This document shows positions 1 to 64,000 of a stretch of DNA of 64,000 nucleotides, in pieces. A model generated the notes under the pieces. It did no database searches. It was not told where the DNA came from and was given only the letters and a program-made list of their open reading frames with translations. The DNA lies in the IMG/VR virus record IMGVR_UViG_3300046786_000331, positions 32,001-96,000 of that record, one strand, 5' to 3'. This DNA comes from a virus. The translations under genes and the position numbers were made by a program. Within the stretch, counting starts at the first letter, position 1. Every line of letters starts with the position of its first letter.

Positions 1-26
1 CAAGAAGCTAAACAGCAAAAGGCACA

Positions 27-389
27 ATGATGAGTCAGTATCGAGTCAAAAATTATCTTTGGCTCTTGATTCTCTTAATGGTGGTTGTTATATCACTGTT
101 GTCAGGATGCTCGTCATCGCCAAAGATACAGGCACAGAAGCCGCAATATTGTTATACAAGTCAAACTATTAAAACTCAGAACGGTGAGCGTGTTAATAGT
201 GAAACTACATTAGACTGCACTGATGATCAGTTTAAGCGTCTAACTACAACACGAATGGGTATGGCTAGCAATTGCGGAATCAGTAACAAAGTTGTAGAAT
301 TTGGAGGAAAAATTGTCAATATTCAAGTTAGGAGTTGTCAAGTTCTTGATTACTCTGGCAATGTTATTGGTTACGAATACGTCCATTAA
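27..389 (+). CDS. putative lipoprotein
   Basis: hydrophobic N-terminus with lipobox LSGC. Confidence 0.7.
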   Translation: MMSQYRVKNYLWLLILLMVVVISLLSGCSSSPKIQAQKPQYCYTSQTIKTQNGERVNSETTLDCTDDQFKRLTTTRMGMASNCGISNKVVEFGGKIVNIQVRSCQVLDYSGNVIGYEYVH

Positions 390-744
390 TGCACAAACTA
401 TAAACATCGAGAATCCTCGATTCTATAATGAGTTGCATGGTGGAAATACTCTTCACCATATTCTAAACGTTTCTTTTGGTTGGTTCAAGACTCTTGACAA
501 AGAACAGAAAGAAGCGTATCATAGTTCTATAGTTGTCGCTTTAGAAGAAGCACAGCCGGGACAGTTTGCTCGCTGGTATAAGAATGATGCCAGTGGTATC
601 GTTCGTGTTGCATGGCAAGAGCCAAGGAACGGATCTATATGTAAACGATTGCATATCTCTCTTATTGCGTACAGCACAGTTAAGGAGGTACAATCTACCG
701 CTTGCTTTAACGAAGTAGATAATAGGTGGAGCTGGTACTTATAA
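301..744 (+). CDS. secreted hypothetical protein, 17-kDa surface antigen-like C-terminus; true start probably downstream
   Basis: signal-like segment; ALEEAQPGQFARWY...SG...C...TAC...W pattern. Confidence 0.55.
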   Translation: MEEKLSIFKLGVVKFLITLAMLLVTNTSINAQTINIENPRFYNELHGGNTLHHILNVSFGWFKTLDKEQKEAYHSSIVVALEEAQPGQFARWYKNDASGIVRVAWQEPRNGSICKRLHISLIAYSTVKEVQSTACFNEVDNRWSWYL

Positions 745-754
745 ATAATAGCTT

Positions 755-2248
755 ATGAAGATTACATTAAGTGATAAAATAATTGCCTATATGGCATTGC
801 TCAGCGGATTAACAATATCCGCTGTTGCCGTTTGGTATAGCGTTGCTGGACTAGTGTCTATCTTTGCGGCTGCTGTTACTCCTATTATTGTTATGGGTGT
901 GGCACTAGAGATTAGTAAACTAATTGCTACAGTATGGTTAAAACTGAATTGGCAAAGAGCCCCGTTCTTTATTAAAGCATATATGACTGCGGCAGTTGCA
1001 GTCTTAATGGTTATTACATCTATGGGCATCTTTGGCTTCTTGTCAAAGGCACACAGTGATCAAAGTCTAGTATCGGGTGATGTACAAAGTAGAATTGCTG
1101 TCTACGATGAAAAGATTAAGACAGCAAAGGAAAACATTGATGCAAATCGCAAAGCACTTAAACAAATGGATGAGGCTGTGGATCAAAGCATGGCACGTTC
1201 AACTTCAGAAACGGGGGCCGACAAAGCGGTCGCTATCCGTAGGGGACAGGCGAAAGAACGTGCTAGATTACAGAATGAAATCGCAGCCGAACAGAAAACA
1301 ATTAATAAACTTTCTGAAGAAAGGGCACCTATCGCGGCTGAAGTAAGAAAGGTTGAAGCAGAAGTCGGGCCAATCAAATACATTGCTGCCTTTGTCTATG
1401 GTGACAACCCAGATGCTAACGTACTAGAAAAAGCAGTGACATGGGTAATCATTATTATTGTGTCAGTGTTCGACCCACTAGCAGTTATCTTATTGTTAGC
1501 AAGTCAATACAGCTTCCAATGGTTCCGTAAAGCTCGTGAGGAAGAGGAAGATGACCTCAAAGAAGTTAAAGAGTGGTTTGAACAAGGCAAGGAACGTGCT
1601 AGGCAGTTAGATGCAGAGGCTGCGAATACAGCTAAGTTTGAAGACATTGAAGATCCTATAGTTGACGAAATTGGAAAACCTACTCCTGAGCCGGAAATCG
1701 ATTACAGTAAACATGCTTACCTAAATCCTGAAAAATCATTCTGGCATAAACCAGAAGGTTGGGAGGAAGTTCCTCCACAGGTTTATAAACCAGAGCCTGT
1801 GCAAGAACCAGTAGTTGAAGAACCTGTAGTTGAAGTTGTTATTGAAGATGACGACGAAGATGAGATCGATGAAAGCGTAGAAATGAAAGCCGCAAAGGCA
1901 GCATGGAAACATGATCATCCAACCGATAGTCTAAAGCGTCACAGAAAATTATTTGAACAAGGTTTGATTTCTACTTTGCCTTGGGAATCTTATCTTTCTG
2001 CACAGCCAGACTACACAGATAAAGAAGCAGCCGAAGAAGCACTTAAATGGGCTCAAGAACAAATTGCTGAACGTCCAGGCGATTATCTAACTCCATCAGA
2101 CGATCCTAAAAAAAAGGTAACGACTTGGATAGAGCGTGATGGCGATAAACAAATTACAAAAAGTCTTGAAGACGAAGGCTATGTTCAAAATGCAGAACAA
2201 AGTTCTAGTACAATTTGGAATCGTGTTAAGAAAGCAAAAGGCGATTAA
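755..2248 (+). CDS. membrane protein with coiled coil and acidic tail
   Basis: 3 N-terminal TM segments, coiled coil, one further TM; TAAATA upstream. Confidence 0.75.
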   Translation: MKITLSDKIIAYMALLSGLTISAVAVWYSVAGLVSIFAAAVTPIIVMGVALEISKLIATVWLKLNWQRAPFFIKAYMTAAVAVLMVITSMGIFGFLSKAHSDQSLVSGDVQSRIAVYDEKIKTAKENIDANRKALKQMDEAVDQSMARSTSETGADKAVAIRRGQAKERARLQNEIAAEQKTINKLSEERAPIAAEVRKVEAEVGPIKYIAAFVYGDNPDANVLEKAVTWVIIIIVSVFDPLAVILLLASQYSFQWFRKAREEEEDDLKEVKEWFEQGKERARQLDAEAANTAKFEDIEDPIVDEIGKPTPEPEIDYSKHAYLNPEKSFWHKPEGWEEVPPQVYKPEPVQEPVVEEPVVEVVIEDDDEDEIDESVEMKAAKAAWKHDHPTDSLKRHRKLFEQGLISTLPWESYLSAQPDYTDKEAAEEALKWAQEQIAERPGDYLTPSDDPKKKVTTWIERDGDKQITKSLEDEGYVQNAEQSSSTIWNRVKKAKGD

Positions 2249-2625
2249 TGGCTGATAAAGTTTTAGTAGTTACATCGCCCGATGATGTACTAATCGATGC
2301 TTATCGAATCCTTATTGTTGGACTAACTCCTGAACAAAGCAAAGTAGTATCCGATGCTTTGTTAAATGTTAGATATGATGGTAATGTTGTGTTATACCTC
2401 TGGGAAGGCGGGAGCCCAGAATGGTTGCTTGATAAGAAACACAAAAGCGACTTAATCATATTCAATGCCAATAACGAAAACGAAACACTTGTTGGTTATA
2501 TGGCAGCTCAAAAAAATTCTCACTACTTTGGCACTTTAAAATTTTTATCCGGAGCAAATGCACGGACTATATACTCTAGTGAGGATTTACAAACTATGCT
2601 CACCTTATTATTTGAACAATTATGA
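2248..2625 (+). CDS. hypothetical protein
   Basis: translationally coupled ORF. Confidence 0.7.
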
Positions 2626-2834
2626 CTAAAGTTACTATTAAAGAACACGAAAACATAAACGTAGCATTAAGACGATTTAAAAAGAAAGTAGAAGACAGCG
2701 GCAAATTAGACGATGTACGAGCCAAAGAATTTTACGAGAAACCCACAACAGAACGTAAGCGCAAAAAAGGTGCTGCCGTAGCTCGTTGGAACAAAAAGCT
2801 TCGTGATCAATCTTTACCAAAAAAACTCTTTTAA
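2622..2834 (+). CDS. rpsU: ribosomal protein bS21
   Basis: [14 protein letters not shown]...[14 protein letters not shown] signature. Confidence 0.95.
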
Positions 2835-2837
2835 CCT

Positions 2838-2866
2838 TTGACTTTTAGTACTTTTTGTAGTACACT
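2838..2866 (+). promoter_or_regulatory. sigma70 promoter, probably leaderless transcript
   Basis: TTGACT-N17-TACACT, ATG 6 nt downstream. Confidence 0.65.
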
Positions 2867-2872
2867 ATACAC

Positions 2873-3454
2873 ATGAACACAGACATTATGATTGACTTGG
2901 AGACGCTTGACGTTCTCCCTACTGCCACTGTACTAACTATTGGCGCTGTTAAATTTGACCCGTTCGGTGATGACATCAACGACAAAAAATGTGAAAAACT
3001 TTATCTTAAAGTAGACATTGATAGTTGTGATGCAATTGGCTGCACAGTTAGCCCGGCTACATTAGAATGGTGGGGCAATCAAAGCCAAGAAGCACAAGAC
3101 GAAGCCTTTGATCCTAACGGACGTATTCCAATTGCTGATGCCATGCATCAGTTGTTTAAGTTCTGTCAAGGAGCAAAACGCATTTGGAGTCACGGTAGCG
3201 GCTTTGACATTATCATTTGCGAACACTTGTTCCGCAAAACAGATAGAGCAATCCCCTGGGCATTCTGGGAAGCACGTGATACCCGTACACTATTTGATCT
3301 AGGTATTAATCCTAATCGTCCGCCTGTTTTAAAGCACCATGCTTTAGAAGATGCTTGGAACCAAGCAGTAGGTGTTCAGAATATTATGAAAACGCTTAAA
3401 TGCAGTACAATGTCAGATGGAAACTACATTAATCCCTTTGCAAGAACAAATTAA
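2873..3454 (+). CDS. DEDDh 3'-5' exonuclease (Rv2179c/exoVIII-like)
   Basis: MIDLETL, HGSGFD, RDTRT, HHALEDA motifs. Confidence 0.88.
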   Translation: MNTDIMIDLETLDVLPTATVLTIGAVKFDPFGDDINDKKCEKLYLKVDIDSCDAIGCTVSPATLEWWGNQSQEAQDEAFDPNGRIPIADAMHQLFKFCQGAKRIWSHGSGFDIIICEHLFRKTDRAIPWAFWEARDTRTLFDLGINPNRPPVLKHHALEDAWNQAVGVQNIMKTLKCSTMSDGNYINPFARTN

Positions 3455-3455
3455 A

Positions 3456-3740
3456 ATGGACGAACAAAATAACGAAGTTATGGATATTCTGCAGGAAGAA
3501 TGTGCAGAAGTTGTCCAAGCGGTTAGTAAAATTCGTAGGTTTGGTATTGATAATGCCAAGCCCGGAACAAACTACACTAATCGTGAGCACCTAGAAGAAG
3601 AGATCGGCGATTTACTAGCTATGGTAGATATTCTGCTTATTAACGAAATGGTTAATTGGGGCAATTTACACAAAGCTAAAAGAGCCAAGATCGAAAAGCT
3701 CAAAAAATGGTCAAATATTCCTAATTTAGAGAATATCTGA
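3456..3740 (+). CDS. MazG-like NTP pyrophosphohydrolase
   Basis: QEECAEVVQA...LEEEIGDLL motif. Confidence 0.8.
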   Translation: MDEQNNEVMDILQEECAEVVQAVSKIRRFGIDNAKPGTNYTNREHLEEEIGDLLAMVDILLINEMVNWGNLHKAKRAKIEKLKKWSNIPNLENI

Positions 3741-3803
3741 TATAAATAAAATTGTAAGCTGTACTATAGGGCAGTTTGCAGGGCACAGGGCCCAAAAAAT
3801 AGA

Positions 3804-3821
3804 TCTTACTTTATAAGGAGA
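3804..3821 (+). promoter_or_regulatory. ROSE-like SD-sequestering hairpin (dnaK)
   Basis: TCTTACTTTATAAGGAGA, identical copy at 5752-5769. Confidence 0.55.
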
Positions 3822-3827
3822 TAGACA

Positions 3828-5711
3828 ATGTCTAAGATCATCGGTATTGACCTCGGCACCACCAATTCATGCGTGGCTGTTATCGAGAATGGAATTCCCA
3901 AAGTTATTGAAAACAGCGAAGGTGCAAGAACAACACCTAGTATCGTTGCCTACGCAACAGATGAAATTCTTGTTGGCGCAAGTGCTAAACGACAAGCTGT
4001 TACCAATCCAAAAAATACTATCTATGCTGCCAAGCGTTTGATCGGTCGTAAGTTCAGCGAAAAAGCTGTACAGAAAGATATCGACTTGATGCCTTACGAT
4101 ATCATGGAAGCAAAGAACGGAGATGCATGGGTTCGCGCACAGGGCAAAGAACTAGCACCTCCACAAATTAGCGCAGAAGTTCTTCGTAAGATGAAGAAGA
4201 CTGCCGAGGACTATTTAGGACATGAAGTTACTCAAGCCGTTATCACAGTTCCTGCGTACTTTAACGACAGCCAAAGACAAGCAACTAAGGATGCTGGAAA
4301 AATCGCAGGCTTGGAAGTACTCCGTATTATTAACGAGCCTACTGCGGCAGCTCTTAGTTATGGCGTTGATAAAACTGATAAAGCTGACAGGAAGATTGCT
4401 GTTTACGACCTTGGTGGCGGTACTTTCGACGTATCGATCATTGAAATCGCGAATGTCGAAGGCGACAAACAAATCGAGGTATTGAGTACAAACGGCGATA
4501 CATTCCTAGGCGGTGAAGACTTTGATCAACGCATTATGGATTTCTTAGTTGAAGAATTCCGCAAGGATCAAGGTGTTGACTTAACTAAAGATGTTCTTGC
4601 TCTACAGCGTTTGAAAGAGGCTGCTGAAAAGGCTAAGATTGAATTGTCTAGCTCTGCACAAACAGATGTTAACTTACCTTACATCACAGCAGATGCAAGT
4701 GGTCCTAAGCACATGAACGTTAAAATTACTCGTAGCAAACTAGAACAACTAGTTGACGAGCTAATTGAACGCAGTCTTGCTCCATGCCGAACAGCTATGC
4801 AAGATGCAGGTGTTAGTGCTTCAGACATCGACGAAGTTATTCTTGTTGGTGGTATGACACGTATGCCTAAGGTACAAGAAGCAGTTGAAAAACTCTTCGG
4901 CAAAGCACCACGTAAAGACGTTAACCCAGACGAAGCAGTTGCCGTTGGTGCTGCTATTCAAGGTGATGTTCTTGGTGGTGGACGTAAAGACGTTCTATTG
5001 CTAGACGTTACTCCGTTGTCCGTTGGTATTGAAACACTTGGCGGTGTTATGAGTAAGTTGGTTCAGAAGAATACAACTATTCCTACTAAGGCTAGTCAGA
5101 CATTCTCTACAGCAGAAGACAATCAACCGGCTGTAACTATCAAAGCCTATCAAGGCGAACGTGAACTTGTTCAATACAACAAGTTGTTAGGTGAATTCAA
5201 TCTAGAAGGAATTCAACCACAACGCCGTGGACAACCACAGATTGAAGTTACCTTTGATATTGATGCTAACGGTATCATGCACGTTAGTGCCAAAGATAAA
5301 ACAACTGGTAAGGAAAACAAAATCACTATTAAGAGTGACAGTGGACTTACTAAAGAAGAAATTGATCGCATGGTGCAAGATGCTGAAGCCAACGCAGAAG
5401 CAGATCAAAAAGCACGTACCTTGATTGAAACTCGTAACCAAGCAGAAGCAATGGTTCACGAAATCAAGAAAGATAAAGAAGAGCTGAAAGACAAATTGAC
5501 TGAGACAGAAATTAGTGATGCAGACGCTGCTATTAAAGAAGTGGAAGACGCTGGCAATAATGTTGATGCAATCAAAGCAGCCATGGAAAAATTAAACACT
5601 GTAGCAGTTTCATTCGCACAGAAGAAGCAATTAAACGAACAGGCACAATCGCCTGACGTTGCACAGGATGATAATGTAGTCGACGCTACCTTTACAGAGA
5701 CGAAGGCTTAA
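3828..5711 (+). CDS. dnaK: chaperone DnaK (Hsp70)
   Basis: [35 protein letters not shown] motifs; full length. Confidence 0.98.
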
Positions 5712-5751
5712 TTATCTAAACCCAGGGGTACCTTATAGGGCCCCTCATTGT

Positions 5752-5769
5752 TCTTACTTTATAAGGAGA
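5752..5769 (+). promoter_or_regulatory. ROSE-like SD-sequestering hairpin (sHSP)
   Basis: same 18-mer as before dnaK; upstream GC-rich hairpin. Confidence 0.55.
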
Positions 5770-5774
5770 CTATT

Positions 5775-6209
5775 ATGAACAATCAATTATCTAGAATGGA
5801 CGCTCTCAACCGAGCACTTATTGGCTTTGATGCCATGTTCGATCAACTTGATCGTAAGTTTGCCAATTCTGTGCAAACAAACTATCCGCCACACAATCAA
5901 ATTAAAACTGGTGAAAATGAATATCTAATTCAATTAGCAGTTACTGGCTTTTCAAAAGCTGAAGTCACTGTTCAAGTTGAAGGTAACATTCTTACCATTA
6001 AAGGCGAGAGCATTACAACAGAGTATGCTCAGGAGCAGTACCTGCATCGAGGCCTAGCTACACGCGACTTCGTTAAGGAGTTTCCACTAGCTGAGCATAT
6101 CGAAGTTAAAGGTGCTGAAATGGAGAACGGAATGTTAAATATTTGCTTAGTTCGAAATATTCCCGAGTCAGCAAAACCTAAAGTGATTGACATTTTAGAA
6201 GTTAAGTAA
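5775..6209 (+). CDS. small heat shock protein (IbpA/Hsp20 family)
   Basis: NYPPHN, YLHRGLATRDF, GAEMENGML; SD before 5775. Confidence 0.93.
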   Translation: MNNQLSRMDALNRALIGFDAMFDQLDRKFANSVQTNYPPHNQIKTGENEYLIQLAVTGFSKAEVTVQVEGNILTIKGESITTEYAQEQYLHRGLATRDFVKEFPLAEHIEVKGAEMENGMLNICLVRNIPESAKPKVIDILEVK

Positions 6210-6214
6210 TATAA

Positions 6215-6242
6215 TAAAGGGGAAGGAAACTTCCCCTTATCA
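6215..6242 (+). terminator. possible hairpin terminator
   Basis: AAGGGGAAG-GAAA-CTTCCCCTT; weak U tract. Confidence 0.45.
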
Positions 6243-6258
6243 ACAAACTGGAGCAAAA

Positions 6259-6558
6259 ATGTCCACAGACGTACAATTCGACGAAAAAATTAAAGTTTCA
6301 CTTCAGCCACCAAAGATGTGGAAAGTGGTATTCCTCAACGACGATCAAACGCCAATGGAGTTTGTCATGGAGTTGTTGACTGAAATTTTTAAACATACAG
6401 AATCTGATGCTAAAAATATCACTATGGAAATTCATAATGAAGGTAGCGCAGTTGCTGGAGTTTACACACACGAAATCGCAGAACAGCGAGGTATCGAAAG
6501 TACACACCTAGCTCGTTCCAACGGATTTCCTTTACAGATTACTATTGAACAAGAGTGA
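6259..6558 (+). CDS. clpS: ClpS N-degron adaptor
   Basis: WKVVFLNDDQTPMEFV, MEIHNEGSA, GFPL. Confidence 0.93.
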   Translation: MSTDVQFDEKIKVSLQPPKMWKVVFLNDDQTPMEFVMELLTEIFKHTESDAKNITMEIHNEGSAVAGVYTHEIAEQRGIESTHLARSNGFPLQITIEQE

Positions 6559-6818
6559 TAACATTCGACGAAGTGCGATTGATTAAGTATCAACGCACTA
6601 ACGCACAACGATTTGGGTATTGGGTTCATTTTAGAGATCAACGCCCAAAACAACAAGCGTTGGGAATTGCAGGCAAAAAGTCTATAGTTAAGTTTGTAGA
6701 AACTAGTCTCGGTCCACTAGGCGGTAAATGGCAGTATCAGAGATTTAATCAAGTTGACTATATTATAAAAATGGACAACGAAGCAGATCTCTTATTTTTA
6801 ATCATGAGAATGAAGTAA
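6555..6818 (+). CDS. hypothetical protein
   Basis: coupled ORF; C-terminal NEADLLFLIMR resembles the paralogue motif of 18.6-24.5 kb. Confidence 0.6.
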   Translation: MITFDEVRLIKYQRTNAQRFGYWVHFRDQRPKQQALGIAGKKSIVKFVETSLGPLGGKWQYQRFNQVDYIIKMDNEADLLFLIMRMK

Positions 6819-6834
6819 AGTTAAATACACCACT

Positions 6835-7380
6835 ATGAGCCTAAAAGATATTACCAAAGACCTCCACCACGAGGCAGAAACAACCAAGTTCGCTAAGATG
6901 CTACTCAGTGGCAAGATTGGCAAAGAAGACTACAGAAACTATCTGTACAATCTAATGGCAGTATACGATCCAATCGAATGGTATTGCCAGCGTCAGGGTT
7001 TCCTTGTCACAATGCCAGACTTACCTCGTCTAAAATCAATCTATGCAGACTTCATGGAACTAGATGACGGATCTTACTGTTATCTAACTCCAGCAACACT
7101 TGAATACCAAGCATACTTACACAAACTAGGTAACGATGAACAACGTAAACACCTTGTTAAAGCGCATCTATACTGCCGCCATATGGGCGACTTATTCGGT
7201 GGCCAAATCATTAAGAAGCAGGTAGCACATATCAGCAGTGGTAAGTTCTACGACTTTGAAAATGCAGATGCTATGAAGATGGCTATTCGTGTAACACTTA
7301 CAGACGATCTCGGAGACGAAGCTCGTGTAGCATTTGAATATGCTATCAAAATGATGCGAGATTTGTATCATGGAGAGTAA
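6835..7380 (+). CDS. heme oxygenase (HemO/Ho1-like)
   Basis: LKDITKDLHHEAE, AHLYCRHMGDLFGGQII, FYDF. Confidence 0.93.
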   Translation: MSLKDITKDLHHEAETTKFAKMLLSGKIGKEDYRNYLYNLMAVYDPIEWYCQRQGFLVTMPDLPRLKSIYADFMELDDGSYCYLTPATLEYQAYLHKLGNDEQRKHLVKAHLYCRHMGDLFGGQIIKKQVAHISSGKFYDFENADAMKMAIRVTLTDDLGDEARVAFEYAIKMMRDLYHGE

Positions 7381-8053
7381 TGTCTGGAACACACTTGTAG
7401 AAGTACAAGGTTACTTCGAAGAAGCATTTAGTAGAACAGGCAGTGAAGTAAACGAACCAGGAATGGATCGTTTCAATCAACCGGGATGGGTTAATCGTGT
7501 ATGGTCCGGAGATCTATATCGTAGAGCTCACATCGACGTTGTTGACGCAAGAGAAACTAAAGGCCTGTGGATGATGCATTGCTGTGTATTTCCACACTTA
7601 CACAATCCTGCTCCTATCTTTGGGTTTGATGTAGTAGCAGGAAAGAATAAGATTACAGGTTGTTTTTATGATTACAGCCCTGCAGGTGATTCCGAACATC
7701 CTATGCTAGATTGGTTTGCTGACGAAGCTCAAAGATTAGAATGGAACAAAACTCGTAAACTACCAGATTGGGCAGAACGTATTTTTAGTACCAGTATGAT
7801 TGCTGCTGGCAATGTTAGCAAAGAAGAAGAACTAGAACAGATTTTTGCTATGGCTAGACATGGTGTGGATCACTATCTTAGTACCGTAGGCGAAACTAAC
7901 AACACCGCAGTAAGTACTAAAGAAGCACAAAACTACTACGCACAAAATCAAAAAATGAATCCACATACTCCTAAAGTTATGGTTAGTTTGGGATTAAGTG
8001 AAGACGATGTACAGCATTTTATACACGAATGCCTGTTCCCTGAAATCAAATAA
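7370..8053 (+). CDS. ferredoxin-dependent bilin reductase (PcyX/PcyA-like)
   Basis: RRAHID, MMHCCVFP, PIFGFD, LPDWAERIFS, YAQNQKMNPHT; adjacent to heme oxygenase. Confidence 0.88.
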   Translation: MESNVWNTLVEVQGYFEEAFSRTGSEVNEPGMDRFNQPGWVNRVWSGDLYRRAHIDVVDARETKGLWMMHCCVFPHLHNPAPIFGFDVVAGKNKITGCFYDYSPAGDSEHPMLDWFADEAQRLEWNKTRKLPDWAERIFSTSMIAAGNVSKEEELEQIFAMARHGVDHYLSTVGETNNTAVSTKEAQNYYAQNQKMNPHTPKVMVSLGLSEDDVQHFIHECLFPEIK

Positions 8054-8061
8054 ATACTTGC

Positions 8062-8343
8062 ATGAGAGCAAGTGATTTTGATAAAATACAAAAAGACAAG
8101 TTTAAACCTAAACTAGTCGCACGATGGTGGGGTGGTTACAATGGTAATAGCATTCCGCCAGACGTAAAACCACTCTTTCAAAAACACGTTAAAACAGCCG
8201 CAAATGGCAAACAATACATTAATCAATACGACGATCGCTGGTATTATAGTGTATTCAAGAACTATCCACACATTACAGACTGGGATAGCTTTTTCGACGT
8301 AATCAAACCCTACTTTACTGTACAAAGAAAACAAGATATCTAA
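8062..8343 (+). CDS. hypothetical protein
   Basis: ORF 5 nt after TAAATA. Confidence 0.6.
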   Translation: MRASDFDKIQKDKFKPKLVARWWGGYNGNSIPPDVKPLFQKHVKTAANGKQYINQYDDRWYYSVFKNYPHITDWDSFFDVIKPYFTVQRKQDI

Positions 8344-8428
8344 GGTTTTCTTGCTCTAGATTAAACTCAGCGTTTAATTTTTGCCCCCGTGTATCTAAAT
8401 ACTATACCGATTACCGGGAGCGAATTTT

Positions 8429-8920
8429 ATGAAAAGAGTTTTAATTGGATTGGGAATTACTCTGGCTGTACACAATGTATCTGCGGCTGAAATCCAGCAT
8501 ACATTCAACAGCCCTGCTTTTAGTGGCGTTGGATACAGTTCTCACGTTCTTACATTAAAGCAACTAGAAGATCAACAGAAAGAAAAAAATAAAGCTGCTG
8601 TTGATGCATTAAAAGCTGCTGCTGAAAGAGAAGCAGCAAACACTCCACAGGCTAGATTTAAAGCTAGCATGGAGACTAGAGTTTACAGTGAACTAGCCAA
8701 ACGAATTAGTGATAGTTTATTTGGTAGTACAACTACAGCACCTACATGCAACGGAGGCGGTTCTAGTTCCGCAGGAAGCCCTTGCGCAGCCATTGAGCTT
8801 GTAGGACAAAACATTTCTTGGTGGATTAGTGGATCTAACATTATTGTTAGAATCCAAGATGCTAACGATCCTAATACATTTACAGAAATGACTATGCCTT
8901 ATTCAGCATTTAAAATCTAA
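8429..8920 (+). CDS. CsgF-like curli assembly protein
   Basis: signal peptide then HTFNSPAFSG (cf. CsgF FxNPxFGG); upstream of CsgG. Confidence 0.7.
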   Translation: MKRVLIGLGITLAVHNVSAAEIQHTFNSPAFSGVGYSSHVLTLKQLEDQQKEKNKAAVDALKAAAEREAANTPQARFKASMETRVYSELAKRISDSLFGSTTTAPTCNGGGSSSAGSPCAAIELVGQNISWWISGSNIIVRIQDANDPNTFTEMTMPYSAFKI

Positions 8921-8930
8921 GGACTAAACA

Positions 8931-9875
8931 ATGAAAAGAACAATTATATCCTTAGCAATCGTTGCATTATTAAGCGGCTGTGCAACTGGTTCAGCATTGC
9001 GTGAAAAATTCACAGGCAAGCAATTTGACGAGCCAGAATTAGATCAAAGCGTTTATCTAAAGAAAGAAACCAATAAGTTAAAGCCACCATCTAGTGGTCC
9101 TATTCCTATTGCTGTTTATGGTTTCTTTGATAAAACCGGACAGCGTAAGAGTGTGCCAAACATTGCTAGTTTAAGTTCAGCAGTTACACAAGGTGCTGAT
9201 GCGTACCTAGTCAAAGCTCTACAAGACGTAGGCGATGCTCGTTGGTTTACAGTATTAGAACGTGTAGGATTAGAGAACTTAATTAAAGAACGTCAAATGA
9301 TTCGTCAGATGCGTGAGCAATATCAAGGTAAAGATGCTAAACCTTTACCTCCAATGATGTTTGCCGGCGTATTAGTCGAAGGTGGAATTATTGGTTACGA
9401 CTCTAATACATTAACTGGCGGAAGTGGAGTAAGGTTATTTGGCATTGGTGCAACAACACAATATCAAAGTGATACCGTTACTATTAATCTTCGTACAGTT
9501 AGTGTAAGCACAGGCGAAGTCTTAACAAGTGTAACAGTTACAAAAACAGTATTAAGCTACATGGACAAATTTGGAGTTTTAAAATTTGTTGATAGCGGAA
9601 CAACATCTGTAGAAGCTGAAACTGGCGGCAGCATCAATGAAAGTATTAACAAGGCAGTCACATTAGCAGTACAGGCAGCAGTAGTTGGTACTATTCACGA
9701 AGGTGCCCGTAAAGGACATTGGAGTTTTAAGGAGGAGAAAAATGAGTTGGTTCAATCACAAACCCCACCGCAAAGAGCCCCAGAGGTTACACCCGCACAA
9801 TCACAGCCCAGCGACAAGGAGGGCCTTGGAGCAGGCAAAGCAGTTGAGTCCGACAACACAAACGGAAAAAAGTAA
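8931..9875 (+). CDS. csgG: CsgG/HfaB family curli secretion lipoprotein
   Basis: lipobox LSGC, DKTGQRK, SSAVTQGA, WFTVLERVGLENLIKERQMIR, GGIIGYDSN. Confidence 0.92.
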   Translation: MKRTIISLAIVALLSGCATGSALREKFTGKQFDEPELDQSVYLKKETNKLKPPSSGPIPIAVYGFFDKTGQRKSVPNIASLSSAVTQGADAYLVKALQDVGDARWFTVLERVGLENLIKERQMIRQMREQYQGKDAKPLPPMMFAGVLVEGGIIGYDSNTLTGGSGVRLFGIGATTQYQSDTVTINLRTVSVSTGEVLTSVTVTKTVLSYMDKFGVLKFVDSGTTSVEAETGGSINESINKAVTLAVQAAVVGTIHEGARKGHWSFKEEKNELVQSQTPPQRAPEVTPAQSQPSDKEGLGAGKAVESDNTNGKK

Positions 9876-9935
9876 TAAAACAACAGGGTAAATCCCAAGG
9901 AGCTCACCGTGTTACAAGCCGCGGTGATGTAAAAA

Positions 9936-10745
9936 ATGAAAACAGGACACATAACTAAAATTAAAAATCTAGTCCTTGTAACAGCATTAGCAATGGCTGG
10001 CATCACAAATGCTCAGTCAACTGTTGCTACAGGCCCAAACAAGGTCTATATCGAACAGGTTGGTAATAGCAACGTTGTCTCCATCCAACAAGTTGGTGGA
10101 ACAAACGATGTAGGCGGAACTGCTGTAACTGCTAGTTCAGTTGCGGCTAACGGAGTAACTACAATGACTCCAACTGCCCCTAGTTCTTCGAACTATGCTA
10201 CCATTACAGGTAGTTCGAATACTGTTACACTAAATCAAACAGGTAACGGTAACAGTGCTCAATATAACATTCAAGGTAATGATAACATCTATACCAGCAA
10301 TGTTACAGGGCACGGAAATCAAACAAAGTTAACAATTGGTGATGTTAATAATTCTACCAATTTGCGTAACAATGTAACTGAAACAATCACCGGTGATACA
10401 AACTTGATTATACAAAATATTGTTGGTAGCGATATTACCAGCACTACAGGTATAACTGGTAATTCTAACCAAATTACTAAAAATCTATTAAGTTCAAACG
10501 GTGTTAGTGATATTAGTATTTCTGGTAATAGTAACGTTCTAAACATTCAGCAGACAGACGCTGCTGGTGCAAACGGGCATTATCTAAAACAAGTTATTGC
10601 AGGTGACTATAACAGCATTACAACTCAACAACAAGGTAGTAACGATACCACTGTTGATATTCGTGCTACTGGTAGCCACAATACTATTACTGTAAGAACT
10701 AGTAGTTCATCTATTGTTAGCCCAGCAACAGCAATAGCGAGGTAA
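9936..10745 (+). CDS. curlin-like repeat protein
   Basis: signal peptide; repeated Q/I-x-G-x-x-N units, N/S/T/G rich. Confidence 0.75.
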   Translation: MKTGHITKIKNLVLVTALAMAGITNAQSTVATGPNKVYIEQVGNSNVVSIQQVGGTNDVGGTAVTASSVAANGVTTMTPTAPSSSNYATITGSSNTVTLNQTGNGNSAQYNIQGNDNIYTSNVTGHGNQTKLTIGDVNNSTNLRNNVTETITGDTNLIIQNIVGSDITSTTGITGNSNQITKNLLSSNGVSDISISGNSNVLNIQQTDAAGANGHYLKQVIAGDYNSITTQQQGSNDTTVDIRATGSHNTITVRTSSSSIVSPATAIAR

Positions 10746-10747
10746 TT

Positions 10748-11851
10748 ATGCGAGTCCTTTTGTTAGCTCTTCTGCTAACATTTTCTGTAACCTCAAATGC
10801 CAATGGCAACATAGGCAAGGTTACAGAAAATAAAGGAACTGCCTGTGAAGTTGAAAGGAACAAGAAGAAGTTGTCCGGCATTAAAGGTGCTGACATCGAA
10901 TCGCTTGATACCTACTCAACACAGGCATGCGTAAGTACCTTAACATTTACTGATGATACTAAAGTTAAAGTTACAGAAAACAGTCGTCTGCTTATTGATG
11001 ACTTTGTCTTTGATCCTAAGAAAAGCGATGCAGGCAAGCTCGCTCTCAAAGTGGGAATGGGCACTGTTAGATACGCTAGTGGACAAATTGCTAAAAACAA
11101 TCCACAACAAGTTGCAGTAAAAACTCCAACAGCAACTATTGCTGTTCGTGGTACTGATTTCTCTATGACCGTTGACGAGGCTGGACAAAGCCTTGTTGTA
11201 TTGCTACCTAGTTGCAAAGACGAGAGCGAGCAAAAGAAATACGAATTAGAAGAAAATCGTTGCAGAGTTGGCAAGATTGAAGTTAGTACTGATGCAGGTA
11301 AAGTAGTATTGGATCAAGCATTTCATGCAACATATGTTACCAGTACAACAATGATGCCTACTCCCGCAACCATCATCAACACTGTTGAGTCAAAAATTAA
11401 CAATAATCTAATTTTAGTTAAACCTCACGAAGTATCTCATGCTATTCGTGAACATGCTAAAACAAAACAAGATAAAGAATTTGAAGAACTAGAAGCAGAA
11501 GCTGCTCGTCGTGTTTCTATGCGAATTAAAGAAACTGGCGAGGAAATCGAAAGAGCTAGATTACTAGCATTAAGAGAAGCTGCTGGGGCCACTGGGTGCA
11601 ATCCTAGTACAAACATTTGCGTAGCATGGGAAAATAAAGAAGCCAATGACATTCAAACTAAAGGTAAGGGCATTGCTTTTAGAACAAATGAAGATCATTA
11701 TGCTGAAGTAAAAACGCAAGGGTACAGTTCTAATACAAGCATTGTTATTATACATAACGATGCATTTGCTAGCGAAGTTATCGGAGACGGAAGTCCTGGT
11801 GGAAATACCATTTACATTAAACAAAATGCAGGAGTTCTAAGAAGAAGATGA
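10748..11851 (+). CDS. FecR-domain periplasmic protein
   Basis: signal peptide; VKTPTATIAVRGTDF motif. Confidence 0.85.
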   Translation: MRVLLLALLLTFSVTSNANGNIGKVTENKGTACEVERNKKKLSGIKGADIESLDTYSTQACVSTLTFTDDTKVKVTENSRLLIDDFVFDPKKSDAGKLALKVGMGTVRYASGQIAKNNPQQVAVKTPTATIAVRGTDFSMTVDEAGQSLVVLLPSCKDESEQKKYELEENRCRVGKIEVSTDAGKVVLDQAFHATYVTSTTMMPTPATIINTVESKINNNLILVKPHEVSHAIREHAKTKQDKEFEELEAEAARRVSMRIKETGEEIERARLLALREAAGATGCNPSTNICVAWENKEANDIQTKGKGIAFRTNEDHYAEVKTQGYSSNTSIVIIHNDAFASEVIGDGSPGGNTIYIKQNAGVLRRR

Positions 11852-13767
11852 TAACACGCATTTTACAGTTCTTGTTATTTTTAACTGTGTGCATTAGCGC
11901 ACATGGTCAAACATATTATAATGCCATTGCCACTGCCTATGTTACAACAACTATTAGTCAGAACGTTGTATTCAATAGTACAATGCAACAAGGTGGAACA
12001 TTTACCTTTAGTGTTCTAGCACATAACGGTGGAGGTCGTGCAGGGCAAAGCGATACAGCCAACGTAAAGATTGAATTCTTTAATAGCAGTGGCGGATTAA
12101 TAACCAGTGTAAACTCTAGTAACTCTGCTAACTTGCCTAACCCAAATGCGGTGTGTGGTAATCCTTGTATTGACACAACAGTTCCTTGGACAACACTAAC
12201 CACCACAACTACATTAACATCGGCACAGGCAGGAAACGTTGCTTATGCTCGAGTCAGTATGTATGGTATCGACGGAAGCTATTGGGCAGGTGATTATGGT
12301 CCTTGGTATCGTGCTCCTACTCTGCAACTTAACAGTGGTGGCAACTTATTGTATAACCCAGAATTTGGACCATACAATAACGTAACAGCACAGGGCTGGA
12401 CAAGTAATCCAGGCTTCGGTGCTTGCCAAGGCGCTTGGGGCGGAAGCAATGCCTGTATCGTTAACAGCGACGGTGTGCCGGGTTCTAGCACAGTTGGCTT
12501 AGTTGCTAACGCTAACGGCGGTGGCCCGAGTGCCACTGGTGGTACAACTAGTGGAACTCCTGGAGGCTATAATAATACAATGTCAGTAACCAATGCAGGC
12601 ACAGGCGCAACAGCAGGTGCTCCCCCACCACCTCCACCGCCCGCACCAACAGCAATTTACATGGACAACTCTGCTATAAAAATTATAAGAGCAATCCCAA
12701 CCAGTAACAACAGTCCTAGTGGTGAAGGTCCTAACAATGCCTTTGATAATAACTCAGGAACAAAATATCTTAACTTTGATAAAAAGAACGCAGGTGTAAC
12801 TGTTCAACTAAACACAGGAAAAATAGTTACCGGATTTACAGTTACAACAGCTAACGACTTCAGTGGACGTGATCCTACTAGTTATAAACTCTACGGAAGC
12901 AATGACGGATCAACTTGGACTCTAATTAAACAAGATGCTATTACATTAAGTGATAATAGATTTACCACAAGTTCAGTTATTAATGTTGCTAACACAACTG
13001 CCTATGCTTATTACTTTATGCTGTTCCCAACAACTAAAGCTGGGGAAGGTTGCGGACTAGATTGTAATAGTATGCAGATTGCCGAGATAACATACTACTA
13101 TGATGCTAACAGTACAACAACCTCAACTGCTTCAAGTTCTACTATTGTTGATCCAGTAACTGCGGCAGCAAATACCCTGTGTTGTGGTGGCTCGGCAAAT
13201 TCCTTTAATTCTGATACAACAAACACTGCAAAGGTACAGACATTTTTAAATCGTACTACTGCCGATAGCCAAGTGTTTATCGAACAAATTGGTACAGGCA
13301 ATACTATTGATGTTACCCAATCTGGAACTAGACAGAATTATTTAAAATATTACGGAAATGGTTCTAATAACAACGTAACAGTTCAACAGTCTGGAAACGC
13401 CAGTACCGCTGTAAACTATGCTGACTTAACTGTTAACGGAAATTCAAACACGCTTAATGTTACACAACAAAGCACAGGTGGCGGGAAAGGTGTATTTGTA
13501 ACAGTTAATAATAATTCTAATATTATCAACATCACACAAAAAGATTCTGGAAGCCATTACTTAGATTTAACACTTTCCGGCGGTAATAAAACTGTTGATG
13601 TTCTGCAACAAGGTTCAGCTGGACACATGGCTAGTATTAATCTAAGCGGAAATCCTACAAGTTTAAATTTAACTCAGAGTGGAAGCACACAAAATTTCTA
13701 CTCAATTACACATAACTGTGCAACAGCAGGCGGTTGCGCACCGATTACAGTTAAACAGGGCAATTAA
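11848..13767 (+). CDS. secreted protein: glycan-binding-like/discoidin domains, Pro linker, C-terminal curlin repeats
   Basis: NAFDNNSGTKY...RDPTSYKLYGSNDGSTW...MQIAEI; QxGxxN repeats at C-terminus. Confidence 0.75.
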   Translation: MITRILQFLLFLTVCISAHGQTYYNAIATAYVTTTISQNVVFNSTMQQGGTFTFSVLAHNGGGRAGQSDTANVKIEFFNSSGGLITSVNSSNSANLPNPNAVCGNPCIDTTVPWTTLTTTTTLTSAQAGNVAYARVSMYGIDGSYWAGDYGPWYRAPTLQLNSGGNLLYNPEFGPYNNVTAQGWTSNPGFGACQGAWGGSNACIVNSDGVPGSSTVGLVANANGGGPSATGGTTSGTPGGYNNTMSVTNAGTGATAGAPPPPPPPAPTAIYMDNSAIKIIRAIPTSNNSPSGEGPNNAFDNNSGTKYLNFDKKNAGVTVQLNTGKIVTGFTVTTANDFSGRDPTSYKLYGSNDGSTWTLIKQDAITLSDNRFTTSSVINVANTTAYAYYFMLFPTTKAGEGCGLDCNSMQIAEITYYYDANSTTTSTASSSTIVDPVTAAANTLCCGGSANSFNSDTTNTAKVQTFLNRTTADSQVFIEQIGTGNTIDVTQSGTRQNYLKYYGNGSNNNVTVQQSGNASTAVNYADLTVNGNSNTLNVTQQSTGGGKGVFVTVNNNSNIINITQKDSGSHYLDLTLSGGNKTVDVLQQGSAGHMASINLSGNPTSLNLTQSGSTQNFYSITHNCATAGGCAPITVKQGN

Positions 13768-13786
13768 TACGGCAAATAAATAGTTG

Positions 13787-15838
13787 ATGCAAATCAAACT
13801 TAAAACCGTACTGTTAAGCCCGTGGACAGCATTAATTACACTGGCATTAGTCTTAGGCATTCGTATCAGCGATCCTACGTTTGTAGAAAGCGTTAGACTA
13901 CGTTATTTTGATACTTTAATCACTGCTAAAGAACCTACACAAAATAATATTGTTACAGTTAACATTGATGAAGAATCATTAAACAAACTAGGACAGTGGC
14001 CATTGCCGAGGGCACAGTATGCTAAAATTATTAAAGACTTGTATGATAGGGGTGCTGGCCTTGTTGTTCTCAACGTGCTTATGGCTGAGCCTGATCGCAC
14101 TGGCGGTGACGCAGCTCTTGCCCAGGCTCTTCGGAATTATCCCGTTGTCTTAGGTAACGTTCCTAGCGACAAAACACGCAACACTCCACGTAATCCAGGA
14201 GCAGCAATTCTCGGTCCAGAGTTCATGGATCAGATTGTTCAGTATCCTGGAGTCATTGCTAATATCCCCCCAATAGAAAATGCAGCAGCCGGTGTAGGCA
14301 CTGTTAATACTTTACCTGAAGTGGACGGTGTAAATCGCCGCATTCCATTAATAGCCGCGATAGACGGCAAACTGTATCCTAGCATAGCTATGGAGACGCT
14401 GAGGGTAGCGGCCGGCGATTCAACATTTCAGGTAAAACTATCGGAGAATGGTGTTGAGAAAATGCGTATTCCAAAGTTTGGTCCTGTTACTACAGATAAC
14501 TTTGGTCGTATTTGGATTGACTGGAGTCAACAAAGTCAAAGCGTAAGTTTAACAGAATTGCCCAAAGATTTAAACGGAGCAATTGTTATTGTAGGACCTA
14601 GTGCGGCAGGTATATCCAATCCTGTTCCTACAGCAAAAGGCGCAGTATGGCCACATGATGTGCAGGCAGCAGTAATAGCAACCATGGCGAATGGTGTTGT
14701 TATTGAACGTCCTGATTATGCGGACGGTGTAGAAATTCTTGCACTGTTAGCATTTGGTTTATTATTAATATTTTTGTCGAGGTGGACTTATGTTGGCATT
14801 TGTGCTACTGTGGTTATTGTTGGTGCCATCGTTCCTGGTACTATCTACGCTTTCAATAATTGGCTCATCCTGGGAGACGCGACTGCGATCGCGGCTGGGC
14901 TTGTTATCGTTGCTCTTCATACTTATGGCGTTAAGTTTGTAAGCGAGTTCTTACAAAAGCAGGCAATCAAGAAACAGTTTGCTGGATACTGTTCTAAGGA
15001 AGTAGTAGAGATGCTACAAAAGGATCCAGACTTAATCAAGCGTGGTGTTCGTAAAGACGTATCAGTTATGTTCAGTGACTTGCGTGGCTTTACACCAATC
15101 GGTGAACACTATGGTGATGATGTTGCCGGACTAGGCAAATACATGAATGGATATATGGACAGCATCAGTCGTCCTATTTTAGATAACAAAGGTATGGTTA
15201 TCAAATATGTAGGCGATGCAAGTATGCACATTCACGGTGCGCCTATTGAAGATCCTAATCATGCACACACAATTGTTAAGGTAGGATTAGAGATGTTAGA
15301 TGCTGTTGACAAATACACCAAGCTAATGGAAGCACAAGGTTTGCCGCCGGCTGCTATGGGTTGGGGTGTAAACAGTGGTATTGGCTTTATCGGTGAGATG
15401 GGTTCAACCGATAGACACAGCTATGATATCTTAGGCGACATGGTTTCAACAGCCGCACGTTTAGAAGCACGTTGTAAAGCCTACGGCGTATTATGTATTA
15501 TTGGGGCTGAAACATACAACAGAACTAAAGACGATTTCTTCTACTTGCTATTAGATAACCTACAACCAAAAGGTAAGAGCGTAGCTGATTTGATTTATAC
15601 AGCACTACGCACTCGCGGTGAAGACTATACGAGAGATAAGATAGCACACGAAGTCATGCACGATTTATACAAGCAGAAAAAGTTTGACGAAGCTGCTGCT
15701 ATGTGTAAAAAGTTAAAAGGTAACTTTGGCGGGCAGATGGACAAGTACTATAAGATTTGGATCGAACGTTGCGACTTTATGAAGCAACAAGACTTACCAG
15801 ATAACTGGAATGGGGAGTTTGTAGCACATGAAAAATAA
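13787..15838 (+). CDS. CHASE2-domain class III adenylate/guanylate cyclase
   Basis: IDEESL..GQWPLPR (CHASE2), 3 TM, FSDLRGFT, KYVGD, GDMVSTAARLE. Confidence 0.93.
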   Translation: MQIKLKTVLLSPWTALITLALVLGIRISDPTFVESVRLRYFDTLITAKEPTQNNIVTVNIDEESLNKLGQWPLPRAQYAKIIKDLYDRGAGLVVLNVLMAEPDRTGGDAALAQALRNYPVVLGNVPSDKTRNTPRNPGAAILGPEFMDQIVQYPGVIANIPPIENAAAGVGTVNTLPEVDGVNRRIPLIAAIDGKLYPSIAMETLRVAAGDSTFQVKLSENGVEKMRIPKFGPVTTDNFGRIWIDWSQQSQSVSLTELPKDLNGAIVIVGPSAAGISNPVPTAKGAVWPHDVQAAVIATMANGVVIERPDYADGVEILALLAFGLLLIFLSRWTYVGICATVVIVGAIVPGTIYAFNNWLILGDATAIAAGLVIVALHTYGVKFVSEFLQKQAIKKQFAGYCSKEVVEMLQKDPDLIKRGVRKDVSVMFSDLRGFTPIGEHYGDDVAGLGKYMNGYMDSISRPILDNKGMVIKYVGDASMHIHGAPIEDPNHAHTIVKVGLEMLDAVDKYTKLMEAQGLPPAAMGWGVNSGIGFIGEMGSTDRHSYDILGDMVSTAARLEARCKAYGVLCIIGAETYNRTKDDFFYLLLDNLQPKGKSVADLIYTALRTRGEDYTRDKIAHEVMHDLYKQKKFDEAAAMCKKLKGNFGGQMDKYYKIWIERCDFMKQQDLPDNWNGEFVAHEK

Positions 15839-15989
15839 TCCAATGTTGTTGTGGTTTGATTATTCTATATGGTTAATGCTACAAATGAAATTTATGAGTC
15901 CTGCTGCAATGATAGCTCGCAATGACAGAATGGAACAGTATATGAAAATGTACAGTCTTAACGGCATTAAACCTATGTGTGCAATGTAA
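15828..15989 (+). CDS. small Met-rich ORF (53 aa)
   Basis: manual translation MKNNPMLLWFDYS...KPMCAM, overlaps cyclase stop. Confidence 0.35.
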   Translation: MKNNPMLLWFDYSIWLMLQMKFMSPAAMIARNDRMEQYMKMYSLNGIKPMCAM

Positions 15990-16006
15990 TATTACTTGCC
16001 CAAAAT

Positions 16007-16035
16007 AAGAAAGGAACTTCGGTTCCTTTTCTTTT
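16007..16035. terminator. intrinsic terminator
   Basis: AAGAAAGGAAC-TTCG-GTTCCTTTTCTTTT. Confidence 0.8.
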
Positions 16036-16079
16036 GGATCGTCATTGTGATCATTTTGGATCCCATGTATAATAGTTGA

Positions 16080-16490
16080 TAGGCAATTATTATAGGCATT
16101 TACAGGCTCACACTAGGCACGACAGTGTGACATAAGGTTAGCAGGCCGGTTAATATTCTGCTGGGCAAGGTTCTGATGTGTGACCCACTGTCCAATTCGT
16201 TTCTTCACACAAATGGCTTCTATTCACTACCTCAAGCCTTGACTTGAGATGCCTTAGAAAAATGCCTCCCCTCTGCTGGAGTAACATTTGAATAGTCGTA
16301 ACAGGTTGCCGGATTTTCCTAAACGTCCATGAGAACAATGACACCGAAGTTCTCTTAAAAATCGTAGTAGGTGGGGTAAGGTACAGAGCCCAGAGACGTG
16401 GAAATCAAAATACCTACTGTCTCAGTGTGTGCCGAAGAACTCAGCAAACAAAAAAATACGACACTCTTTTACAGGGTGTCGTATGGCTTC
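16080..16490 (+). ncRNA. candidate large structured ncRNA
   Basis: TTGTGA-N17-TATAAT upstream, at least 6 hairpins, no credible ORF. Confidence 0.45.
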
Positions 16491-16513
16491 TGAATCTAGC
16501 AAAACTTCAAAAA

Positions 16514-16897
16514 TTATCCTTCACCACTTGCAGCGGCTTTGTCGTCCTCAGATAATTTCTTTTTACCGGCATTGCCTATTTTATCGGCTTCATCCATTGC
16601 TTCGTGGAACTTCGCATTGGCTTGTGCCTCAACTAATGCCGTTTCCATAACCCTGTCAGATTCAATCATTTTACCTCTTAGATGTAAAACAGTATTGACT
16701 TTCTGGTTTAATCTAATTAAATCATTGTCTAACATTCGAATTCTATCGATAAGAGCAATCAACACAGTATTAGCATCACTAATAACTGGCTTTACCTCTT
16801 TAGTAGCCCATTCCCATACATACTTGATAATGAACCCCATCCCAACTGCCATAACAATCGGGAAGCCGTACTTATTAACTAACTCAACTACGTCCAT
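16514..16897 (-). CDS. small membrane protein, TM plus coiled coil (holin-like architecture)
   Basis: YGFPIVMAVGMGFII; paralogous to 17093-17374. Confidence 0.75.
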   Translation of the reverse strand: MDVVELVNKYGFPIVMAVGMGFIIKYVWEWATKEVKPVISDANTVLIALIDRIRMLDNDLIRLNQKVNTVLHLRGKMIESDRVMETALVEAQANAKFHEAMDEADKIGNAGKKKLSEDDKAAASGEG

Positions 16898-17096
16898 GCT
16901 CTTCTCCAAAACTTACTTTGTAGCCTCTTACAAATGCTTCCAAAGGATCTACTTTAACTAACATTTGACGACCATTTACATTAGTAAATCTAAATAGATC
17001 ACCGTGTTTATAACCTAGCTTATCTGTGTTAAGTTCTTCATCTAAAAGAATTCTATTAGGGCTTAAATCCCAGGAGTAATCGAAATGTAGCATCAA
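16884..17096 (-). CDS. hypothetical protein
   Basis: coupled between two membrane-protein genes. Confidence 0.7.
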   Translation of the reverse strand: MMLHFDYSWDLSPNRILLDEELNTDKLGYKHGDLFRFTNVNGRQMLVKVDPLEAFVRGYKVSFGEEHGRS

Positions 17097-17374
17097 TCTC
17101 TCCTAGCATCATTCTTACCGTCTGCTCGGGCAATACGATCAACATCTGGACGAAGTCCTAATGCGTTACTTACAATAGTATCAATACGGACAACATCGTG
17201 ATTCATAGTTTTTACACGATTGTCTAGGGCTGTAATAATACCAGCCATACCTCTGATACTGCCCAAAACGCCTTGTAACAGCAGTTTAATAGTTAAGTAG
17301 ACAAAATAGCCACCTGCAAGCGCAGTTGCTACTGGCATACCTAAGTCGCCAATAATTTTAAAAATATCGCCCAT
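17093..17374 (-). CDS. small membrane protein, TM plus coiled coil
   Basis: LGMPVATALAGGYFVYL; SD GGAG and TAAATA upstream. Confidence 0.75.
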   Translation of the reverse strand: MGDIFKIIGDLGMPVATALAGGYFVYLTIKLLLQGVLGSIRGMAGIITALDNRVKTMNHDVVRIDTIVSNALGLRPDVDRIARADGKNDARRD

Positions 17375-17412
17375 CGATTCGCTCCCGGGATTATGTACTA
17401 CTATTTAACCAT

Positions 17413-17441
17413 TTGACAAATTTTTAAACTGGTGCTATAAT
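17413..17441 (+). promoter_or_regulatory. sigma70 promoter
   Basis: TTGACA-N17-TATAAT with extended -10. Confidence 0.85.
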
Positions 17442-17466
17442 ATACACATATTACTCAGAGGGTGTT

Positions 17467-18333
17467 ATGAAGATTAAACTAGTGTCAGACTTACATTTGG
17501 AATTTAGCGATTACAATGTACGTAATGACGAGAACTGCGATGTGTTGATTCTAAGCGGCGACATTATGGTTGCTGTAGATATGTACGACCATCCAGAACC
17601 CGAAGTTCCATATCCACCTGAAATTATTAAAACTCTGGGTAGTCGCCAAGTTACAGCGCAGCGTTTTCGAGACTTTCTCAAACGTTGTAGCTTCCAATTT
17701 CCTCACGTTGTCTACGTAGCAGGTAATCACGAATTTTATCACGGTAAGTGGCATCAGACTCTAGATATCCTGCGTGAAGAATGTAACAAGCTAGGTAACG
17801 TTTATTTCTTAGAACAAGAATCTAAGAAGATTGATGATGTTACATTTATCGGCGGTACACTATGGACAAACATGAATAAGTTTGATCCATTGACTCTACA
17901 CGCTGTTCGAGACATGATGAACGACTATCGAATGATTCGTAAAGAGTTTGAAGGCTACACACTATTAAAACCTTCCGATACCTGCATCCGTCACAGGAAC
18001 ATGTTGGACTACATTAAAACTATTGTAGCAGAACGAGGCGAAGAAAAGTTTGTTGTAGTTGGGCATCACAGTCCTAGTTTTCAAAGTTGCCATCCACAGT
18101 ATGCACACGATAGTTTGATGAACGGTGCTTATCACAGTGACTTGAGCGAGTTTATTTTAGATCGTCCACAGATTAAACTATGGACGCACGGACACACTCA
18201 TCATGCGTTTGATTACATGATAGGTGAAACAAGAGTTGTATGTAATCCTAGGGGCTACCAGTCAACACGCGGTAACGGTGATAGCTGGGGCGAAGACACA
18301 GATTGGAATCCTAACTTAGTATTGGAAGTATAA
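17467..18333 (+). CDS. metallophosphoesterase
   Basis: SDLH, GD, GNHE, HH, HGHTH motifs. Confidence 0.92.
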   Translation: MKIKLVSDLHLEFSDYNVRNDENCDVLILSGDIMVAVDMYDHPEPEVPYPPEIIKTLGSRQVTAQRFRDFLKRCSFQFPHVVYVAGNHEFYHGKWHQTLDILREECNKLGNVYFLEQESKKIDDVTFIGGTLWTNMNKFDPLTLHAVRDMMNDYRMIRKEFEGYTLLKPSDTCIRHRNMLDYIKTIVAERGEEKFVVVGHHSPSFQSCHPQYAHDSLMNGAYHSDLSEFILDRPQIKLWTHGHTHHAFDYMIGETRVVCNPRGYQSTRGNGDSWGEDTDWNPNLVLEV

Positions 18334-18659
18334 TGGAAATGACAAAACAAGAATTCATGAATGAACTTCGTGGAATTCAACGTATCGTTATTAACGACTG
18401 CTACGGCGGATTTGGTTTAAGCGAACGTGCTTTTAGAGAGTACAAACAATTAGCAGGAATCACAGATCCTGAATTTTACGATCGAAACATTCCTCGCGAT
18501 GATCCGTATCTTGTTAAGGTCGTAAGAGAGTTAGGCATGACTGCAAATGGTGCCCATGCCAATCTTAAGATTGTTGAAGTTCCGGGTGATGTCGAATGGG
18601 ACATTGCAGAATATGACGGTGTGGAATGGGTTGCTGAAAAGCATCGTACATGGTCATGA
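18333..18659 (+). CDS. conserved phage hypothetical protein
   Basis: VINDCYGGFGLS...RDDPYLV...EYDGVEWV. Confidence 0.75.
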   Translation: MEMTKQEFMNELRGIQRIVINDCYGGFGLSERAFREYKQLAGITDPEFYDRNIPRDDPYLVKVVRELGMTANGAHANLKIVEVPGDVEWDIAEYDGVEWVAEKHRTWS

Positions 18660-18853
18660 AAGTAGAACCTACAAGCTATCCCGGTTGGTCGGGACATCCT
18701 ACATATCTAGTTCGTACATCCAAAGACTACCAAGAAGTCTGTCTTTGGATGTACAAGAATCAAGTAGAACATTTCTTGTTAAGTTCTGGCAGTCCTGGCT
18801 ACACATTTCAAGTCCGTGATAAGAAAGAATGGTTTGCATTAAAATGGCTCTAA
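18656..18853 (+). CDS. small paralogue-family protein
   Basis: C-term EWFALKWL. Confidence 0.7.
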   Translation: MKVEPTSYPGWSGHPTYLVRTSKDYQEVCLWMYKNQVEHFLLSSGSPGYTFQVRDKKEWFALKWL

Positions 18854-18879
18854 CAGCAGTAAAAGGCGGATGGGTGGCT

Positions 18880-19140
18880 ATGCGTAAAACTATTGTCAAT
18901 CACTGGCGCTTTGAAAACGGCATTGATCCTGTTAATCCAGGAAGCCAATGGCCCAGTATTCCTCCTCGTGGTTGGTACTGTTGGGTGTATCCTGAAGACG
19001 ACAACGAGTACGAACAGTGGATGTCTAAGATGTGTCCTAGTGCTGAAATAACGCATCGTTTCAACAGTGGTGATCCTATGTACACCACATTCATCAAAGA
19101 CGATGCAGAAGCTGTATTATTTCAACTAAGGTGGATGTAA
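18880..19140 (+). CDS. small paralogue-family protein
   Basis: C-term DDAEAVLFQLRWM. Confidence 0.7.
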   Translation: MRKTIVNHWRFENGIDPVNPGSQWPSIPPRGWYCWVYPEDDNEYEQWMSKMCPSAEITHRFNSGDPMYTTFIKDDAEAVLFQLRWM

Positions 19141-19391
19141 TGAAACCTACTAAGTTAACTATAAAGCAATGGAACGTTCTTAAAAAGCAATTAGCTACTG
19201 ATTACAGTACCAGTGTTGTTTTGATTCGTTCTAAGATGAGAGAACGCCTTGGGTTTACTACTCGAGAACATTCAACCTACACGGATCAATACGGTACAAA
19301 AATAGTCATCTATCTAGATTGGTTTGATGATGCTAAAAGAACTATGTTTATGTTAAAATACAGTGAGTACTTTGATGCAAGCAAGAACTAA
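19140..19391 (+). CDS. small paralogue-family protein
   Basis: C-term DDAKRTMFMLKYS. Confidence 0.7.
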   Translation: MKPTKLTIKQWNVLKKQLATDYSTSVVLIRSKMRERLGFTTREHSTYTDQYGTKIVIYLDWFDDAKRTMFMLKYSEYFDASKN

Positions 19392-19632
19392 AGTTGGATC
19401 AATGCAAGAAATAATGTCAAGTCGCTCTAGAGCGACTTTTCGTTATCGTGTAAATTTTGAATCTATATCAACAGAAAATATCAGAGATATGATACAATGG
19501 TGCAAAGAAAATTGCAAGGATCTGTGGCGAGCGAACAACAACTACTCAAGTTATTTTCAGTTCGCTGACGATTATGATGCTACAATGTTTATGCTGCGAT
19601 GGGGCGGCGCATCTGGAAACACACTAGCATGA
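19363..19632 (+). CDS. small paralogue-family protein
   Basis: C-term DDYDATMFMLRWG. Confidence 0.7.
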   Translation: MSTLMQARTKVGSMQEIMSSRSRATFRYRVNFESISTENIRDMIQWCKENCKDLWRANNNYSSYFQFADDYDATMFMLRWGGASGNTLA

Positions 19633-19994
19633 CTGGATATAAATTGCACGACTATCAAAAAAACCTGATTAATGGTTTCGCAAAAGGCGAGATCACCTTA
19701 ATCACTGCTGGTCGACAAACTGGTAAGAGCACATATTATCAATATGCACAGCAGTGGGCTGAAATGATGACTCCTCAGGCACCTTTTAGAAAAATGTCAC
19801 AAACACTAGTTGACGGACTGCCTTGGTACACTATTAAGTGTAATACTACGGTAGGAGAATTTATACGCAATCAACCTGGGCAAGGCACACGGTGGTATGA
19901 ACACATTGATACAAATTGGTATGTTCATAAAACCATGTTTGATATCTCAGAAGAGTTGTACATTCAAGTTGGATTAAAGTTTGATAATGTATGA
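19629..19994 (+). CDS. hypothetical protein with isolated P-loop-like motif
   Basis: AGRQTGKST near N-terminus. Confidence 0.65.
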   Translation: MTGYKLHDYQKNLINGFAKGEITLITAGRQTGKSTYYQYAQQWAEMMTPQAPFRKMSQTLVDGLPWYTIKCNTTVGEFIRNQPGQGTRWYEHIDTNWYVHKTMFDISEELYIQVGLKFDNV

Positions 19995-20230
19995 AAGTAG
20001 ATCGTAGAACATTACCTAAGTCAGTTCGAGGTGCAGAGCGTCGCGGATATCACATTGTTGAACTGCCATTGTCAAATCTCAACGATAGACACACAAGTTG
20101 GCTTGGAGTTAACATATGGTGTACACGTCAAACAAAAGGGCATTTTGTTAGCAGGTTCCACCCTGATTACAAATTTGCATTTCAAAACGAACAGGATGCT
20201 GTTTGGTTTCGATTGAAATGGGTAGTATGA
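19991..20230 (+). CDS. small paralogue-family protein
   Basis: C-term NEQDAVWFRLKWV. Confidence 0.7.
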   Translation: MKVDRRTLPKSVRGAERRGYHIVELPLSNLNDRHTSWLGVNIWCTRQTKGHFVSRFHPDYKFAFQNEQDAVWFRLKWVV

Positions 20231-20499
20231 AACGACTTATTCACAACAACATGACTGTTAGTGAGCAGTTTAATTTGATGCAGCAATTTCGAGATATTAC
20301 CGATCAAGCATGGCGTGTTCATGCTAAAACTGGTGAGTACGAAAATGCTTATCTTAAACGAGACTTTATTGAAGAACGATTTGGCATTCGTTGCACTGTA
20401 CAGAATACCGACAAACTATATCCCAATGTTGGAAGACTTCTTGAGCCTCGTGTTGTAGACGAAAAGAAATGTTTATTTTATTTGATTAGTATCCAATGA
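20227..20499 (+). CDS. small paralogue-family protein
   Basis: C-term VDEKKCLFYLI. Confidence 0.6.
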   Translation: MKRLIHNNMTVSEQFNLMQQFRDITDQAWRVHAKTGEYENAYLKRDFIEERFGIRCTVQNTDKLYPNVGRLLEPRVVDEKKCLFYLISIQ

Positions 20500-20792
20500 A
20501 AATCGTTCGTAAAATTGATAGCCGCAATGCCCTATATGGCAGATATATGTATCAGGTAAAACCTGGCGCAATTGTCGGTGGTGCATCCGAACCTCGCAAG
20601 TGGTGTCGCGAAAAGTGGGGACCTCCTATTCAATGGGTTGAACATAAAATCAGTGAAACTAGTTGGCAGTGCTGGAATGAAAAGAACCCACGATGGACAG
20701 AAGTTAAACGTCCGGGATTCAGTTCTCCTTTCATTTACATTCGTGACGAAGCCGATGCTGTAATGTTTAGTCTTGTTTGGTCCGGTCAATGA
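20496..20792 (+). CDS. small paralogue-family protein
   Basis: WCREKWG; C-term DEADAVMFSLVWS. Confidence 0.7.
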   Translation: MKIVRKIDSRNALYGRYMYQVKPGAIVGGASEPRKWCREKWGPPIQWVEHKISETSWQCWNEKNPRWTEVKRPGFSSPFIYIRDEADAVMFSLVWSGQ

Positions 20793-20992
20793 CAAGTACA
20801 AAGTTTTGGTGTAAGCATTTTGTAGCACTACCACATCTTGAAGTAGGTGTGCGTCGAGAAGCTGCTGAATGGGCTTTAACAAAATTTGGTACACAACAAG
20901 TTGACATATTTCATAATAACCCAGTAGGTCGGCCGGGCTTTTACTTCGAACACGAAAAAGATGCTATACTGTTCGCACTGAGATGGTCATGA
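20789..20992 (+). CDS. small paralogue-family protein
   Basis: C-term HEKDAILFALRWS. Confidence 0.7.
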   Translation: MTSTKFWCKHFVALPHLEVGVRREAAEWALTKFGTQQVDIFHNNPVGRPGFYFEHEKDAILFALRWS

Positions 20993-21180
20993 GTAATCCT
21001 TACAAATATCGTGTAGAATTTCGTCGAACAGGTGATTGGTACGACAACGAAGGTATGTGGTACCGAATCTCTACTTGGTGTAATAAAACTTTTGGAGCCG
21101 GTAATTGGGATTACTTCTATGACGGATTTGTTTTTGAACACGAGCGCGATTTTATGTTGTTTAAATTAAAGTGGTGCTAA
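20989..21180 (+). CDS. small paralogue-family protein
   Basis: WCNKTFG; C-term HERDFMLFKLKWC. Confidence 0.7.
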   Translation: MSNPYKYRVEFRRTGDWYDNEGMWYRISTWCNKTFGAGNWDYFYDGFVFEHERDFMLFKLKWC

Positions 21181-21181
21181 C

Positions 21182-21508
21182 ATGATGAGAATAAATCAAA
21201 CCTCCAGACCCATCGAATATAAAACTTGGGTAATAGGTATCAAAGAAGTTACCGAAAATCATTTAAAGTTTCTCAAAGGTTACGATATAACTGCTCGAGC
21301 AGTTATAGACGAGCACTTGATAACAGCTAGTAACGGGCGTCAATATCGTTACGGTGGCGACGGAAAAGCAGAATTTGAAACTACTAACAAAGATCAAGAA
21401 GCTATGTTAAGATTGCTCTACGGCAATAAAATTATGCTTCTAATGGTTGATGTAGTATTACCTAACAGCTTTCAACAATGTGTTTTAGAACATATAAATT
21501 TTAAATGA
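21182..21508 (+). CDS. hypothetical protein (paralogue-like)
   Basis: NKDQEAMLRLLYG. Confidence 0.65.
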   Translation: MMRINQTSRPIEYKTWVIGIKEVTENHLKFLKGYDITARAVIDEHLITASNGRQYRYGGDGKAEFETTNKDQEAMLRLLYGNKIMLLMVDVVLPNSFQQCVLEHINFK

Positions 21509-21786
21509 CCCGATACTCGATAAACCAATACGAAGAAAATTTCCAGAAATGGGAAGCTGATAGAAAACGTAAGCGCAATGAGTATTGGGATATGATACGC
21601 AAAGCTCACAAAGACTACGAAGCTAACGAGTGCTATGGACACAAAGATAATTCGTTCGGTGGATTCCGTTATTGGGTTGAACGTCGATGGGGATTGGCAA
21701 TAGAACTCGTTGACGGAAAAATTAGCGCAGAGTATAATATAGTTGACGAATCAAAATTTTTATTATTTCAAATGAAGTACGCATGA
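21505..21786 (+). CDS. small paralogue-family protein
   Basis: C-term DESKFLLFQMKYA. Confidence 0.7.
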   Translation: MTRYSINQYEENFQKWEADRKRKRNEYWDMIRKAHKDYEANECYGHKDNSFGGFRYWVERRWGLAIELVDGKISAEYNIVDESKFLLFQMKYA

Positions 21787-22160
21787 ATCTTCGAACACTA
21801 CGGCGTAAGATTCTCATTAGAGAATACGATTACAAAAAAGTTAGAGCCCAGGCATTTACGCCAGTGGGCATTTCTGCATTATATGATCGTGCTAGTTTTA
21901 CACCAGTATCGCTTAGTGATATTGAAAAACATCAGATGCTGGAGATTTTAAAAGGCAAGATTAAAACTACCTGGAAAGATTTAGAACAGCCTGCACTTGC
22001 ATTATACAATGTAAAAGATTATTTGTATGATGTTCGTTATTATGATTGGCGAGTAACTTTTGATGATGAAGGGTATCTATGCGTACAGGCAAGAAAAAAT
22101 ACTCCGCTGAGCCGTATTGGATGGGCGGTGTTCGAAAAAGACCTATCGGCGAGAATATGA
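21783..22160 (+). CDS. hypothetical protein
   Basis: ATGA-coupled ORF. Confidence 0.65.
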   Translation: MNLRTLRRKILIREYDYKKVRAQAFTPVGISALYDRASFTPVSLSDIEKHQMLEILKGKIKTTWKDLEQPALALYNVKDYLYDVRYYDWRVTFDDEGYLCVQARKNTPLSRIGWAVFEKDLSARI

Positions 22161-22456
22161 CAGCTACCGAAGTCTTAGACGAACAAACTAAACTCCAACT
22201 CGAAAAACGTATGATAGACGAGATGGTTGCCAAAGCTGCTAAAGAATTCCAGGAAGAAATGGACTTTACTATATTGGCAGATTTTTATAAAAGTTCTGGC
22301 TGGACTGAAATTGATTTTGACCCTTACCAAAGACCCGAAGCTATTAAGGCGTGGTTAACGAGTAATTGTAAGGGCCATCGTGTGAGTCGAGGTCGCCGAT
22401 TTTTATTTCAAAGACAGAGTGATGCAATTAACTTTGTACTAAGATGGACCGAATAA
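22157..22456 (+). CDS. small paralogue-family protein
   Basis: C-term RQSDAINFVLRWT. Confidence 0.7.
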   Translation: MTATEVLDEQTKLQLEKRMIDEMVAKAAKEFQEEMDFTILADFYKSSGWTEIDFDPYQRPEAIKAWLTSNCKGHRVSRGRRFLFQRQSDAINFVLRWTE

Positions 22457-22848
22457 AAGAATACATTGTAGACAGGTGGTTAACCTGGCGTACAGGTAAG
22501 GATAAGCCCACACGAGATTGGGAAGCATGGTACGAAACAAACATTGTTTATCGTGCCGGCACTGTCTCGAACATGTTCATGCACTTTAAGCATGTCATTG
22601 TAGTTAGTCCTAACACGTTCTTTGATTTATGCGAGCCGTTTGCCTATGTACCTTGTGAAGATGCTAGACAATACTTTTGGCCACAGCGTCCAGTTACTGA
22701 GACTTGTGTTTGGCGATTTGAACGAGTTATGTGGAATCAATGGACCGAGGAATGGGACATTAACGGAATGGGTGATAGAGATAAAGTCTTTGTAGCTACA
22801 AACAATGATGCAGACGCTATAATGATAGCATTGAAGTACGGAAGTTAA
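22444..22848 (+). CDS. paralogue-family protein
   Basis: C-term NDADAIMIALKYGS. Confidence 0.7.
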   Translation: MDRIKEYIVDRWLTWRTGKDKPTRDWEAWYETNIVYRAGTVSNMFMHFKHVIVVSPNTFFDLCEPFAYVPCEDARQYFWPQRPVTETCVWRFERVMWNQWTEEWDINGMGDRDKVFVATNNDADAIMIALKYGS

Positions 22849-22849
22849 T

Positions 22850-23137
22850 ATGGAATACTTTTATGGCGGTGGTGGCAGCAGTGATCCAGATTTCATTTAT
22901 CGTTTCCTAGTTAAGGAAGTTACTAATGAAATGTGGAAGTGGTGTGAGAACTATCCGTTGACTGGTCCGTTTGAACGTTGGCATATTAAAAGATATCCGC
23001 ATGAAAACGGCGAACGCACAATAGTACAAATTGAAAGCCGTAAAGCTGCATTTATGTTTAGCCTAGCATACAGTGAATACATTTTAGAAGACAAGACCTA
23101 TAGTTTCGCAAAGAGTATATATGAACCATTTAACTGA
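22850..23137 (+). CDS. paralogue-family protein
   Basis: WKWCE; SRKAAFMFSLAYS. Confidence 0.7.
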   Translation: MEYFYGGGGSSDPDFIYRFLVKEVTNEMWKWCENYPLTGPFERWHIKRYPHENGERTIVQIESRKAAFMFSLAYSEYILEDKTYSFAKSIYEPFN

Positions 23138-23552
23138 TAAAGAATTGATCAATCACGTTATCAAGTTTGATACTGATCCTATTCGGTTGCGTCTTGCAAC
23201 AGCCAACGAACGGACTTCTGGAGCAATCTGGGACGATTTAGTTGATGCGGGAATGGATGAAACATACTGCACGTTTACCAGTGAATGGGGCAGTAACATG
23301 CACGTTGGACGATATATTGAACATTTGCGTGAAGAACTTACTATTCGCGATGACGAACTTATAAATCTACGCCAAGAGCTTGAAGAACAAAAAGCTCGTA
23401 CTATTGCTGATTTGATCAATGAACTTAATCAACAAATTACCACAGAACGATACATAGCAAAAGAAGCTCGTAACGAAGCAAACAAGGCTAGAGAAGAAGC
23501 AGCATCTGCTAGAGAGCAACTTAAAATGTGGAACCATTTACGAACACCATGA
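23121..23552 (+). CDS. coiled-coil hypothetical protein
   Basis: E/R/A-rich heptads. Confidence 0.7.
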   Translation: MNHLTDKELINHVIKFDTDPIRLRLATANERTSGAIWDDLVDAGMDETYCTFTSEWGSNMHVGRYIEHLREELTIRDDELINLRQELEEQKARTIADLINELNQQITTERYIAKEARNEANKAREEAASAREQLKMWNHLRTP

Positions 23553-23842
23553 TAGTATGGGGCAGAAGTATAGGATGGAACATTGAATTGCACGGCTATA
23601 AGAAACGCAAAATGGAATACACAATTATTGACAACGGTTGCGATTGCTATCCGTGGACAGAATGTTATGCTTGGTTACCTACTTTAACAATTACCGGTAA
23701 GCGAGTATGGAGACAAAAGATATACAAACGTAAAGTTTGGGTAGTATGGGGTACAGGTTTTCACATGGAACCAACAGTGCAATATGCTACATTTTTAGAG
23801 TTACTCGAACATGGCAATATTAAAAAAATATCCGTGGCCTAA
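23549..23842 (+). CDS. hypothetical protein
   Basis: W..C/WYAWLP...GKRVW motif shared with 51144-51374. Confidence 0.65.
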   Translation: MIVWGRSIGWNIELHGYKKRKMEYTIIDNGCDCYPWTECYAWLPTLTITGKRVWRQKIYKRKVWVVWGTGFHMEPTVQYATFLELLEHGNIKKISVA

Positions 23843-24218
23843 TGCCCAGGATTATACTAACCAATTAAATCAACATTTAGCAGACAGCTTCTTTAAGTAT
23901 CATAATCCTTATACTCATAAACCTGTACGTAATAAGTACAATATAATTAGAGACGGAGATGAACAACGAGTGGAAGAATGTAGAGAATTAGTCATACATG
24001 AATTTTCAATGGGAGATGTTGAAGATCCAGATTTATATGCTGCCCAACCTTTATATGAATGGGAAGAAAGTGATTTTGGACAATGGTGTATGAAGAATGC
24101 CTCAGACACTCCTACGTGGCATAGATTAGCTGACCCGGGTACGTTTGGATATCGATACCAAATTCGTGCCAAGTTTATGGGTCCTGCACTTACCGAAATT
24201 CTCCTTAGGAAAGGATAA
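23811..24218 (+). CDS. conserved phage hypothetical protein
   Basis: FSMGDVEDPDLYAAQPLYEW. Confidence 0.75.
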   Translation: MAILKKYPWPNAQDYTNQLNQHLADSFFKYHNPYTHKPVRNKYNIIRDGDEQRVEECRELVIHEFSMGDVEDPDLYAAQPLYEWEESDFGQWCMKNASDTPTWHRLADPGTFGYRYQIRAKFMGPALTEILLRKG

Positions 24219-24469
24219 TGGGCGCACCAGTTCCAAGAATTACCGGAGGTATTCGTCGTCCACAAGTGATAGACGATCAAATCTTGGAAGCCCTCAAGGA
24301 CTATCACGTTGTAAAATTAGAATCGGATGAATTTTACAATGATAAGTTAACTTGGTGCTTAGAGCATTGCCAAAATAAATTTCGCGACTTCCGAGGCAAC
24401 AATTGCAGAGCATGGTACTTTAAAGAAGAACAGGATGCTATGATGTTTGCTATGAAATGGAGTAGTTGA
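24218..24469 (+). CDS. small paralogue-family protein
   Basis: WCLEHC; C-term EEQDAMMFAMKWS. Confidence 0.7.
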   Translation: MGAPVPRITGGIRRPQVIDDQILEALKDYHVVKLESDEFYNDKLTWCLEHCQNKFRDFRGNNCRAWYFKEEQDAMMFAMKWSS

Positions 24470-24493
24470 CAACAATCTAGTTTGATTGTATAA
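24466..24493 (+). promoter_or_regulatory. sigma70 promoter
   Basis: TTGACA-N16-TATAAT. Confidence 0.7.
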
Positions 24494-24523
24494 TATACAC
24501 ATTATATACTTTGCGAGGTTGAG

Positions 24524-24751
24524 ATGCTGTATCAATTGGTTCTTATTACTAATCTTGGCGCAATGACGCCTTTGGCAACATTTAACGAACAAGGTGCATG
24601 TTTGCGTGAACGTGCAATGATTACTAAAACAGCGCAATACTCGGCAGAATGTTTACCCACACAAAGTCCTGATGAATTGAAAAAGCAAATGCAGGCACAA
24701 ATTAAAGCAATGAATGAAATCTTGCAAGAACTACAAAAGGCACAAAAATGA
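24524..24751 (+). CDS. hypothetical protein
   Basis: SD GAGG upstream. Confidence 0.7.
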   Translation: MLYQLVLITNLGAMTPLATFNEQGACLRERAMITKTAQYSAECLPTQSPDELKKQMQAQIKAMNEILQELQKAQK

Positions 24752-25167
24752 AAATCGGTTTTAGTTTCGGCCGATGTATTCGTGATATAGTCAAAGGTGA
24801 AATCGATTACGACGATGTTGCCTGGATTATCTCAGGTACAGCTATGCGAGATTCCTCAGCCGCAATGGCTGTAATTGATGATTATATGCACCGCCCAGAT
24901 TATCTTTGGGGGCTGGAAGAAGAAAAGTGCTTTGAAGTCGGCATGAGACTCTACGAAGAAGGTAAAGTCTTGCAACCTAGATTGCAAGGAGTTCACCGTC
25001 ATCTAATTCCCGAAGGTGCATTGTGGGCAGATATGTTCCCTACTAACATGTCTAACAACCTAGCTGCCAAGTCCTCGTGGGATGCGTATCGTCTAATGAT
25101 ACATATGACAACTCAGGTGCCTGAGGATGTCGAAGAACACTGGAAAGGAAATGGAAATGTTAATTAA
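24748..25167 (+). CDS. conserved phage hypothetical protein
   Basis: MKIGFSFGRCIRDIVKG...GKVLQPRL. Confidence 0.75.
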   Translation: MKIGFSFGRCIRDIVKGEIDYDDVAWIISGTAMRDSSAAMAVIDDYMHRPDYLWGLEEEKCFEVGMRLYEEGKVLQPRLQGVHRHLIPEGALWADMFPTNMSNNLAAKSSWDAYRLMIHMTTQVPEDVEEHWKGNGNVN

Positions 25168-25336
25168 AGAAGGAAGCCGTTGGTGGGCAGGTGATAGAAA
25201 AAAGTTTATTGTACTTCATGTTATTGAACAAGAAGGACATACATGGGTACACTACAGAGACGAGTCAGCTGACCCTAAAGAATTTAGCTGTTATAAGGAA
25301 AGTTTTCTTCAACGCTTTACACCTTTGCCAGAATGA
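25157..25336 (+). CDS. hypothetical protein
   Basis: coupled ORF; start uncertain. Confidence 0.6.
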   Translation: MLIKEGSRWWAGDRKKFIVLHVIEQEGHTWVHYRDESADPKEFSCYKESFLQRFTPLPE

Positions 25337-25623
25337 TCTACTTTGGATTTAACATTGCTAACCCCTGGTGCAAGCGTTGGGAAAATACTTGGAACTACAT
25401 TGCTAATCCGTTTGGGCACAAATATCTTGAACTAGAAGTGTTTAAGGATAACACTATCTTATCGTTTAGTTTTCGATGGGCTGTTAGACAAAGTCATGCA
25501 GGAGTTATGATTGATGTTGGGTTGCTAGGTTATAGTTTCCTTTTCAACTTCTATGATAACCGTCATTGGAATACTGAAGAAGGACGCTGGATGATTTATA
25601 CTGAAGAACTAGGAGAGCACTAA
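25333..25623 (+). CDS. hypothetical protein
   Basis: coupled ORF. Confidence 0.65.
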   Translation: MIYFGFNIANPWCKRWENTWNYIANPFGHKYLELEVFKDNTILSFSFRWAVRQSHAGVMIDVGLLGYSFLFNFYDNRHWNTEEGRWMIYTEELGEH

Positions 25624-25808
25624 TGAATCAGCATATTTTAGAATTGATGAGGCAGGCAGATTATGCGGCACCTGAGATGGCTAAAAGAGCACAGGTGTTA
25701 GCAGATATGGTTATTAATGACTGTATCCAGACATTGATTAACAATGGATATACTGATGCAGCCAAATGTTTACGCGATGTAAATTTTGGAATCGATGATG
25801 CACCCTAA
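25623..25808 (+). CDS. hypothetical protein
   Basis: coupled ORF with SD. Confidence 0.65.
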   Translation: MNQHILELMRQADYAAPEMAKRAQVLADMVINDCIQTLINNGYTDAAKCLRDVNFGIDDAP

Positions 25809-26280
25809 CGAAACAATCTTTTACATTAAGAAAGGTAGACGCTATGTTCCGCATAGTACATACAGTTCTGAATTTTGTGATAGCTTTCCTAAAGGTACGC
25901 ACCTAGTGCAATCTTATCCAGGTGGTACTCTGCGTCGATTTAATATCGAACCAGCGTATGCACCTATGATTGCCGCAGGGCGAGTTGCTGAAGATGTAAT
26001 TAGTAAACGCATCATGGATGCTACTGAAATTCGCCGCAATTCACGCAATAAGGAAACTCCGCTTACTCCTGGGCAGAAGGCTGCGTGGGATAAACTAGTA
26101 GAAGAGTTTGGATCCGATGCCAAACAACTAGAGTGGCCCAGCGCTCGTGAGTGTGCCGAAGCTGCTGTTAAAGCTATGACGGAAGAAGCAGAAAAGCTTC
26201 TAGAACATGATAGTGTTCGTAAAGCCTACGATCACTTTTTATTAATGTGTGAGTTAGTTAAAGAAAGAGACCATGCGTAA
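25795..26280 (+). CDS. hypothetical protein
   Basis: coupled ORF. Confidence 0.7.
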   Translation: MMHPNETIFYIKKGRRYVPHSTYSSEFCDSFPKGTHLVQSYPGGTLRRFNIEPAYAPMIAAGRVAEDVISKRIMDATEIRRNSRNKETPLTPGQKAAWDKLVEEFGSDAKQLEWPSARECAEAAVKAMTEEAEKLLEHDSVRKAYDHFLLMCELVKERDHA

Positions 26281-27223
26281 AATTCTTCTAGCATTGTTGT
26301 TAAGTTTTACAGCATCTGCTAATGCGTTTTGGAATACAGATTTTGATAAAGATGACATTGAGCATTTTCAAAGTCCCATTGTATCAACCGTGGCTCCTGT
26401 TCGTCCACTAAAGAGTACCTACAATCTTTACAATCAAACTGTAAGGTTAGGACTTGCGGCAATGTTGCCAATTGTTCCTACCTTTAACAACAAAGGTAAT
26501 TTGTTTGCTAGCTGGAATCCTAGTCCAAACGGATTCCGTAAGCGTCCTACTATTGTTATTGCTCACGGCGGGCACGGATTAATTAGCACTGACTTTGCCA
26601 CAGCACTATGGTTTAAAAATAAACTAGACTATAATGTATTGGTACTGGATAGTTACTGGAGTCGTGGTATTGAAGAAAACTGGGCAACAATGACTAAGTA
26701 TGGTGCCAACATGCGTATGCTCGATGCACTGGCCGCAGGACAATGGTTGGTCCAACAAGGTGTTGATAACAAGAGCATGTTCCTAATGGGCGGCAGTCAA
26801 GGCGGTTGGACTGTGCTTAGAACAATGACAGACGAACCTTTTATGCGAGAAGCTAATTTGTATCGCGGCGGTATTGCATTGTATCCTAACTGTGATGTAA
26901 ACAATACTAAGTATGCACCTAAACTAGGATCGTATCATAGTCCTGTGATTATTTTTGTTGGCGGACGTGATACAGCAACTCCATATCAGCGTTGCTCAAA
27001 GAAAGTTTTTACCGATGCAGCTAAATGGATCATTTATCCGGATCAAACACATTCTTGGGACTCTGCGAATCGAGGAGCAGAAAATCCAGCCGAGGATGGA
27101 TACTGCTTACGTGCTATGAATATCTACAATAAATTCGAAGTATGCAGGGATAACAAAACCACAGAGGATATGCAACAGCATATTGTTAATTTCATCAACG
27201 AGCTATTAAAGGAAAAATCATGA
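26273..27223 (+). CDS. secreted alpha/beta hydrolase (dienelactone hydrolase-like)
   Basis: signal peptide, HGGHG, GGSQGG, GGRD, YPDQTHSWD. Confidence 0.85.
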   Translation: MRKILLALLLSFTASANAFWNTDFDKDDIEHFQSPIVSTVAPVRPLKSTYNLYNQTVRLGLAAMLPIVPTFNNKGNLFASWNPSPNGFRKRPTIVIAHGGHGLISTDFATALWFKNKLDYNVLVLDSYWSRGIEENWATMTKYGANMRMLDALAAGQWLVQQGVDNKSMFLMGGSQGGWTVLRTMTDEPFMREANLYRGGIALYPNCDVNNTKYAPKLGSYHSPVIIFVGGRDTATPYQRCSKKVFTDAAKWIIYPDQTHSWDSANRGAENPAEDGYCLRAMNIYNKFEVCRDNKTTEDMQQHIVNFINELLKEKS

Positions 27224-27603
27224 CAGATATCCAACAAGTTGTATTGCTATTAGCACTGCTTGGACTAAAGCACTTTATTGTTGACTTTCCTCTGCAGAAA
27301 GAGTATCAGTGGAAAAACAAGGGCACATACGGGCACCCGGGCGGACTAGTTCATGCTGGTTTACACGGAGTAGGTAGCTTCATTGTTTTGAGCTTCTTTT
27401 TGAGCCCAATGGGTACTGTGTTTTTGAGCTTGTTTGATGCAGTTGTTCACTATCACATTGATTGGGCTAAAATGCGTTTAAATGACAAATTTAAGTGGGG
27501 TCCAACAACACACGAGCAATTTTGGACACTTTTAGGGTTTGATCAGTTCTTACATTGGCTAACGTATGTAGCTATGATTGGGTGGATTACGGGCGCTATT
27601 TAA
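27220..27603 (+). CDS. DUF3307-like membrane protein
   Basis: HFIVDFPLQ...HYHID...GFDQFLH. Confidence 0.8.
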   Translation: MTDIQQVVLLLALLGLKHFIVDFPLQKEYQWKNKGTYGHPGGLVHAGLHGVGSFIVLSFFLSPMGTVFLSLFDAVVHYHIDWAKMRLNDKFKWGPTTHEQFWTLLGFDQFLHWLTYVAMIGWITGAI

Positions 27604-27656
27604 TAAACAGACGCTTTAATTGCTACTGTGATAAGTAATAGTAGCAAGGAGCTCCC

Positions 27657-28217
27657 GTGAAAAAGATCGACGATTTTAACGCATCCGATAGAATTGGTGT
27701 AAAACTACTCGAAAATTCAGTACATTTCCTTACCGGAGAAATTACAGAAGAAAATGTAGAAGAATGTATAAAATGGATAGTCTTTGAAAATCTAGATACA
27801 TCCAAAGAAAAAATACTAACCTTATACATTAATTCATCGGGCGGAGATCTTTATCAAGCGTTTGCTCTAATTGATATCATGCGTAATAGTAATCACTACA
27901 TACGCACAATCGGAATTGGAAACATAATGAGCGCAGCTTTTCTAATCTTCACTGCCGGTACACAGGGAGAAAGATATATAGCTGCTAACACTGGAATTAT
28001 GTGTCATCAGTTTTCCGGTGGTGTCGAAGCCAAGTATCATGATATCAAGGCTGAGATGAAAGAAAATGAACTGTTAAATAAAAAGATGGTAGACATCTTG
28101 AAAGAAGCTACAGGTTTAACACCTAGTAGAATAAAAGCAAAGTTGCTACCAGCCAGTGATGTTTATCTCACAGCGCAAGAAGCACTTGACTTTAATGTGG
28201 CGGATCATTTACTATAA
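27657..28217 (+). CDS. clpP: ClpP-like protease subunit
   Basis: LYINSSGGD, MSAA (Ser), MCHQ (His), D.YLTAQEA. Confidence 0.9.
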   Translation: MKKIDDFNASDRIGVKLLENSVHFLTGEITEENVEECIKWIVFENLDTSKEKILTLYINSSGGDLYQAFALIDIMRNSNHYIRTIGIGNIMSAAFLIFTAGTQGERYIAANTGIMCHQFSGGVEAKYHDIKAEMKENELLNKKMVDILKEATGLTPSRIKAKLLPASDVYLTAQEALDFNVADHLL

Positions 28218-28225
28218 GGTGTAGC

Positions 28226-28471
28226 ATGGAAATTGTAAGTATCAATACAAAACGCAAAGAACAATTAATAGAAGAAGAACAAAAGAAAGCAATGTTAGAA
28301 GTCTTGGATCATATGAGAAAAAGTATTGAGGCAGGACAGATAAAAGAATTTGTGGCAGCAAGTATTGACGACGATGGACTAACACAGATTCATGTAGCGG
28401 CAATGGACTTGCCAGGCAGCGTTGGGTTATTTGAGATTGGAAAACATATTCTAATCGCCGGTGATGCATAA
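28226..28471 (+). CDS. hypothetical protein
   Basis: SD AAGG upstream. Confidence 0.7.
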   Translation: MEIVSINTKRKEQLIEEEQKKAMLEVLDHMRKSIEAGQIKEFVAASIDDDGLTQIHVAAMDLPGSVGLFEIGKHILIAGDA

Positions 28472-28508
28472 TTTGGCAAAATTGCCACATTATCTGGTAG
28501 TTTTTTAG

Positions 28509-28699
28509 TTGACTGCTAAATAAAACTATCATACAATGAGTACATGGTGTTTAGGATTGTTGAAAAATTTATTTGCCAGAATTGCAAATAGAGGTTGACA
28601 ACAGAACTAAATAAACTTATACTTAAGACATGTTGTTAATAACTGCCGCAGATAAAAATGTAAACAGGGGTTGACAGCAAGTCAGAAAGACGTTATAAT
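28509..28699 (+). promoter_or_regulatory. three tandem sigma70 promoters heading the tRNA region
   Basis: TTGACT-17-TACAAT (28509), TTGACA-17-TATACT (28595), TTGACA-17-TATAAT (28671). Confidence 0.85.
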
Positions 28700-28753
28700 A
28701 ATTACATACGCTGCATGGGGCAGTGTAGTAAAAAGATTTTAAGAGAAAGCAAA

Positions 28754-28906
28754 ATGCAATCTACTAATAGACAAATTATTAATACGATAGCCAAACAGGT
28801 TGGACATATGTCCGCCGGCTGGTTAGCGATTAATAGTCTATGTTCAGATCGCACACCGGAGGGCTATTTTAGCTCAGGGTTCTTGGAGGGTAGTGGTTAC
28901 GCTTAA
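28754..28906 (+). CDS. putative attenuator leader peptide (50 aa, all 20 amino acids)
   Basis: between promoters and terminator; 3' codons form the antiterminator strand. Confidence 0.65.
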   Translation: MQSTNRQIINTIAKQVGHMSAGWLAINSLCSDRTPEGYFSSGFLEGSGYA

Positions 28907-28940
28907 TTAAGCAAACAGCTACTAAAACTTTAGGAACCCT
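28876..28940 (+). promoter_or_regulatory. antiterminator hairpin
   Basis: AGGGTTCTTGGAG (28876-88) pairs with CTTTAGGAACCCT (28928-40), 13 bp including G-U. Confidence 0.7.
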
Positions 28941-28969
28941 AGGATTAAAACCCTGGGGTTTTTTGTTTT
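28933..28969 (+). terminator. intrinsic terminator (attenuator)
   Basis: GGAACCCTAGG-loop-CCTGGGGTTTT then TTGTTTT. Confidence 0.85.
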
Positions 28970-28982
28970 CTGGAAAGGGTAA

Positions 28983-29141
28983 ATGGATACAGAGACAAAA
29001 AAACTAAAGGAAGCTGAATGGTTTCGACAGCACGAATTGAACGATGATCAGTTAGAAAGACTAATTGAAAACAAGTTTATTAGAGCTCGTCAATATCATG
29101 AAGCGTTCTTAGCGAAAGAAAGGCAAGAAGAAATTGCCTAA
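28983..29141 (+). CDS. small charged protein (52 aa), first gene after attenuator
   Basis: manual translation MDTETKKLKEAEWF...EEIA; purine-rich RBS. Confidence 0.6.
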   Translation: MDTETKKLKEAEWFRQHELNDDQLERLIENKFIRARQYHEAFLAKERQEEIA

Positions 29142-29149
29142 TGGTAGAA

Positions 29150-29254
29150 TAGTGTGAATAAGTGGAAACGAGGTCCACGCTCCGCACTCAAAACATGGAG
29201 CAAACGGGCGGACTAGTGGATGGCTTATCTTCTTGTAGATAAAAAAATACTAGT
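29150..29254 (+). ncRNA. structured RNA, possible pseudoknot
   Basis: GTGGA/TCCAC and GCTCC/GGAGC hairpins; loop GCACT complementary to upstream AGTGT. Confidence 0.4.
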
Positions 29255-29327
29255 TATTAAAGCAAATTGGTACCCGCTACTTTTGACGTAGAACGCGGCT
29301 GCATAGCAGGACAGTTTGTTTTAATAA
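29254..29327 (+). ncRNA. long-stem element E1
   Basis: 16-bp terminal stem; CTGC-ATA-GCAG hairpin. Confidence 0.5.
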
Positions 29328-29380
29328 ACACTTTCCACTTCACGCCTGAACAGCGGACGACATCATAGAGGGAAAGTGTT
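29327..29380 (+). ncRNA. long-stem element E2
   Basis: AACACTTTCC/GGAAAGTGTT stem. Confidence 0.4.
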
Positions 29381-29389
29381 AACAACTAT

Positions 29390-29474
29390 GGAGTCGTAGG
29401 AAAATTGGTAACCCCAGTGGACTGTAAATCCGCCGCCTCTGGCACTGCTGGTTCAACTCCAGCCGGCTCCACCA
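29390..29474 (+). tRNA. tRNA-Tyr(GTA)
   Basis: cloverleaf, long V arm, CCA. Confidence 0.93.
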
Positions 29475-29477
29475 TAG

Positions 29478-29506
29478 TTGACTTTTTACAAGTTCGGTGT
29501 TATACT
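29478..29506 (+). promoter_or_regulatory. internal sigma70 promoter
   Basis: TTGACT-N17-TATACT. Confidence 0.7.
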
Positions 29507-29537
29507 ACTAACACTTAGAAACTTTAGAAAGTCTAAA

Positions 29538-29732
29538 ATGCAAACACATCGAGTTTATGTTGAAGTTGGTTACTATGCAGGTGGAGGTACCGATGGTGCT
29601 TTCATTACTGAAAGTCTTAATCAATTTGAAACAACTGTAAATGCAAATACTTCAGGTGACGCTGTTCGTATTGCACAAGCACAGTTCGGTGGACAAACAC
29701 GTTGTCGCGTAACATATCGCGGCACAATTTAA
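29538..29732 (+). CDS. hypothetical protein
   Basis: ORF after internal promoter. Confidence 0.6.
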   Translation: MQTHRVYVEVGYYAGGGTDGAFITESLNQFETTVNANTSGDAVRIAQAQFGGQTRCRVTYRGTI

Positions 29733-29734
29733 TT

Positions 29735-29810
29735 GCTTCGTTAGCTCAATTGGGAGAGCGCGACACTGTCACTGTCGAGGTAAGGGGATCGAAACCCCTA
29801 CGAGGCGCCA
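29735..29810 (+). tRNA. tRNA-Asp(GTC)
   Basis: cloverleaf, CCA. Confidence 0.92.
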
Positions 29811-29815
29811 AACAT

Positions 29816-29892
29816 GGGTCGTTAGTTCCAATTGGCAGAACGTTGGTCTCCAAAACCAAATGTTGGGCGTTCGAATCGCTCACGGCCCGCCA
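29816..29892 (+). tRNA. tRNA-Trp(CCA), U11-A24 D stem
   Basis: cloverleaf, loop CTCCAAA. Confidence 0.92.
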
Positions 29893-29898
29893 ACTTAT

Positions 29899-29973
29899 GC
29901 ACGGTTCGTCTATCGGTCAGGACATTAGGTTTTCATCCTAAGAAGAGGGGTTCGATTCCCCTACCGTGTTCCA
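29899..29973 (+). tRNA. tRNA-Glu(TTC)
   Basis: cloverleaf, CCA. Confidence 0.9.
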
Positions 29974-29978
29974 GTTAT

Positions 29979-30056
29979 GCACAGGTGGCAGAGTGGCCCA
30001 ATGCAACGGATTGCAAATCCGTAAAGCCGTGAGTTCGAATCTCACCCTGTGCTCCA
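29979..30056 (+). tRNA. tRNA-Cys(GCA)
   Basis: cloverleaf, U73, CCA. Confidence 0.92.
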
Positions 30057-30057
30057 A

Positions 30058-30155
30058 GTTAGATCTGGCAGGGGTAAACCTACATAGTATGGTTGACGGG
30101 ATGGAAGGTCCCTTAGCGAACTACACGCACCACACGCCCTGCGGAATGTAGTAAC
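30058..30155 (+). ncRNA. multi-hairpin RNA with C-AUA-G triloop
   Basis: GCAGGG/CCCTGC closing stem; AACCTAC-ATA-GTATGGTT. Confidence 0.4.
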
Positions 30156-30162
30156 AATTTAT

Positions 30163-30239
30163 ACCCCAGTGACGCAACTGGTAGACGTGCTTCTCTCAAA
30201 AGGAAGATGCTGAAGGTTCAAATCCTTCCTGGGGTACCA
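30163..30239 (+). tRNA. tRNA-Leu(CAA), short variable loop
   Basis: loop CTCAAAA, 5-nt V loop, CCA. Confidence 0.85.
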
Positions 30240-30244
30240 ATAAT

Positions 30245-30336
30245 GGAAAGTAATGCAGCTGGGATGGTCCGGCGACTAGCCTTGAAAACTAGGTTCTCAG
30301 AAATGGGATGGGGTTCGACTCCTCTGCTTTCCGCCA
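30245..30336 (+). tRNA. tRNA-Ser(TGA)
   Basis: long V arm, G73, CCA. Confidence 0.9.
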
Positions 30337-30340
30337 AATT

Positions 30341-30415
30341 TGCCGTGTAGCTCAGAGGAAGAGCACTCGCTTGATAAGCGATAGGTCGACATTTCGAAAT
30401 TGTCCATGGCAACCA
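30341..30415 (+). tRNA. tRNA-Ile(GAT)
   Basis: cloverleaf, CCA. Confidence 0.88.
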
Positions 30416-30419
30416 AGTT

Positions 30420-30633
30420 TTGTTAAAGTGTCAGCAAGAGAATGTCACGCTATAAAGGTTTCTTCGAAGGACTGATATAGTTAAAGGGGACGGGTTCAAC
30501 TCCCGGCTGCTCGGAAGAGCGGTGCAGATTGGTTGCTAACTGGACTAGTATCCCAAGTGACGTACCGAGTCCTAGCCGGCTTTATATACATAGGTGAATG
30601 GTTGCTATAACGATGGGGCAACATCTTTAACAA
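30420..30633 (+). ncRNA. ~210-nt structured RNA
   Basis: TTGTTAAAG/CTTTAACAA closing stem, internal T-arm-like GGGTTCAACTCCC. Confidence 0.45.
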
Positions 30634-30642
30634 ATTTAATTT

Positions 30643-30715
30643 CTGGGTGTAGGATAATGGTAGTCGACGAAGCTTGGATCTTCGAGGCGCAGGTTCGATT
30701 CCTGCCACCCAGACC
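30643..30715 (+). tRNA. tRNA-Pro(TGG)
   Basis: cloverleaf, CCA. Confidence 0.88.
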
Positions 30716-30919
30716 ATTTATGTCATAGTGTAATGAGAATGCACGGGATCGCCATTATAAAATCCTTCGGGTGATGGAACAAGGTTCAGGTACGGTAAGA
30801 ACCCGTAACGACAAAATTTTCTGCAGAAAGAACAGAGACACGGTGGTCCTAAAGGTGTGGGGACTATAAAAGCCGACAAACGTCTGGGGTACAACTCCAT
30901 ACGCACCGACAAATTCTAT

Positions 30920-30998
30920 TCCGTGAAATCCAAGCATGGTGCAAGGACCTGACTGTTAATCAGTGATTAGGTGAGTTCGATCCTCACACACGGAGCCA
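30920..30998 (+). tRNA. tRNA-Asn(GTT)
   Basis: loop CTGTTAA, G73, CCA. Confidence 0.85.
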
Positions 30999-31093
30999 TT
31001 AATAAAGCTCATCAGAACTTCTGTGGGCATCCGCTTCCTCACATAGTGCAGGAGGCGCAACGGTTCGATTCCGCTGATGTGTTTTATTAATGG
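30996..31093 (+). ncRNA. long-stem element E3
   Basis: 20-nt inverted arms, CAC-ATA-GTG hairpin, T-arm CGGTTCGATTCCG. Confidence 0.6.
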
Positions 31094-31166
31094 GGGGAGC
31101 CGAGGGCGGCGGCGTTGCTTTGCAAGCATCGTGACTACAAGGGTTCGATACCCTGGTCCTCCACCA
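31093..31166 (+). tRNA. atypical tRNA-Ala(TGC), 4-nt D loop
   Basis: G3-U70, loop TTTGCAA, CCA. Confidence 0.7.
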
Positions 31167-31171
31167 AGAAT

Positions 31172-31248
31172 GTCTGGGTCTGACATGGTGTTTCTGAAGA
31201 GGTTGATCACTCTGAGGAGAATGTGGTTCGATACCACGCCCGGCGCCA
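31172..31248 (+). ncRNA. tRNA-like RNA with extended anticodon arm
   Basis: T arm GTGG-TTCGATA-CCAC, CCA end, arm with tandem GA/GA. Confidence 0.55.
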
Positions 31249-31250
31249 AC

Positions 31251-31394
31251 TTTCGAAGATAGACGTACTGCTTGAGTCCCAAGTAACTGGCGCTACGAGC
31301 GCATTGGTTTGACAGTGAAGTATGGTTTGTTTAAACTCGCGGCTACGAGACAATCCAGTGAGTCCTCCCAGGAGGATAGTTGGGCACTTCGAAA
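31251..31394 (+). ncRNA. ~145-nt structured RNA
   Basis: TTTCGAAG/CTTCGAAA closing stem, nested helices. Confidence 0.45.
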
Positions 31395-31402
31395 ACCTAT
31401 AT

Positions 31403-31477
31403 ACTCCGGTAGTTTACTGGCTAGAACGCTGCCCTTTCAAGGCGGAGAAGAGGGATCGATACCCTTTCGGAGTACCA
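31403..31477 (+). tRNA. tRNA-Glu(TTC), second copy
   Basis: cloverleaf, CCA. Confidence 0.88.
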
Positions 31478-31503
31478 CAATTTTTAGTTCAAAGGAGAAC
31501 GAT

Positions 31504-31524
31504 ATGAAACGTGCTAAACGTTAG
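31504..31524 (+). other. minigene MKRAKR* with strong SD and downstream hairpin
   Basis: AAGGAG-N6-ATG; hairpin 31524-31563. Confidence 0.5.
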
Positions 31525-31590
31525 TGTCGCTTCTAGATCCCCCGTATGGTCTAGTTGTGACACGTTAATAAACAATTAATACGAACACAA

Positions 31591-31664
31591 CCTTCGCAAA
31601 CATTAAGGTGATGTAACTGGCTCTTAACCAGTAAAACTAGGATCGTTACCTAGGCGGAGGACCA
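31591..31664 (+). tRNA. tRNA-Lys(CTT)
   Basis: loop CTCTTAA; atypical T loop; CCA. Confidence 0.82.
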
Positions 31665-31667
31665 TAT

Positions 31668-31741
31668 GGGGGTGAAACTTTAAGGTGAAGTAACTGGCTT
31701 TTAACCAGTAAAACTCGGATCGTTCCCGAGCACCCCTACCA
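31668..31741 (+). tRNA. tRNA-Lys(TTT)
   Basis: loop CTTTTAA; atypical T loop; CCA. Confidence 0.82.
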
Positions 31742-31830
31742 TATGCAAACACATTCGAAGACCTATACATAGTATTAGGAAACGGATAGGCACGCCGGAG
31801 GACCTGGGCCTGAGTGTGTTTACATATGGT
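31738..31830 (+). ncRNA. long-stem element E4
   Basis: ACCATATGCAAACACATTC/GAGTGTGTTTACATATGGT; TAC-ATA-GTA hairpin. Confidence 0.6.
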
Positions 31831-31879
31831 TAATGTTATCTGCAGGTAACATCCATATTGGGGCGTAATTAACCTCAAG

Positions 31880-31950
31880 AACTCGTAGTCGTCTAATGGT
31901 AGGATACGTGCGTAGCGTGATGGTTGTTCGAATCGACCCTACAATGAGTT
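31880..31950 (+). pseudogene. degenerate tRNA-like element
   Basis: D and T arms recognisable, shrunken anticodon arm, no CCA. Confidence 0.45.
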
Positions 31951-32036
31951 TGCAACAAACAAGTCGGCATGTGTGTCCACCGTGCATTAACCGACGATAA
32001 ACAAAGCTAGGGCAAGCGCCAGTTAACGGTGGAGCT

Positions 32037-32161
32037 CATATAAAAACACACTAGTGCATTATAGTGAATCAGGTCGCTCCTGTGGAAGCTATCCATGTAT
32101 CAATTGCCCTGGTGGGAAAGGTCGACGAGTGCGGTTCGATTCCGTAGTGTGTTTTTATATG
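32037..32161 (+). ncRNA. long-stem element E5
   Basis: perfect 17-bp CATATAAAAACACACTA/TAGTGTGTTTTTATATG; T arm adjacent to 3' arm. Confidence 0.65.
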
Positions 32162-32235
32162 GTGATGTAGTTCAGTGGTAGAACACCTCCTTCATACGGA
32201 GACTGTCGGCGGTTCAAGTCCGTCCATCACTACCA
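32161..32235 (+). tRNA. tRNA-Met(CAT) elongator (Ile2 not excluded)
   Basis: cloverleaf, CCA. Confidence 0.85.
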
Positions 32236-32242
32236 GATTTGT

Positions 32243-32316
32243 TGGTCTATGGTGTAATGGTAACACAACAGACTTTGACTCTGTCGTTCCAGGTTCGAGC
32301 CCTGGTAGGCCTGCCA
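32243..32316 (+). tRNA. tRNA-Gln(TTG)
   Basis: cloverleaf, CCA. Confidence 0.92.
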
Positions 32317-32325
32317 ACAAACAAT

Positions 32326-32417
32326 GCCAGCGAGACTTGGTAGTCAGAGAGTCCTTATAAGACTTTTAGCGCCAGATTAGCGTTCTTGAGTGGGTTCGAT
32401 TCCCACCGCTGGTACCA
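32326..32417 (+). tRNA. atypical tRNA with TAT anticodon (Ile AUA), long variable region
   Basis: loop CTTATAA, 4-nt D loop, T arm, CCA. Confidence 0.7.
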
Positions 32418-32421
32418 ATAT

Positions 32422-32496
32422 CGGTCCTTAGTTCAATGGATAGAATGCCATGCTTCGAACTTGGAGATGTGGGTTCGATTCCTGCAGGACCGGCCA
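32422..32496 (+). tRNA. tRNA-Arg(TCG)
   Basis: cloverleaf, CCA. Confidence 0.9.
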
Positions 32497-32503
32497 AAGA
32501 TAT

Positions 32504-32578
32504 GCGCCCGTCGTATAGTGGAGAATACACGATCCTACGAAGTTCGGAACGGTGGTTCGATTCCATCCGGGCGCACCA
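32504..32578 (+). tRNA. tRNA-Arg(ACG)
   Basis: cloverleaf, CCA. Confidence 0.92.
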
Positions 32579-32583
32579 ACAAT

Positions 32584-32657
32584 GTTGTTCCTAGTGTAGT
32601 GGCTGCACACCTGTCTGTGAAACAGGTAGAGAGGGTTCGATTCCCCGGTTCAACCCA
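32584..32657 (+). tRNA. tRNA-His(GTG)
   Basis: G-1/C73, two acceptor mismatches, CCA. Confidence 0.82.
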
Positions 32658-32667
32658 AGGAAATATT

Positions 32668-33087
32668 ATGGAACAAATGAAAACATACAATACACTAAAA
32701 GGTTCCGTGAAAACATTCGAAGAACTCTTAGGCCGTACATTGTACAAAGTAACAGCAGATGGCGAAGAATTAACTTTGTATCTATCCGAAACAAACTATG
32801 TAAGATTTTATCACAGCCAAGACTGTTGCGAACATGTGTATATCGAAGATATCTGCGGTGACTTACAAGACTTAGTCGGAGCACCCCTGTTAATAGCAGA
32901 AGAAGTATCAGACGAGTTATACGAAGCAGAACATACACCAGATTATTCCGAATCATACACATGGACATTCTATAAGTTTGCTACCCGAAAAGGATATGTA
33001 GACGTTCGGTGGTTTGGTAGTTCAAATGGTTATTATTCTGAAAGTGTAAGTGTTGATTTTGTTGACACCACCTTAGAAGAAGATTAG
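32668..33087 (+). CDS. conserved phage hypothetical protein
   Basis: HSQDCCEHVYIEDI...TWTFYKFAT...SNGYYSE; SD AAGGA. Confidence 0.85.
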   Translation: MEQMKTYNTLKGSVKTFEELLGRTLYKVTADGEELTLYLSETNYVRFYHSQDCCEHVYIEDICGDLQDLVGAPLLIAEEVSDELYEAEHTPDYSESYTWTFYKFATRKGYVDVRWFGSSNGYYSESVSVDFVDTTLEED

Positions 33088-33161
33088 GATGATTATTTCA
33101 GTGGTAGAATAACTCCTCGACACGGAGTAGGTCGCAAGTTCGAACCTTGCATCATCCACCA
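33087..33161 (+). tRNA. tRNA-Val(GAC), C33
   Basis: loop TCGACAC, CCA. Confidence 0.82.
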
Positions 33162-33162
33162 T

Positions 33163-33254
33163 ATATGTAAACACACTAGTAAAAGAACGAACATAGTATC
33201 TTAGGGCCTAGCCTGCGGCATTGTCGGATGACGGTGGCTAGTGTGTTTTCATAT
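33163..33254 (+). ncRNA. long-stem element E6
   Basis: ATATGTAAACACACTAG/CTAGTGTGTTTTCATAT. Confidence 0.6.
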
Positions 33255-33256
33255 GT

Positions 33257-33332
33257 GCCGCGGTAGCTCATCAGGTAGAGCAGCAGACTGAAAATCTGTG
33301 TGTGGCTGGTTCGAGTCCAGCTCGTGGCACCA
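33257..33332 (+). tRNA. tRNA-Phe(GAA)
   Basis: cloverleaf, CCA. Confidence 0.93.
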
Positions 33333-33335
33333 TAT

Positions 33336-33419
33336 GCGACTGTGGTGTAATTGGTAGCCACAGCAGACTTAAAATCTGCCGCCTTGTGCGTACCGGTTCG
33401 AGTCCGGTCAGTCGCACCA
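33336..33419 (+). tRNA. tRNA-Leu(TAA)
   Basis: long V arm, CCA. Confidence 0.93.
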
Positions 33420-33450
33420 AATATATTTTCACATTGTTAACCAAAATATG

Positions 33451-33522
33451 TTGACAGGTGATAAATTAGAACATATACTATATAGATGCTGTTAACAAAA
33501 CAGTGTAAATGTTCTTTAAAAA
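33451..33522 (+). promoter_or_regulatory. sigma70 promoter followed by boxA-like site
   Basis: TTGACA-N17-TATACT; TGTTCTTTAAAA at ~33510. Confidence 0.7.
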
Positions 33523-33539
33523 TTCGTAAAGGTATTTTT

Positions 33540-33623
33540 GCCCCGGTGGTGTAATGGTAGCCACGCTGGTCTTAGAAGCCAGTGGAGAGATCCGTGTCGG
33601 TTCGAGTCCGACCTGGGGCACCA
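33540..33623 (+). tRNA. tRNA-Leu(TAG)
   Basis: long V arm, CCA. Confidence 0.93.
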
Positions 33624-33727
33624 TATCAAAGTACATAAATGCGTAGGCCACGCAGATGTAGCGGATTACAGCTTTGCCCTGTGCAGAGTAGACAGGTTCA
33701 ATTCCTGTGAATGTACTTTGATATGGT
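33620..33727 (+). ncRNA. long-stem element E7 (cloverleaf-like interior)
   Basis: perfect 17-bp stem; three hairpins plus T arm ACAGG-TTCAATT-CCTGT. Confidence 0.65.
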
Positions 33728-33740
33728 TTAAAAAATTAAA

Positions 33741-34627
33741 GGGTAGTTTATTATCCTGTAGTGTATGGTTCGCCCAGCATTACGAAGAATAAGTGAGGTG
33801 ACTCACCCAAAGCTAGAATGCCTACATACTAGCGCCAGCAATGGTTCATGTAAACAAGCCTGCTCACTGTCGCGAGGCAGCGTTCACTGATAAGACCGGT
33901 GGATGTAACAGCAAAGCTGATGTATGGGGAAGAATGTGTATCGACTGGCCCGCAAGGGAACCAGGGTGCATGAAAAGTAACAGGTGGTGCTGACTTCCAT
34001 ACAAAACCAATCAGTCAGTTGGTATGAGAAAGGGTAGTGTATTGGTTCGAAGGGTCGCACCTAAGAGCTCGTATGCAATGTAAATGGTTAGTGGGTTGTA
34101 GCAATACAGCACATCGATCGTGAAACATCACTGAGTAGCTCGCGAGGCAAAAGGTATGTGGTGAGTTGTATTTCGTATTCCAAAAGATTATGAAGCAACT
34201 GAGGCAGCTCATCGCGGTAGGTTCAATGTAGATCAATGGTAGATCGTCTGTCTTTTAAACAGAATGCTGTGGGTTCAAATCCCATCATTAACAAAAATGC
34301 AAAGACTGCCTCGGTTATGTGTGAAAAGTATCTAATACTTGACACGCAAGTGAATCAAGTCTAATGAAGCTCGCAAGGTAACATTAGTTTATACTGGAAG
34401 TTTCGTAAGTGGTTAGCGCCGCTGAATAGCTCGCAAGGTTAACGGGATAGATGGTGTAGAATAGCACATAACGACAAGCCTACTGCCTGGCTTTAAAAAC
34501 GGCGATGCTGTAAGCAGACTAGGATACCGCAAGGGTCTTAGTGGATGTCTAGAGAACGTATGCTCGCAAGGTGTACGGTAATGCTAGAGGTGCTTATGGC
34601 TTAAGGTGTAATCTCAACCTTAGGCAC
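33741..34627 (+). ncRNA. probable GOLLD-type large ncRNA with embedded tRNA-Lys-like element
   Basis: ~890 nt with no credible ORF, many GCAA/GNRA hairpins, within phage tRNA array. Confidence 0.6.
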
Positions 34628-34728
34628 TATTATAAAACACATTGGGTTGTTGGTCTTACTTCGATAGTAAGGACAGCGGTGACTGAAGTACAAGGTCGAT
34701 ACGTTGCTACAGTGTGTTTCATAATAGT
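34626..34728 (+). ncRNA. long-stem element E8
   Basis: ACTATTATAAAACACATTG/CAGTGTGTTTCATAATAGT. Confidence 0.6.
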
Positions 34729-34732
34729 TTGT

Positions 34733-34807
34733 GCCTGGATAGCTCAGGGGGAGAGCGTCTGCTTTACACGCAGAGGGTCCGCGGTTCGAAACCGTGTCCA
34801 GGTACCA
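34733..34807 (+). tRNA. tRNA-Val(TAC)
   Basis: cloverleaf, CCA. Confidence 0.93.
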
Positions 34808-34813
34808 AATATT

Positions 34814-34901
34814 GGAGCATTGGCCGACCGGTTAAGGCAACAGATTGCTAATCTGTCATTCAGCAATGGGTGAGTAGGTTCGATTCCTACATGCTCCGCC
34901 A
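34814..34901 (+). tRNA. tRNA-Ser(GCT)
   Basis: long V arm, CCA. Confidence 0.93.
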
Positions 34902-34923
34902 GATACAAAAAGGAAAACTAAAA

Positions 34924-35109
34924 ATGATGAAACCAGGCAAAACATTTAAACTCAGCAAGCCTACTAAAACTATGCTTGCATTAGGCGGCTTCCGCAATCA
35001 GGAAGATCGTAATCGTTGGAAACGTGCAATGATTGATGCAGAACTTTGCAGTGCTGTACAGCCAAAGCGTGAAAAGCGTCCAAGCGGTCCACAAGGAAAT
35101 ACCCAGTAA
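34924..35109 (+). CDS. small basic hypothetical protein
   Basis: SD AAGGA; MMKPGKTFKLSK. Confidence 0.7.
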   Translation: MMKPGKTFKLSKPTKTMLALGGFRNQEDRNRWKRAMIDAELCSAVQPKREKRPSGPQGNTQ

Positions 35110-35369
35110 TGGTAGCCCGTAACGATATTACCGGCGATGTTATCCAAACAAAGGGTGCATCTTCTTCTTATCGTGATAACTACGATAACATTTTTAGGAA
35201 AGATAAAATGCAAGTTAGAGTACAAGAAAACGAGTCAGAAATTGGCAAGTGTGGTTGTGGTCGCAGTCCAACTGGAAAATGTATCGGGTGGCATGGTCTA
35301 ACCGAAGCCGACTTTCAATCTAAGTTAGCCAACTTTATGGCTGAAGAACAATTGAAAGAAGATAAGTAA
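35109..35369 (+). CDS. small protein with CDGSH-like Fe-S motif
   Basis: CGCGRSPTGKCIGWH. Confidence 0.6.
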   Translation: MVARNDITGDVIQTKGASSSYRDNYDNIFRKDKMQVRVQENESEIGKCGCGRSPTGKCIGWHGLTEADFQSKLANFMAEEQLKEDK

Positions 35370-35375
35370 AACACT

Positions 35376-35451
35376 GGGGGTATAGCTCATCTGGTAGAGC
35401 AGGTGCTTTGCAAGCATCAGGTGGCAGGTTCGAGTCCTGTTGCCTCCACCA
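35376..35451 (+). tRNA. tRNA-Ala(TGC)
   Basis: canonical, G3-U70, CCA. Confidence 0.94.
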
Positions 35452-35503
35452 AGCACTCTCCATGACACACGGAGTATAATGTGATAAGTTGTGTGTTAAC
35501 TTT

Positions 35504-35577
35504 GCCCTTATAGTTAAATGGTATAACGACGGTTTTGTAATCCGTAATTTGCAGTTCGATTCTGTGTAGGGGCACCA
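35504..35577 (+). tRNA. tRNA-Thr(TGT)
   Basis: cloverleaf, CCA. Confidence 0.92.
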
Positions 35578-35586
35578 AAGAATTAT

Positions 35587-35662
35587 TCCCTAGTAGCTCA
35601 GCGGTAGAAGCACCTGACTGTTAATCAGGGTGTCGGTGGTTCGATCCCACCCTGGGGAGCCA
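35587..35662 (+). tRNA. tRNA-Asn(GTT), second copy
   Basis: cloverleaf, CCA. Confidence 0.93.
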
Positions 35663-35694
35663 GTTTTGCTAGTTTCTTAAAACTAGCCAGTGAA

Positions 35695-35898
35695 GTGAAA
35701 GGTAGATGAGGATAGACAAAACCATTTGGCTTCATGCTAAATGAACAATACTCCAGACACCCTTGAAAAGTGTTCGTGTTGTTGTGCTCCGGCCCTAAAG
35801 ATTTTGTTATTTGATTTCCGGAAATATAATGGCCTCTGTGGATTGCTTTTTGAACATTGTAATTTGCACATTGTCCGGTCTATTACTTGACCTTTCAT
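35695..35898 (+). ncRNA. ~200-nt structured non-coding element
   Basis: TGAAAGGT...ATAGAC pairs with GTCTAT...ACCTTTCA. Confidence 0.4.
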
Positions 35899-35942
35899 GG
35901 ATCTGTTGTTATAATAGTTTATACAAACACAAAGGACATAAC

Positions 35943-36188
35943 GTGGCTAGATATACATCAGAAGCAGCAGTAGAAGCAATTGGAAACAGATTTAACCTAG
36001 TGCTAGCCGCTAGTCAACGAACCCGTGAACTTAAACGAGGTCATGCACAACTTGTAGACGGTAAAGACGCAAGTTTTAACGTTACAGCTTTGCGTGAAAT
36101 CGAAGCAGGCAAATATACAATGAAAGACTACTTGGATTCGATTCCAAGAAAACAAAAAGGACGTAGAAATGAATTTGACATTACGTAA
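35943..36188 (+). CDS. rpoZ: RNA polymerase omega subunit-like
   Basis: MARYTSEAAVEAIGNRFNLVLAASQRTREL...VTALREIEAG; SD AAGGA; TTGACC-17-TATAAT upstream. Confidence 0.88.
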   Translation: MARYTSEAAVEAIGNRFNLVLAASQRTRELKRGHAQLVDGKDASFNVTALREIEAGKYTMKDYLDSIPRKQKGRRNEFDIT

Positions 36189-36744
36189 GGCAAACGCTAT
36201 CCAGAATAGCATCAACGAGGCAATCAAAGGCATCGAGATTAAGACAACTGTAGAACTAAACGAGTTCCAAGCAGTTGAGGCAGAGTTGCAAAAAGCAAAC
36301 ACAACATTGTTTGCAAATGACGCTCGCCGTCAAAAGCTGTTGTTGGCTTTGTATAACATTCGCGGGCTAGTTGGCACTGCGAACGCTAGTGCAGGTATTG
36401 ACCTGAGCCTAGCAAAGGCAGCGTTTATTGATAAACGCATTGCACAGCTCGACGAGCTAGCAAAGGCAGAAGTTATCACTGATCTTGCAGTGATTACGGG
36501 TAAGCTAGACAAGATTAAAAATGACAAGAGTGAAACTGCTCGTAGTCGTATCTACGGATACAATGACACAGTTTCAACTAGTGTTGTAAGTGCTGAGCAA
36601 TCAGCATCGATTAAGAATGAGATTAAAAATCTCAAGAAGCAAAAACAAAAACTCAATGACGAAGTTCTTGAGTTAAACATCAAGACAGAGATTCCTTTGT
36701 CAGATGATGTAGTGGCAACACTAACAGCTGAAGGCTTAATCTAA
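36169..36744 (+). CDS. conserved coiled-coil hypothetical protein
   Basis: helical, strongly biased codons. Confidence 0.8.
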   Translation: MNLTLRKANAIQNSINEAIKGIEIKTTVELNEFQAVEAELQKANTTLFANDARRQKLLLALYNIRGLVGTANASAGIDLSLAKAAFIDKRIAQLDELAKAEVITDLAVITGKLDKIKNDKSETARSRIYGYNDTVSTSVVSAEQSASIKNEIKNLKKQKQKLNDEVLELNIKTEIPLSDDVVATLTAEGLI

Positions 36745-36940
36745 CAGACCCCGGGTTCCGAGCAACCGTTATTGCTCGGGGTTATTGAATAGACCAAACT
36801 ATTCACTGTGCGTAGGATCTACAGCAAGGCCTGTTCGGCGACTTGAGAATATCCTAGGTAGACGAATAGTCCAACCAAAAGGGACAACGTGGACGGAGTA
36901 AACGCCCAGTTTAGGGCTCCTGTGGTGGGAGTGGCTAAAC

Positions 36941-37058
36941 ACTTTATTAGAATACATTAGGAGTTTGTCTGGAATCCAGTATCAAGCAATTGATATCCAG
37001 AACGGAGTAACGTGGGCAAGATGGATTTTGCTACGCCGACAGTGTATTCTAATAAAGT
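36941..37058 (+). ncRNA. long-stem element E9
   Basis: ACTTTATTAGAATACAT/GTGTATTCTAATAAAGT. Confidence 0.55.
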
Positions 37059-37069
37059 TAAATAGTTGT

Positions 37070-37633
37070 ATGTCGACAGATAGATTTTACAAACAAACTA
37101 CAATTCCTGCTCCTAGTGTAGATTACAAAACAATATGGAATGTAGATCCTAAAGATCCTGCTGACACAAATCCAAGATGGTTAACTTATCCTAAGGATAG
37201 TAAAATCTGGAATGACGACATATTAAATAGATTAAAAACTGTTGGACTAAAACCGAGACTTATAAGAGTCTTTAGATGGAAACCCAACAGTGTGTTTCCT
37301 TGGCATATCGACGGTTCAGTAAATGAAATTACTGAATTTGCAATTAATTGGGTATATGAAGGCAGTGGAATTATTCAGTGGAATTCAAGTTTAGAATTAC
37401 CTAAACCTGCTGAAAAAAATTACCATCTTGCTTACGGGTCTTTTAATGGTAAAGCCGAAGATAAATTTGAAGCAGAAGCATTAGGACATGGATGTGTAGT
37501 TAACACTACTATTCCACACAGAGTTTTGAATTTAAGTGACGTTCATAGAATTACTGTTTCAATACAGTTTGGAAATGAATTCACTTATAGTGAAACTGTA
37601 GAGAAATTAAAATCCTGCGGTTTCATAGAATAA
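37070..37633 (+). CDS. cupin/2OG-Fe(II) oxygenase-like protein
   Basis: WHIDG...PHRV...RITVSI (HxD...H). Confidence 0.75.
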   Translation: MSTDRFYKQTTIPAPSVDYKTIWNVDPKDPADTNPRWLTYPKDSKIWNDDILNRLKTVGLKPRLIRVFRWKPNSVFPWHIDGSVNEITEFAINWVYEGSGIIQWNSSLELPKPAEKNYHLAYGSFNGKAEDKFEAEALGHGCVVNTTIPHRVLNLSDVHRITVSIQFGNEFTYSETVEKLKSCGFIE

Positions 37634-37638
37634 GTTAT

Positions 37639-37712
37639 AGCGGGTAGGGCGGCCACCACTCCAGTCTCATAAGCTCGGAGCATCCCAGGTTCAAATCCTG
37701 GACCCGCATCCA
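37639..37712 (+). tRNA. atypical initiator-like tRNA-Met(CAT)
   Basis: 1-72 mismatch, reduced D arm, extended anticodon stem, CCA. Confidence 0.65.
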
Positions 37713-37717
37713 TATAT

Positions 37718-37794
<77 letters not shown>

Positions 37795-37810
37795 TCAACA
37801 TAAAGGCAAT

Positions 37811-37993
37811 ATGACTAAAGAAGAAGAAAAAGCAGCAACAGATTTAGCACTTGAAGAATTCTTTGCAAAAGGCGGCGTGGTTCAAAAATTAAAACCTAAT
37901 CAAAGTGGAAGAGTAGAAGGTGCAGGTTATTCACCTTGGTCTAAGAAACCCTCTACTAGTCCGTTAGCAAATCCTCCTGAAGACGAAGAATAA
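37811..37993 (+). CDS. small protein, possible SutA-like RNAP-binding motif
   Basis: ALEEFFAKGGVVQKL. Confidence 0.55.
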   Translation: MTKEEEKAATDLALEEFFAKGGVVQKLKPNQSGRVEGAGYSPWSKKPSTSPLANPPEDEE

Positions 37994-38068
37994 CTTGCTG
38001 TAGTTCAATGGATAGAACGGCTCTCTCCTAAAGAGTAGATCCAGGTTCGATTCCTGGTGGCAGGACCA
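37994..38068 (+). tRNA. tRNA-Arg(CCT)
   Basis: loop CTCCTAA, CCA. Confidence 0.9.
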
Positions 38069-38082
38069 GCTATAAATATGTT

Positions 38083-38916
38083 ATGGAATTTTCTTCTCTA
38101 GCATACGCAAAAATAAATCTTGAATTTGATCGAGAAATATTCATTCAAGAATATGATGCACATATCCTTCCGCACACTCGTCAACTGATGAACGGCGAAG
38201 GCGGTATGTTAGCAACTAAAGAATTAAATAAAATTTGGAACATGGTTCCTGAAGAAGAATACAGCACTGCTGATTCTTGGGAACAGCCAGGAGATGTTAC
38301 AACATTCAAAGCTATCATTAAAGGTCGTCAAATGTGGGATTTTGTACAAATCCTAACACTAAAAACTACCGATGGTGATCATCCTTTAATTAAACGTATG
38401 GCTGAAAAGGGTAGCGTAGGTTTACGCAATGAAACACTTGGCCGTGAATACTTTATTAAAGAACAATTTAAAGATTTAAAAATAGTTAAATGGATTTACG
38501 ATAGTTTACCATTAACTATGATTAACAGTATACAATGTGTATCTTTGCCACCGAACTCTTTCTCTACAATTCATAGAGATGGCAAAGGATTGATATCTGA
38601 AAATTTCAGTGGCGGAGTAAACAAAGTTTACAAGTCTGGTTTTGTTGTTATTAACATAAACATAACAGACGGTGGTGTTCCGTTATATTGGGCACCGGAT
38701 CATGCTCCTAGAGCTTGCGAAAAAGCAAACGATCCTGTATACTTAACTAACGATTATTTGTTACATGGTGTTCCAATTTGTACATCAAGACGTAGACAAA
38801 TAAGAGTTACTGGAATTCCAACACAGGAATTAGAGAGTTTGATAGATAAAGATACAATTTTTGATCTAGGCGAAAATTATAAATTTGCCGAGTTAAAGGA
38901 TCATTATAAATATTAA
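38083..38916 (+). CDS. oxygenase-like protein (HxD...H), paralogue of 39663-40487
   Basis: IHRD...NDYLLHGVP...RRRQIRV. Confidence 0.75.
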   Translation: MEFSSLAYAKINLEFDREIFIQEYDAHILPHTRQLMNGEGGMLATKELNKIWNMVPEEEYSTADSWEQPGDVTTFKAIIKGRQMWDFVQILTLKTTDGDHPLIKRMAEKGSVGLRNETLGREYFIKEQFKDLKIVKWIYDSLPLTMINSIQCVSLPPNSFSTIHRDGKGLISENFSGGVNKVYKSGFVVININITDGGVPLYWAPDHAPRACEKANDPVYLTNDYLLHGVPICTSRRRQIRVTGIPTQELESLIDKDTIFDLGENYKFAELKDHYKY

Positions 38917-38919
38917 CAT

Positions 38920-38993
38920 GCGGGGTTCGTATAGTGGTAATACCTTAGCCTTCCAAGCTAATGCTGAGAGTTCGATTCTCTTACCCCGCTCCA
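38920..38993 (+). tRNA. tRNA-Gly(TCC)
   Basis: cloverleaf, CCA. Confidence 0.94.
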
Positions 38994-38997
38994 TTTT

Positions 38998-39573
38998 ATG
39001 CACACAGTAATAGACCAAAACGATATTTTTCGAAAGTTTAATTTTAGTTCCGTGATTACACCGGAAGATAATCAAGAAGCCATAGGCATTATAAAAAGTA
39101 TTATTGCCGACGGAAACTATTTTACTAATTCTCCAAAATATCAAACAAAAGAAAATATTTTTGCTAGACAGGAATCTGTATGGTTAAAGTATAGAATGAG
39201 TTTTTTGTTTAGTGTGTTTATGTACTTGGGTCGTGAAGTTAAGGTATCAAATATGATGGCCTGGAGTTTCATGACAAATCTCGAAGGTGCAGAAGATAGA
39301 GAAAAATTGTGGCATAATCATTGGCATCCACAAAATCCAAATAACAAAATGTTAAGCGGAATCTTTTATCTTCACATTCCAGAGAATGTACAAGACAGAG
39401 ATTATTGCGGAACAGAAATGGCTCCCAATGGTCCTACCGGTGACGGTAAATACTTCGTTAAACCAACTGATGGAAATTGGTTAGTTTATCCAAGTAATCA
39501 ATGGCATAGACCCGGCATTGTGCAAAGCAATGATTATAGGTTTATTTTAGCTGTTGATGTAGAATATCAATAA
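38998..39573 (+). CDS. putative 2OG-Fe(II) oxygenase
   Basis: WHNH, LSGIFYL, YPSNQWH, RFILA. Confidence 0.78.
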   Translation: MHTVIDQNDIFRKFNFSSVITPEDNQEAIGIIKSIIADGNYFTNSPKYQTKENIFARQESVWLKYRMSFLFSVFMYLGREVKVSNMMAWSFMTNLEGAEDREKLWHNHWHPQNPNNKMLSGIFYLHIPENVQDRDYCGTEMAPNGPTGDGKYFVKPTDGNWLVYPSNQWHRPGIVQSNDYRFILAVDVEYQ

Positions 39574-39574
39574 T

Positions 39575-39650
39575 GCGGGCGTAGCTCAGTTGGTAGAGCA
39601 TTACCTTGCCAAGGTAAATGTCGAGAGTTCGAACCTCTTCGCCCGCTCCA
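39575..39650 (+). tRNA. tRNA-Gly(GCC)
   Basis: cloverleaf, CCA. Confidence 0.95.
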
Positions 39651-39662
39651 ATAAATACCTTT

Positions 39663-40487
39663 ATGAATTTTTCAACACTTGCTCATGCAAAACTAAATCT
39701 AAGTTTTGATCAAGAGCTTTTCATAAAGGAATATGACAAGCGCATATATCCTAAATCATTCCCCATTTCTGCGGGAGTTGAATCTATCAATCGTACCATC
39801 AAATTGAATCAAACATGGAACATGGTTGATCCTAATATCTACGAACAAATCAATACAAACAGAGTTGACGAAAAGGGTGTGTATACTCCTATCGATAGAG
39901 GTCGCAAATCTTGGGTCATGCGACAACTGCTAGAACTAGATACTACAGAGATAACAAATCCTGTACTATTAAAATTTGCATCTATCGGAGGTGTTGGGTT
40001 GCGCAATGCTGCATACCAACATAATTTTAAAGTTAAAGAAGATTGTAAAGATTTACAGATTGTTGATTGGATTTATAAAAATTTACCTTTTGAAAAAATA
40101 GTAAGTATACATTGTGTTGCTATTGACCCAGATGGGTTTGCTCCGATACATAGAGATGACAAGAGTTTATTTGACAATAAGTCTAGTGTAGGCACTAATT
40201 TGTTCTACAAAAATAACTTTGTAATCATTAACATAAACGTCAGCAGTGGCGGTGTTCCTTTGTGTTGGGGACTTGACATGCCTAATGCAGATAACTGCCA
40301 TAAAGCTGACGATGCTGTTTATCTAACTAATGATTATTTCTTACACGGTGTTCCGCAGGTTACATCTCGAAGAAGACAAATACGTGTATCCGGAATTCCA
40401 AAACCAGAAATGTACGAACTATTTGATAAACAATCTATAGTTGACGTAGGCAACGATTATATTTTTAATCCTTTGTATCCAGGTTAA
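39663..40487 (+). CDS. oxygenase-like protein (HxD...H), paralogue of 38083-38916
   Basis: IHRD...NDYFLHGVP...RRRQIRV. Confidence 0.75.
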   Translation: MNFSTLAHAKLNLSFDQELFIKEYDKRIYPKSFPISAGVESINRTIKLNQTWNMVDPNIYEQINTNRVDEKGVYTPIDRGRKSWVMRQLLELDTTEITNPVLLKFASIGGVGLRNAAYQHNFKVKEDCKDLQIVDWIYKNLPFEKIVSIHCVAIDPDGFAPIHRDDKSLFDNKSSVGTNLFYKNNFVIININVSSGGVPLCWGLDMPNADNCHKADDAVYLTNDYFLHGVPQVTSRRRQIRVSGIPKPEMYELFDKQSIVDVGNDYIFNPLYPG

Positions 40488-40515
40488 ATAGTAGCACTTA
40501 AAGGAAACATATTAA

Positions 40516-41976
40516 ATGGATGTTGTATTATGGAATGCGGGACCGGATTATACCCCCTATACAATTTTTAGAACATTAGGCCCATATAAAATTTCTCATG
40601 CAACAAGAAATGCAGGTTACACTTCGCAGGTTATCGATCATGTTAATTGGATGACTGAAGAGGAGTTGTATAACTGTACAATTAAGTTTGTTGACAACGA
40701 AACAACGCTTCTTGGTATTTCCACAACATTCTTAATGGCTGGTACTCATGAACTGCCTGCACACGCATTAAATGTCTTACATCGAATCACAGAAGAGTTT
40801 CCTAAAATACATGTTGTGTTTGGCGGCTATCAGGCAAGAGATCCGACCTTAAGAAACATCATTAGGGCCAAGTACTCTGTTATATTAGAGTACGGTGAAG
40901 ATACCTTTGTTGAGTTATTAGAATATCACAAAGGTAAAGGCAAGTTGCCTCCTTTCACATTGATTACAAGACCCTGGGGCAACGTAAAAGTTTTCAAAAC
41001 TCCCAAGGTACAAAAATTCGATATCGAAAAAGACAATCATTTGTTCACTGATCAAGATTGTATTCTTCCCAACGAAACACTGCCTATTGAAATCAGTAGA
41101 GGCTGTATTTTCAAATGTAAGTTTTGTAATCACTTAATGCTAGGGCGAGGTAAATTAGATTACCTTCGAAGCATGGAATGTGTAAAACAAGAGTTGATTC
41201 ACAATTACGAGAAGTGGAACATTACAAACTATTACATCATTTGTGATACGTTTAATGACACTGAGTATAAGATGCAAGAGTGGCATAAGATGGTAACGTC
41301 ATTGCCTTTCAAGATACAATATACTGCATACCTAAGAGCAGACTTATTAGACAGATATCCAGATGTTCCTTATCTTTTAAAAGAGTCAGGACTGATATCT
41401 GGATTCCACGGAATTGAAACTCTAAGTCAACACGGATCAACAGTCATCGGAAAAGGATGGAGTGGCAAGAAAGCCAAGGACTATATTCCTAAACTCTATC
41501 ACGATATCTGGGGTGGTGAAGTTTTTCAAACCTTGAGTTTTATTGTTGGCTTGCCCGGGGATACTAGAGAAACATTTGTTGATACATTAGATTGGTTTGA
41601 GCAGAATGATTTACATCACATGGCTATTCACAATCTAGGAATCAACAACAATAAGTTTAACAAGCATCTAAGTGAGTTTGACTTAAATGCTGAAAGCTAT
41701 GGTTATACGTTTCCTTGGCCCGAGCGTCCGTGGGCATGGAAAAATGATCAATGGGATCATGATCAAGTAGAAGCGTTTGTTAAAGAACAACAACCTAGAA
41801 TCGGAAAAATATCTGCATGGTATGGTTCGTGGGTTACACTAATGTTGATGCAATACGGGTTTGATAAGAGCTTGTTTAAAAAGGAAGCATCTAGAACAGC
41901 ATTTACAGTACCTCAGTTAAATAGTTTAGCGAAAGAACAAATTCAGCGTTATATTAAAAAAATATTAGAACTATGA
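40516..41976 (+). CDS. B12-binding-domain radical SAM protein
   Basis: SRGCIFKCKFC (CxxxCxxC), N-terminal GISTTF/VFGG, FIVGLPGDT. Confidence 0.88.
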   Translation: MDVVLWNAGPDYTPYTIFRTLGPYKISHATRNAGYTSQVIDHVNWMTEEELYNCTIKFVDNETTLLGISTTFLMAGTHELPAHALNVLHRITEEFPKIHVVFGGYQARDPTLRNIIRAKYSVILEYGEDTFVELLEYHKGKGKLPPFTLITRPWGNVKVFKTPKVQKFDIEKDNHLFTDQDCILPNETLPIEISRGCIFKCKFCNHLMLGRGKLDYLRSMECVKQELIHNYEKWNITNYYIICDTFNDTEYKMQEWHKMVTSLPFKIQYTAYLRADLLDRYPDVPYLLKESGLISGFHGIETLSQHGSTVIGKGWSGKKAKDYIPKLYHDIWGGEVFQTLSFIVGLPGDTRETFVDTLDWFEQNDLHHMAIHNLGINNNKFNKHLSEFDLNAESYGYTFPWPERPWAWKNDQWDHDQVEAFVKEQQPRIGKISAWYGSWVTLMLMQYGFDKSLFKKEASRTAFTVPQLNSLAKEQIQRYIKKILEL

Positions 41977-43109
41977 TACCCGAGATAAGTTACCCAAATG
42001 TGTTAGTACCCGTTGCGTTTCCAGAGGATCCTCTGTTAGACAAGGCATCGGTATTGTCTCAATTTGACAATAACACAGGGTTACAGGTATTGCATCTTAA
42101 AGAAGATATCCTTAAACCAGATGTAGTAAAGATGCTTGCTGACAGAAATCTGTCAATAGATAAGATAGATGTTTGGCGCTGGAACCTATCAATGACTAGA
42201 GGACAACCACCGCACACTGATGGCGGCTACGGAGATACAAAAGGTAGAAAGGTTGGACTGAATTGGTCATTGGCTCCTGATAATAGCAGTATCGACTTTT
42301 ACGATACTGCGTATGGTACTCCACAATTCGAAGCCATTGAAGATAGAAGCCATACTTTTTGGAAGATGGCTGAAGGCACTAAGCCGTTAGTTTCGTGGCG
42401 CAATAGATATCCCTCAGTTATTAATACTCAAACACCACATGCTATCACTGGACCCGAGGGTGAGTTTCGTTATAGCATGACAATAAAGTTCGTAGGAAAT
42501 CCTAGCTTCGACGAAGTAATTTCTAATTTGTGGGATTTACGATTAGATACTGATTGCTGGCCATTAAAAATGTCAGATGAAGAAGTTGAGATTGTTAAAC
42601 AAGAAGTAATCAAATTAGAAAAACTTCCAAACGTTGTTCAGAATGTAGGAGAGAAAATTGCTTCTTATAAGCTGCCTATTGTTCCTGATAGTTTGCTGGT
42701 AAAAACAATAGAAAAATACTGTAAGAGAAAATTTAAATCTTTTCGAATTTTTCATATGCAACCAGGTGTAAGAGCCGAGATGCATGTTGACTATGATCAA
42801 TGGCTTAAAGTTATTCCTGGATATGCTTTAAACTTTCCATTGTTTGGCTGCGAAGATAGCAGCGTAGAATTTTTTAGAAATCTTGGTGATCAAGAAGCTA
42901 GATCGCACGAAAAGTCCGGAGTGGGCGGATATCTATATCCCACAGATCCTAATAAGGTGTTTTTAAATCATACATTGTATATGTTAGAGCCACATCTTAT
43001 TAGAGTTAACGTTCCACACTTAGTTGATAATTTTTCTAATCATGAAAGAAAGATTTTAAGTGTGCGATTCTTTGAAGAAGAAAACGACCTCCCTTCAAAC
43101 ATAATTTAG
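41973..43109 (+). CDS. tandem cupin/oxygenase-like protein
   Basis: two HxD...PH...R repeats. Confidence 0.72.
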   Translation: MIPEISYPNVLVPVAFPEDPLLDKASVLSQFDNNTGLQVLHLKEDILKPDVVKMLADRNLSIDKIDVWRWNLSMTRGQPPHTDGGYGDTKGRKVGLNWSLAPDNSSIDFYDTAYGTPQFEAIEDRSHTFWKMAEGTKPLVSWRNRYPSVINTQTPHAITGPEGEFRYSMTIKFVGNPSFDEVISNLWDLRLDTDCWPLKMSDEEVEIVKQEVIKLEKLPNVVQNVGEKIASYKLPIVPDSLLVKTIEKYCKRKFKSFRIFHMQPGVRAEMHVDYDQWLKVIPGYALNFPLFGCEDSSVEFFRNLGDQEARSHEKSGVGGYLYPTDPNKVFLNHTLYMLEPHLIRVNVPHLVDNFSNHERKILSVRFFEEENDLPSNII

Positions 43110-43184
43110 CTGGCCATCGTATAATGGATAATACAACTCTCTTCTAAAGAGTGAATGTGGGTTCAATTCCTGCTGGCCGGACCA
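43110..43184 (+). tRNA. tRNA-Arg(TCT)
   Basis: loop CTTCTAA, CCA. Confidence 0.92.
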
Positions 43185-43189
43185 GACAT

Positions 43190-43263
43190 GCTCTCATAGT
43201 TAAATGGTAGAACGCCTCTTTGGTATGGAGGTGATGAAAGTTCGATTCTTTCTGAGAGCACCA
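43190..43263 (+). tRNA. tRNA-Thr(GGT)
   Basis: cloverleaf, CCA. Confidence 0.9.
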
Positions 43264-43298
43264 TTGACAAAGTAAATAAGAGAAAGTATAATAACAGA

Positions 43299-43529
43299 AT
43301 GTATAAAGTAAACGGAAAAAACGTAATGTATGAAGTGCATACATTAGATGAAGCAATGAAGTGGGCAAAGCAAATGAATGAGTTTGTTACTATTGTAGGT
43401 GACGACTTTGAAGTATGTGGAATGTTCGGAGTAGACAGCATCAAGGACGGAAAGTGTCCAGACGGTGTTGCATACGATTGGAACAAGGCATCACGTATCG
43501 GAAGAGTAAAGAAAGAACGAGTAGTATAA
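43299..43529 (+). CDS. hypothetical protein (probably leaderless)
   Basis: TTGACA...TATAAT ends 6 nt before ATG. Confidence 0.7.
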   Translation: MYKVNGKNVMYEVHTLDEAMKWAKQMNEFVTIVGDDFEVCGMFGVDSIKDGKCPDGVAYDWNKASRIGRVKKERVV

Positions 43530-43909
43530 TGGAACACAAGCAAGTCATTGTAATGCGTAAGGATTTAAACATGCGAAAGGGCAAGTTAGTTGCTCAAGGA
43601 GCTCATGCTTCTCTTGGCGCAATTTTAAGTCTTTGTAAGCAGGACGGAGACAAGCTAATTCTTGAAATGGACGAACGTACTAGGCCTTGGCTTACAGGAC
43701 GTTTCAAGAAAATTTGTGTTTATGTAAACACTGAGCAAGAGTTATTAGATATTCATCAGGAAGCAAAACTGCATGGACTAGTAACCAGCCTTATACAAGA
43801 TGCAGGACTAACAGAATTTGGTGGTGTTAAAACATATACCGCTGTTGCAGTAGGTCCGGATCGAGAAGATAGAATCGATGCAGTTTGTAAACATTTACCG
43901 TTATATTAA
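43529..43909 (+). CDS. peptidyl-tRNA hydrolase, Pth2 family
   Basis: KQVIVMRKDLNMRKGKLVAQGAHA, IQDAGLTE, AVGP. Confidence 0.93.
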   Translation: MEHKQVIVMRKDLNMRKGKLVAQGAHASLGAILSLCKQDGDKLILEMDERTRPWLTGRFKKICVYVNTEQELLDIHQEAKLHGLVTSLIQDAGLTEFGGVKTYTAVAVGPDREDRIDAVCKHLPLY

Positions 43910-43919
43910 GGAGAACCAT

Positions 43920-44597
43920 ATGAAACGTGTAATCGAAATTCGTGCCGCAGAAGGTGGCGAAGATAGTAAGTTATTTGTAAGTGATCTCGCGACTGCTTAC
44001 AGCAAATTAGGAATGAAGCTGGGCTGAACTACCCGCCTGATAGATGTGCGTCAAGGTGAATGTAGTTTAGAAGTTCAGGGCGCAGATTTATCCGGCTTAG
44101 ATAACGAGCCAGGTGGACATAGGATACAGCGAGTTCCACCAACCGAAAGGAAGGGGCGTGTCCATACAAGCACAGTAACGGTTGCAGTCATAGACTCCGA
44201 CACAGAAATTGGATCTGTTTCTATACTAGAAAAAGATTTAAAAATCGAATGGTATAGCGGTACTGGTGCTGGAGGTCAATACAGGAACAAACATCAAAAC
44301 TCATGCCGGATAACTCACATACCTACAGGTACTGTAGCTAAAGCAGAGTGCAGAAGTAGGACAAATAGTCTTGAAGAAGCTATGGCTGCTATACAACAAC
44401 GAGTTGACACAGCAGCTAATAGGCAGTACACTAATAGTATCGCTAGCAATAGAAAGCAACAAGTTGGCTCCGGAATGCGAGGAGACAAAATTCGCACTTA
44501 TCGCTTTCAAGACGATACTGTGCAGGATCACGTAACCGGTAAAAAAGCAAACGCTAAAAAAGTGTTATCTGGTAACTTTGACTTACTTTGGAACTAA
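43920..44597 (+). CDS. RF1-like peptide chain release factor with in-frame TGA at codon 36
   Basis: SD, IEIRAAEGGED, HRIQRVPPTE (PxT), GRVHTS, GAGGQ; TGA at 44025-44027. Confidence 0.85.
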
Positions 44598-44816
44598 ATG
44601 GCAAAAGACGATATCATTGAATTGACAGGCACAGTTGAAGAAGTATTGCCGGGCAATATGTTTAAAGTGAAGGTAGACAACCTTCCTAATCTATTGCTCT
44701 GCTATACTAGCGGAAAACTTAAACAACACAAGATTAGAATTATTCTCGGTGACAAAATTAAGTTAGAAGTTAGTCCATACGACCTCACTAAAGGTCGTGT
44801 AACATACAGATTATAA
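44598..44816 (+). CDS. infA: translation initiation factor IF-1
   Basis: MAKDDIIELTGTVEEVLP...SPYDLTKGRVTYR. Confidence 0.96.
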   Translation: MAKDDIIELTGTVEEVLPGNMFKVKVDNLPNLLLCYTSGKLKQHKIRIILGDKIKLEVSPYDLTKGRVTYRL

Positions 44817-44817
44817 T

Positions 44818-45069
44818 ATGACAAAAGAAATTCCAGTTCACAGAGATCAATTAGGTCGAGTACTTAATATGGGAGACTGTGTTGCTTATCCTCAGAGCAA
44901 CAGTCTTGTGATTGGTGTTGTTCGTAAGATTAATCCTAAGATGATTGGTGTTCGAAGAATCGGTAAAAATGGTTGGGGTTCAGAGAAAAACAAATATCCT
45001 GTAGATTGTGTTAAACTCGACGGCCCTGAAGTTACAATGTTTATTATCAAGAACGCAGGTACAGAATGA
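44818..45069 (+). CDS. hypothetical protein
   Basis: ORF in operon. Confidence 0.7.
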   Translation: MTKEIPVHRDQLGRVLNMGDCVAYPQSNSLVIGVVRKINPKMIGVRRIGKNGWGSEKNKYPVDCVKLDGPEVTMFIIKNAGTE

Positions 45070-45260
45070 TTTACATTTTAATGATTTGGACAGTAGTAGG
45101 TGTAGGTGCTGCTGATAGGACTCCTAACATTATCAAAATGGATTGGCGTCCACTCGGCGAGTTTTATTCGGGTATAGATAACGGTAAAGAAATGTGTGAA
45201 AAAGCTGCTCGTGAGCTTGGTTTGAAAACTGAAAACTATCGTTGCATTAGGAGCAAGTAA
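45066..45260 (+). CDS. hypothetical protein
   Basis: coupled ORF. Confidence 0.65.
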   Translation: MIYILMIWTVVGVGAADRTPNIIKMDWRPLGEFYSGIDNGKEMCEKAARELGLKTENYRCIRSK

Positions 45261-45520
45261 TGAAATTCATCCGTCAAGTAATCAGAGGTGCAGGATATCT
45301 TGAAGGCTACGGTGATCACCCGGGCAAAGACGCAGTAGTGATAACGCTTCTTGTTTGCGGTCTTGCAGGAATTGAGAAGGGCGGACTTACTGGATTCCTG
45401 GGAGGCATGGCCATTGGAGCAATCTTTGTTCTTCCGTTATTTGTCGTCGGTTGTATTGATCGTGCAAATGCCTGTGATAAACAACAGGCTCTGTTATTAG
45501 AGAAGATTAAGAATAGTTAA
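45260..45520 (+). CDS. hypothetical membrane protein
   Basis: 2 TM segments, SD. Confidence 0.65.
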   Translation: MKFIRQVIRGAGYLEGYGDHPGKDAVVITLLVCGLAGIEKGGLTGFLGGMAIGAIFVLPLFVVGCIDRANACDKQQALLLEKIKNS

Positions 45521-45535
45521 CCGTGAGGAGTTATC

Positions 45536-45907
45536 ATGAGTATGTATAATATGATTTTTGGAATGAACCCAGACACTGATAAGATCCTATCATTGTTGGG
45601 TAAGACACAGGGCGATTTCGGTCGCTTCCGCAGTGTATTTCTCGAGGACGGTTATATTGTTGTTCACACACGCAACGGTGGTGGCAATCGTGAAGACTAT
45701 GAAGATGTCTTTGAAGAAATGTCTGATCATCCTTGGTACAGTCACGACGAAGATGACAGCTTCGACTGCACTTATGCAAACATCTACTTCAAGGTGCCTG
45801 AAGGTAAAGAAGAAACATTAGTAGCATTGCACAACTTTGATAAAGGTGCTAATCCTGCTAATCAGTGGGCAGAACTCTTTGCCATGATGGAAGCATTGAA
45901 GAAGTAA
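45536..45907 (+). CDS. conserved phage hypothetical protein
   Basis: HTRNGGGNRE...DDSFDCTYA. Confidence 0.8.
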   Translation: MSMYNMIFGMNPDTDKILSLLGKTQGDFGRFRSVFLEDGYIVVHTRNGGGNREDYEDVFEEMSDHPWYSHDEDDSFDCTYANIYFKVPEGKEETLVALHNFDKGANPANQWAELFAMMEALKK

Positions 45908-46141
45908 ATGACTGTATACGCAGACGGAATAAAGTATCAAACAATGTATCTTCCTTGTGGAGGTGTTGCAGATTTTGACGAGTCAAGCGGTATTAGCTAT
46001 CGCTGTGAGTGCGGCGCAGTTGTGGGTAGTATTGGTCAACCACGTGAGTGTGTTGAAGAAGCAAAGAAATATGATGTCCTTAAAGCCTTAGGCGGCAAAG
46101 GTTGGGATTATAATAAAGGAGAACCTTATGCCTTGGATTGA
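45908..46141 (+). CDS. hypothetical Cys-containing protein
   Basis: ORF in operon. Confidence 0.65.
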   Translation: MTVYADGIKYQTMYLPCGGVADFDESSGISYRCECGAVVGSIGQPRECVEEAKKYDVLKALGGKGWDYNKGEPYALD

Positions 46142-46619
46142 AAATGTATCACTAGGAGATATTCCTAAAGGTCGGCACCACAATGCTGGCGAGAATTCCA
46201 TGCTGATACAGATTGTAGATCCGGACATGGAGTTTCCTGTGCCTATGCACACATTCAAAGAGACACATCAGTTTAAGTTTCTCGACTTAGAGAAAGACGA
46301 CGATGCAGACGAAGCACTAAAGATCACAGATACGCAAGCAGAACAACTTGTAGCACTTCTACAACACGCATTAGACAAGCGTATGAATGTTGTGGTACAT
46401 TGTGTAGCAGGTGTATGTCGTAGCGGTGCTGTATGTGAAGTAGGCACTATCTTAGGTTTCAACGATACTGAAGCATTCCGTAGTCCTAATCTTCTTGTCA
46501 AACACAAGATGATGAAAGTTTTAGGCATGACTTACAATGAAAACGAGCCGCATACTATCAACGGAGTGACTACTGATTGGGGATTTGTAATACCCAAGCA
46601 GCGTGAAGGGGATATCTGA
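46128..46619 (+). CDS. protein-tyrosine/dual-specificity phosphatase-like
   Basis: VHCVAGVCRS (HCx5R). Confidence 0.85.
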   Translation: MPWIENVSLGDIPKGRHHNAGENSMLIQIVDPDMEFPVPMHTFKETHQFKFLDLEKDDDADEALKITDTQAEQLVALLQHALDKRMNVVVHCVAGVCRSGAVCEVGTILGFNDTEAFRSPNLLVKHKMMKVLGMTYNENEPHTINGVTTDWGFVIPKQREGDI

Positions 46620-46681
46620 TTGACGCTCTCCTAGAATGGTGCTATAATGTTTATACACAGACACATTTTTAGGAGTAGATT

Positions 46682-46894
46682 ATGGCACAGATCAAGAAGC
46701 CTAATGTTACAGCGTTCAAAGTTGAACTAACAGAGTACGAACGCGGTTGGGGACAAAAGCCCTGGGATACTATCTACTTTGACAACGAAGCCGAAGCTCG
46801 TCAATACGCTATTGACTACAATACTAAACACAATAATCTAGACTCTGCACCTGACTGGTATGTTCGTGCAGACTATGCAGGAAAGGTTGCATAA
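46682..46894 (+). CDS. hypothetical protein
   Basis: TTGACG-17-TATAAT promoter and SD upstream. Confidence 0.75.
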   Translation: MAQIKKPNVTAFKVELTEYERGWGQKPWDTIYFDNEAEARQYAIDYNTKHNNLDSAPDWYVRADYAGKVA

Positions 46895-47271
46895 TGAATT
46901 ATCAAGCAATGGACGAAGTTGTCTTTGACGGCATTCGTTTTCTTGAAAGCCTTACTCGATGCTACGGTCCTGAAAAGGGCATGGAAGTGTGGGAAGCAAT
47001 GGGTCATGCAGTAGGCGACGATATTAAAGGCAAAGTGTTCTTTAGTATGCTTACTGGTGAGTCTAGCAATCGAGTCCGTGTGCAAAAAGGTACCTGTAAT
47101 CAAGCAGTTGCCGCTATCAAAGCTATACGTATAGGTACTGGACTCGGTCTTAAAGACGCTAAAGATGCTTGGGACTTGAGTGCTATAAAAGTAGTAACTC
47201 TAGATGTAGCACACGAAGAAAAGCGTGAAATGGTTAACACATTGAGAAGCCTGGGGATGATTATATCATGA
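46894..47271 (+). CDS. protein with ribosomal L7/L12 C-terminal-like domain
   Basis: VAAIKAIRIGTGLGLKDAKD. Confidence 0.7.
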   Translation: MNYQAMDEVVFDGIRFLESLTRCYGPEKGMEVWEAMGHAVGDDIKGKVFFSMLTGESSNRVRVQKGTCNQAVAAIKAIRIGTGLGLKDAKDAWDLSAIKVVTLDVAHEEKREMVNTLRSLGMIIS

Positions 47272-47576
47272 GCGTTGAATACACATTCATTGGTTGGTGT
47301 CGTGACGAAGAAGCCAACGCTGACAAAGTCTGGGGCATTATGAAACTTAATGGCGACAACTGGAACGGTAGCTATGTTAGCTTCTGGGGACGTCGTGGTA
47401 AGAAGTTACAGACTAAGTTGCACAAGGACGAAGTCTTGTGGGGCATGGAACGTATGGCAGATAAGAAGATGGACAAGGGTTACAAAAAGATCGACAAAGA
47501 CAAGCTCGATACTGTGTATCCCGAGTTTCAATCAGACTTAGAAAAGACTGCATTCTGGAATATGTTTAAGGTATAA
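47268..47576 (+). CDS. WGR-domain-like protein
   Basis: DKVW...FWGRRG...KKMDKGY. Confidence 0.65.
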   Translation: MSVEYTFIGWCRDEEANADKVWGIMKLNGDNWNGSYVSFWGRRGKKLQTKLHKDEVLWGMERMADKKMDKGYKKIDKDKLDTVYPEFQSDLEKTAFWNMFKV

Positions 47577-47577
47577 T

Positions 47578-47877
47578 ATGAGTTACTATAACGACATTCC
47601 AGAACACACAAAAGAAGCATTGATGAACTATTTCAATCACTGCTGGGAACCTGGCAGCTTTTTGATGTCGGTATTAACTAACGATCTATATGGTGCTGCT
47701 AGTAGAGCAGATCATATTAATCGTCAAGAGCTTGCTAAAATTGCTATGTGGGTGATTAATGAAGCACCCTACGGTAGTTATGGTGATCACGAAACAGTTA
47801 AGGATTGGCTTAACAAAGGTTACTTTCAACAATTGTATGAAAAGAAACTTGTAATGAAAATTCTTAGCACAGAATAA
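47578..47877 (+). CDS. conserved phage hypothetical protein
   Basis: PGSFLMSVLTNDL..A..RAD..N. Confidence 0.75.
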   Translation: MSYYNDIPEHTKEALMNYFNHCWEPGSFLMSVLTNDLYGAASRADHINRQELAKIAMWVINEAPYGSYGDHETVKDWLNKGYFQQLYEKKLVMKILSTE

Positions 47878-47889
47878 CAGGGAGTTATT

Positions 47890-48234
47890 ATGGGCGAAAC
47901 AGATGAGTACAGTGATATGAAACGATATGTAACATTCGACATAGAATCCTGCGATATAAAAGAAATAGACATGACTGCGTGGGAAGAGGATACATCGTAC
48001 AGTAAAAAAGAAAAACCTTTTTCATACGAATCTATGCTTACCGGGGTAATGGATCATCTGGAAGCTACAGGTGGAGTAGAATTTGCAATACTAAAAGATC
48101 CTGAACTGGGTCGGTGGTGGAGCAAGAAAGTAAAAAAGCGTGAAGAAAATCGCAAGCTAAAAGAAGCTAAAGAGAAACTTTATGCTACAATGACAGCTGA
48201 AGAATTAAAAATTCTCGGAATTAGAAAACAATGA
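47890..48234 (+). CDS. hypothetical protein
   Basis: SD GGAG. Confidence 0.7.
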   Translation: MGETDEYSDMKRYVTFDIESCDIKEIDMTAWEEDTSYSKKEKPFSYESMLTGVMDHLEATGGVEFAILKDPELGRWWSKKVKKREENRKLKEAKEKLYATMTAEELKILGIRKQ

Positions 48235-48701
48235 CAACACCAAAATTGTATATGTTGATAGGCGTACCAGGTAGCGGTAAAAGCACATGGATCGCCGATC
48301 AAGAATGGGCTACTGATATTCCTGTTGTTAGTAGCGATAAGTTCATCGACGAATATGCTGCCAAAGAAGGTAAGACTTATAACGAAGTCTTTGAGGAATA
48401 TGCACCTATTGCAGTACGTCTGATGGAAAATCAGGTATTGATTTGTAAGGCAAATAATTCAGATATTATTTGGGATCAAACTAACACTAGTGTAAAGACT
48501 CGAAAGAAGAAATTAGCTATGTTAGAAGGCTATGAAAAAATTGCTGTTGTGTTCCGCACTCCTAACAAGGTAGAACACGATCGCAGGCTAGCTAATCGCC
48601 CAGGTAAGGCTATACCTGCAAATGTTATGACAGTAATGATTAACAGCCTTGCAGAGCCAACTGAAGAAGAAGGCTTTAAAGAAATCTGGTACGCATCTTG
48701 A
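48231..48701 (+). CDS. P-loop kinase (Pnk/AAA_33-like)
   Basis: GVPGSGKST, SSD, DQTN...R. Confidence 0.85.
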   Translation: MTTPKLYMLIGVPGSGKSTWIADQEWATDIPVVSSDKFIDEYAAKEGKTYNEVFEEYAPIAVRLMENQVLICKANNSDIIWDQTNTSVKTRKKKLAMLEGYEKIAVVFRTPNKVEHDRRLANRPGKAIPANVMTVMINSLAEPTEEEGFKEIWYAS

Positions 48702-48736
48702 CATAGATACAATTTGGTGTTATACTAGGAATTAAC

Positions 48737-49282
48737 ATGAAAACATATATAACATCAGATTTACACTTTGGGCATAAGAACATTATGAAGTTCTGCCCAG
48801 TTACACGAGCACGGTTTCGTGATGACGTTGCCTACATGAACAGTATGATGATTAAGGAATGGAACGATTTAATCGAACCAGACGACTTAGTCTATATCTT
48901 AGGTGACGTTGCGTTTATGTCAGGCAGTGATGCCGGACGTATTATGCACGGATTGAACGGTACAAAGATCTTAATCGAGGGTAACCACGATCGTAAGACT
49001 TTAATGGATGCTACCTTCCGTAGTGCGTTTAAGGAAGTTCACTCTTACTTAAACATTACCTACGACGGACACAAGATTGCTATGTTCCACTATCCTATTG
49101 CAGAATGGGATCAGATGCACAGAGGTGCTTTACACTTCTACGGTCACTTACACGGTGGCGACAGTGGATTAGAAAAGTATCGATGCCGAGACGTAGGCAT
49201 GGATGCTACAGGAATGATTGCTGTTACATTAGACTGGGCAATCGCTAACGTTAAGAACAATGAAATTAAAGGACATCACTAA
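48737..49282 (+). CDS. calcineurin-like phosphoesterase
   Basis: SDLHFGH, LGD, GNHD, HYP, GHLH. Confidence 0.9.
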   Translation: MKTYITSDLHFGHKNIMKFCPVTRARFRDDVAYMNSMMIKEWNDLIEPDDLVYILGDVAFMSGSDAGRIMHGLNGTKILIEGNHDRKTLMDATFRSAFKEVHSYLNITYDGHKIAMFHYPIAEWDQMHRGALHFYGHLHGGDSGLEKYRCRDVGMDATGMIAVTLDWAIANVKNNEIKGHH

Positions 49283-49791
49283 TGGATATCGTTGAAAAAG
49301 CTCGTATCTTTGCAACTGCCGCTCATGCTGCAATTGATCATCGTCGTAAGTATACCAATGAACCCTACATTGTTCATCCTCGACAAGTTGCACAATTTGT
49401 AGAGACTGCTGGTGGTACACCTGAGATGATTGCTGCTGCCTGGATGCACGATGTATTGGAAGATACGGCTGTGACTCCAGAAGCCATGAGAGAAGAGTTT
49501 GGCGATTCTGTTACAGATTTAGTCTTATGGGTTACAGATGTAAGCAAGAAGGAAGATGGCAATCGTGCTACACGAAAAGCCATCGACCGTCAACACATTG
49601 CATCTGCTCCTGGAGAAGCTCATACTATTAAGTTGGCTGATATTATCAGTAACTGTTCTAGCATTATGATGCACGATGAAGACTTTGCTAAGGTTTACTT
49701 TGAAGAAAAGCGTTTGCTTCTAGAAGTATTAATAAAAGGCAATGAAGGATTGTACAACTACGCCACAAGGTTGGTGCTAAATGAAGACTGA
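49282..49791 (+). CDS. HD-domain (SpoT/Mesh1-like) hydrolase
   Basis: AH...RK...PYIVHP, HDVLEDT, IKLAD..SN. Confidence 0.85.
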   Translation: MDIVEKARIFATAAHAAIDHRRKYTNEPYIVHPRQVAQFVETAGGTPEMIAAAWMHDVLEDTAVTPEAMREEFGDSVTDLVLWVTDVSKKEDGNRATRKAIDRQHIASAPGEAHTIKLADIISNCSSIMMHDEDFAKVYFEEKRLLLEVLIKGNEGLYNYATRLVLNED

Positions 49792-50047
49792 TCCTTGCTT
49801 CAAAGGATGGAACGACCCGGAGTTAAACACTGCGGGTCGTTGCTGTTGTAACTGTAGATATCAAAAACCTATAGTTGGACATCCTTGGAATACTCACGAG
49901 TTGACAAAAGGCAGTATTACTCGTACAATAGGTTACGGTTGTAATGCGCCGGAACTAGGATCAATTGTATTTTTTGAATTTGAGCATAGCATGTGCGAAA
50001 TGCACGAATTTAAAAACAATGTCTATCAACTAGAAAGCGTCAAGTAA
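49781..50047 (+). CDS. Cys-rich hypothetical protein
   Basis: CCCNC. Confidence 0.6.
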   Translation: MKTDPCFKGWNDPELNTAGRCCCNCRYQKPIVGHPWNTHELTKGSITRTIGYGCNAPELGSIVFFEFEHSMCEMHEFKNNVYQLESVK

Positions 50048-50253
50048 TGTTTAGTTTCTTTAAATGCAATCACCCTGCTGACTATCTTGTAGTCGAAAAG
50101 GATCAAACTGTTGTCAATCATGACGAAGACTTTGATTATATTGACTATCATTTTATTTGTATGAAGTGCGATAAGCCTGTTACAATAGGCTATGCTAAAA
50201 TGGTTGGCGGAGTAGAAGCATATATTGAAAGAGGCCGAAAGAAATATGTTTAA
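50047..50253 (+). CDS. hypothetical protein
   Basis: CNH...CMKC. Confidence 0.6.
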   Translation: MFSFFKCNHPADYLVVEKDQTVVNHDEDFDYIDYHFICMKCDKPVTIGYAKMVGGVEAYIERGRKKYV

Positions 50254-51151
50254 AGACAAGTTAAAAGAGTATGTAGAAACCAGTAACTTAGTTAACATGA
50301 AAGAGTGTGGCGATGGTATCTACGTGCTAAAGTACAAGAAAAAAGTCTTCTACGATAATCTGTGGAATGAGTATATTGCTGAATGTCGTGGAAGCATTGT
50401 GGACAAGGATTTCAATTTAGTTGCTTATCCATTTACAAAGATCTACAACTATGGTATTGAAAAAGAAGCACCAGTACTTGCTCTAGATACCAAGGTAACT
50501 GCCCACCGCAAAGTAAACGGCTTTATGGTTGCTATGACTTGGTATAACCACGACATCCTTGTATCTACTACAGGATCTACAGATAGTCCATATGTTGATA
50601 TGGCCAAGGAAATGATGTTGACTCACAGTTCTTTAGCTGATTGGCATATAGCATTTTGTGACGATGAACTAGAAGGCATGACTGTGATGTTCGAGTGTGT
50701 TCATCCAGATGATCCACACATCGTTCCAGAGAAGCCTGGGTTGTATGTACTAGGTTATCGTGAAAATGAATTTGGTAGCAAGGTAGGTCACGACCCATTT
50801 GTGTTGCAAGATCTTGGACGTATGTTCAACTGCTTTGTGCCAGAAAGCATAACTACTAACATGGCTCAATTGCAGGTGTTGGCAAAGGAATGCAAGCACG
50901 AAGGTTATGTATTCTACACAGACGATGGCGTAAGTGCTAAGATCAAGTCACCATACTACTTGACATCGAAGTGGGTTGCTCGCAATCCACGTACAGACAA
51001 GTTAGTAGACTTGAATAAAGACATCAAGCAGAATCTAGATGAGGAATATTATCCTCTCGTAGACGCTATCCGTGCTAACATTGTTGAGTATACTGCCATG
51101 GACGAGCAAGCTCGACTAGAATGGGTCCGCAACTATCTGGAGGTTGCCTAA
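50246..51151 (+). CDS. RNA ligase, T4 Rnl1-like
   Basis: ECRG, PFTKIYN, KVNG (motif I), FE, EGYV, KIKS..Y. Confidence 0.85.
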   Translation: MFKDKLKEYVETSNLVNMKECGDGIYVLKYKKKVFYDNLWNEYIAECRGSIVDKDFNLVAYPFTKIYNYGIEKEAPVLALDTKVTAHRKVNGFMVAMTWYNHDILVSTTGSTDSPYVDMAKEMMLTHSSLADWHIAFCDDELEGMTVMFECVHPDDPHIVPEKPGLYVLGYRENEFGSKVGHDPFVLQDLGRMFNCFVPESITTNMAQLQVLAKECKHEGYVFYTDDGVSAKIKSPYYLTSKWVARNPRTDKLVDLNKDIKQNLDEEYYPLVDAIRANIVEYTAMDEQARLEWVRNYLEVA

Positions 51152-51374
51152 GGATGAAATGTTTGACTATCCAACAGCATACGAAACCGTTGCTAGAAAA
51201 ATAGAAAAAGGTCCTTGGGAACCTTGGTTCGCTTGGTATCCGATTAAGATCCGTGGCGGCAAAGTTTGGTTGCGTAAAGTTTACCGACGTTGTATCAATA
51301 CCTATGTTGATCACGACGACTGGAAGCATTACGAATACGGTACAATATTTGATATTATTAAGGACGACGAATGA
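51144..51374 (+). CDS. hypothetical protein
   Basis: WFAWYP...GKVWL. Confidence 0.65.
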   Translation: MPKDEMFDYPTAYETVARKIEKGPWEPWFAWYPIKIRGGKVWLRKVYRRCINTYVDHDDWKHYEYGTIFDIIKDDE

Positions 51375-51639
51375 ATTGGACCGCTGGTATATTAGCAATA
51401 ATCTTGCTTTGGATTCCTTGTATCGCTATACTATTATGGATGCATCGATCAAATAAAAAGATCGATCAAGAATACAAAGAGAAATTAGCAGACATTGAAA
51501 AGAGATTCGGAGTTAAGCTGTGAGTTATATTTCAAACAAAGCTGGAACAATTCAGTTTCCCTACGAACCTGGACTGTTAGAATGGTTGGTTGAACATTAT
51601 CCGTTTAGTAAGTATTACCTAGTAGAGGCGGAATAAAAT

Positions 51640-51870
51640 ATGAAAGACATGAAAGGCTATGCTTTTAATGTAGGATGTACCGTTGCTCGAGCAGTTATGT
51701 ACGGAAAGAGTCCTATGATCGACCTATGTACAGTGACTAGAATCGAAAATGGAAAACTATATCTTGACGAAAGTAAGCAGGCCATGCGATTTCCTGAGAG
51801 ATTACTAATTGTCGAACAAGACAAATTATATCGAATGTTAAAAAATCACGAAGAATTAACCGATGACTAG
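51640..51870 (+). CDS. hypothetical protein
   Basis: ORF in operon. Confidence 0.65.
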   Translation: MKDMKGYAFNVGCTVARAVMYGKSPMIDLCTVTRIENGKLYLDESKQAMRFPERLLIVEQDKLYRMLKNHEELTDD

Positions 51871-52057
51871 AATACAAGAACTATTAGATAAAGAAGCCGA
51901 GCTATCTAATCGAGGACAGAATAACGACTTTCGTTGGATTATTCATGCTGAGATTAAACAGCTTCGTGGAACAGATGCTCCTGTATGTTGGGGTGAAGAT
52001 GATTGCTCAACAAATATATTGATGAGATGTCCTTGGAGGATTGATTGTGGTAATTAA
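51863..52057 (+). CDS. hypothetical protein
   Basis: coupled ORF. Confidence 0.6.
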   Translation: MTRIQELLDKEAELSNRGQNNDFRWIIHAEIKQLRGTDAPVCWGEDDCSTNILMRCPWRIDCGN

Positions 52058-52238
52058 TGAACAAGATATCATTTATCGTTTAAGAAAACGTGCTGAGATT
52101 CGCAGACAGATTCCCGGACGTAAGTCTGTAGTAGAGGGAACTCCAGATCGTATTGCTGACTTGTTAGAAGAAGCAGCAGACGAAATGGAACGATTGCGAC
52201 AAATTATCGAGGATCACGATATTAGACTCGATTGTTAA
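52041..52238 (+). CDS. conserved phage hypothetical protein
   Basis: YRLRKRAEIRRQIPGRKSV...DRIADLLEEAA. Confidence 0.7.
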   Translation: MIVVINEQDIIYRLRKRAEIRRQIPGRKSVVEGTPDRIADLLEEAADEMERLRQIIEDHDIRLDC

Positions 52239-52267
52239 AATAGGACCTTCGGGTCCTATTTTTTTGA
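52236..52267. terminator. bidirectional terminator (copy 1)
   Basis: AAAATAGGACC-TTCG-GGTCCTATTTTTTT between convergent genes. Confidence 0.9.
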
Positions 52268-52807
52268 CTATACTAATTCCCAAGGATCTCTGACAAATCT
52301 AAGACTAACGGATATCCGCATTTCATTAGTTGGATTCCATACTTGATGAAGTTGTTTAGTATTAATTAGTGTAGCTGTAGTTAGATGAAACTTATCAACT
52401 TCGTCGATAATAGCATCTTCCGAAAATGTTGTGTATGTTAATCCGTTTGGAAGAACCTGTTCTTGCTTAGTTCCTCTTGACAGTTTATAGAACGAAGTCC
52501 AGCAATCAGTGCAATTTCTCATAGGAAAATTCAAAGCAAGGTCATTACGTTGTGTATCAGTGTGCGGATCTACTTTTTTATTCTGGGGCGGTGTTCTGAT
52601 TAATGCACATACTCGAAGATCCAGATTACTGTTAGCTAACCATGCTTTCAATTGAGGACTATTTGCTAACAATCCGTCTTTGTTAATGTGACTAAATTGC
52701 GAACCGTCGTTGGGCATATTGTGTAAACAATAAGATTGAAGTTCTGCGAGTATGGAATCGTATTCGGGAACCTCGATTGTTTTAAAAAAGAAATTATTTT
52801 TATCCAT
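52268..52807 (-). CDS. cupin/oxygenase-like protein
   Basis: PHTD...ALNFP...HQV.N...RISVSLRF. Confidence 0.75.
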   Translation of the reverse strand: MDKNNFFFKTIEVPEYDSILAELQSYCLHNMPNDGSQFSHINKDGLLANSPQLKAWLANSNLDLRVCALIRTPPQNKKVDPHTDTQRNDLALNFPMRNCTDCWTSFYKLSRGTKQEQVLPNGLTYTTFSEDAIIDEVDKFHLTTATLINTKQLHQVWNPTNEMRISVSLRFVRDPWELV

Positions 52808-52869
52808 TAAATTTGCTATAAATATCGAAGTACACGTATTTATTGCGTCATTATAACCTGGTATTGAAA

Positions 52870-53631
52870 ATGAATGTTATTGGATTAGGAAGCAACAAGA
52901 AACCTTTTGTCTATTTAGACGAACATATGCCTAAGCAGATAGATTGGGCAGGATTACATAATGAAGCAGCCTATGGCATTGCTAAATCAGAGTGGAGTAA
53001 AAGATACGTTTCTAGCGGAGTTCATCCTGATTGGGCTCATTTAGAAATTACTCCTGCTATGAGAAGCGCAGAACAAACATTGACATTAGAACAAAAGTTA
53101 ATACTTCGAGATTTACAGACTACTGACGAAAAGCTAAAGTTCATGGCAGCATTAAAATACATTGCTCATCCATTTTGGTTACTGTATCTAAGAAATAATA
53201 GACGTGTAGAATATTCCGGCATTGCAAATAAGGCAGTAGGAAGAGATTGTGCTTGGACAGAGAATGCCAAATACTTTCCTAAGCTAGTTAAGTTTATAGA
53301 ATCAATGCCCTTTACAGAAATAGGTCGTGTTGTATTCTTTATGACAGAACCAAATAATCAATTAGTTCCACATTATGATGCAGCAGACGAAAATCAAAGA
53401 ATGAATAAACCACCAGATGATTTTATTTGGTTCACTACAAAGCCGGGAACTAAGAAAATGTTTGTAATGGACGGCGAGACTCACGAAAAAGCCTACGCCG
53501 AAGATGCCAAGAAGTTTGTATGGTGGAATGAAATGGACTTTCACGGAACTGAGCCCATTGACCATTTTGCTTTTTCTATCAGAGTAGACGGCAAATTTAA
53601 GCCAGAAGTCTACGAAGCAGTTTTAAAATAA
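52870..53631 (+). CDS. oxygenase-like protein (HxD...H)
   Basis: IGRVVFF...PHYD...NEMDFHG...SIRVDG. Confidence 0.72.
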   Translation: MNVIGLGSNKKPFVYLDEHMPKQIDWAGLHNEAAYGIAKSEWSKRYVSSGVHPDWAHLEITPAMRSAEQTLTLEQKLILRDLQTTDEKLKFMAALKYIAHPFWLLYLRNNRRVEYSGIANKAVGRDCAWTENAKYFPKLVKFIESMPFTEIGRVVFFMTEPNNQLVPHYDAADENQRMNKPPDDFIWFTTKPGTKKMFVMDGETHEKAYAEDAKKFVWWNEMDFHGTEPIDHFAFSIRVDGKFKPEVYEAVLK

Positions 53632-54210
53632 AGCGTAACTAGAATCAGTTGAGTCAATATCAACAATCAAGTGTATTCTTTCTACATTTGAATTGTTTTC
53701 GGCAGCATGTAAATCTCTATTAGCAAGCTGGCACAGCATGCCTTCCGGCATGTGGGTAGGGTTAGATAGTCCAGGACCGAAAAACACCATGTCTTGATGT
53801 GTTATAAACGGTACATGAAACCTATAATGAGCTTGGAAGTACGGACCTGGATCAATATGTTCTCCAATTTTACCCCCTGGTAATAATTTTACAAGCATAA
53901 TTCGTCCTAGTCTAGATCCATTTACTCTATCGTAGATCCAATCGATTAGATCACCAACAGCAGGATACATTGCTCTAGCCCTTGTGTCCATGCAATCAAC
54001 ATAAACAGATAACGCTTCGACAGTATGCGGAGTACCCCAAGGAGCTTTATGCACTCTTAAGTGATTAGTAATGCTGGTTGCAAAGACAGCAGCTTCGCCG
54101 CGTCTATCTGGAATCGGTAAATCATTCCAATCAATATTTAGAACTTCGTTTTTAGCGTTAATAAATAGTTGAGCAGGAACTGTATCTATAATTTTTACAT
54201 GAGGTTTCAT
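53623..54210 (-). CDS. aspartyl/asparaginyl beta-hydroxylase-like
   Basis: LLPGGKIGEHID, RFHVP, LHAAEN, RIHLIVD. Confidence 0.85.
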   Translation of the reverse strand: MKPHVKIIDTVPAQLFINAKNEVLNIDWNDLPIPDRRGEAAVFATSITNHLRVHKAPWGTPHTVEALSVYVDCMDTRARAMYPAVGDLIDWIYDRVNGSRLGRIMLVKLLPGGKIGEHIDPGPYFQAHYRFHVPFITHQDMVFFGPGLSNPTHMPEGMLCQLANRDLHAAENNSNVERIHLIVDIDSTDSSYALF

Positions 54211-54247
54211 GCAAATATTTATTAGGATGTAGTGAGGTTGAAAAATA

Positions 54248-54835
54248 ATGTTAGGCAAAACTGAGTATTACAGAAGTGTACCAATGTCTTCCTTTGAAGA
54301 AGGACACAAGTTAGTCTACGAAGCAAACAAACATCGTTTCGATGTAACAAAGCTAGGAGCTACCGGCATTATTCCTTGGACAAAAGAAAACTTTCCAGGA
54401 ATATTTGATGAAGTAAATGCAATAGGTTCTGCCAGAGGTCAACGTGTCGCACGTTGTAGGTTCTTTGTAACTCCTAAAAACTTTAAATTGAATGTTCATA
54501 CCGATGGACATTTGATGGATATTGATGCCTATGCCTTAAACATTCCGATTGTGTTTGCAGAAGACAATCACTTTATGAATTGGTTTACATATGACGGTGA
54601 ACTAAAAACAGAAACCTCCGATACCTATGCTAATTCAATATCCCCAGCTAAGCCAGAAGAGCTTGTTTTAGCTGCAAAATTAACATTAACAACTCCACAC
54701 TATGTAAAGATAGGAATCTTTCATTCTGTGGACAATCCAGTAGACAAAGAAAGAATAATTTTAAGTATTAGATTTACTGATTCGTTCCCTTTAACTAAAT
54801 TAGAATATGAGCAAAATAACAAACGTACACAGTAA
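54248..54835 (+). CDS. cupin/oxygenase-like protein
   Basis: VHTD...ALNIP...HSV.N...RIILSIRF. Confidence 0.75.
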   Translation: MLGKTEYYRSVPMSSFEEGHKLVYEANKHRFDVTKLGATGIIPWTKENFPGIFDEVNAIGSARGQRVARCRFFVTPKNFKLNVHTDGHLMDIDAYALNIPIVFAEDNHFMNWFTYDGELKTETSDTYANSISPAKPEELVLAAKLTLTTPHYVKIGIFHSVDNPVDKERIILSIRFTDSFPLTKLEYEQNNKRTQ

Positions 54836-55685
54836 TTGGGCAACTCGAATCGAGTTTGATAATCCTAAAGATTTTTTTAATTCTCCTGCAGGCTATTGGA
54901 GAGATATGCTCTATGAAAGAAAGCTACTAATCTTTAAAAAGATGACTTTTTCTAAAGAGGATTATGCAAAGTTTTCGTTAGAATTTGGAAAGCCTTGGGC
55001 TAATCAAGATTATAACTATAGTCAAGAATCAAAAGAAGATGTATTAACCGACAAAGGTGTTATTACATTAAGTCCATTTAGTAATAAAACAAGTCATAGA
55101 ATTAAATTACAGTCTATGCCTTACCATGCTGATATTCCAAATAGAATACACAAGCCATTCCCTCACAGAAGTCTATGGATTACTAAAAATCCTAACCCTC
55201 TTAATTCTGGAATCACCGGTTTCTTAAATATCAGCGAAGAAGCATTTAACTTTTTAACAGACGAGTTGAAAGAACTTCTGCCAAGAGTTACTGTTATTCA
55301 ACAAAGTTGGTACAAAGCAGGAACAGATATTCAAGAATATTCTCTAGTAAAGGTACATCCTATTACAGGAGAAAAATCATTACGCCTTAATTATTACAAC
55401 AAAGGTGAAAATAAAGGTGCATGGATCTGTGGAGTAAAGATTGACGGTGTTCTACAACCTGATTGTTTGCTTATAGAAAAATACATGTGGCATTTATTAA
55501 AGTTTCAAGAACTGCAATACAAGCACACCTGGGACGATTTTGATATTCTAATATACGACAACTATCCGTTCATACATAACAGAAGCGAACTGATTTTAGA
55601 AGGTGGTGATGAAAGACACTTTTATAGAATCAACATCGACCACACAACTAAAGAAGAGTTTTTAGATATTTCCGCCAATCGCTAA
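54807..55685 (+). CDS. TauD/TfdA family dioxygenase
   Basis: YHAD, LVKVHPITGEKSL, W...DILIYDN...HNR. Confidence 0.87.
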   Translation: MSKITNVHSNWATRIEFDNPKDFFNSPAGYWRDMLYERKLLIFKKMTFSKEDYAKFSLEFGKPWANQDYNYSQESKEDVLTDKGVITLSPFSNKTSHRIKLQSMPYHADIPNRIHKPFPHRSLWITKNPNPLNSGITGFLNISEEAFNFLTDELKELLPRVTVIQQSWYKAGTDIQEYSLVKVHPITGEKSLRLNYYNKGENKGAWICGVKIDGVLQPDCLLIEKYMWHLLKFQELQYKHTWDDFDILIYDNYPFIHNRSELILEGGDERHFYRINIDHTTKEEFLDISANR

Positions 55686-56255
55686 CGGATTTCGATACTG
55701 TTGTTTTAAGAAAGTACATCTAACAATAGTATCGTGAGGCAATAAAATTCTGTTAAAAAGAATTTGCCAATGATGTGTATATAGACATTTAGTTTTTGCA
55801 GGAACTAAACACTCGTCAAAATAATCATAGCGTTCGTTTGCCCAGTCGCTAAAGTTAAATCTTCTTAAAAGTTTAGCGTGTTTAGCGTTCCATAGTGTGT
55901 AGAATTTAAACCTACCTGCTTCTTCATTGAACTTAATCATGTGATCCAATAAAGCTCTAGCAATCTCTCTATTTTGCTTTGATCTAATCTGCGTACCATA
56001 CCAAGCAGGTTCGTCTGTACTTTGATAGCAAGAAATTGCTCCAATGATATTGTCGTCTTCATCAAATGCTCCAAACGCATGATAGCTTTTTAAGTCAGAT
56101 AGATATGTAGTACAAAATCCTTTGTGATAAATGCGGGCCATATTTGCTTTGGCAAAGAAGTCCACATCGTCTACGTTTGCTCCCATGTACTTTTGTACAT
56201 CGAATAATGGCTTTAATGCTTCTTCGTGTCCGCTGTTTAGTTTCTTAATAATCAT
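55662..56255 (-). CDS. GNAT-like protein
   Basis: AFGAFD...IIG...IARALLD pattern. Confidence 0.55.
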   Translation of the reverse strand: MIIKKLNSGHEEALKPLFDVQKYMGANVDDVDFFAKANMARIYHKGFCTTYLSDLKSYHAFGAFDEDDNIIGAISCYQSTDEPAWYGTQIRSKQNREIARALLDHMIKFNEEAGRFKFYTLWNAKHAKLLRRFNFSDWANERYDYFDECLVPAKTKCLYTHHWQILFNRILLPHDTIVRCTFLKQQYRNPLAIGGNI

Positions 56256-57172
56256 AAGTTTGCTCTAAGTTGTCTTAATGTTTCTTCTAACGGAATTCCG
56301 TCTATATTAGATTCTAATCGTTTGATTTGATTCATACCGATTTCTTTGTAAGCACTATGATTAAATGCTAACAAACTTTCAAACCCGTGTGTCTTACGCT
56401 TAGGTGTTATATAAGGACACAGGCTTTTTAAAATTCTATTTTTACTTGAAACAGATGTTAATTTATAATTAAATCTATCAGTTACAAGTGATTCAATACT
56501 TGGATTCTCTAAGTAGTACAACAATAGTTCCGGAGTATAACTGAACCATTCGTTTACTAGTGGAACATTAAACTTATTTGTAAAACGCATTGCACTAGCA
56601 TCTTCATTTTCACGGAAAGTATAGTACCAAAAGCTGCCATCTCGATTAACACTTCTTGTTAGTAACGCTTCTCCGCCCATTACCGCAGGGGCACCTATCT
56701 TAAGAATGTTATAGTAGACCATAATATAGGTAATTTGTGTACATTGAAGTTGTTCACCGAAGTCAGTTGCAGCACCTGATTCGAAGAAATCGATAACATC
56801 AAAGTCAATGATTTCTAAATCTAAACCCTTTTCTTCTGCAATTCTTTCTGCTTCCATAACATCGGCAGCATTGTAACCATCTTCAAATTTAATAGTTACG
56901 CATTTAGGTTTAACACCAATTGAAAGAAAGTTGTTTACAACAATTTCACTATCTGTACCGCCACTTAGAAATACAACCAAGTCCTTGCCAAACTCTTGAT
57001 AAACACTATCTGCTGTACGTCTTAATTCGTTTTCGTAATTGCTTGTTCGATATTGATCGGGATCAACAGCTCCCACTGATACTTTAAATTTTTCAAAAGA
57101 CTCTTCACGGTATCCCCATTCTCTTCCACCGATAGAATATTTTAAATGATTATTGAGCGTGAAGTTTGTCAT
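56252..57172 (-). CDS. PP-loop ATP pyrophosphatase (asparagine synthase C-terminal-like)
   Basis: FLSGGTDSE, MGGE. Confidence 0.7.
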   Translation of the reverse strand: MTNFTLNNHLKYSIGGREWGYREESFEKFKVSVGAVDPDQYRTSNYENELRRTADSVYQEFGKDLVVFLSGGTDSEIVVNNFLSIGVKPKCVTIKFEDGYNAADVMEAERIAEEKGLDLEIIDFDVIDFFESGAATDFGEQLQCTQITYIMVYYNILKIGAPAVMGGEALLTRSVNRDGSFWYYTFRENEDASAMRFTNKFNVPLVNEWFSYTPELLLYYLENPSIESLVTDRFNYKLTSVSSKNRILKSLCPYITPKRKTHGFESLLAFNHSAYKEIGMNQIKRLESNIDGIPLEETLRQLRANL

Positions 57173-57986
57173 GTCTATCTTGGTAAATTTTTTCTCTGCT
57201 TTCTTTAGTTGCAATCAATGGGAGCATAATCAACGACATATCAAATTCTTTCGAATTTCCACTTACTGTTGTTCCGAAATCATATGACGATGCCCTAGCA
57301 TGATGATTATTGTGCCAACCTTGCCCCCAAGTGATCCATGCTAAGAATGGAACGTTGCGACTGTTATCCTTGGTATCAAAGTTTCTGTAACCGTATCCGT
57401 TAGTATGGCAGAATACATTGATGTTACTTTCCATATAAAGACTCACCGCCGCCGGCAACATGAATCCAAATAGCAGCACTTGCCAACCGAATAAAATTAA
57501 TACAGTGATATAGGTTACAAGAATAATCTTAATATAGTTTTTAGCAAACCACATTTGCATAGGATCTCTAATTAAGTCAATTGCATACTTGGGATTGAAG
57601 TATTGATCCCAATCGTGTAACCACATGTGCCAAGCATAGAGCCAACCTTTCGTTGGGCTGTGTGCATCTTTGTCAGTATCGCTATATCTATGATGACTGC
57701 CTCTGTGTATAGCGGCCCAACCCAACGGACTGCCTTGTAGACTTAAACAACCTAGCCATAGCAGAATTGGTTTTAGACCCGGGCGAGCTTCGAACGCTTT
57801 ATGGCTCACGTATCTATGTAGAGTAATAGCAACTCCAACACCTTCGATTAAAATCCACCCTAGTGCAAAATATAAAACATTCGCCCATTCAAATCCAAAA
57901 AACAAATGGAAGAAAATTAGTCCTAGCCAAGCTAGGGCATGGACTGGGTACAAAACGTAGTTAAGGAAGGTGTTTATCTTGTTCAT
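57150..57986 (-). CDS. membrane fatty acid (delta-9-type) desaturase
   Basis: His boxes HRYVSH, HRGSHH, HNNHH. Confidence 0.92.
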   Translation of the reverse strand: MNKINTFLNYVLYPVHALAWLGLIFFHLFFGFEWANVLYFALGWILIEGVGVAITLHRYVSHKAFEARPGLKPILLWLGCLSLQGSPLGWAAIHRGSHHRYSDTDKDAHSPTKGWLYAWHMWLHDWDQYFNPKYAIDLIRDPMQMWFAKNYIKIILVTYITVLILFGWQVLLFGFMLPAAVSLYMESNINVFCHTNGYGYRNFDTKDNSRNVPFLAWITWGQGWHNNHHARASSYDFGTTVSGNSKEFDMSLIMLPLIATKESREKIYQDRHDKLHAQ

Positions 57987-58040
57987 AGTGTATTTAACGC
58001 CTCAGAGTGCGGCTAAGAGAGTTTTGTGAGTAGTAAATAC

Positions 58041-58616
58041 ATGATGTTAGTTACTGATCTTTCCAAAGACGATACACATATAAATCTGTGGTATGAATAT
58101 CAATCACAGATAATGGAATCAGACGACCCGTTAATTGAAAATTATCTATACCTAAATCCAAAATCTTTTGCTTGTTTTCCAACAGTAATCGAAGAGGATA
58201 GGATTGTTTGTTTTAGTGCTTTGCAAATTAACAAATGGGGTAATGGTATTGCTCGATGCAGCACTAGAATGTGGGTTCACCCGGATCACAGATTACCAGG
58301 AATGTCAAAATTTTCAGGTGGGGATCGATTTTTAAATACAACGCATTGCTTGCCTATACAATTTGAAGAAGCTAAAAGACTAGGAATAGAATGTTTGTTT
58401 ATTAGCAGAGAAAAGAATAAAGTAGGATTTCAAGAATACATCAATCTAATAAAAATAAATTGCGGATATAGCTTTGTACTAGAAGAACAAAAATATAACG
58501 TATGCGGATCGGAAGAGCCTGTGCCCGAATCATGCAAACAATTCGTAGCCATTTGTCCATTAACAGAGAATGGACACAATGTTTGGAAAGAAAATATGGA
58601 TAAATTTAAATTATGA
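58041..58616 (+). CDS. GNAT-like hypothetical protein
   Basis: RMWVHPDHR. Confidence 0.55.
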   Translation: MMLVTDLSKDDTHINLWYEYQSQIMESDDPLIENYLYLNPKSFACFPTVIEEDRIVCFSALQINKWGNGIARCSTRMWVHPDHRLPGMSKFSGGDRFLNTTHCLPIQFEEAKRLGIECLFISREKNKVGFQEYINLIKINCGYSFVLEEQKYNVCGSEEPVPESCKQFVAICPLTENGHNVWKENMDKFKL

Positions 58617-59194
58617 ACACTGAACTTTACTCTAAATATGCCTGGACCCCCGAGTTCCAAAAGCTCAGCGAATGGGGTACACATCTAATAGATGAGGAAA
58701 GAGCCCTGGGTATAGCTCAATTTACAAAAGAAGGACATAATATTGTAAATCGAGTCCTTGATAGAGATTTGCCTAAATGGGTAGTTGATCTGTTTAATGT
58801 TCCTATTAGTCATGTGCAGTTATTTTCTGCACAACCGCATGCTATAGGATCAGTACACAAAGACGGATCAGATAGATTGTGTGCATTTAACATTCCTGTT
58901 AAAAATGCGGATCAAGGAATAATGGAATGGTTAGATGGACCAGTAGAAGGGCGCCTATTAGAGCTTGCCCACACGTCTATTAGATTGCTAAAAGATCGAA
59001 ATGATCGATTAAAAATGGATACTTCTGCCCAAATTCTTCTAGATTTTCCAACATTGATTAATACAAATGAATGGCACAGAGTTGATAATTCTGCAAATAG
59101 TCGCTGGAGACATGTTCTAAGTATTAGATTTTTAAATAATCCCGGCTATCAAGAAGTCAAAGATTCACTATCTGGCTTTTTAAAAAGTGCATAG
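58613..59194 (+). CDS. cupin/oxygenase-like protein
   Basis: VHKD...AFNIP...WHRVDN...RHVLSIRF. Confidence 0.75.
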   Translation: MNTELYSKYAWTPEFQKLSEWGTHLIDEERALGIAQFTKEGHNIVNRVLDRDLPKWVVDLFNVPISHVQLFSAQPHAIGSVHKDGSDRLCAFNIPVKNADQGIMEWLDGPVEGRLLELAHTSIRLLKDRNDRLKMDTSAQILLDFPTLINTNEWHRVDNSANSRWRHVLSIRFLNNPGYQEVKDSLSGFLKSA

Positions 59195-59262
59195 TTAATG
59201 ATTCTGAAATTAATTCTATTTTGAATAAATATTAGAACTAACATAAACCCTGGAGTTTTATT

Positions 59263-60219
59263 ATGCCCTTACAGATTCGCAGAGGCAACACCGCTGAAAT
59301 CAACGCTATCACGCCACTAGTAGGCGAGATTATTTACAATACACAAACCGGAAGCCTCCACGTTGGTAACGGTACAGATCCTGGTGGAGTAATTGCCACA
59401 GCATACAGCAATGACATGGCCAAAGATGCTGCTGCTGAATCTATCGCAGACGGCACACATTCCAATATTTCCTTTACATACAATCCTACAACTAAAGCAT
59501 TAAGTGCAGCGTTGGATGCAAAGATTTCAACAGATTTAAAAGGATCTGTTTATGATGCTACAGATACATTATTGCTAGATGCTACCACAAATACATACTA
59601 CGGAAATGTTGATTCTGTTACCGGTTTGAGTTATTTTAGTGCTGTTAATATTCGTAGCAATGTTTATAGTTCTGTATCTAGTGCATTTTCAGTAACACAG
59701 TCTCATAACATTGCTGATGCCAGAAACGTTTCTTTTTTAAGATCTAGAGGTACTTACAGTTTCCCAACTGATGTACAAACAGGCGACGATCTAGCAGAGT
59801 TTGCATGCCTAGGTTATGCAGGTGGACAATATGTAGTGGGCGGTCAGATTACAGTAAAGGCAGACGACACTGCTATTTCTAGTACATCACTAAGAACCAA
59901 GTTCCAATTCTTTGCTAACGGTGGCGCTGGAGTTCTAAGAGAACAAATTTCTATCGAAGCAAACGGTTTGTTAAAAGCTAACTATGGTATTACAAACAAT
60001 ACACTAACATTAGATGGTAATAAGATTTCAACTATTGTATCTAATGCAGATATCGAATTAGATCCTAGTGGTACAGGTACTGTAGATTTTATGGTTGCTG
60101 AACAAACAACTGTTGGCTCAGCAGGTGGTGCAACTGCATTACCAGCAACTCCTACAAAATACTTTAAGATTAAAGTTAATGGTGTTGCATATGTTGTTCC
60201 AGCATACGCAGTTTCTTAA
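59263..60219 (+). CDS. tail-fibre-like virion protein (Mtd-like N-terminus)
   Basis: MPLQIRRG...GEIIYNT...VGNG; T/S/G/A rich; late promoter plus SD. Confidence 0.7.
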   Translation: MPLQIRRGNTAEINAITPLVGEIIYNTQTGSLHVGNGTDPGGVIATAYSNDMAKDAAAESIADGTHSNISFTYNPTTKALSAALDAKISTDLKGSVYDATDTLLLDATTNTYYGNVDSVTGLSYFSAVNIRSNVYSSVSSAFSVTQSHNIADARNVSFLRSRGTYSFPTDVQTGDDLAEFACLGYAGGQYVVGGQITVKADDTAISSTSLRTKFQFFANGGAGVLREQISIEANGLLKANYGITNNTLTLDGNKISTIVSNADIELDPSGTGTVDFMVAEQTTVGSAGGATALPATPTKYFKIKVNGVAYVVPAYAVS

Positions 60220-60231
60220 TTTAATTGATAA

Positions 60232-60263
60232 TAAAATAGGACCTTCGGGTCCTATTTTTTTGA
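60232..60263. terminator. bidirectional terminator (copy 2)
   Basis: identical 32-mer to 52236-52267. Confidence 0.9.
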
Positions 60264-60749
60264 ATATTCTTTATACCAATTTACTACATCGTGATAGTTT
60301 GTGCCCTTGGGCATGATAAGTGTAAACAGTATTCGATCTCTATCGTCTAAATTTATTACAGTATGTCTTTCTTGAGAATTAAAAATATACCATGTTTCTG
60401 GTTTATATTTTAATTCTACGATAGGTTCAACGTACATATTATCTCGTTCTGGATGAGTAAACAATGAATGAGAATTGTATTCTTCTAATACCATGTTTAA
60501 GGAACATCCAATGTTTGCATCTTTGTGCCAGTGATATACCTGCTTAGATGGAAACTTATACAGTTTAAGTCTACCATTGAACTTGGTAGCAATATCTTTT
60601 ATAAATGGATCTGAATGTATAGTTTCATAAAAGTTTGAAGCAACAGTCATATAAGGAATCCATTGCCACTCTGCCGTAGGGATATACTTTTTAACCGCTT
60701 CTATATTTTGATAGGGCTTGTCCAATTCATAAAAGTAATTACTATTCAT
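60252..60749 (-). CDS. cupin/oxygenase-like protein
   Basis: WHKD...SLN...HTVIN...RILFT. Confidence 0.75.
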   Translation of the reverse strand: MNSNYFYELDKPYQNIEAVKKYIPTAEWQWIPYMTVASNFYETIHSDPFIKDIATKFNGRLKLYKFPSKQVYHWHKDANIGCSLNMVLEEYNSHSLFTHPERDNMYVEPIVELKYKPETWYIFNSQERHTVINLDDRDRILFTLIMPKGTNYHDVVNWYKEYSKK

Positions 60750-61191
60750 CTAAACGTCTTTCCATAATTACCATCACACCTTTGTAGCCAACAGACTTAC
60801 CAATCTGAAACATTTTTTGATTGTTCAAATTGAACCAGGTTACAACTTTATTGCGACCCAACTCTTTTGTTAAGGCAGATACATTATTGTGCAATTCTTT
60901 ATAGATGCCTTGTTGACGATATGCAGGATCTACATAAGCAAGTACTACCCAAACTCCGCCACTTTCCTTAGATCTTTCTAAATCGTAAAACAATGCTCCG
61001 GCAATGTTATCATTTACTCTTGCCCAAATAACTCCATGTACATCTGGCAAAGAGTTTTTAATATCTCTACCATGCTTACCTGAATTAAGTTCTTGCAACT
61101 TTTCTAAAAAATATTCATTATGTTCGTTACATGATTCGTGAGTTAAAATAACTTCAAATCCCTTTGATGTAATAAATGACGATTGTTCCAT
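60742..61191 (-). CDS. GNAT acetyltransferase
   Basis: YVDPAYRQQGIY, N..M...GY. Confidence 0.85.
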   Translation of the reverse strand: MEQSSFITSKGFEVILTHESCNEHNEYFLEKLQELNSGKHGRDIKNSLPDVHGVIWARVNDNIAGALFYDLERSKESGGVWVVLAYVDPAYRQQGIYKELHNNVSALTKELGRNKVVTWFNLNNQKMFQIGKSVGYKGVMVIMERRLDE

Positions 61192-61235
61192 AGCCTGATA
61201 TTTATTGTGTAAAATAACAGACAATAAATATTGCT

Positions 61236-62129
61236 ATGAATCACACAGACTTGTTTGGATGTAAGTATCCTATAATATCGGCACCTATGAATAAAGTGTC
61301 GGATTTAAAATTAGCAATAGCTTGCCACAACGCAGGTGTGTTCCCTAGTCTATCCTTGTATACTTTTTATGTTATCGATACACTGAGGTTAGATTTATTT
61401 GACACAGCATTAAAAGAGTTTAAATCTCAAACAGGATCCAATAAAATCTTAGTAAGTTTGCTAACATCTGATCTACTCGATAAACAAATTCAAAATATAC
61501 TAATCGAAAATCAAGTAAGTCATTTAGAAGTTATCGATGATAAAACTGTTGTTGACAGCGATGTTTGGAATACAGTAGTTAACGAAACAAAGTTTTTGCA
61601 GAGTAAAAATATTAAGATATTTCTCAAAGCATTAACATCTAGAAACACTTCTCTTGAAGTTGACGGAATAATTTTGAAAGGTAGTAAGGGTGCAGGACGT
61701 GGAGCAGAGTATGTTGACATTGACGAAGAACTAATCCATATCAAGAAAAAGTTTCCTAACATGCCCGTGGTAATGTCTGGTGGGATTACTTGTTCTGCAG
61801 ATATACAAAAGTATTTAGATTTAGGTTGTAGTGCAGTTGCTATAGGAACATTGTTTGCTGCGGCTGAAGAAAGTCCTATCAGTGTCGAAAGCAAACAAAA
61901 GATGATAGATTCAACGTATTCGGATGTAGTAAGATTTGGAAAGGTAAATCAAAATGCTTTAGTTTTTAGACCTTTACCGAATGACGATTATAATAATACA
62001 GTATCATTATTGCACGGGATTAGAAACCCCAAGCAGGGTATTATTTTTGCAGGCAAAGGAATTAATAATATTGAGAAGATACTGCCAATGAAAGATATTG
62101 TAAATGAATTAGTAAAGGATTTGAAATAA
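61236..62129 (+). CDS. nitronate monooxygenase-like FMN TIM-barrel protein
   Basis: YPIISAPM, GAGR, VVMSGGI, IGTLFAAAEES. Confidence 0.85.
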   Translation: MNHTDLFGCKYPIISAPMNKVSDLKLAIACHNAGVFPSLSLYTFYVIDTLRLDLFDTALKEFKSQTGSNKILVSLLTSDLLDKQIQNILIENQVSHLEVIDDKTVVDSDVWNTVVNETKFLQSKNIKIFLKALTSRNTSLEVDGIILKGSKGAGRGAEYVDIDEELIHIKKKFPNMPVVMSGGITCSADIQKYLDLGCSAVAIGTLFAAAEESPISVESKQKMIDSTYSDVVRFGKVNQNALVFRPLPNDDYNNTVSLLHGIRNPKQGIIFAGKGINNIEKILPMKDIVNELVKDLK

Positions 62130-62130
62130 G

Positions 62131-62952
62131 ATGTTTATAGGACATATAAATGATATTCGAGAAAACGAGTATCTGCCATTAAAGCAATTTAATAATAAAA
62201 AAGTTATTTCTAACTCAGATAGCCTACAGCTTATCTCAAATGTGTGCCCACATCAAAAAAGTTTATTAAGCGTAGAGAAAGGATCCGGCGCCAGAGTATG
62301 TCCGTACCACGGATGGAGTTTTGACATAAAGGGAAAGCCGTTAGGTTCAGGATTAACCGCCTGTAAGAATACTAAGGGACTTGAAACACAACCTGTATAT
62401 CAGTGGAACAATTTATTGTTTACAAAGCCTGTGGCGGCTCCTGCTGCGGATTTTATTGATACAAAGAACATGAAACTAGTTGAGACTAGAGTAGATCATG
62501 TTAAGGCATCTGCAAATAATATCATGGATCTATTCTTGGATGTGGATCATATTGAATTAGTTCATGCTGGAGTCTATGACGAACTAGGTATGCCCGATAT
62601 CAGAGAAGTCGATTGGCACTATTATGAGTGGGGCAGTCTGCAACTAGTACCTGGGCCTGACGGTTACGGTGCTGCATGGTTGGCAGTGTATCCTAATACT
62701 ATGATAGAGTGGCAACAAGGAGCAATGTTCATTACTGTTGCTAATGATCTAGGAAACGGTTCTAGCGATGTTGTTGTTTACAAATACAGAGACGTTGCTT
62801 ATACTTCAGAACTATGGGAAACGAATAGTAGAATATGGGAAACCGCTTGGCACCAGGATAAGTCCCAAGCGGAATTGTTAACAGAGTTTAATCAGGATAA
62901 TTTAGAACCTGCCAAACAACATTTTAGAAATTACTTATTTGGTTCTGTATAA
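62131..62952 (+). CDS. Rieske oxygenase alpha-subunit-like
   Basis: CPH...CPYHGW, DVDHIELVH. Confidence 0.88.
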   Translation: MFIGHINDIRENEYLPLKQFNNKKVISNSDSLQLISNVCPHQKSLLSVEKGSGARVCPYHGWSFDIKGKPLGSGLTACKNTKGLETQPVYQWNNLLFTKPVAAPAADFIDTKNMKLVETRVDHVKASANNIMDLFLDVDHIELVHAGVYDELGMPDIREVDWHYYEWGSLQLVPGPDGYGAAWLAVYPNTMIEWQQGAMFITVANDLGNGSSDVVVYKYRDVAYTSELWETNSRIWETAWHQDKSQAELLTEFNQDNLEPAKQHFRNYLFGSV

Positions 62953-63845
62953 GGAATGTTTTCGTAAAATCTACGAGTTTCACCTGTACCGGATTTTAGA
63001 AACTTAATAAAATCTCTAAACGGTGTACGCATTGCGTGTTTCTCATAAAGCAATGGAGCTTTCAAAAACGGGACTTTTTCAAATCCTGCATACTTAGGAA
63101 AGTAAATCAACTCGTCCTTCCAATATTTTCCGTAGATCAAAGGCTTGATATAATAGTCCCATCGGTCAACAGTTCTTAAATTAACACCTTCCTTGGCTAA
63201 TCCGTTAAAGGCAAAGTATGACCAAGAGTACATACAAGCATGAAGAATTTCTTCGTCTAAAATACTTGCTAGGAACTCACTAGTGTCTCCGTAAAAATGA
63301 AACTTTCCTTTTCTAGGAAGAGATTCAAAGGCACGTTGTCTTGCAATTTCCGGAGTGTTGTATCCCATAAACCAGAAGCTTGCACGTTCTTGCATTGAGA
63401 TAATAACATAGGGATCATGTGTAATAGAAATAAAATCGTAATCGTCTGGCAGTAGGCTTAGGAATTTTTTCTGTAGGATAGAATTAACTTGTATGCCAGT
63501 TGCTTCAGCTTCGGCTTCCATTTCTTCTTTATAGTCGTAAGGATCAAAATCAATAATGTGTGTTTTGATTCCGTACTTCTTATCAACAATTTTTAAATTG
63601 TTGTATTCGTTATCGTTATACCCAGGCAAATACAAAAATGCTGTTTCGACAGGAATGTCTTGTGTTACAAAACTATGCAATACACTTTGGCTGTCAATGC
63701 CCGAACTCAAACTAATCATTAGTTTTGAATTTGATTGTGCAATGTCGAGTGCTCGCTTGTCCGATTCTTGGCGCATATTTCCTACAGGGCGAGTGCAGGC
63801 AGTGTAATCAATATACCATTTGCCATCTTCGAAACCGTGATTCAT
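62931..63845 (-). CDS. PP-loop protein, paralogue-like to 56252-57172
   Basis: SLSSGIDSQ; K.AGFE near C-terminus. Confidence 0.65.
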   Translation of the reverse strand: MNHGFEDGKWYIDYTACTRPVGNMRQESDKRALDIAQSNSKLMISLSSGIDSQSVLHSFVTQDIPVETAFLYLPGYNDNEYNNLKIVDKKYGIKTHIIDFDPYDYKEEMEAEAEATGIQVNSILQKKFLSLLPDDYDFISITHDPYVIISMQERASFWFMGYNTPEIARQRAFESLPRKGKFHFYGDTSEFLASILDEEILHACMYSWSYFAFNGLAKEGVNLRTVDRWDYYIKPLIYGKYWKDELIYFPKYAGFEKVPFLKAPLLYEKHAMRTPFRDFIKFLKSGTGETRRFYENIPYTEPNK

Positions 63846-63906
63846 AAACTGTCCTTATAATTAATACCACGTATTTAATGCCTATAAATACGATACGGAA
63901 ATAATT

Positions 63907-64000
63907 ATGCTAGATAAAAAATTAGGTTACTACATCTGCAACGGGCAACACTTTGATTCCAAAATCAAAGCATTTATGTATTCACTAGAAGTAAAACAAC
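63907..64000 (+). CDS. partial ORF, runs off the window
   Basis: TATAAATA, GGA, MLDKKLGYY... Confidence 0.6.
   Translation, partial: MLDKKLGYYICNGQHFDSKIKAFMYSLEVKQ

Follow-up and report, generated by a model that had tools for sequence, protein, structure and literature searches.

A probable leader-peptide attenuator covering all twenty amino acids at the head of a jumbo phage tRNA array

The locus described here raises the question of why a short open reading frame (ORF) that encodes every one of the twenty amino acids should stand, with strong promoters before it and a terminator behind it, at the head of an array of phage tRNA genes. Leader-peptide attenuation is, to our knowledge, established for amino-acid biosynthesis and for stress and resistance regulators, not for tRNA genes, and we know of no leader that is selected for the complete amino-acid alphabet. 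From the analysis below we conclude that the locus is probably a ribosome-mediated (leader-peptide) attenuator that senses the supply of every aminoacyl-tRNA and heads the phage tRNA array.

The DNA analyzed, called the window throughout, is a stretch of 64,000 nt that forms part of a 145.7-kb IMG/VR virus record with a CheckV completeness of ~41%. Since related contigs reach 340–378 kb, the source is an uncultured jumbo phage; the public runs in which the stretch is present are freshwater or aquatic metagenomes. The leader was absent from GenBank phages when searched with blastn and tblastn. Among cultured phages, the closest matches to the ClpP-like protein had ≤42% identity, and in Ralstonia phage RsoM2USA the homologue is without an adjacent tRNA array. 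A DnaK-like ORF gave no information on the placement of the phage. Relatives of the leader peptide were present in 21 viral contigs, with a shared gene order of ClpP-like gene, orf81, leader and orf2.

The features of the locus are collected in Table 1. A preliminary description of this DNA had listed three tandem promoters, a leader ORF, a terminator and internal promoters at 29478 and 33451, all of which were recovered by motif scans and by reading the sequence. It had also counted 38 distinct codons and a full set of amino acids within the first 39 codons; both counts came out the same on recounting. A purine tract similar to that before the window leader precedes the start codon in every homologue of the first set that was listed. 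The terminator occurs only once within the window and is near-invariant in relatives, where its distance past the leader stop codon is conserved at 25–38 nt. The product of orf2 had no match in Pfam, and the first part of the spacer that follows orf2 resembles the post-terminator sequence of relatives that lack this gene. The sites at 29478 and 33451 are among further promoter-like sites inside the tRNA array, so that only part of the array transcription can depend on the leader, a caveat that the preliminary description had already raised and that stands.

Table 1. Coordinates of the leader locus within the window.
Feature	Position	Strand	Basis or remark
Promoter-like site 1, TTGACT-17-TACAAT	28509..28537	+	sigma70-type score 10/12
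Promoter-like site 2, TTGACA-17-TATACT	28595..28623	+	sigma70-type score 11/12
Promoter-like site 3, TTGACA-17-TATAAT	28671..28699	+	sigma70-type score 12/12
Purine-rich Shine-Dalgarno-like tract AAGAGAAAG	28741..28749	+	5 nt upstream of ATG; read from sequence
Leader ORF, 50 codons plus TAA, all 20 amino acids	28754..28906	+	at least 83 unique viral-contig homologues
Sensing part (proposed), first 39 codons with all 20 amino acids	28754..28870	+	composition count
DRTPE codons GATCGCACACCGGAG, conserved at nucleotide level in the family	28847..28861	+	alignment
Antiterminator 5' arm (predicted), within codons 41–45	28876..28888	+	folding; pairing conserved in relatives
Stop codon, inside inner tiers of hairpin	28904..28906	+	folding
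Antiterminator 3' arm (predicted); final 5 nt ACCCT form terminator stem base	28928..28940	+	folding, covariation
Intrinsic terminator, ACCCTAGG / CCTGGGGT stem, 8-nt loop, U tract	28932..28969	+	terminator scan
orf2, 52-codon small gene past terminator	28983..29141	+	ORF; only some relatives have it
Non-coding spacer ahead of tRNA-Tyr, moderate structure	29142..29389	+	folding z = -2.35
Array of 34 tRNA genes, all 20 amino acids; proposed regulated output	29390..43263	+	tRNA scan

The codons used in the window leader include all four for Gly and five of the six for Ser, together with AGA, ATA, CTA, CCG and ACG. The chance calculation that the preliminary description had proposed gave 0.4–0.5% for 20/20 amino acids in 39 codons under the composition of this genome, rising to ~3% in 50 codons, and 38 or more different codons among 50 would be reached in 0.13% of cases under this genome's codon usage. 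All 20 amino acids were present in only 2.8% of 1,645 other ORFs of 41–53 codons from the same DNA. Taken alone, the composition of the window leader is unusual but not decisive, this being one ORF chosen after the fact.

Relatives were therefore assembled in two ways. Scanning viral contigs for the terminator motif gave at least 120 stretches, and leader ORFs were chosen by geometry alone, as the ORF ending 20–45 nt before each terminator. This pick comprised 124 ORFs of 30–70 codons, of which 96 matched the profile of the first set and 83 were unique. All 20 amino acids occurred in 71 of these 83 leaders (86%) and 19 in a further 10, against an expectation of 2.4–3.8% for all 20 in composition-matched random peptides of the same lengths, with residues drawn independently and identically. 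The second sample was gathered through similarity of the peptide, independently of the terminator, from a collection of 5.8 billion proteins, and yielded 338 relatives. None of these had a credible name, all being hypothetical save for one evidently wrong automatic FlgF label, and no Pfam domain was found in the peptide family. The 114 unique peptides that were new in this sample included 90 with all 20 amino acids (79%); the other 24 had 19, and 20 of them lacked only Cys.

Family counts such as these are not independent, because the members are related, and cluster representatives gave the same result. Among 24 representatives with <50% identity, 17 had all 20 amino acids. Cys was missing in four, compared to 15 predicted from genome frequencies, and neither His nor an internal Met was missing in any (expected 9.4 and 8.5, respectively). 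Even members too divergent for the profile contained 19–20 different residues in 30–52 codons and still headed tRNA arrays.

The rare residues were retained, mostly singly, at shifting positions. Cys occurred in a mean of 0.98 copies with a variance of only 0.14, was absent from 7 of the 83 leaders, and its sole copy was distributed over 19 alignment columns; over both samples, it was absent from about 8–18% of leaders. His, Tyr and an internal Met (besides the start) were absent from none of the 83, with the sole copy of His falling in 13 columns, Tyr in eight columns and Met in seven; in the second sample, the internal Met was absent once. The variance in copy number of such residues was far under the mean. 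A requirement for one or more codons per amino acid, anywhere in the sensing part, would produce this pattern, and as far as can be judged from sequence, the leader is selected for amino-acid coverage and not for sequence. With their relocating single codons for Cys, His, Met and Tyr, the leaders illustrate selection on composition with unusual clarity.

Selection also appeared to extend below the level of amino acids. Both Ser codon boxes were present in 84 of 84 members. Arg was encoded by CGN in 83/84 and by AGR in 74/84, Leu by TTR in 79/84 and by CTN in 74/84, and ATA was used in 72/84. In 78 of the 84, more distinct codons were used than the peptide sequence and the codon usage of the phage would predict. 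Codons ending in T were avoided in the leaders, and codons rare in the long genes of the phage were preferred, a bias that may come partly from shared ancestry and from constraints on the RNA.

We considered the possibility that the ORF is not translated at all, and that the locus encodes a structured non-coding RNA or a constitutive partial terminator whose coding appearance is accidental. The leader RNA does have a strong structure (see below) and there are no read-level expression data, and translation of the leader is itself inferred, without direct evidence. However, the leader frame was open in all members, while the other two frames were open in only 8/84 and 0/84; the indels were in frame, and the Shine-Dalgarno-like tract was conserved. 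Moreover, what is conserved, a full set of 20 amino acids, has meaning only by way of the genetic code, and no Rfam family was found. We therefore regard an untranslated ORF as highly improbable.

The RNA itself was strongly structured. The 270-nt leader RNA folded with z = -7.8 relative to shuffled controls, and was dominated by a three-tier hairpin at 28876–28940, the inner tiers of which enclose the stop codon. The preliminary description had pointed to a 13-bp pairing overlapping the 5' arm of the terminator; this proved to be the outer stem of the minimum-energy fold, between 28876–28888 and 28928–28940. The ACCCT sequence at 28936–28940 is shared by the 3' arm of the hairpin and the base of the terminator stem, the end that adjoins the U tract, making the two structures mutually exclusive. 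No match to Rfam was found in 28000–29389 at E ≤ 1, T-box included.

The hairpin was predicted in all 81 unique sequences that were folded, with codons 10–28 nt before the stop forming the 5' arm, bases running from just upstream of the terminator's ACCC into that sequence forming the 3' arm, and the stop codon inside the hairpin in every case. The antiterminator hairpins had energies of -15 to -35 kcal/mol (mostly -20 to -35), compared to about -9.5 to -16 kcal/mol (mostly -13 to -16) for the terminators. When RNAalifold was run on a plain MAFFT alignment, only the near-invariant terminator was found, because the variable tiers of the hairpin were out of register. Covariation was instead measured in three ways: by pair tables anchored on the terminator, by a swap test, and by counting pairs on the in-register outer stem. 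In the swap test, chimeras were made from the 5' half of one member and the 3' half of another; cognate arms had an energy of -24.2 kcal/mol and chimeras -18.1 kcal/mol, and the cognate pairing was better in 79 of 81. In the in-register outer stem, 97.2% of cells were paired, compared to 92.7% in shuffles, and 40 cells had changed on both sides, where 12.6 would be expected; none of 500 shuffles reached either observed value. When the partner was slid by one to three columns, pairing of the outer stem fell to 15–64%. The two arms have evidently changed in concert. The preliminary description had suggested that, in a true attenuator, relatives would keep amino-acid coverage, codon diversity and the alternative pairing while the peptide drifted; all of this was borne out, with coverage at 86% and 79% versus 2–4% expected, rare residues relocating, codon diversity raised and the antiterminator covarying.

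The pairing also accounts for the C-terminal part of the peptide. The GGGTCC/GGACCC motif is read in a frame that differs by clade, giving Gly-Phe here and Arg-Val elsewhere, which explains the differing C-terminal tails and indicates that the tail is constrained as RNA. In 63 of 84 members, the codons that start 6 nt or more upstream of the 5' arm (~38 codons) already supplied all 20 amino acids, the Glu of DRTPE usually being the last new residue reached. In the clade of the window, the codons for Tyr38 and Phe39 are no more than about 12 nt away from the 5' arm. The concern voiced earlier that stalls at codons ~36–39 might still mask the antiterminator is thus real for this clade, while most relatives reach all 20 amino acids earlier.

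A Trp and the DRTPE sequence were nearly invariant in the family, and their codons were conserved at the nucleotide level, synonymous sites included. For DRTPE, GAT was used in 76 of 76, ACA in 68/76, CCA in 66/76 and GAG in 66/76, arguing for a constraint on the RNA rather than on the protein. These codons sit 12–14 nt upstream of the hairpin, and the spacing from Trp to Pro is 10–15 residues. This conservation exceeds what composition would need, and another function is hidden there; the codons may act in pausing or in pairing. We do not claim a strict arrest motif in the nascent peptide like those of TnaC or SecM (here Trp...Pro), given the variable spacing and the conservation of synonymous sites.

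The invariant residues would also fit an ordinary small phage gene, encoding a functional micro-protein built around Trp and DRTPE, in which the hairpin merely stabilizes the 3' end of an abundant short mRNA. Three strong promoters and a strong terminator would indeed give such a transcript, and in related contigs this terminator motif stands behind capsid-like genes as well, making it a general-purpose terminator. However, a micro-protein leaves unexplained the coverage of 20 amino acids by relocating residues, the weak constraint on the peptide (median dN/dS about 0.68 in the N-terminal part), a C-terminal third that is read in different frames, the hold of the hairpin on the terminator base, and the occurrence of the gene only at the head of tRNA arrays. 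The synonymous-site conservation of DRTPE points to the RNA level, and there is no Pfam family. We consider this explanation improbable.

To the extent that folding can address it, the alternative hairpins behaved as a switch. Folding was constrained by placing a ribosome footprint on the leader, a purely thermodynamic treatment. With no ribosome nearby, the antiterminator held the ACCC in 78 of 81 sequences. With the A site placed five codons short of the stop, the terminator formed in 81/81, and when the ribosome was stalled 14 codons or further upstream of the stop, the antiterminator prevailed in 78/81. The mutually exclusive hairpin switch put forward in the preliminary description was thereby reproduced. 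With the A site on the stop codon, the terminator was favored in only 35/81, so the outcome there depends on kinetics beyond thermodynamic folding. Together, these results suggest that read-through is the default and that termination needs a ribosome that keeps pace with the polymerase.

The following mechanism may be proposed on this basis. On the transcript started from the strong tandem promoters, the 50-codon leader would come first, and its final codons would form the 5' arm of the strong hairpin holding the ACCC base of the terminator. By default, this hairpin would form, and the polymerase would go on to transcribe orf2 and the tRNA genes. With a ribosome that kept pace and stood in the last 5–10 codons as the polymerase made the terminator, the hairpin would be melted, the terminator would form and transcription would stop. 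A stall at any earlier codon, caused by a shortage of any aminoacyl-tRNA, would leave the hairpin intact and raise tRNA transcription. The sequence GATCGYACACCAGAG is a candidate polymerase pause site. That the position of the ribosome decides termination remains an inference, with no direct evidence. Several expectations for an attenuator are met: a promoter-proximal ORF with a start codon and ribosome-binding site, a terminator before the regulated genes, a covarying alternative antiterminator and, by thermodynamic tests only, suitably placed codons. The criterion of trp- and his-type attenuators is not met, as there is no tandem codon run in the leader and the rare residues occur in about one copy each.

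A switch of this kind follows the position of the ribosome whatever the cause of its delay, as the constrained folding illustrates, and the element could accordingly be an attenuator for the general pace or availability of ribosomes, reflecting coupling, the stage of infection or inhibitors. Alternatively, the terminated leader RNA might act in trans like rnTrpL, a possibility supported by its unusual degree of structure and by the reported existence of attenuator-derived small RNAs (PMC6614838), though with no target found. A sensor of pace would require no particular composition, whereas the apparent selection for each rare residue, an internal Met, both boxes of the six-fold codon families and ATA points to decoding by individual tRNAs. 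We find a pace sensor or a trans-acting RNA unlikely, but they are not excluded.

The attenuator reading that we prefer, with every aminoacyl-tRNA supply sensed, can be carried further, to the level of tRNA isoacceptors. On this view, selection would keep every amino acid, an internal Met, both codon boxes of Ser, Leu and Arg, and ATA in the leader; loss or uncharging of any single tRNA species would then turn on the full phage tRNA set, and restored decoding would turn it off, constituting a homeostatic feedback. Possible triggers include starvation, host shutdown induced by the phage, or an anticodon-nuclease defense of the host. This extension we hold only tentatively, at slightly less than an even chance, and the link to anticodon nucleases, both as part of it and as a trigger, is untested. 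A shortage of tRNA or amino acids as the natural signal is likewise inferred, there being no direct evidence.

The genomic context tied the leader firmly to tRNA genes. A same-strand tRNA array followed in 60 of the 60 loci that had at least 1.5 kb of downstream sequence, with a median distance of 433 nt to the first tRNA and ~13 tRNAs within 3 kb; almost none were found upstream. As orf2 is present in only some members, the sequences indicate that the constant downstream element is the tRNA array. Within 300 nt upstream of the leader, one to three strong promoter-like sites were found in 80/80 loci, compared to 0.15 per 300 nt elsewhere, and the last -10 element ended a median of 51 nt before the ATG in relatives. 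ClpP loci without a tRNA array had no leader. A few more distant relatives had sparse tRNA sets without the leader.

Expression could be addressed only weakly. The region was covered by contigs from four metatranscriptomes of four studies. Two of the contig sets start at 28554 and a third, with adaptor attached, at 28566, just past promoter-like site 1, a weak hint of transcription from there. Contig depth was higher over the leader than over the ClpP gene, and contigs span the terminator into orf2, both again weak observations, the latter indicating only that RNA crosses this point. Metatranscriptome contigs cannot reveal ends, strand or level, stretches that they leave uncovered carry no weight, and carry-over of DNA is not excluded. 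Breaks in the contigs at 28919–28969 were considered as 3' ends and rejected, since they coincide with a motif common to co-occurring relatives and are attributable to breaks in the assembly graph.

How does this element compare to known systems? The classical leaders of enterobacterial amino-acid operons, trpL, hisL, leuL and pheL and the multivalent thrL and ilvL, contain runs of codons specifying one to three amino acids, have a 1:2 pause hairpin and regulate enzymes of biosynthesis. The phage leader shares with them a short ORF in which the position of the ribosome would select the hairpin and an output linked to the quantity sensed, but differs in having about one copy per amino acid, no run and an output of tRNA genes, and in having the 5' arm inside the coding region and the stop codon inside the hairpin. 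T-box elements, found mostly with aminoacyl-tRNA synthetase and amino-acid genes, also sense tRNA charging through a choice between antiterminator and terminator in the leader; in contrast to the phage leader, for which there was no Rfam match, they bind one specific uncharged tRNA directly, without translation. The leaders of ermC, cat, bmrB-bmrCD and vmlR respond to drug-bound ribosomes, often through nascent-peptide motifs, and control resistance genes. In these, too, stalling of a ribosome in a short leader ORF remodels the downstream RNA and induces genes; we know of no compositional completeness in leaders of this type.

The closest known system is the whiB7 / wblC uORF attenuator of mycobacteria and other Actinobacteria. 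In whiB7, a promoter-proximal uORF is coupled to antiterminator and terminator hairpins, and stalls at many codons lead to read-through; the residues of the uORF set which amino acids are sensed, and single Trp or His codons suffice experimentally (PMC10274678). The uORF of M. smegmatis contains every amino acid except Cys, but it is enriched in Ala, and its coverage is not conserved, that of M. tuberculosis being without several residues (PMC10274678). The promoter-proximal ORF, the alternative hairpins and, as predicted, the read-through upon stalling at many codons recur in the phage leader. There is, however, no sequence relationship between the two. The whiB7 attenuator belongs to a cellular genome and controls a transcription factor for stress, whereas the phage element is viral and has a tRNA array as its output, and in the phage leader completeness appears to be under selection and Ala is not enriched (5.8% of residues). 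The phage element works like the whiB7 family but is not a member of it. No published description of an all-amino-acid leader was found in full-text searches of the literature, which does not by itself establish novelty.

At about 460 nt the element is compact, and with its sigma70-type promoters and intrinsic terminator it should be testable in laboratory bacteria or in reconstituted transcription–translation. It could also serve as a natural reporter for a shortage of any charged tRNA. By inference from these data, the phage probably makes more tRNA whenever a shortage of any charged tRNA slows its ribosomes. If this is true, it would bear on why phages carry tRNAs and on the proposed countering of tRNA-cleaving host defenses (PMC10264068), and phage tRNA arrays would be regulated by demand rather than being simply constitutive supplements to codon usage.

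Throughout the family of homologous leaders, the nucleotides of the conserved DRTPE codons (28847–28861 in the window) were kept (GATCGYACACCAGAG), with nearly no synonymous change, and the antiterminator hairpin follows 12–14 nt downstream. This conservation at the nucleotide level may reflect a polymerase pause or an RNA element. Codon choice was compared between the 84 unique leader genes of the family and the phages' long genes, which served as the reference. T-ending codons were strongly avoided in the leaders (e.g., 0.06 vs. 0.33 for GCT and 0.07 vs. 0.36 for ACT), while GGG, ACG, GCG, CGG and AGG, all rare in the long genes, were preferred. Whether this bias tunes the sensitivity to stalling or is an effect of RNA constraints remains open.

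A short way upstream of the leader module lies a gene for a ClpP-family protease. A DnaK-type Hsp70 gene is also present; the DnaK sequences that it matched came from bacterial or possibly contaminated records. Beyond orf2, the small gene after the leader terminator, lies a non-coding spacer that had no match in Rfam, the initial part of which is similar to the sequence immediately 3' of the terminator in relatives without orf2. Within the tRNA array, an ORF of 64–84 codons (within 29478–29732, + strand) lies downstream of a promoter-like site and is followed by a terminator-like hairpin, and this stretch may constitute a second small gene-plus-terminator unit. The array also includes a full-length GOLLD RNA, in which a tRNA-Lys(ttt) gene (34222–34293) is contained, and two tRNA-Sec-like stretches, which may be tRNAs of unusual length or variant type.

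Features around the leader and in the tRNA array
Feature	Position	Strand	Evidence
DnaK-type Hsp70 gene	3828–5711	+	64–70% identity to DnaK sequences
ClpP-family protease gene	27657–28217	+	PF00574, E = 3e-32
Non-coding spacer ahead of tRNA-Tyr	29142–29389	+	Moderate structure, z = -2.35
Promoter-like site	Start of 29478–29732, directly after tRNA-Tyr	+	Promoter scan, 10/12, with TG
Terminator-like hairpin	29703–29724	+	Immediately ahead of tRNA-Asp
tRNA-Sec-like stretch	30245–30332	+	Rfam, sub-threshold, 32.2 bits (gathering score 47); no ARAGORN call
tRNA-Ile(tat), 92 nt	32326–32417	+	ARAGORN call; tRNA-Sec-like Rfam match, sub-threshold, 33.8 bits (gathering score 47)
GOLLD RNA	34158–34620	+	RF02032, 214.9 bits (gathering score 150), E = 5e-60

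No leader was found in four more distant related contigs (L037, L043, L044 and L068; ClpP identity about 62%), in which the tRNA genes are sparse and mixed among protein genes; in L037, a promoter lies immediately upstream of tRNA-Leu. The leader-type terminator motif (ACCCYRGG, loop, CYRGGGTTTTT) also occurs 3' of long capsid-like ORFs in the related viral contigs L081, L094, L150 and L175. The motif thus serves this phage group as a strong terminator of general use, and the leader has co-opted it.

What the first reader, a model, noticed from the sequence alone, without database searches (positions are those of the whole stretch)
29254..37058. Family of nine long-stem RNA elements interleaved with tRNAs
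Seen: elements at 29254-327, 29327-380, 30996-31093, 31738-830, 32037-161, 33163-254, 33620-727, 34626-728 and 36941-37058. Each has 10-20-nt inverted arms with a shared core (left about AAAYACAY, right about RTGTRTTT, with compensatory changes between copies) around a different structured 35-90-nt interior. Three interiors end in a tRNA T-arm (GGTTCRATTCC) directly against the 3' arm, like a tRNA with an over-long acceptor stem and no CCA. Several contain a C-AUA-G triloop hairpin (clear in E1, E3, E4; weak in E2, E6; also at 30077-30094). In E3, E4 and E7 the stem begins by pairing the upstream tRNA's CCA with TGG. Inference: a conserved protein-recognised or RNase III-type stem that delivers variable small RNAs, for example tRNA-mimic decoys, processing signals or guide-like cargo. 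I do not recognise a named family.
Basis: partly seen in the sequence, partly recalled or inferred. Interest (0 to 1): 0.8.

Follow-up and report, generated by a model that had tools for sequence, protein, structure and literature searches.

The report
Stem-closed RNA spacer cassettes in phage
An uncultured giant lake phage fills several gaps of its tRNA gene array, both flanks of its GOLLD RNA and the removable segment of its split tmRNA gene with one apparently undescribed type of RNA hairpin, a conserved 20-base-pair stem around a highly variable folded interior, which most likely marks where the long transcript is cut.

Summary
E1 and E3-E9 have 16-20 bp terminal helices; E2 is only a 10-12 bp hairpin. 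They share a core, AAACACAYU paired with RGUGUGUUU, which has a conserved U.G wobble. One position just outside the core is often unpaired.

The family is real. A core-only pattern scan of IMG/VR hit at least 119 loci. In 110 of the 154 matches the pairing continues 7 bp or more beyond the pattern. Elements lie on the tRNA strand and appear only in loci with tRNA arrays. No Rfam family matches them.

The main new fact is that a tenth copy lies 6 kb upstream of the window. It is exactly the intervening segment of the phage's circularly permuted (two-piece) tmRNA gene. That segment must be cut out to free the CCA end. Its interior is identical to that of a tRNA-array element in another phage. 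GOLLD RNA is bracketed by two elements in all three loci examined.

Best reading (about 0.6): these are excised spacer cassettes, and the helix marks the cut sites. RNase P would cut the 3' side and a host double-strand endonuclease such as RNase III would probably cut the helix; no cleavage was tested. Whether the very diverse interiors (76 types among 97) have a function is unknown.

Other agents of this scan noted the same family in other genomes.

The parts
29254..29327 (+). E1: variant member at the head of the tRNA array (core AAAGCAAAUUG / CAGUUUGUUUU), with a CUGCAUAGCAG hairpin inside. It sits 62 nt upstream of tRNA-Tyr.
   Evidence: 16-nt arms, 88% complementary. Fold z-score -3.1. 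Model R1 gives 25.5 bits, E 0.005, although E1 was not in the training set. Positional counterparts lie about 67 nt upstream of tRNA-Tyr in L010 and L011, and similar ones in L003, L014 and L054.
29327..29380 (+). E2: short hairpin with a 10-12 bp stem. Not a supported member of the family.
   Evidence: Fold z-score -2.4. No R1 match at E <= 1.
30996..31093 (+). E3: 20-bp helix with variant core AAAGCUCAUCAG. The interior has an 11-bp hairpin capped by C-AUA-G, and a T-arm that abuts the 3' arm.
   Evidence: Same interior type in L033:3236-3335 and L051:1438-1536; 13 of 36 predicted pairs change on both sides and stay paired.
31738..31830 (+). E4: canonical member. The helix starts at the ACCA of tRNA-Lys(UUU). 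It has a C.A mismatch just outside the core, a U.G wobble in the core, and a CAUAG hairpin in the interior.
   Evidence: R1 gives 60.7 bits, but E4 was in the training set. The same interior type sits at another slot in L009:3008-3100.
32037..32161 (+). E5: 17-bp perfect helix ending on the first base of tRNA-Met(CAU). The 91-nt interior ends in a T-arm.
33160..33257 (+). E6: fills the gap between tRNA-Val(GAC) and tRNA-Phe, with a U.U mismatch just outside the core.
   Evidence: Counterpart L009:1296-1394 has a conserved interior. L011 has no element in this gap, only a 6-nt spacer.
33620..33727 (+). E7: the helix starts at the ACCA of tRNA-Leu(UAG). Variant core AAAGUACAU. The interior has four hairpins, the last a T-arm. 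It is the upstream bracket of GOLLD.
   Evidence: (z-score -6.5).
33728..34625 (+). GOLLD RNA with an embedded tRNA-Lys(UUU) at 34222-34293. It is the large RNA enclosed between E7 and E8.
   Evidence: Rfam RF02032 at 34158-34620, 214.9 bits against a gathering score of 150. tRNA by ARAGORN. The 5' limit is inferred from the end of E7.
34626..34728 (+). E8: canonical member with an A.C mismatch and a U.G wobble. It starts 6 nt after the GOLLD match ends and stops 4 nt before tRNA-Val(UAC).
   Evidence: The same arrangement occurs at L009:3010-3098 and L054:5728-5807.
36941..37058 (+). E9: 18-bp helix with variant core GAAUACAUU. It follows a conserved non-coding stretch.
   Evidence: (z-score -6.0). 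Counterparts L003:10234-10346 and L009:5169-5289 lie 3 nt before tRNA-Met. L010 and L011 have no element at this site.

Best explanation
The elements belong to a widespread family of RNA spacer cassettes, seen here almost only in phage contigs, that are closed by a stem and transcribed together with the tRNAs.

Each cassette fills the space between the 3' CCA end of one stable RNA and the 5' end of the next. The neighbouring RNA can be a tRNA, GOLLD, another small RNA, or the two halves of a permuted tmRNA. A helix of about 20 bp zips the 3' trailer of the upstream RNA to the 5' leader of the downstream RNA.

The helix has three parts: an AU-rich outer segment of about 8 bp that often includes the ACCA itself; one position that is often unpaired; and a conserved core, AAACACAYU / RGUGUGUUU, with a U.G wobble.

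Inferred mechanism: the cassette is cut out of the precursor. RNase P cuts its 3' side at the next RNA's 5' end. An endonuclease that recognises the helix frees the upstream CCA end, because a fully paired trailer offers no single-stranded entry for exonucleases or RNase E. A host RNase III-type enzyme is the most likely candidate.

Shown here: the family exists, the helix is under selection, and its position relative to RNA ends is fixed. Strongly inferred: it is excised when it sits in the tmRNA gene. Not shown: the enzyme, the exact cut sites, and whether the released hairpin with its interior does anything.
For: 1. The helix is under selection.
- In 44 elements collected without fixing the core, core positions 0-8 pair in 40-44 of 44. 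Position 7 is U.G in 30, U-A in 7, C-G in 6 and A-U in 1. Position -1 pairs in only 24 of 44.
- In 97 non-redundant elements, 92.3% of cells pair, against 78.5% in shuffles and 33-52% when the partner columns are slid. 17 of 20 pairs show changes on both sides.
- Median helix length is 20 bp.

2. The family is widespread and tied to tRNA arrays.
- In 110 of 154 matches the pairing extends 7 bp or more beyond the pattern.
- In the 80 loci fetched through a neighbouring protein rather than through the element, model R1 hits only loci with tRNA arrays, and the tRNA strand always scores higher.

3. Position relative to RNA ends (85 elements in loci with at least 3 tRNA genes).
- 42 helices start 2-6 nt inside the upstream tRNA's 3' end.
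- 42 end between -5 and +12 nt of the next tRNA's start.

4. The tmRNA link.
- R1 finds an untrained copy at G000:C1:25929-26016.
- It lies inside an ARAGORN permuted tmRNA at 25844-26269, confirmed by Rfam RF04321 (144 bits) and RF01850 (126 bits).
- It lies between the ACCA of the acceptor piece and the first G of the coding piece.
- The element lies inside a permuted tmRNA gene in at least eight other phage loci (L014/L015, L101, L112, L146, L159, L172, L186; L104 and L135 were called on opposite strands).
- By established knowledge, this segment is absent from mature two-piece tmRNA (PMC11915505).

5. GOLLD is bracketed by two elements in 3 of 3 loci.

6. The interiors behave as sense-strand RNA: CATAG in 14 and CTATG in 0; GGTTCRA in 13 and its reverse complement in 1. 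Hairpin stems show changes on both sides that keep the pairing.
Against:
- RNase III needs no such specific sequence, so the conserved core is not explained by what is known of that enzyme.
- No RNase III gene occurs in this record or in three complete 352-364 kb relatives, so a host enzyme has to be assumed.
- A processing signal needs no interior of 30-90 nt. Interiors that are conserved and move between contexts suggest the cassette has a use or a life of its own.
- Most tRNA junctions in the same arrays do without any element and have 3-10 nt spacers.
- The unpaired position sits elsewhere in the tmRNA versions: there it falls on the CCA.
Confidence: 0.6

Rival explanations
1. Cargo platform. 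The helix is a common excision and stabilising scaffold, and the interiors are the point: a fast-changing set of small phage RNAs released from tRNA-type transcripts. They could be tRNA mimics that soak up host tRNA-targeting defences or tRNA-binding enzymes, or other decoys or aptamers.
For: - Interiors fold and keep their hairpins through changes on both sides.
- Recurrent modules are enriched: the CAUAG hairpin in 19 of 49 against 3.3 expected, and T-arm words in 9-10 of 49 against about 2.
- The T-arm stacks directly on the helix, as in a tRNA minihelix, in 11 of 13 cases.
- The same interior occurs at different slots and in both the tmRNA segment and a tRNA array.
- Phage tmRNA genes carry a 90-110 nt element where the chromosomal tmRNA gene of one bacterium makes do with a 27-nt hairpin.
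- Some relatives have tandem runs of up to six elements.
Against: - There are 76 interior types among 97 elements, and 59 occur once. Counterparts at the same slot in related phages often have unrelated interiors. That fits weak constraint as well as it fits an arms race.
- No target, partner or complementarity was identified.
- The smallest interiors are only about 28 nt.
Confidence: 0.25
2. Selfish mobile DNA. These would be miniature inverted-repeat-type cassettes that spread by transposition or by recombination between co-infecting phages. They would survive only in spacers that RNA processing throws away, so their position at RNA ends reflects tolerance rather than function.
For: - Presence or absence differs between close relatives at the same slot: L011 lacks E6, and L010 lacks the E7/E8 and E9 elements.
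- A 48-nt identical interior occurs in two different contexts in two phages.
- Tandem runs occur.
- Copy number ranges from 2-3 in complete relatives to about 10 here.
Against: - No target-site duplication at filled versus empty sites.
- The outermost repeat ends are the most variable part and covary, whereas transposase-bound ends are usually the best conserved.
- Orientation is strictly with the tRNAs.
- No copy lies outside stable-RNA regions in 146 kb.
- No Y1 transposase or TnpB-type gene in the record, though the record is only 41% complete.
Confidence: 0.15
3. Y-RNA-like ribonucleoprotein scaffold. The long stem would bind a dedicated protein (Ro60/TROVE-like or another), and the variable or tRNA-like module would recruit partners, as in bacterial YrlA RNAs.
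For: The general shape is similar: a long terminal stem, a tRNA-like module, a size of about 100 nt, and a location beside phage tRNAs (PMC4201824). Some related contigs carry RNA-repair-type neighbours (phosphoesterases, and DUF2828 with DUF7788) near the arrays.
Against: - No Rfam Y RNA or YrlA match at E <= 1.
- The stem lacks the GNCGAAN(0-1)G motif described for YrlA.
- In YrlA the terminal stem takes the place of the anticodon stem, whereas here the T-arm abuts the terminal stem as in a tRNA acceptor arm (PMC4201824).
- No TROVE or DUF2828 gene in this record.
- No protein family is shared by more than 14 of 55 element-bearing loci.
Confidence: 0.05

Closest known systems
Intervening sequence of circularly permuted (two-piece) tmRNA genes (Rfam RF04321, RF01850, RF01849; PMC11915505)
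   Same: One copy in this genome, and copies in at least eight related phage loci, are exactly this segment. They lie between the ACCA of the acceptor piece and the 5' end of the coding piece, and extend the acceptor stem as a hairpin. By definition this segment is removed from the mature RNA by tRNA-processing enzymes.
   Different: - The Rfam models treat the segment as an unstructured loop. I found no description of a conserved helix core or of structured interiors in it; the two original papers are not in the library.
- The same cassette also occurs outside tmRNA genes: between tRNAs and on both sides of GOLLD.
- A bacterial chromosomal permuted tmRNA gene (Microvirga, L258) has only a 27-nt hairpin without the core.
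RNase III processing stems that flank stable RNAs (16S and 23S rRNA precursors, phage T7 early RNA sites) - from general knowledge
   Same: A long-range helix of about two turns, formed by the sequences on either side of an RNA, brackets what is released. Internal mismatches are common at the cut sites.
   Different: Cleavage is untested here. Known RNase III sites have no strongly conserved sequence like AAACACAYU. Here the helix encloses small variable RNAs and abuts tRNA ends.
Phage T4 species 1 and 2 stable RNAs (rnaC, rnaD) at the end of the T4 tRNA cluster
   Same: They are small stable RNAs of unknown function, processed from the tRNA transcript. rnaC has a T-arm next to a terminal stem. 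From memory, species 1 RNA is a classical RNase III substrate.
   Different: The T4 RNAs have a short terminal stem, lack the AAACACAYU core, and are single genes rather than a multi-copy family. No sequence similarity was seen.
Bacterial and phage Y RNAs (YrlA; PMC4201824)
   Same: A long stem plus a tRNA-like module, about 100 nt, sometimes next to phage tRNAs.
   Different: The stem motif differs, the topology of the tRNA-like part differs, no Ro60 gene is present, and there is no Rfam match.
HDV-like theta ribozymes downstream of phage tRNAs (PMC10879173)
   Same: A structured RNA directly downstream of a phage tRNA that is proposed to free the tRNA's 3' end.
   Different: There is no Rfam ribozyme match. 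The outermost helix includes the upstream CCA itself, which does not fit a fold that cleaves at its own 5' end (my inference). The interiors are too variable for one catalytic core.

Membership tests
Intervening sequence of a permuted (two-piece) tmRNA gene | Lies between the CCA of the upstream acceptor piece and the 5' end of the downstream coding piece of a permuted tmRNA gene | tested here: met
   Met for the copy at G000:C1:25929-26016 and for copies in at least eight other phage loci. Not met for the nine elements in the window, which lie between tRNAs, GOLLD and other RNAs. They share the cassette, not the gene context.
Intervening sequence of a permuted (two-piece) tmRNA gene | Absent from the mature RNA (excised) | not testable with these tools
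   No RNA data were available. Excision is inferred because the CCA end must be free for charging.
RNase III processing site | Double-stranded helix of about 20 bp or more | tested here: met
   Median 20 bp; 91 of 97 are 18-24 bp.
RNase III processing site | Staggered cleavage by RNase III in vivo or in vitro | not testable with these tools
   No cleavage data. No phage-encoded RNase III.
Y RNA / YrlA | Match to the family model; Ro60-binding stem motif; neighbouring Ro60 (TROVE) gene | tested here: not met
   No Rfam match at E <= 1. No TROVE gene in the record, which is 41% complete. The core differs from the GNCGAAN(0-1)G motif (PMC4201824).
tRNA | Cloverleaf with anticodon arm, 7-bp acceptor stem and 3' CCA or discriminator | tested here: not met
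   Not called by ARAGORN or by the Rfam tRNA models at E <= 1. Only a T-arm is present in E3, E5 and E7.
Miniature inverted-repeat transposable element | Target-site duplication; conserved outermost ends; both orientations; copies in unrelated intergenic sites; matching transposase | tested here: not met
   No duplication at filled versus empty sites. Outer ends are variable and covary. One orientation only. Confined to stable-RNA regions. No Y1 or TnpB gene. Presence or absence between relatives is met.
Self-cleaving ribozymes (HDV-like/theta, hammerhead, twister and others in Rfam) | Match to a ribozyme model with its conserved catalytic core | tested here: not met
   No such match at E <= 1 across 28800-44000.
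Stem-closed spacer cassette family (defined here, model R1) | Helix of 18-24 bp with core AAACACAYU / RGUGUGUUU or a variant that keeps the pairing, on the tRNA strand, between two stable-RNA ends | tested here: met
   E3-E9 score 44-61 bits but were used for training. E1 (25.5 bits) and the tmRNA copy (31.5 bits) were not used for training. E2 is not met.

The most novel reading that the evidence does not exclude
Phages of this group have a general 'plug-in' system for small RNAs. One universal excision helix would let any short structured RNA be inserted into, and released from, any tRNA-type transcript: tRNA arrays, the tmRNA spacer, the flanks of GOLLD. The hypervariable interiors, many of them partial tRNA mimics, would be an evolving set of effectors aimed at host tRNA-directed defences or the translation machinery. 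The same helix would also define the ends of GOLLD RNA.
Probability: 0.2. Interest if true: 0.85.

Novelty: new variant of a known kind. Interest (0 to 1): 0.62.

Why it matters
- It links three features of phage genomes that are poorly understood: large tRNA arrays, phage-borne two-piece tmRNA genes, and GOLLD RNA, whose function and end formation are unknown. One shared sequence module connects them.
- It offers a testable idea of how the ends of GOLLD, and of the odd tRNA-like RNAs in these arrays, are made.
- It shows that the 'discarded' tmRNA intervening segment can be a conserved, exchangeable RNA cassette.
- If the interiors turn out to be functional, the family would be a large, unexplored reservoir of small phage RNAs, with well over a hundred contigs already in hand.
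- The helix could also serve as a practical tool for releasing defined RNAs from polycistronic transcripts.

Tried and rejected
**Database and literature searches that found nothing**
- Rfam, at gathering scores and at E <= 1: no family covers the elements.
- Cultured-phage database: no nucleotide match for the region. Only tRNA matches for E7-GOLLD-E8.
- The nearest cultured relatives by protein, Melnitz and HTVC008M, were no help: Melnitz has only scattered tRNAs in the stretch examined.
- Literature searches found no description of the helix. The two original two-piece tmRNA papers are not in the library.

**Protein partners sought**
- Small ORFs inside the array give DUF7448, an RNA polymerase omega-like protein and a 2OG oxygenase. 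None is a nuclease or recombinase.
- Absent from the 146-kb record: TROVE, RNase III, RtcB, DUF2828, RNaseH-like PF04308, Y1 transposase and TnpB. The record is only 41% complete, so this is weak evidence.
- Clustering the ORFs of 55 element-bearing loci gave no family present in more than 14 of them.

**Strand and motif tests**
- Counting G.U against A.C pairs to tell the strands apart was not decisive. The helix has one of each on either strand.
- GGA (CsrA-type) motifs are not enriched in the interiors: 53 observed against about 60 expected.

**Searches of bacterial genomes**
- The scan of GTDB genomes gave 55 hits, about my rough chance estimate (~59; not a tool figure). After filtering for a helix, the real hits are tRNA-array contigs binned into freshwater genome bins, plus one second tmRNA gene in Microvirga whose surroundings are not clearly prophage.
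- A separate AACCACGAAACACACU hairpin in Verrucomicrobiota, and a GAUAUUUCAAAACACAUU hairpin in contigs that also carry C4 antisense RNA, share the core. I left both unassigned.
- R1 on 151 alphaproteobacterial genomes found nothing, but it also missed the known Microvirga copy. That search is therefore uninformative.

**RNA evidence**

Full report
**Setting**

The window is bases 32001-96000 of a 145,727-bp IMG/VR virus record with 39.7% G+C. CheckV rates the record 41% complete. Element-bearing contigs with complete genomes are 352-364 kb, and the nearest cultured relatives by one protein are Methylophilales phage Melnitz and Pelagibacter phage HTVC008M. The source is therefore probably a giant T4-like aquatic phage.

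ARAGORN finds 34 tRNA genes, all on the + strand, between 29390 and 43263. Rfam finds a GOLLD RNA at 34158-34620 (214.9 bits).

**The observation**

Eight of the nine elements (E1, E3-E9) have terminal inverted arms of 16-20 nt that are 88-100% complementary. They fold far better than shuffled sequence, with z-scores from -3.1 to -6.5.

A scan of the whole record shows that such long helices carrying the shared core occur only here. The core pattern AAACACAYU...RGUGUGUUU matches the window four times at three places (E4, E6 on both strands, E8), against 0.00 expected from shuffles.

E2 is only a 10-12 bp hairpin, and the family model does not find it.

T-arm motifs abut the 3' arm in E3, E5 and E7. 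For E4 and E7 the helix begins on the ACCA of the preceding tRNA.

**Anatomy of the helix**

I aligned 44 distinct elements from this and related phages on the core, without fixing the core sequence. The helix has four parts:
- An outer segment of about 8 bp, usually (A)CCAUAUN paired with NAUAUGG(U). Variants such as ACUAUUAU and ACUUUAUUAG keep the pairing.
- One position (-1) that pairs in only 24 of 44. The exceptions are mainly A.C (11), C.A (4) and C.U (3).
- A 9-bp core, AAACACAYU / RGUGUGUUU, paired in 40-44 of 44. Position 7 is U.G in 30, U-A in 7, C-G in 6 and A-U in 1.
- Two or three variable inner pairs.

On 97 non-redundant elements, 92.3% of cells pair. The figure is 78.5% in shuffles and 33-52% when the partner columns are slid. 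17 of 20 pairs show changes on both sides. Seventy of these 97 were collected with the core pattern, so the core's conservation in that set is partly built in. The outer and inner pairs were not fixed by the pattern (pairing there was selected for, pair identity was not). The helix has a median length of 20 bp.

**Conservation**

I fetched 80 IMG/VR loci through the DUF7448 protein encoded inside the array (window 32668-33084). Many of them contain tRNA arrays with the same elements at the same slots:
- upstream of tRNA-Tyr (E1);
- between tRNA-Lys(UUU) and tRNA-Met (E4, E5);
- between tRNA-Val(GAC) and tRNA-Phe (E6);
- between tRNA-Leu(UAG) and tRNA-Val(UAC) (E7, E8);
- before the tRNA-Met and tRNA-Pro pair (E9).

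In this set, which was not chosen for the element, model R1 hits only loci that have tRNA arrays, and the tRNA strand always scores higher.

In 110 of 154 matches the pairing continues 7 bp or more beyond the pattern. 72 of those 110 lie within 300 nt of a tRNA.

No Rfam family matches any element at E <= 1. The cultured-phage collection holds no nucleotide match.

**The tmRNA link**

R1 found one copy that was not in its training set, at G000:C1:25929-26016, 6 kb upstream of the window. ARAGORN calls a circularly permuted tmRNA at 25844-26269, with a tag ending in ALAA. Rfam confirms it with RF04321 (144 bits) and RF01850 (126 bits).

The element is exactly the intervening segment. It begins after the T-arm, 3' acceptor strand and ACCA of the acceptor piece. 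It ends at the 5' acceptor strand of the coding piece.

The element lies inside a permuted tmRNA gene in at least eight other phage loci as well. There the 'outer stem' is simply the tmRNA acceptor stem plus the CCA region.

The Rfam models treat this segment as an unstructured loop. The recent tmRNA database paper defines it only as sequence absent from the mature RNA, removed by tRNA-processing enzymes (PMC11915505).

The interior of this phage's tmRNA segment is identical over about 48 nt to the interior of an element that sits in a tRNA array of another phage (L084). The cassette has therefore moved between the two contexts.

One cultured bacterium, Microvirga pakistanensis, has a second permuted tmRNA gene whose intervening segment carries the same core. 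Its primary tmRNA gene has a plain 27-nt hairpin instead. The surroundings of the second gene are not clearly prophage.

**Relation to other RNAs**

Among 85 elements in loci with at least 3 tRNA genes, 42 helices begin 2-6 nt inside the 3' end of the upstream tRNA. 42 end between -5 and +12 nt of the next tRNA's start. 60 abut a called tRNA on at least one side.

The rest abut RNAs that are not canonical tRNAs. GOLLD is bracketed by two elements in all three loci where it occurs: the window, L009 and L054. In each, the downstream element begins 5-6 nt after the GOLLD match and ends 4-6 nt before a tRNA.

E4 and E5 bracket a 205-nt non-coding stretch. E3 lies between two tRNA-like genes that ARAGORN does not call.

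**Interiors**

The interiors are extremely diverse: 76 similarity clusters among 97 elements, of which 59 are singletons. Counterparts at the same slot often have unrelated interiors.

They are not random, however:
- CATAG, usually the loop of a hairpin, occurs in 19 of 49 against 3.3 expected. T-arm words occur in 9-10 of 49 against about 2.
- Orientation is fixed: CATAG in 14 and CTATG in 0; GGTTCRA in 13 and its reverse complement in 1.
- Where related interiors exist, their hairpins keep pairing through changes on both sides.
- Where a T-arm is present, it stacks directly on the helix in 11 of 13 cases.

**Gain and loss**

Close relatives differ by whole elements. L011 has a 6-nt spacer where E6 sits. 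L010 has a 10-nt spacer at the E7/E8 slot and no element at the E9 site.

No target-site duplication is visible at filled versus empty sites. No transposase, recombinase or nuclease gene was found in the array or in the record.

**Interpretation**

The facts fit a cassette that occupies the discarded space between one stable RNA's CCA end and the next RNA's 5' end, and that is cut out of the precursor.

In the tmRNA context excision is close to unavoidable, because the CCA end must be free. On the 3' side, RNase P cutting at the next RNA's 5' end is the obvious route.

On the 5' side the trailer is fully paired, which leaves no single-stranded entry for exonucleases or RNase E. A double-strand-specific endonuclease such as the host's RNase III is therefore the most economical guess. 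The weak AU-rich outer segment would fall apart after a cut near the unpaired position, leaving short tails for trimming. All of this paragraph is inference.

The phages encode no RNase III of their own. What is known of RNase III also does not explain why the core sequence is so conserved.

The size, structure and exchange of the interiors leave room for two other readings that do not exclude the first: the released hairpins are functional small RNAs, or the cassettes are selfish DNA that persists where RNA processing hides it.

A Y-RNA-like reading fails its membership tests.

**Relation to earlier notes**

After I reached the tmRNA link, a look-up showed that other agents of this scan had reported the same kind of stem-closed cassette in phage tRNA arrays and tmRNA spacers of other genomes. 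These are unchecked AI notes and not independent evidence, but they agree with what I tested here.

**Verdict**

The feature is real. It is a widespread family, apparently undescribed, best filed as a new variant of the known class of excised spacers and processing stems of stable-RNA precursors. Its function beyond excision is open.

Noticed in passing
G000:C1:25844-26269 (about 5.7-6.2 kb upstream of window position 1): The phage carries a circularly permuted, betaproteobacterial-type two-piece tmRNA gene (tag ANADTFDFSAMSFSGNTVGGRVALAA). This hints at a betaproteobacterial host.
   Followed up: yes
window 30245-30335, 30915-30998, 31094-31168, 31169-31251: Four tRNA-like genes with a T-arm and a 3' CCA that ARAGORN does not call. 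One scores 32 bits on the tRNA-Sec model and one has a GUU anticodon-like loop. They look like non-canonical tRNAs or tRNA mimics.
   Followed up: partly
window 31591-31664 and 31668-31741: Two adjacent tRNA-Lys genes (CUU, UUU) have an unusual T-loop, AUCGUUA and AUCGUUC, instead of UUCRANY. The UUU gene with an element directly after it recurs in all seven related arrays mapped; the CUU gene is called in three of them.
   Followed up: partly
window 31831-32036: A 205-nt non-coding stretch bracketed by E4 and E5 contains a tRNA-like piece with a D-arm-like part and a UUCGAAU T-loop. L003 has a 105-nt counterpart between two elements.
   Followed up: no
window 36745-36940: A non-coding stretch upstream of E9 is conserved in L003, L010 and L011 and ends in GGCAC or GGACAC, like a tRNA acceptor 3' end without CCA. 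It may be another undescribed small RNA.
   Followed up: no
window 35943-36185: The phage encodes an RNA polymerase omega (Rpb6/RpoZ-like) protein inside the tRNA array. A related protein is the most common neighbour in element-bearing loci (14 of 55).
   Followed up: partly
window 32326-32417: tRNA-Ile(UAU) with a long variable arm and a small D-arm scores only 33.8 bits, on the tRNA-Sec model. It is conserved in related arrays.
   Followed up: no
window 13784-15838 and 3828-5711: The phage encodes a CHASE2-adenylate/guanylate cyclase (46% identical to the Melnitz protein) and a full-length Hsp70/DnaK.
   Followed up: no
L041:13609-15033 and L201:13529-14019: Related phages have tandem runs of up to six (L041) or three (L201) stem-closed elements with no tRNA between them.
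   Followed up: partly
L206, L212, L213, L219, L221, L223, L230 (Verrucomicrobiota, Victivallales and Acidobacteriota genome bins): A different hairpin, AACCACGAAACACACU...RGUGUGUUUCGUGGUU, shares the same 9-nt core but has no tRNAs nearby. Its relation to the phage family is unknown.
   Followed up: no
L126, L137, L141, L160, L164 and similar contigs: A near-identical 87-nt hairpin (GAUAUUUCAAAACACAUU...) with the same core recurs in contigs without tRNA arrays. Two of them (L137, L141) also carry C4 antisense RNA. It has no match in cultured phages.
   Followed up: partly
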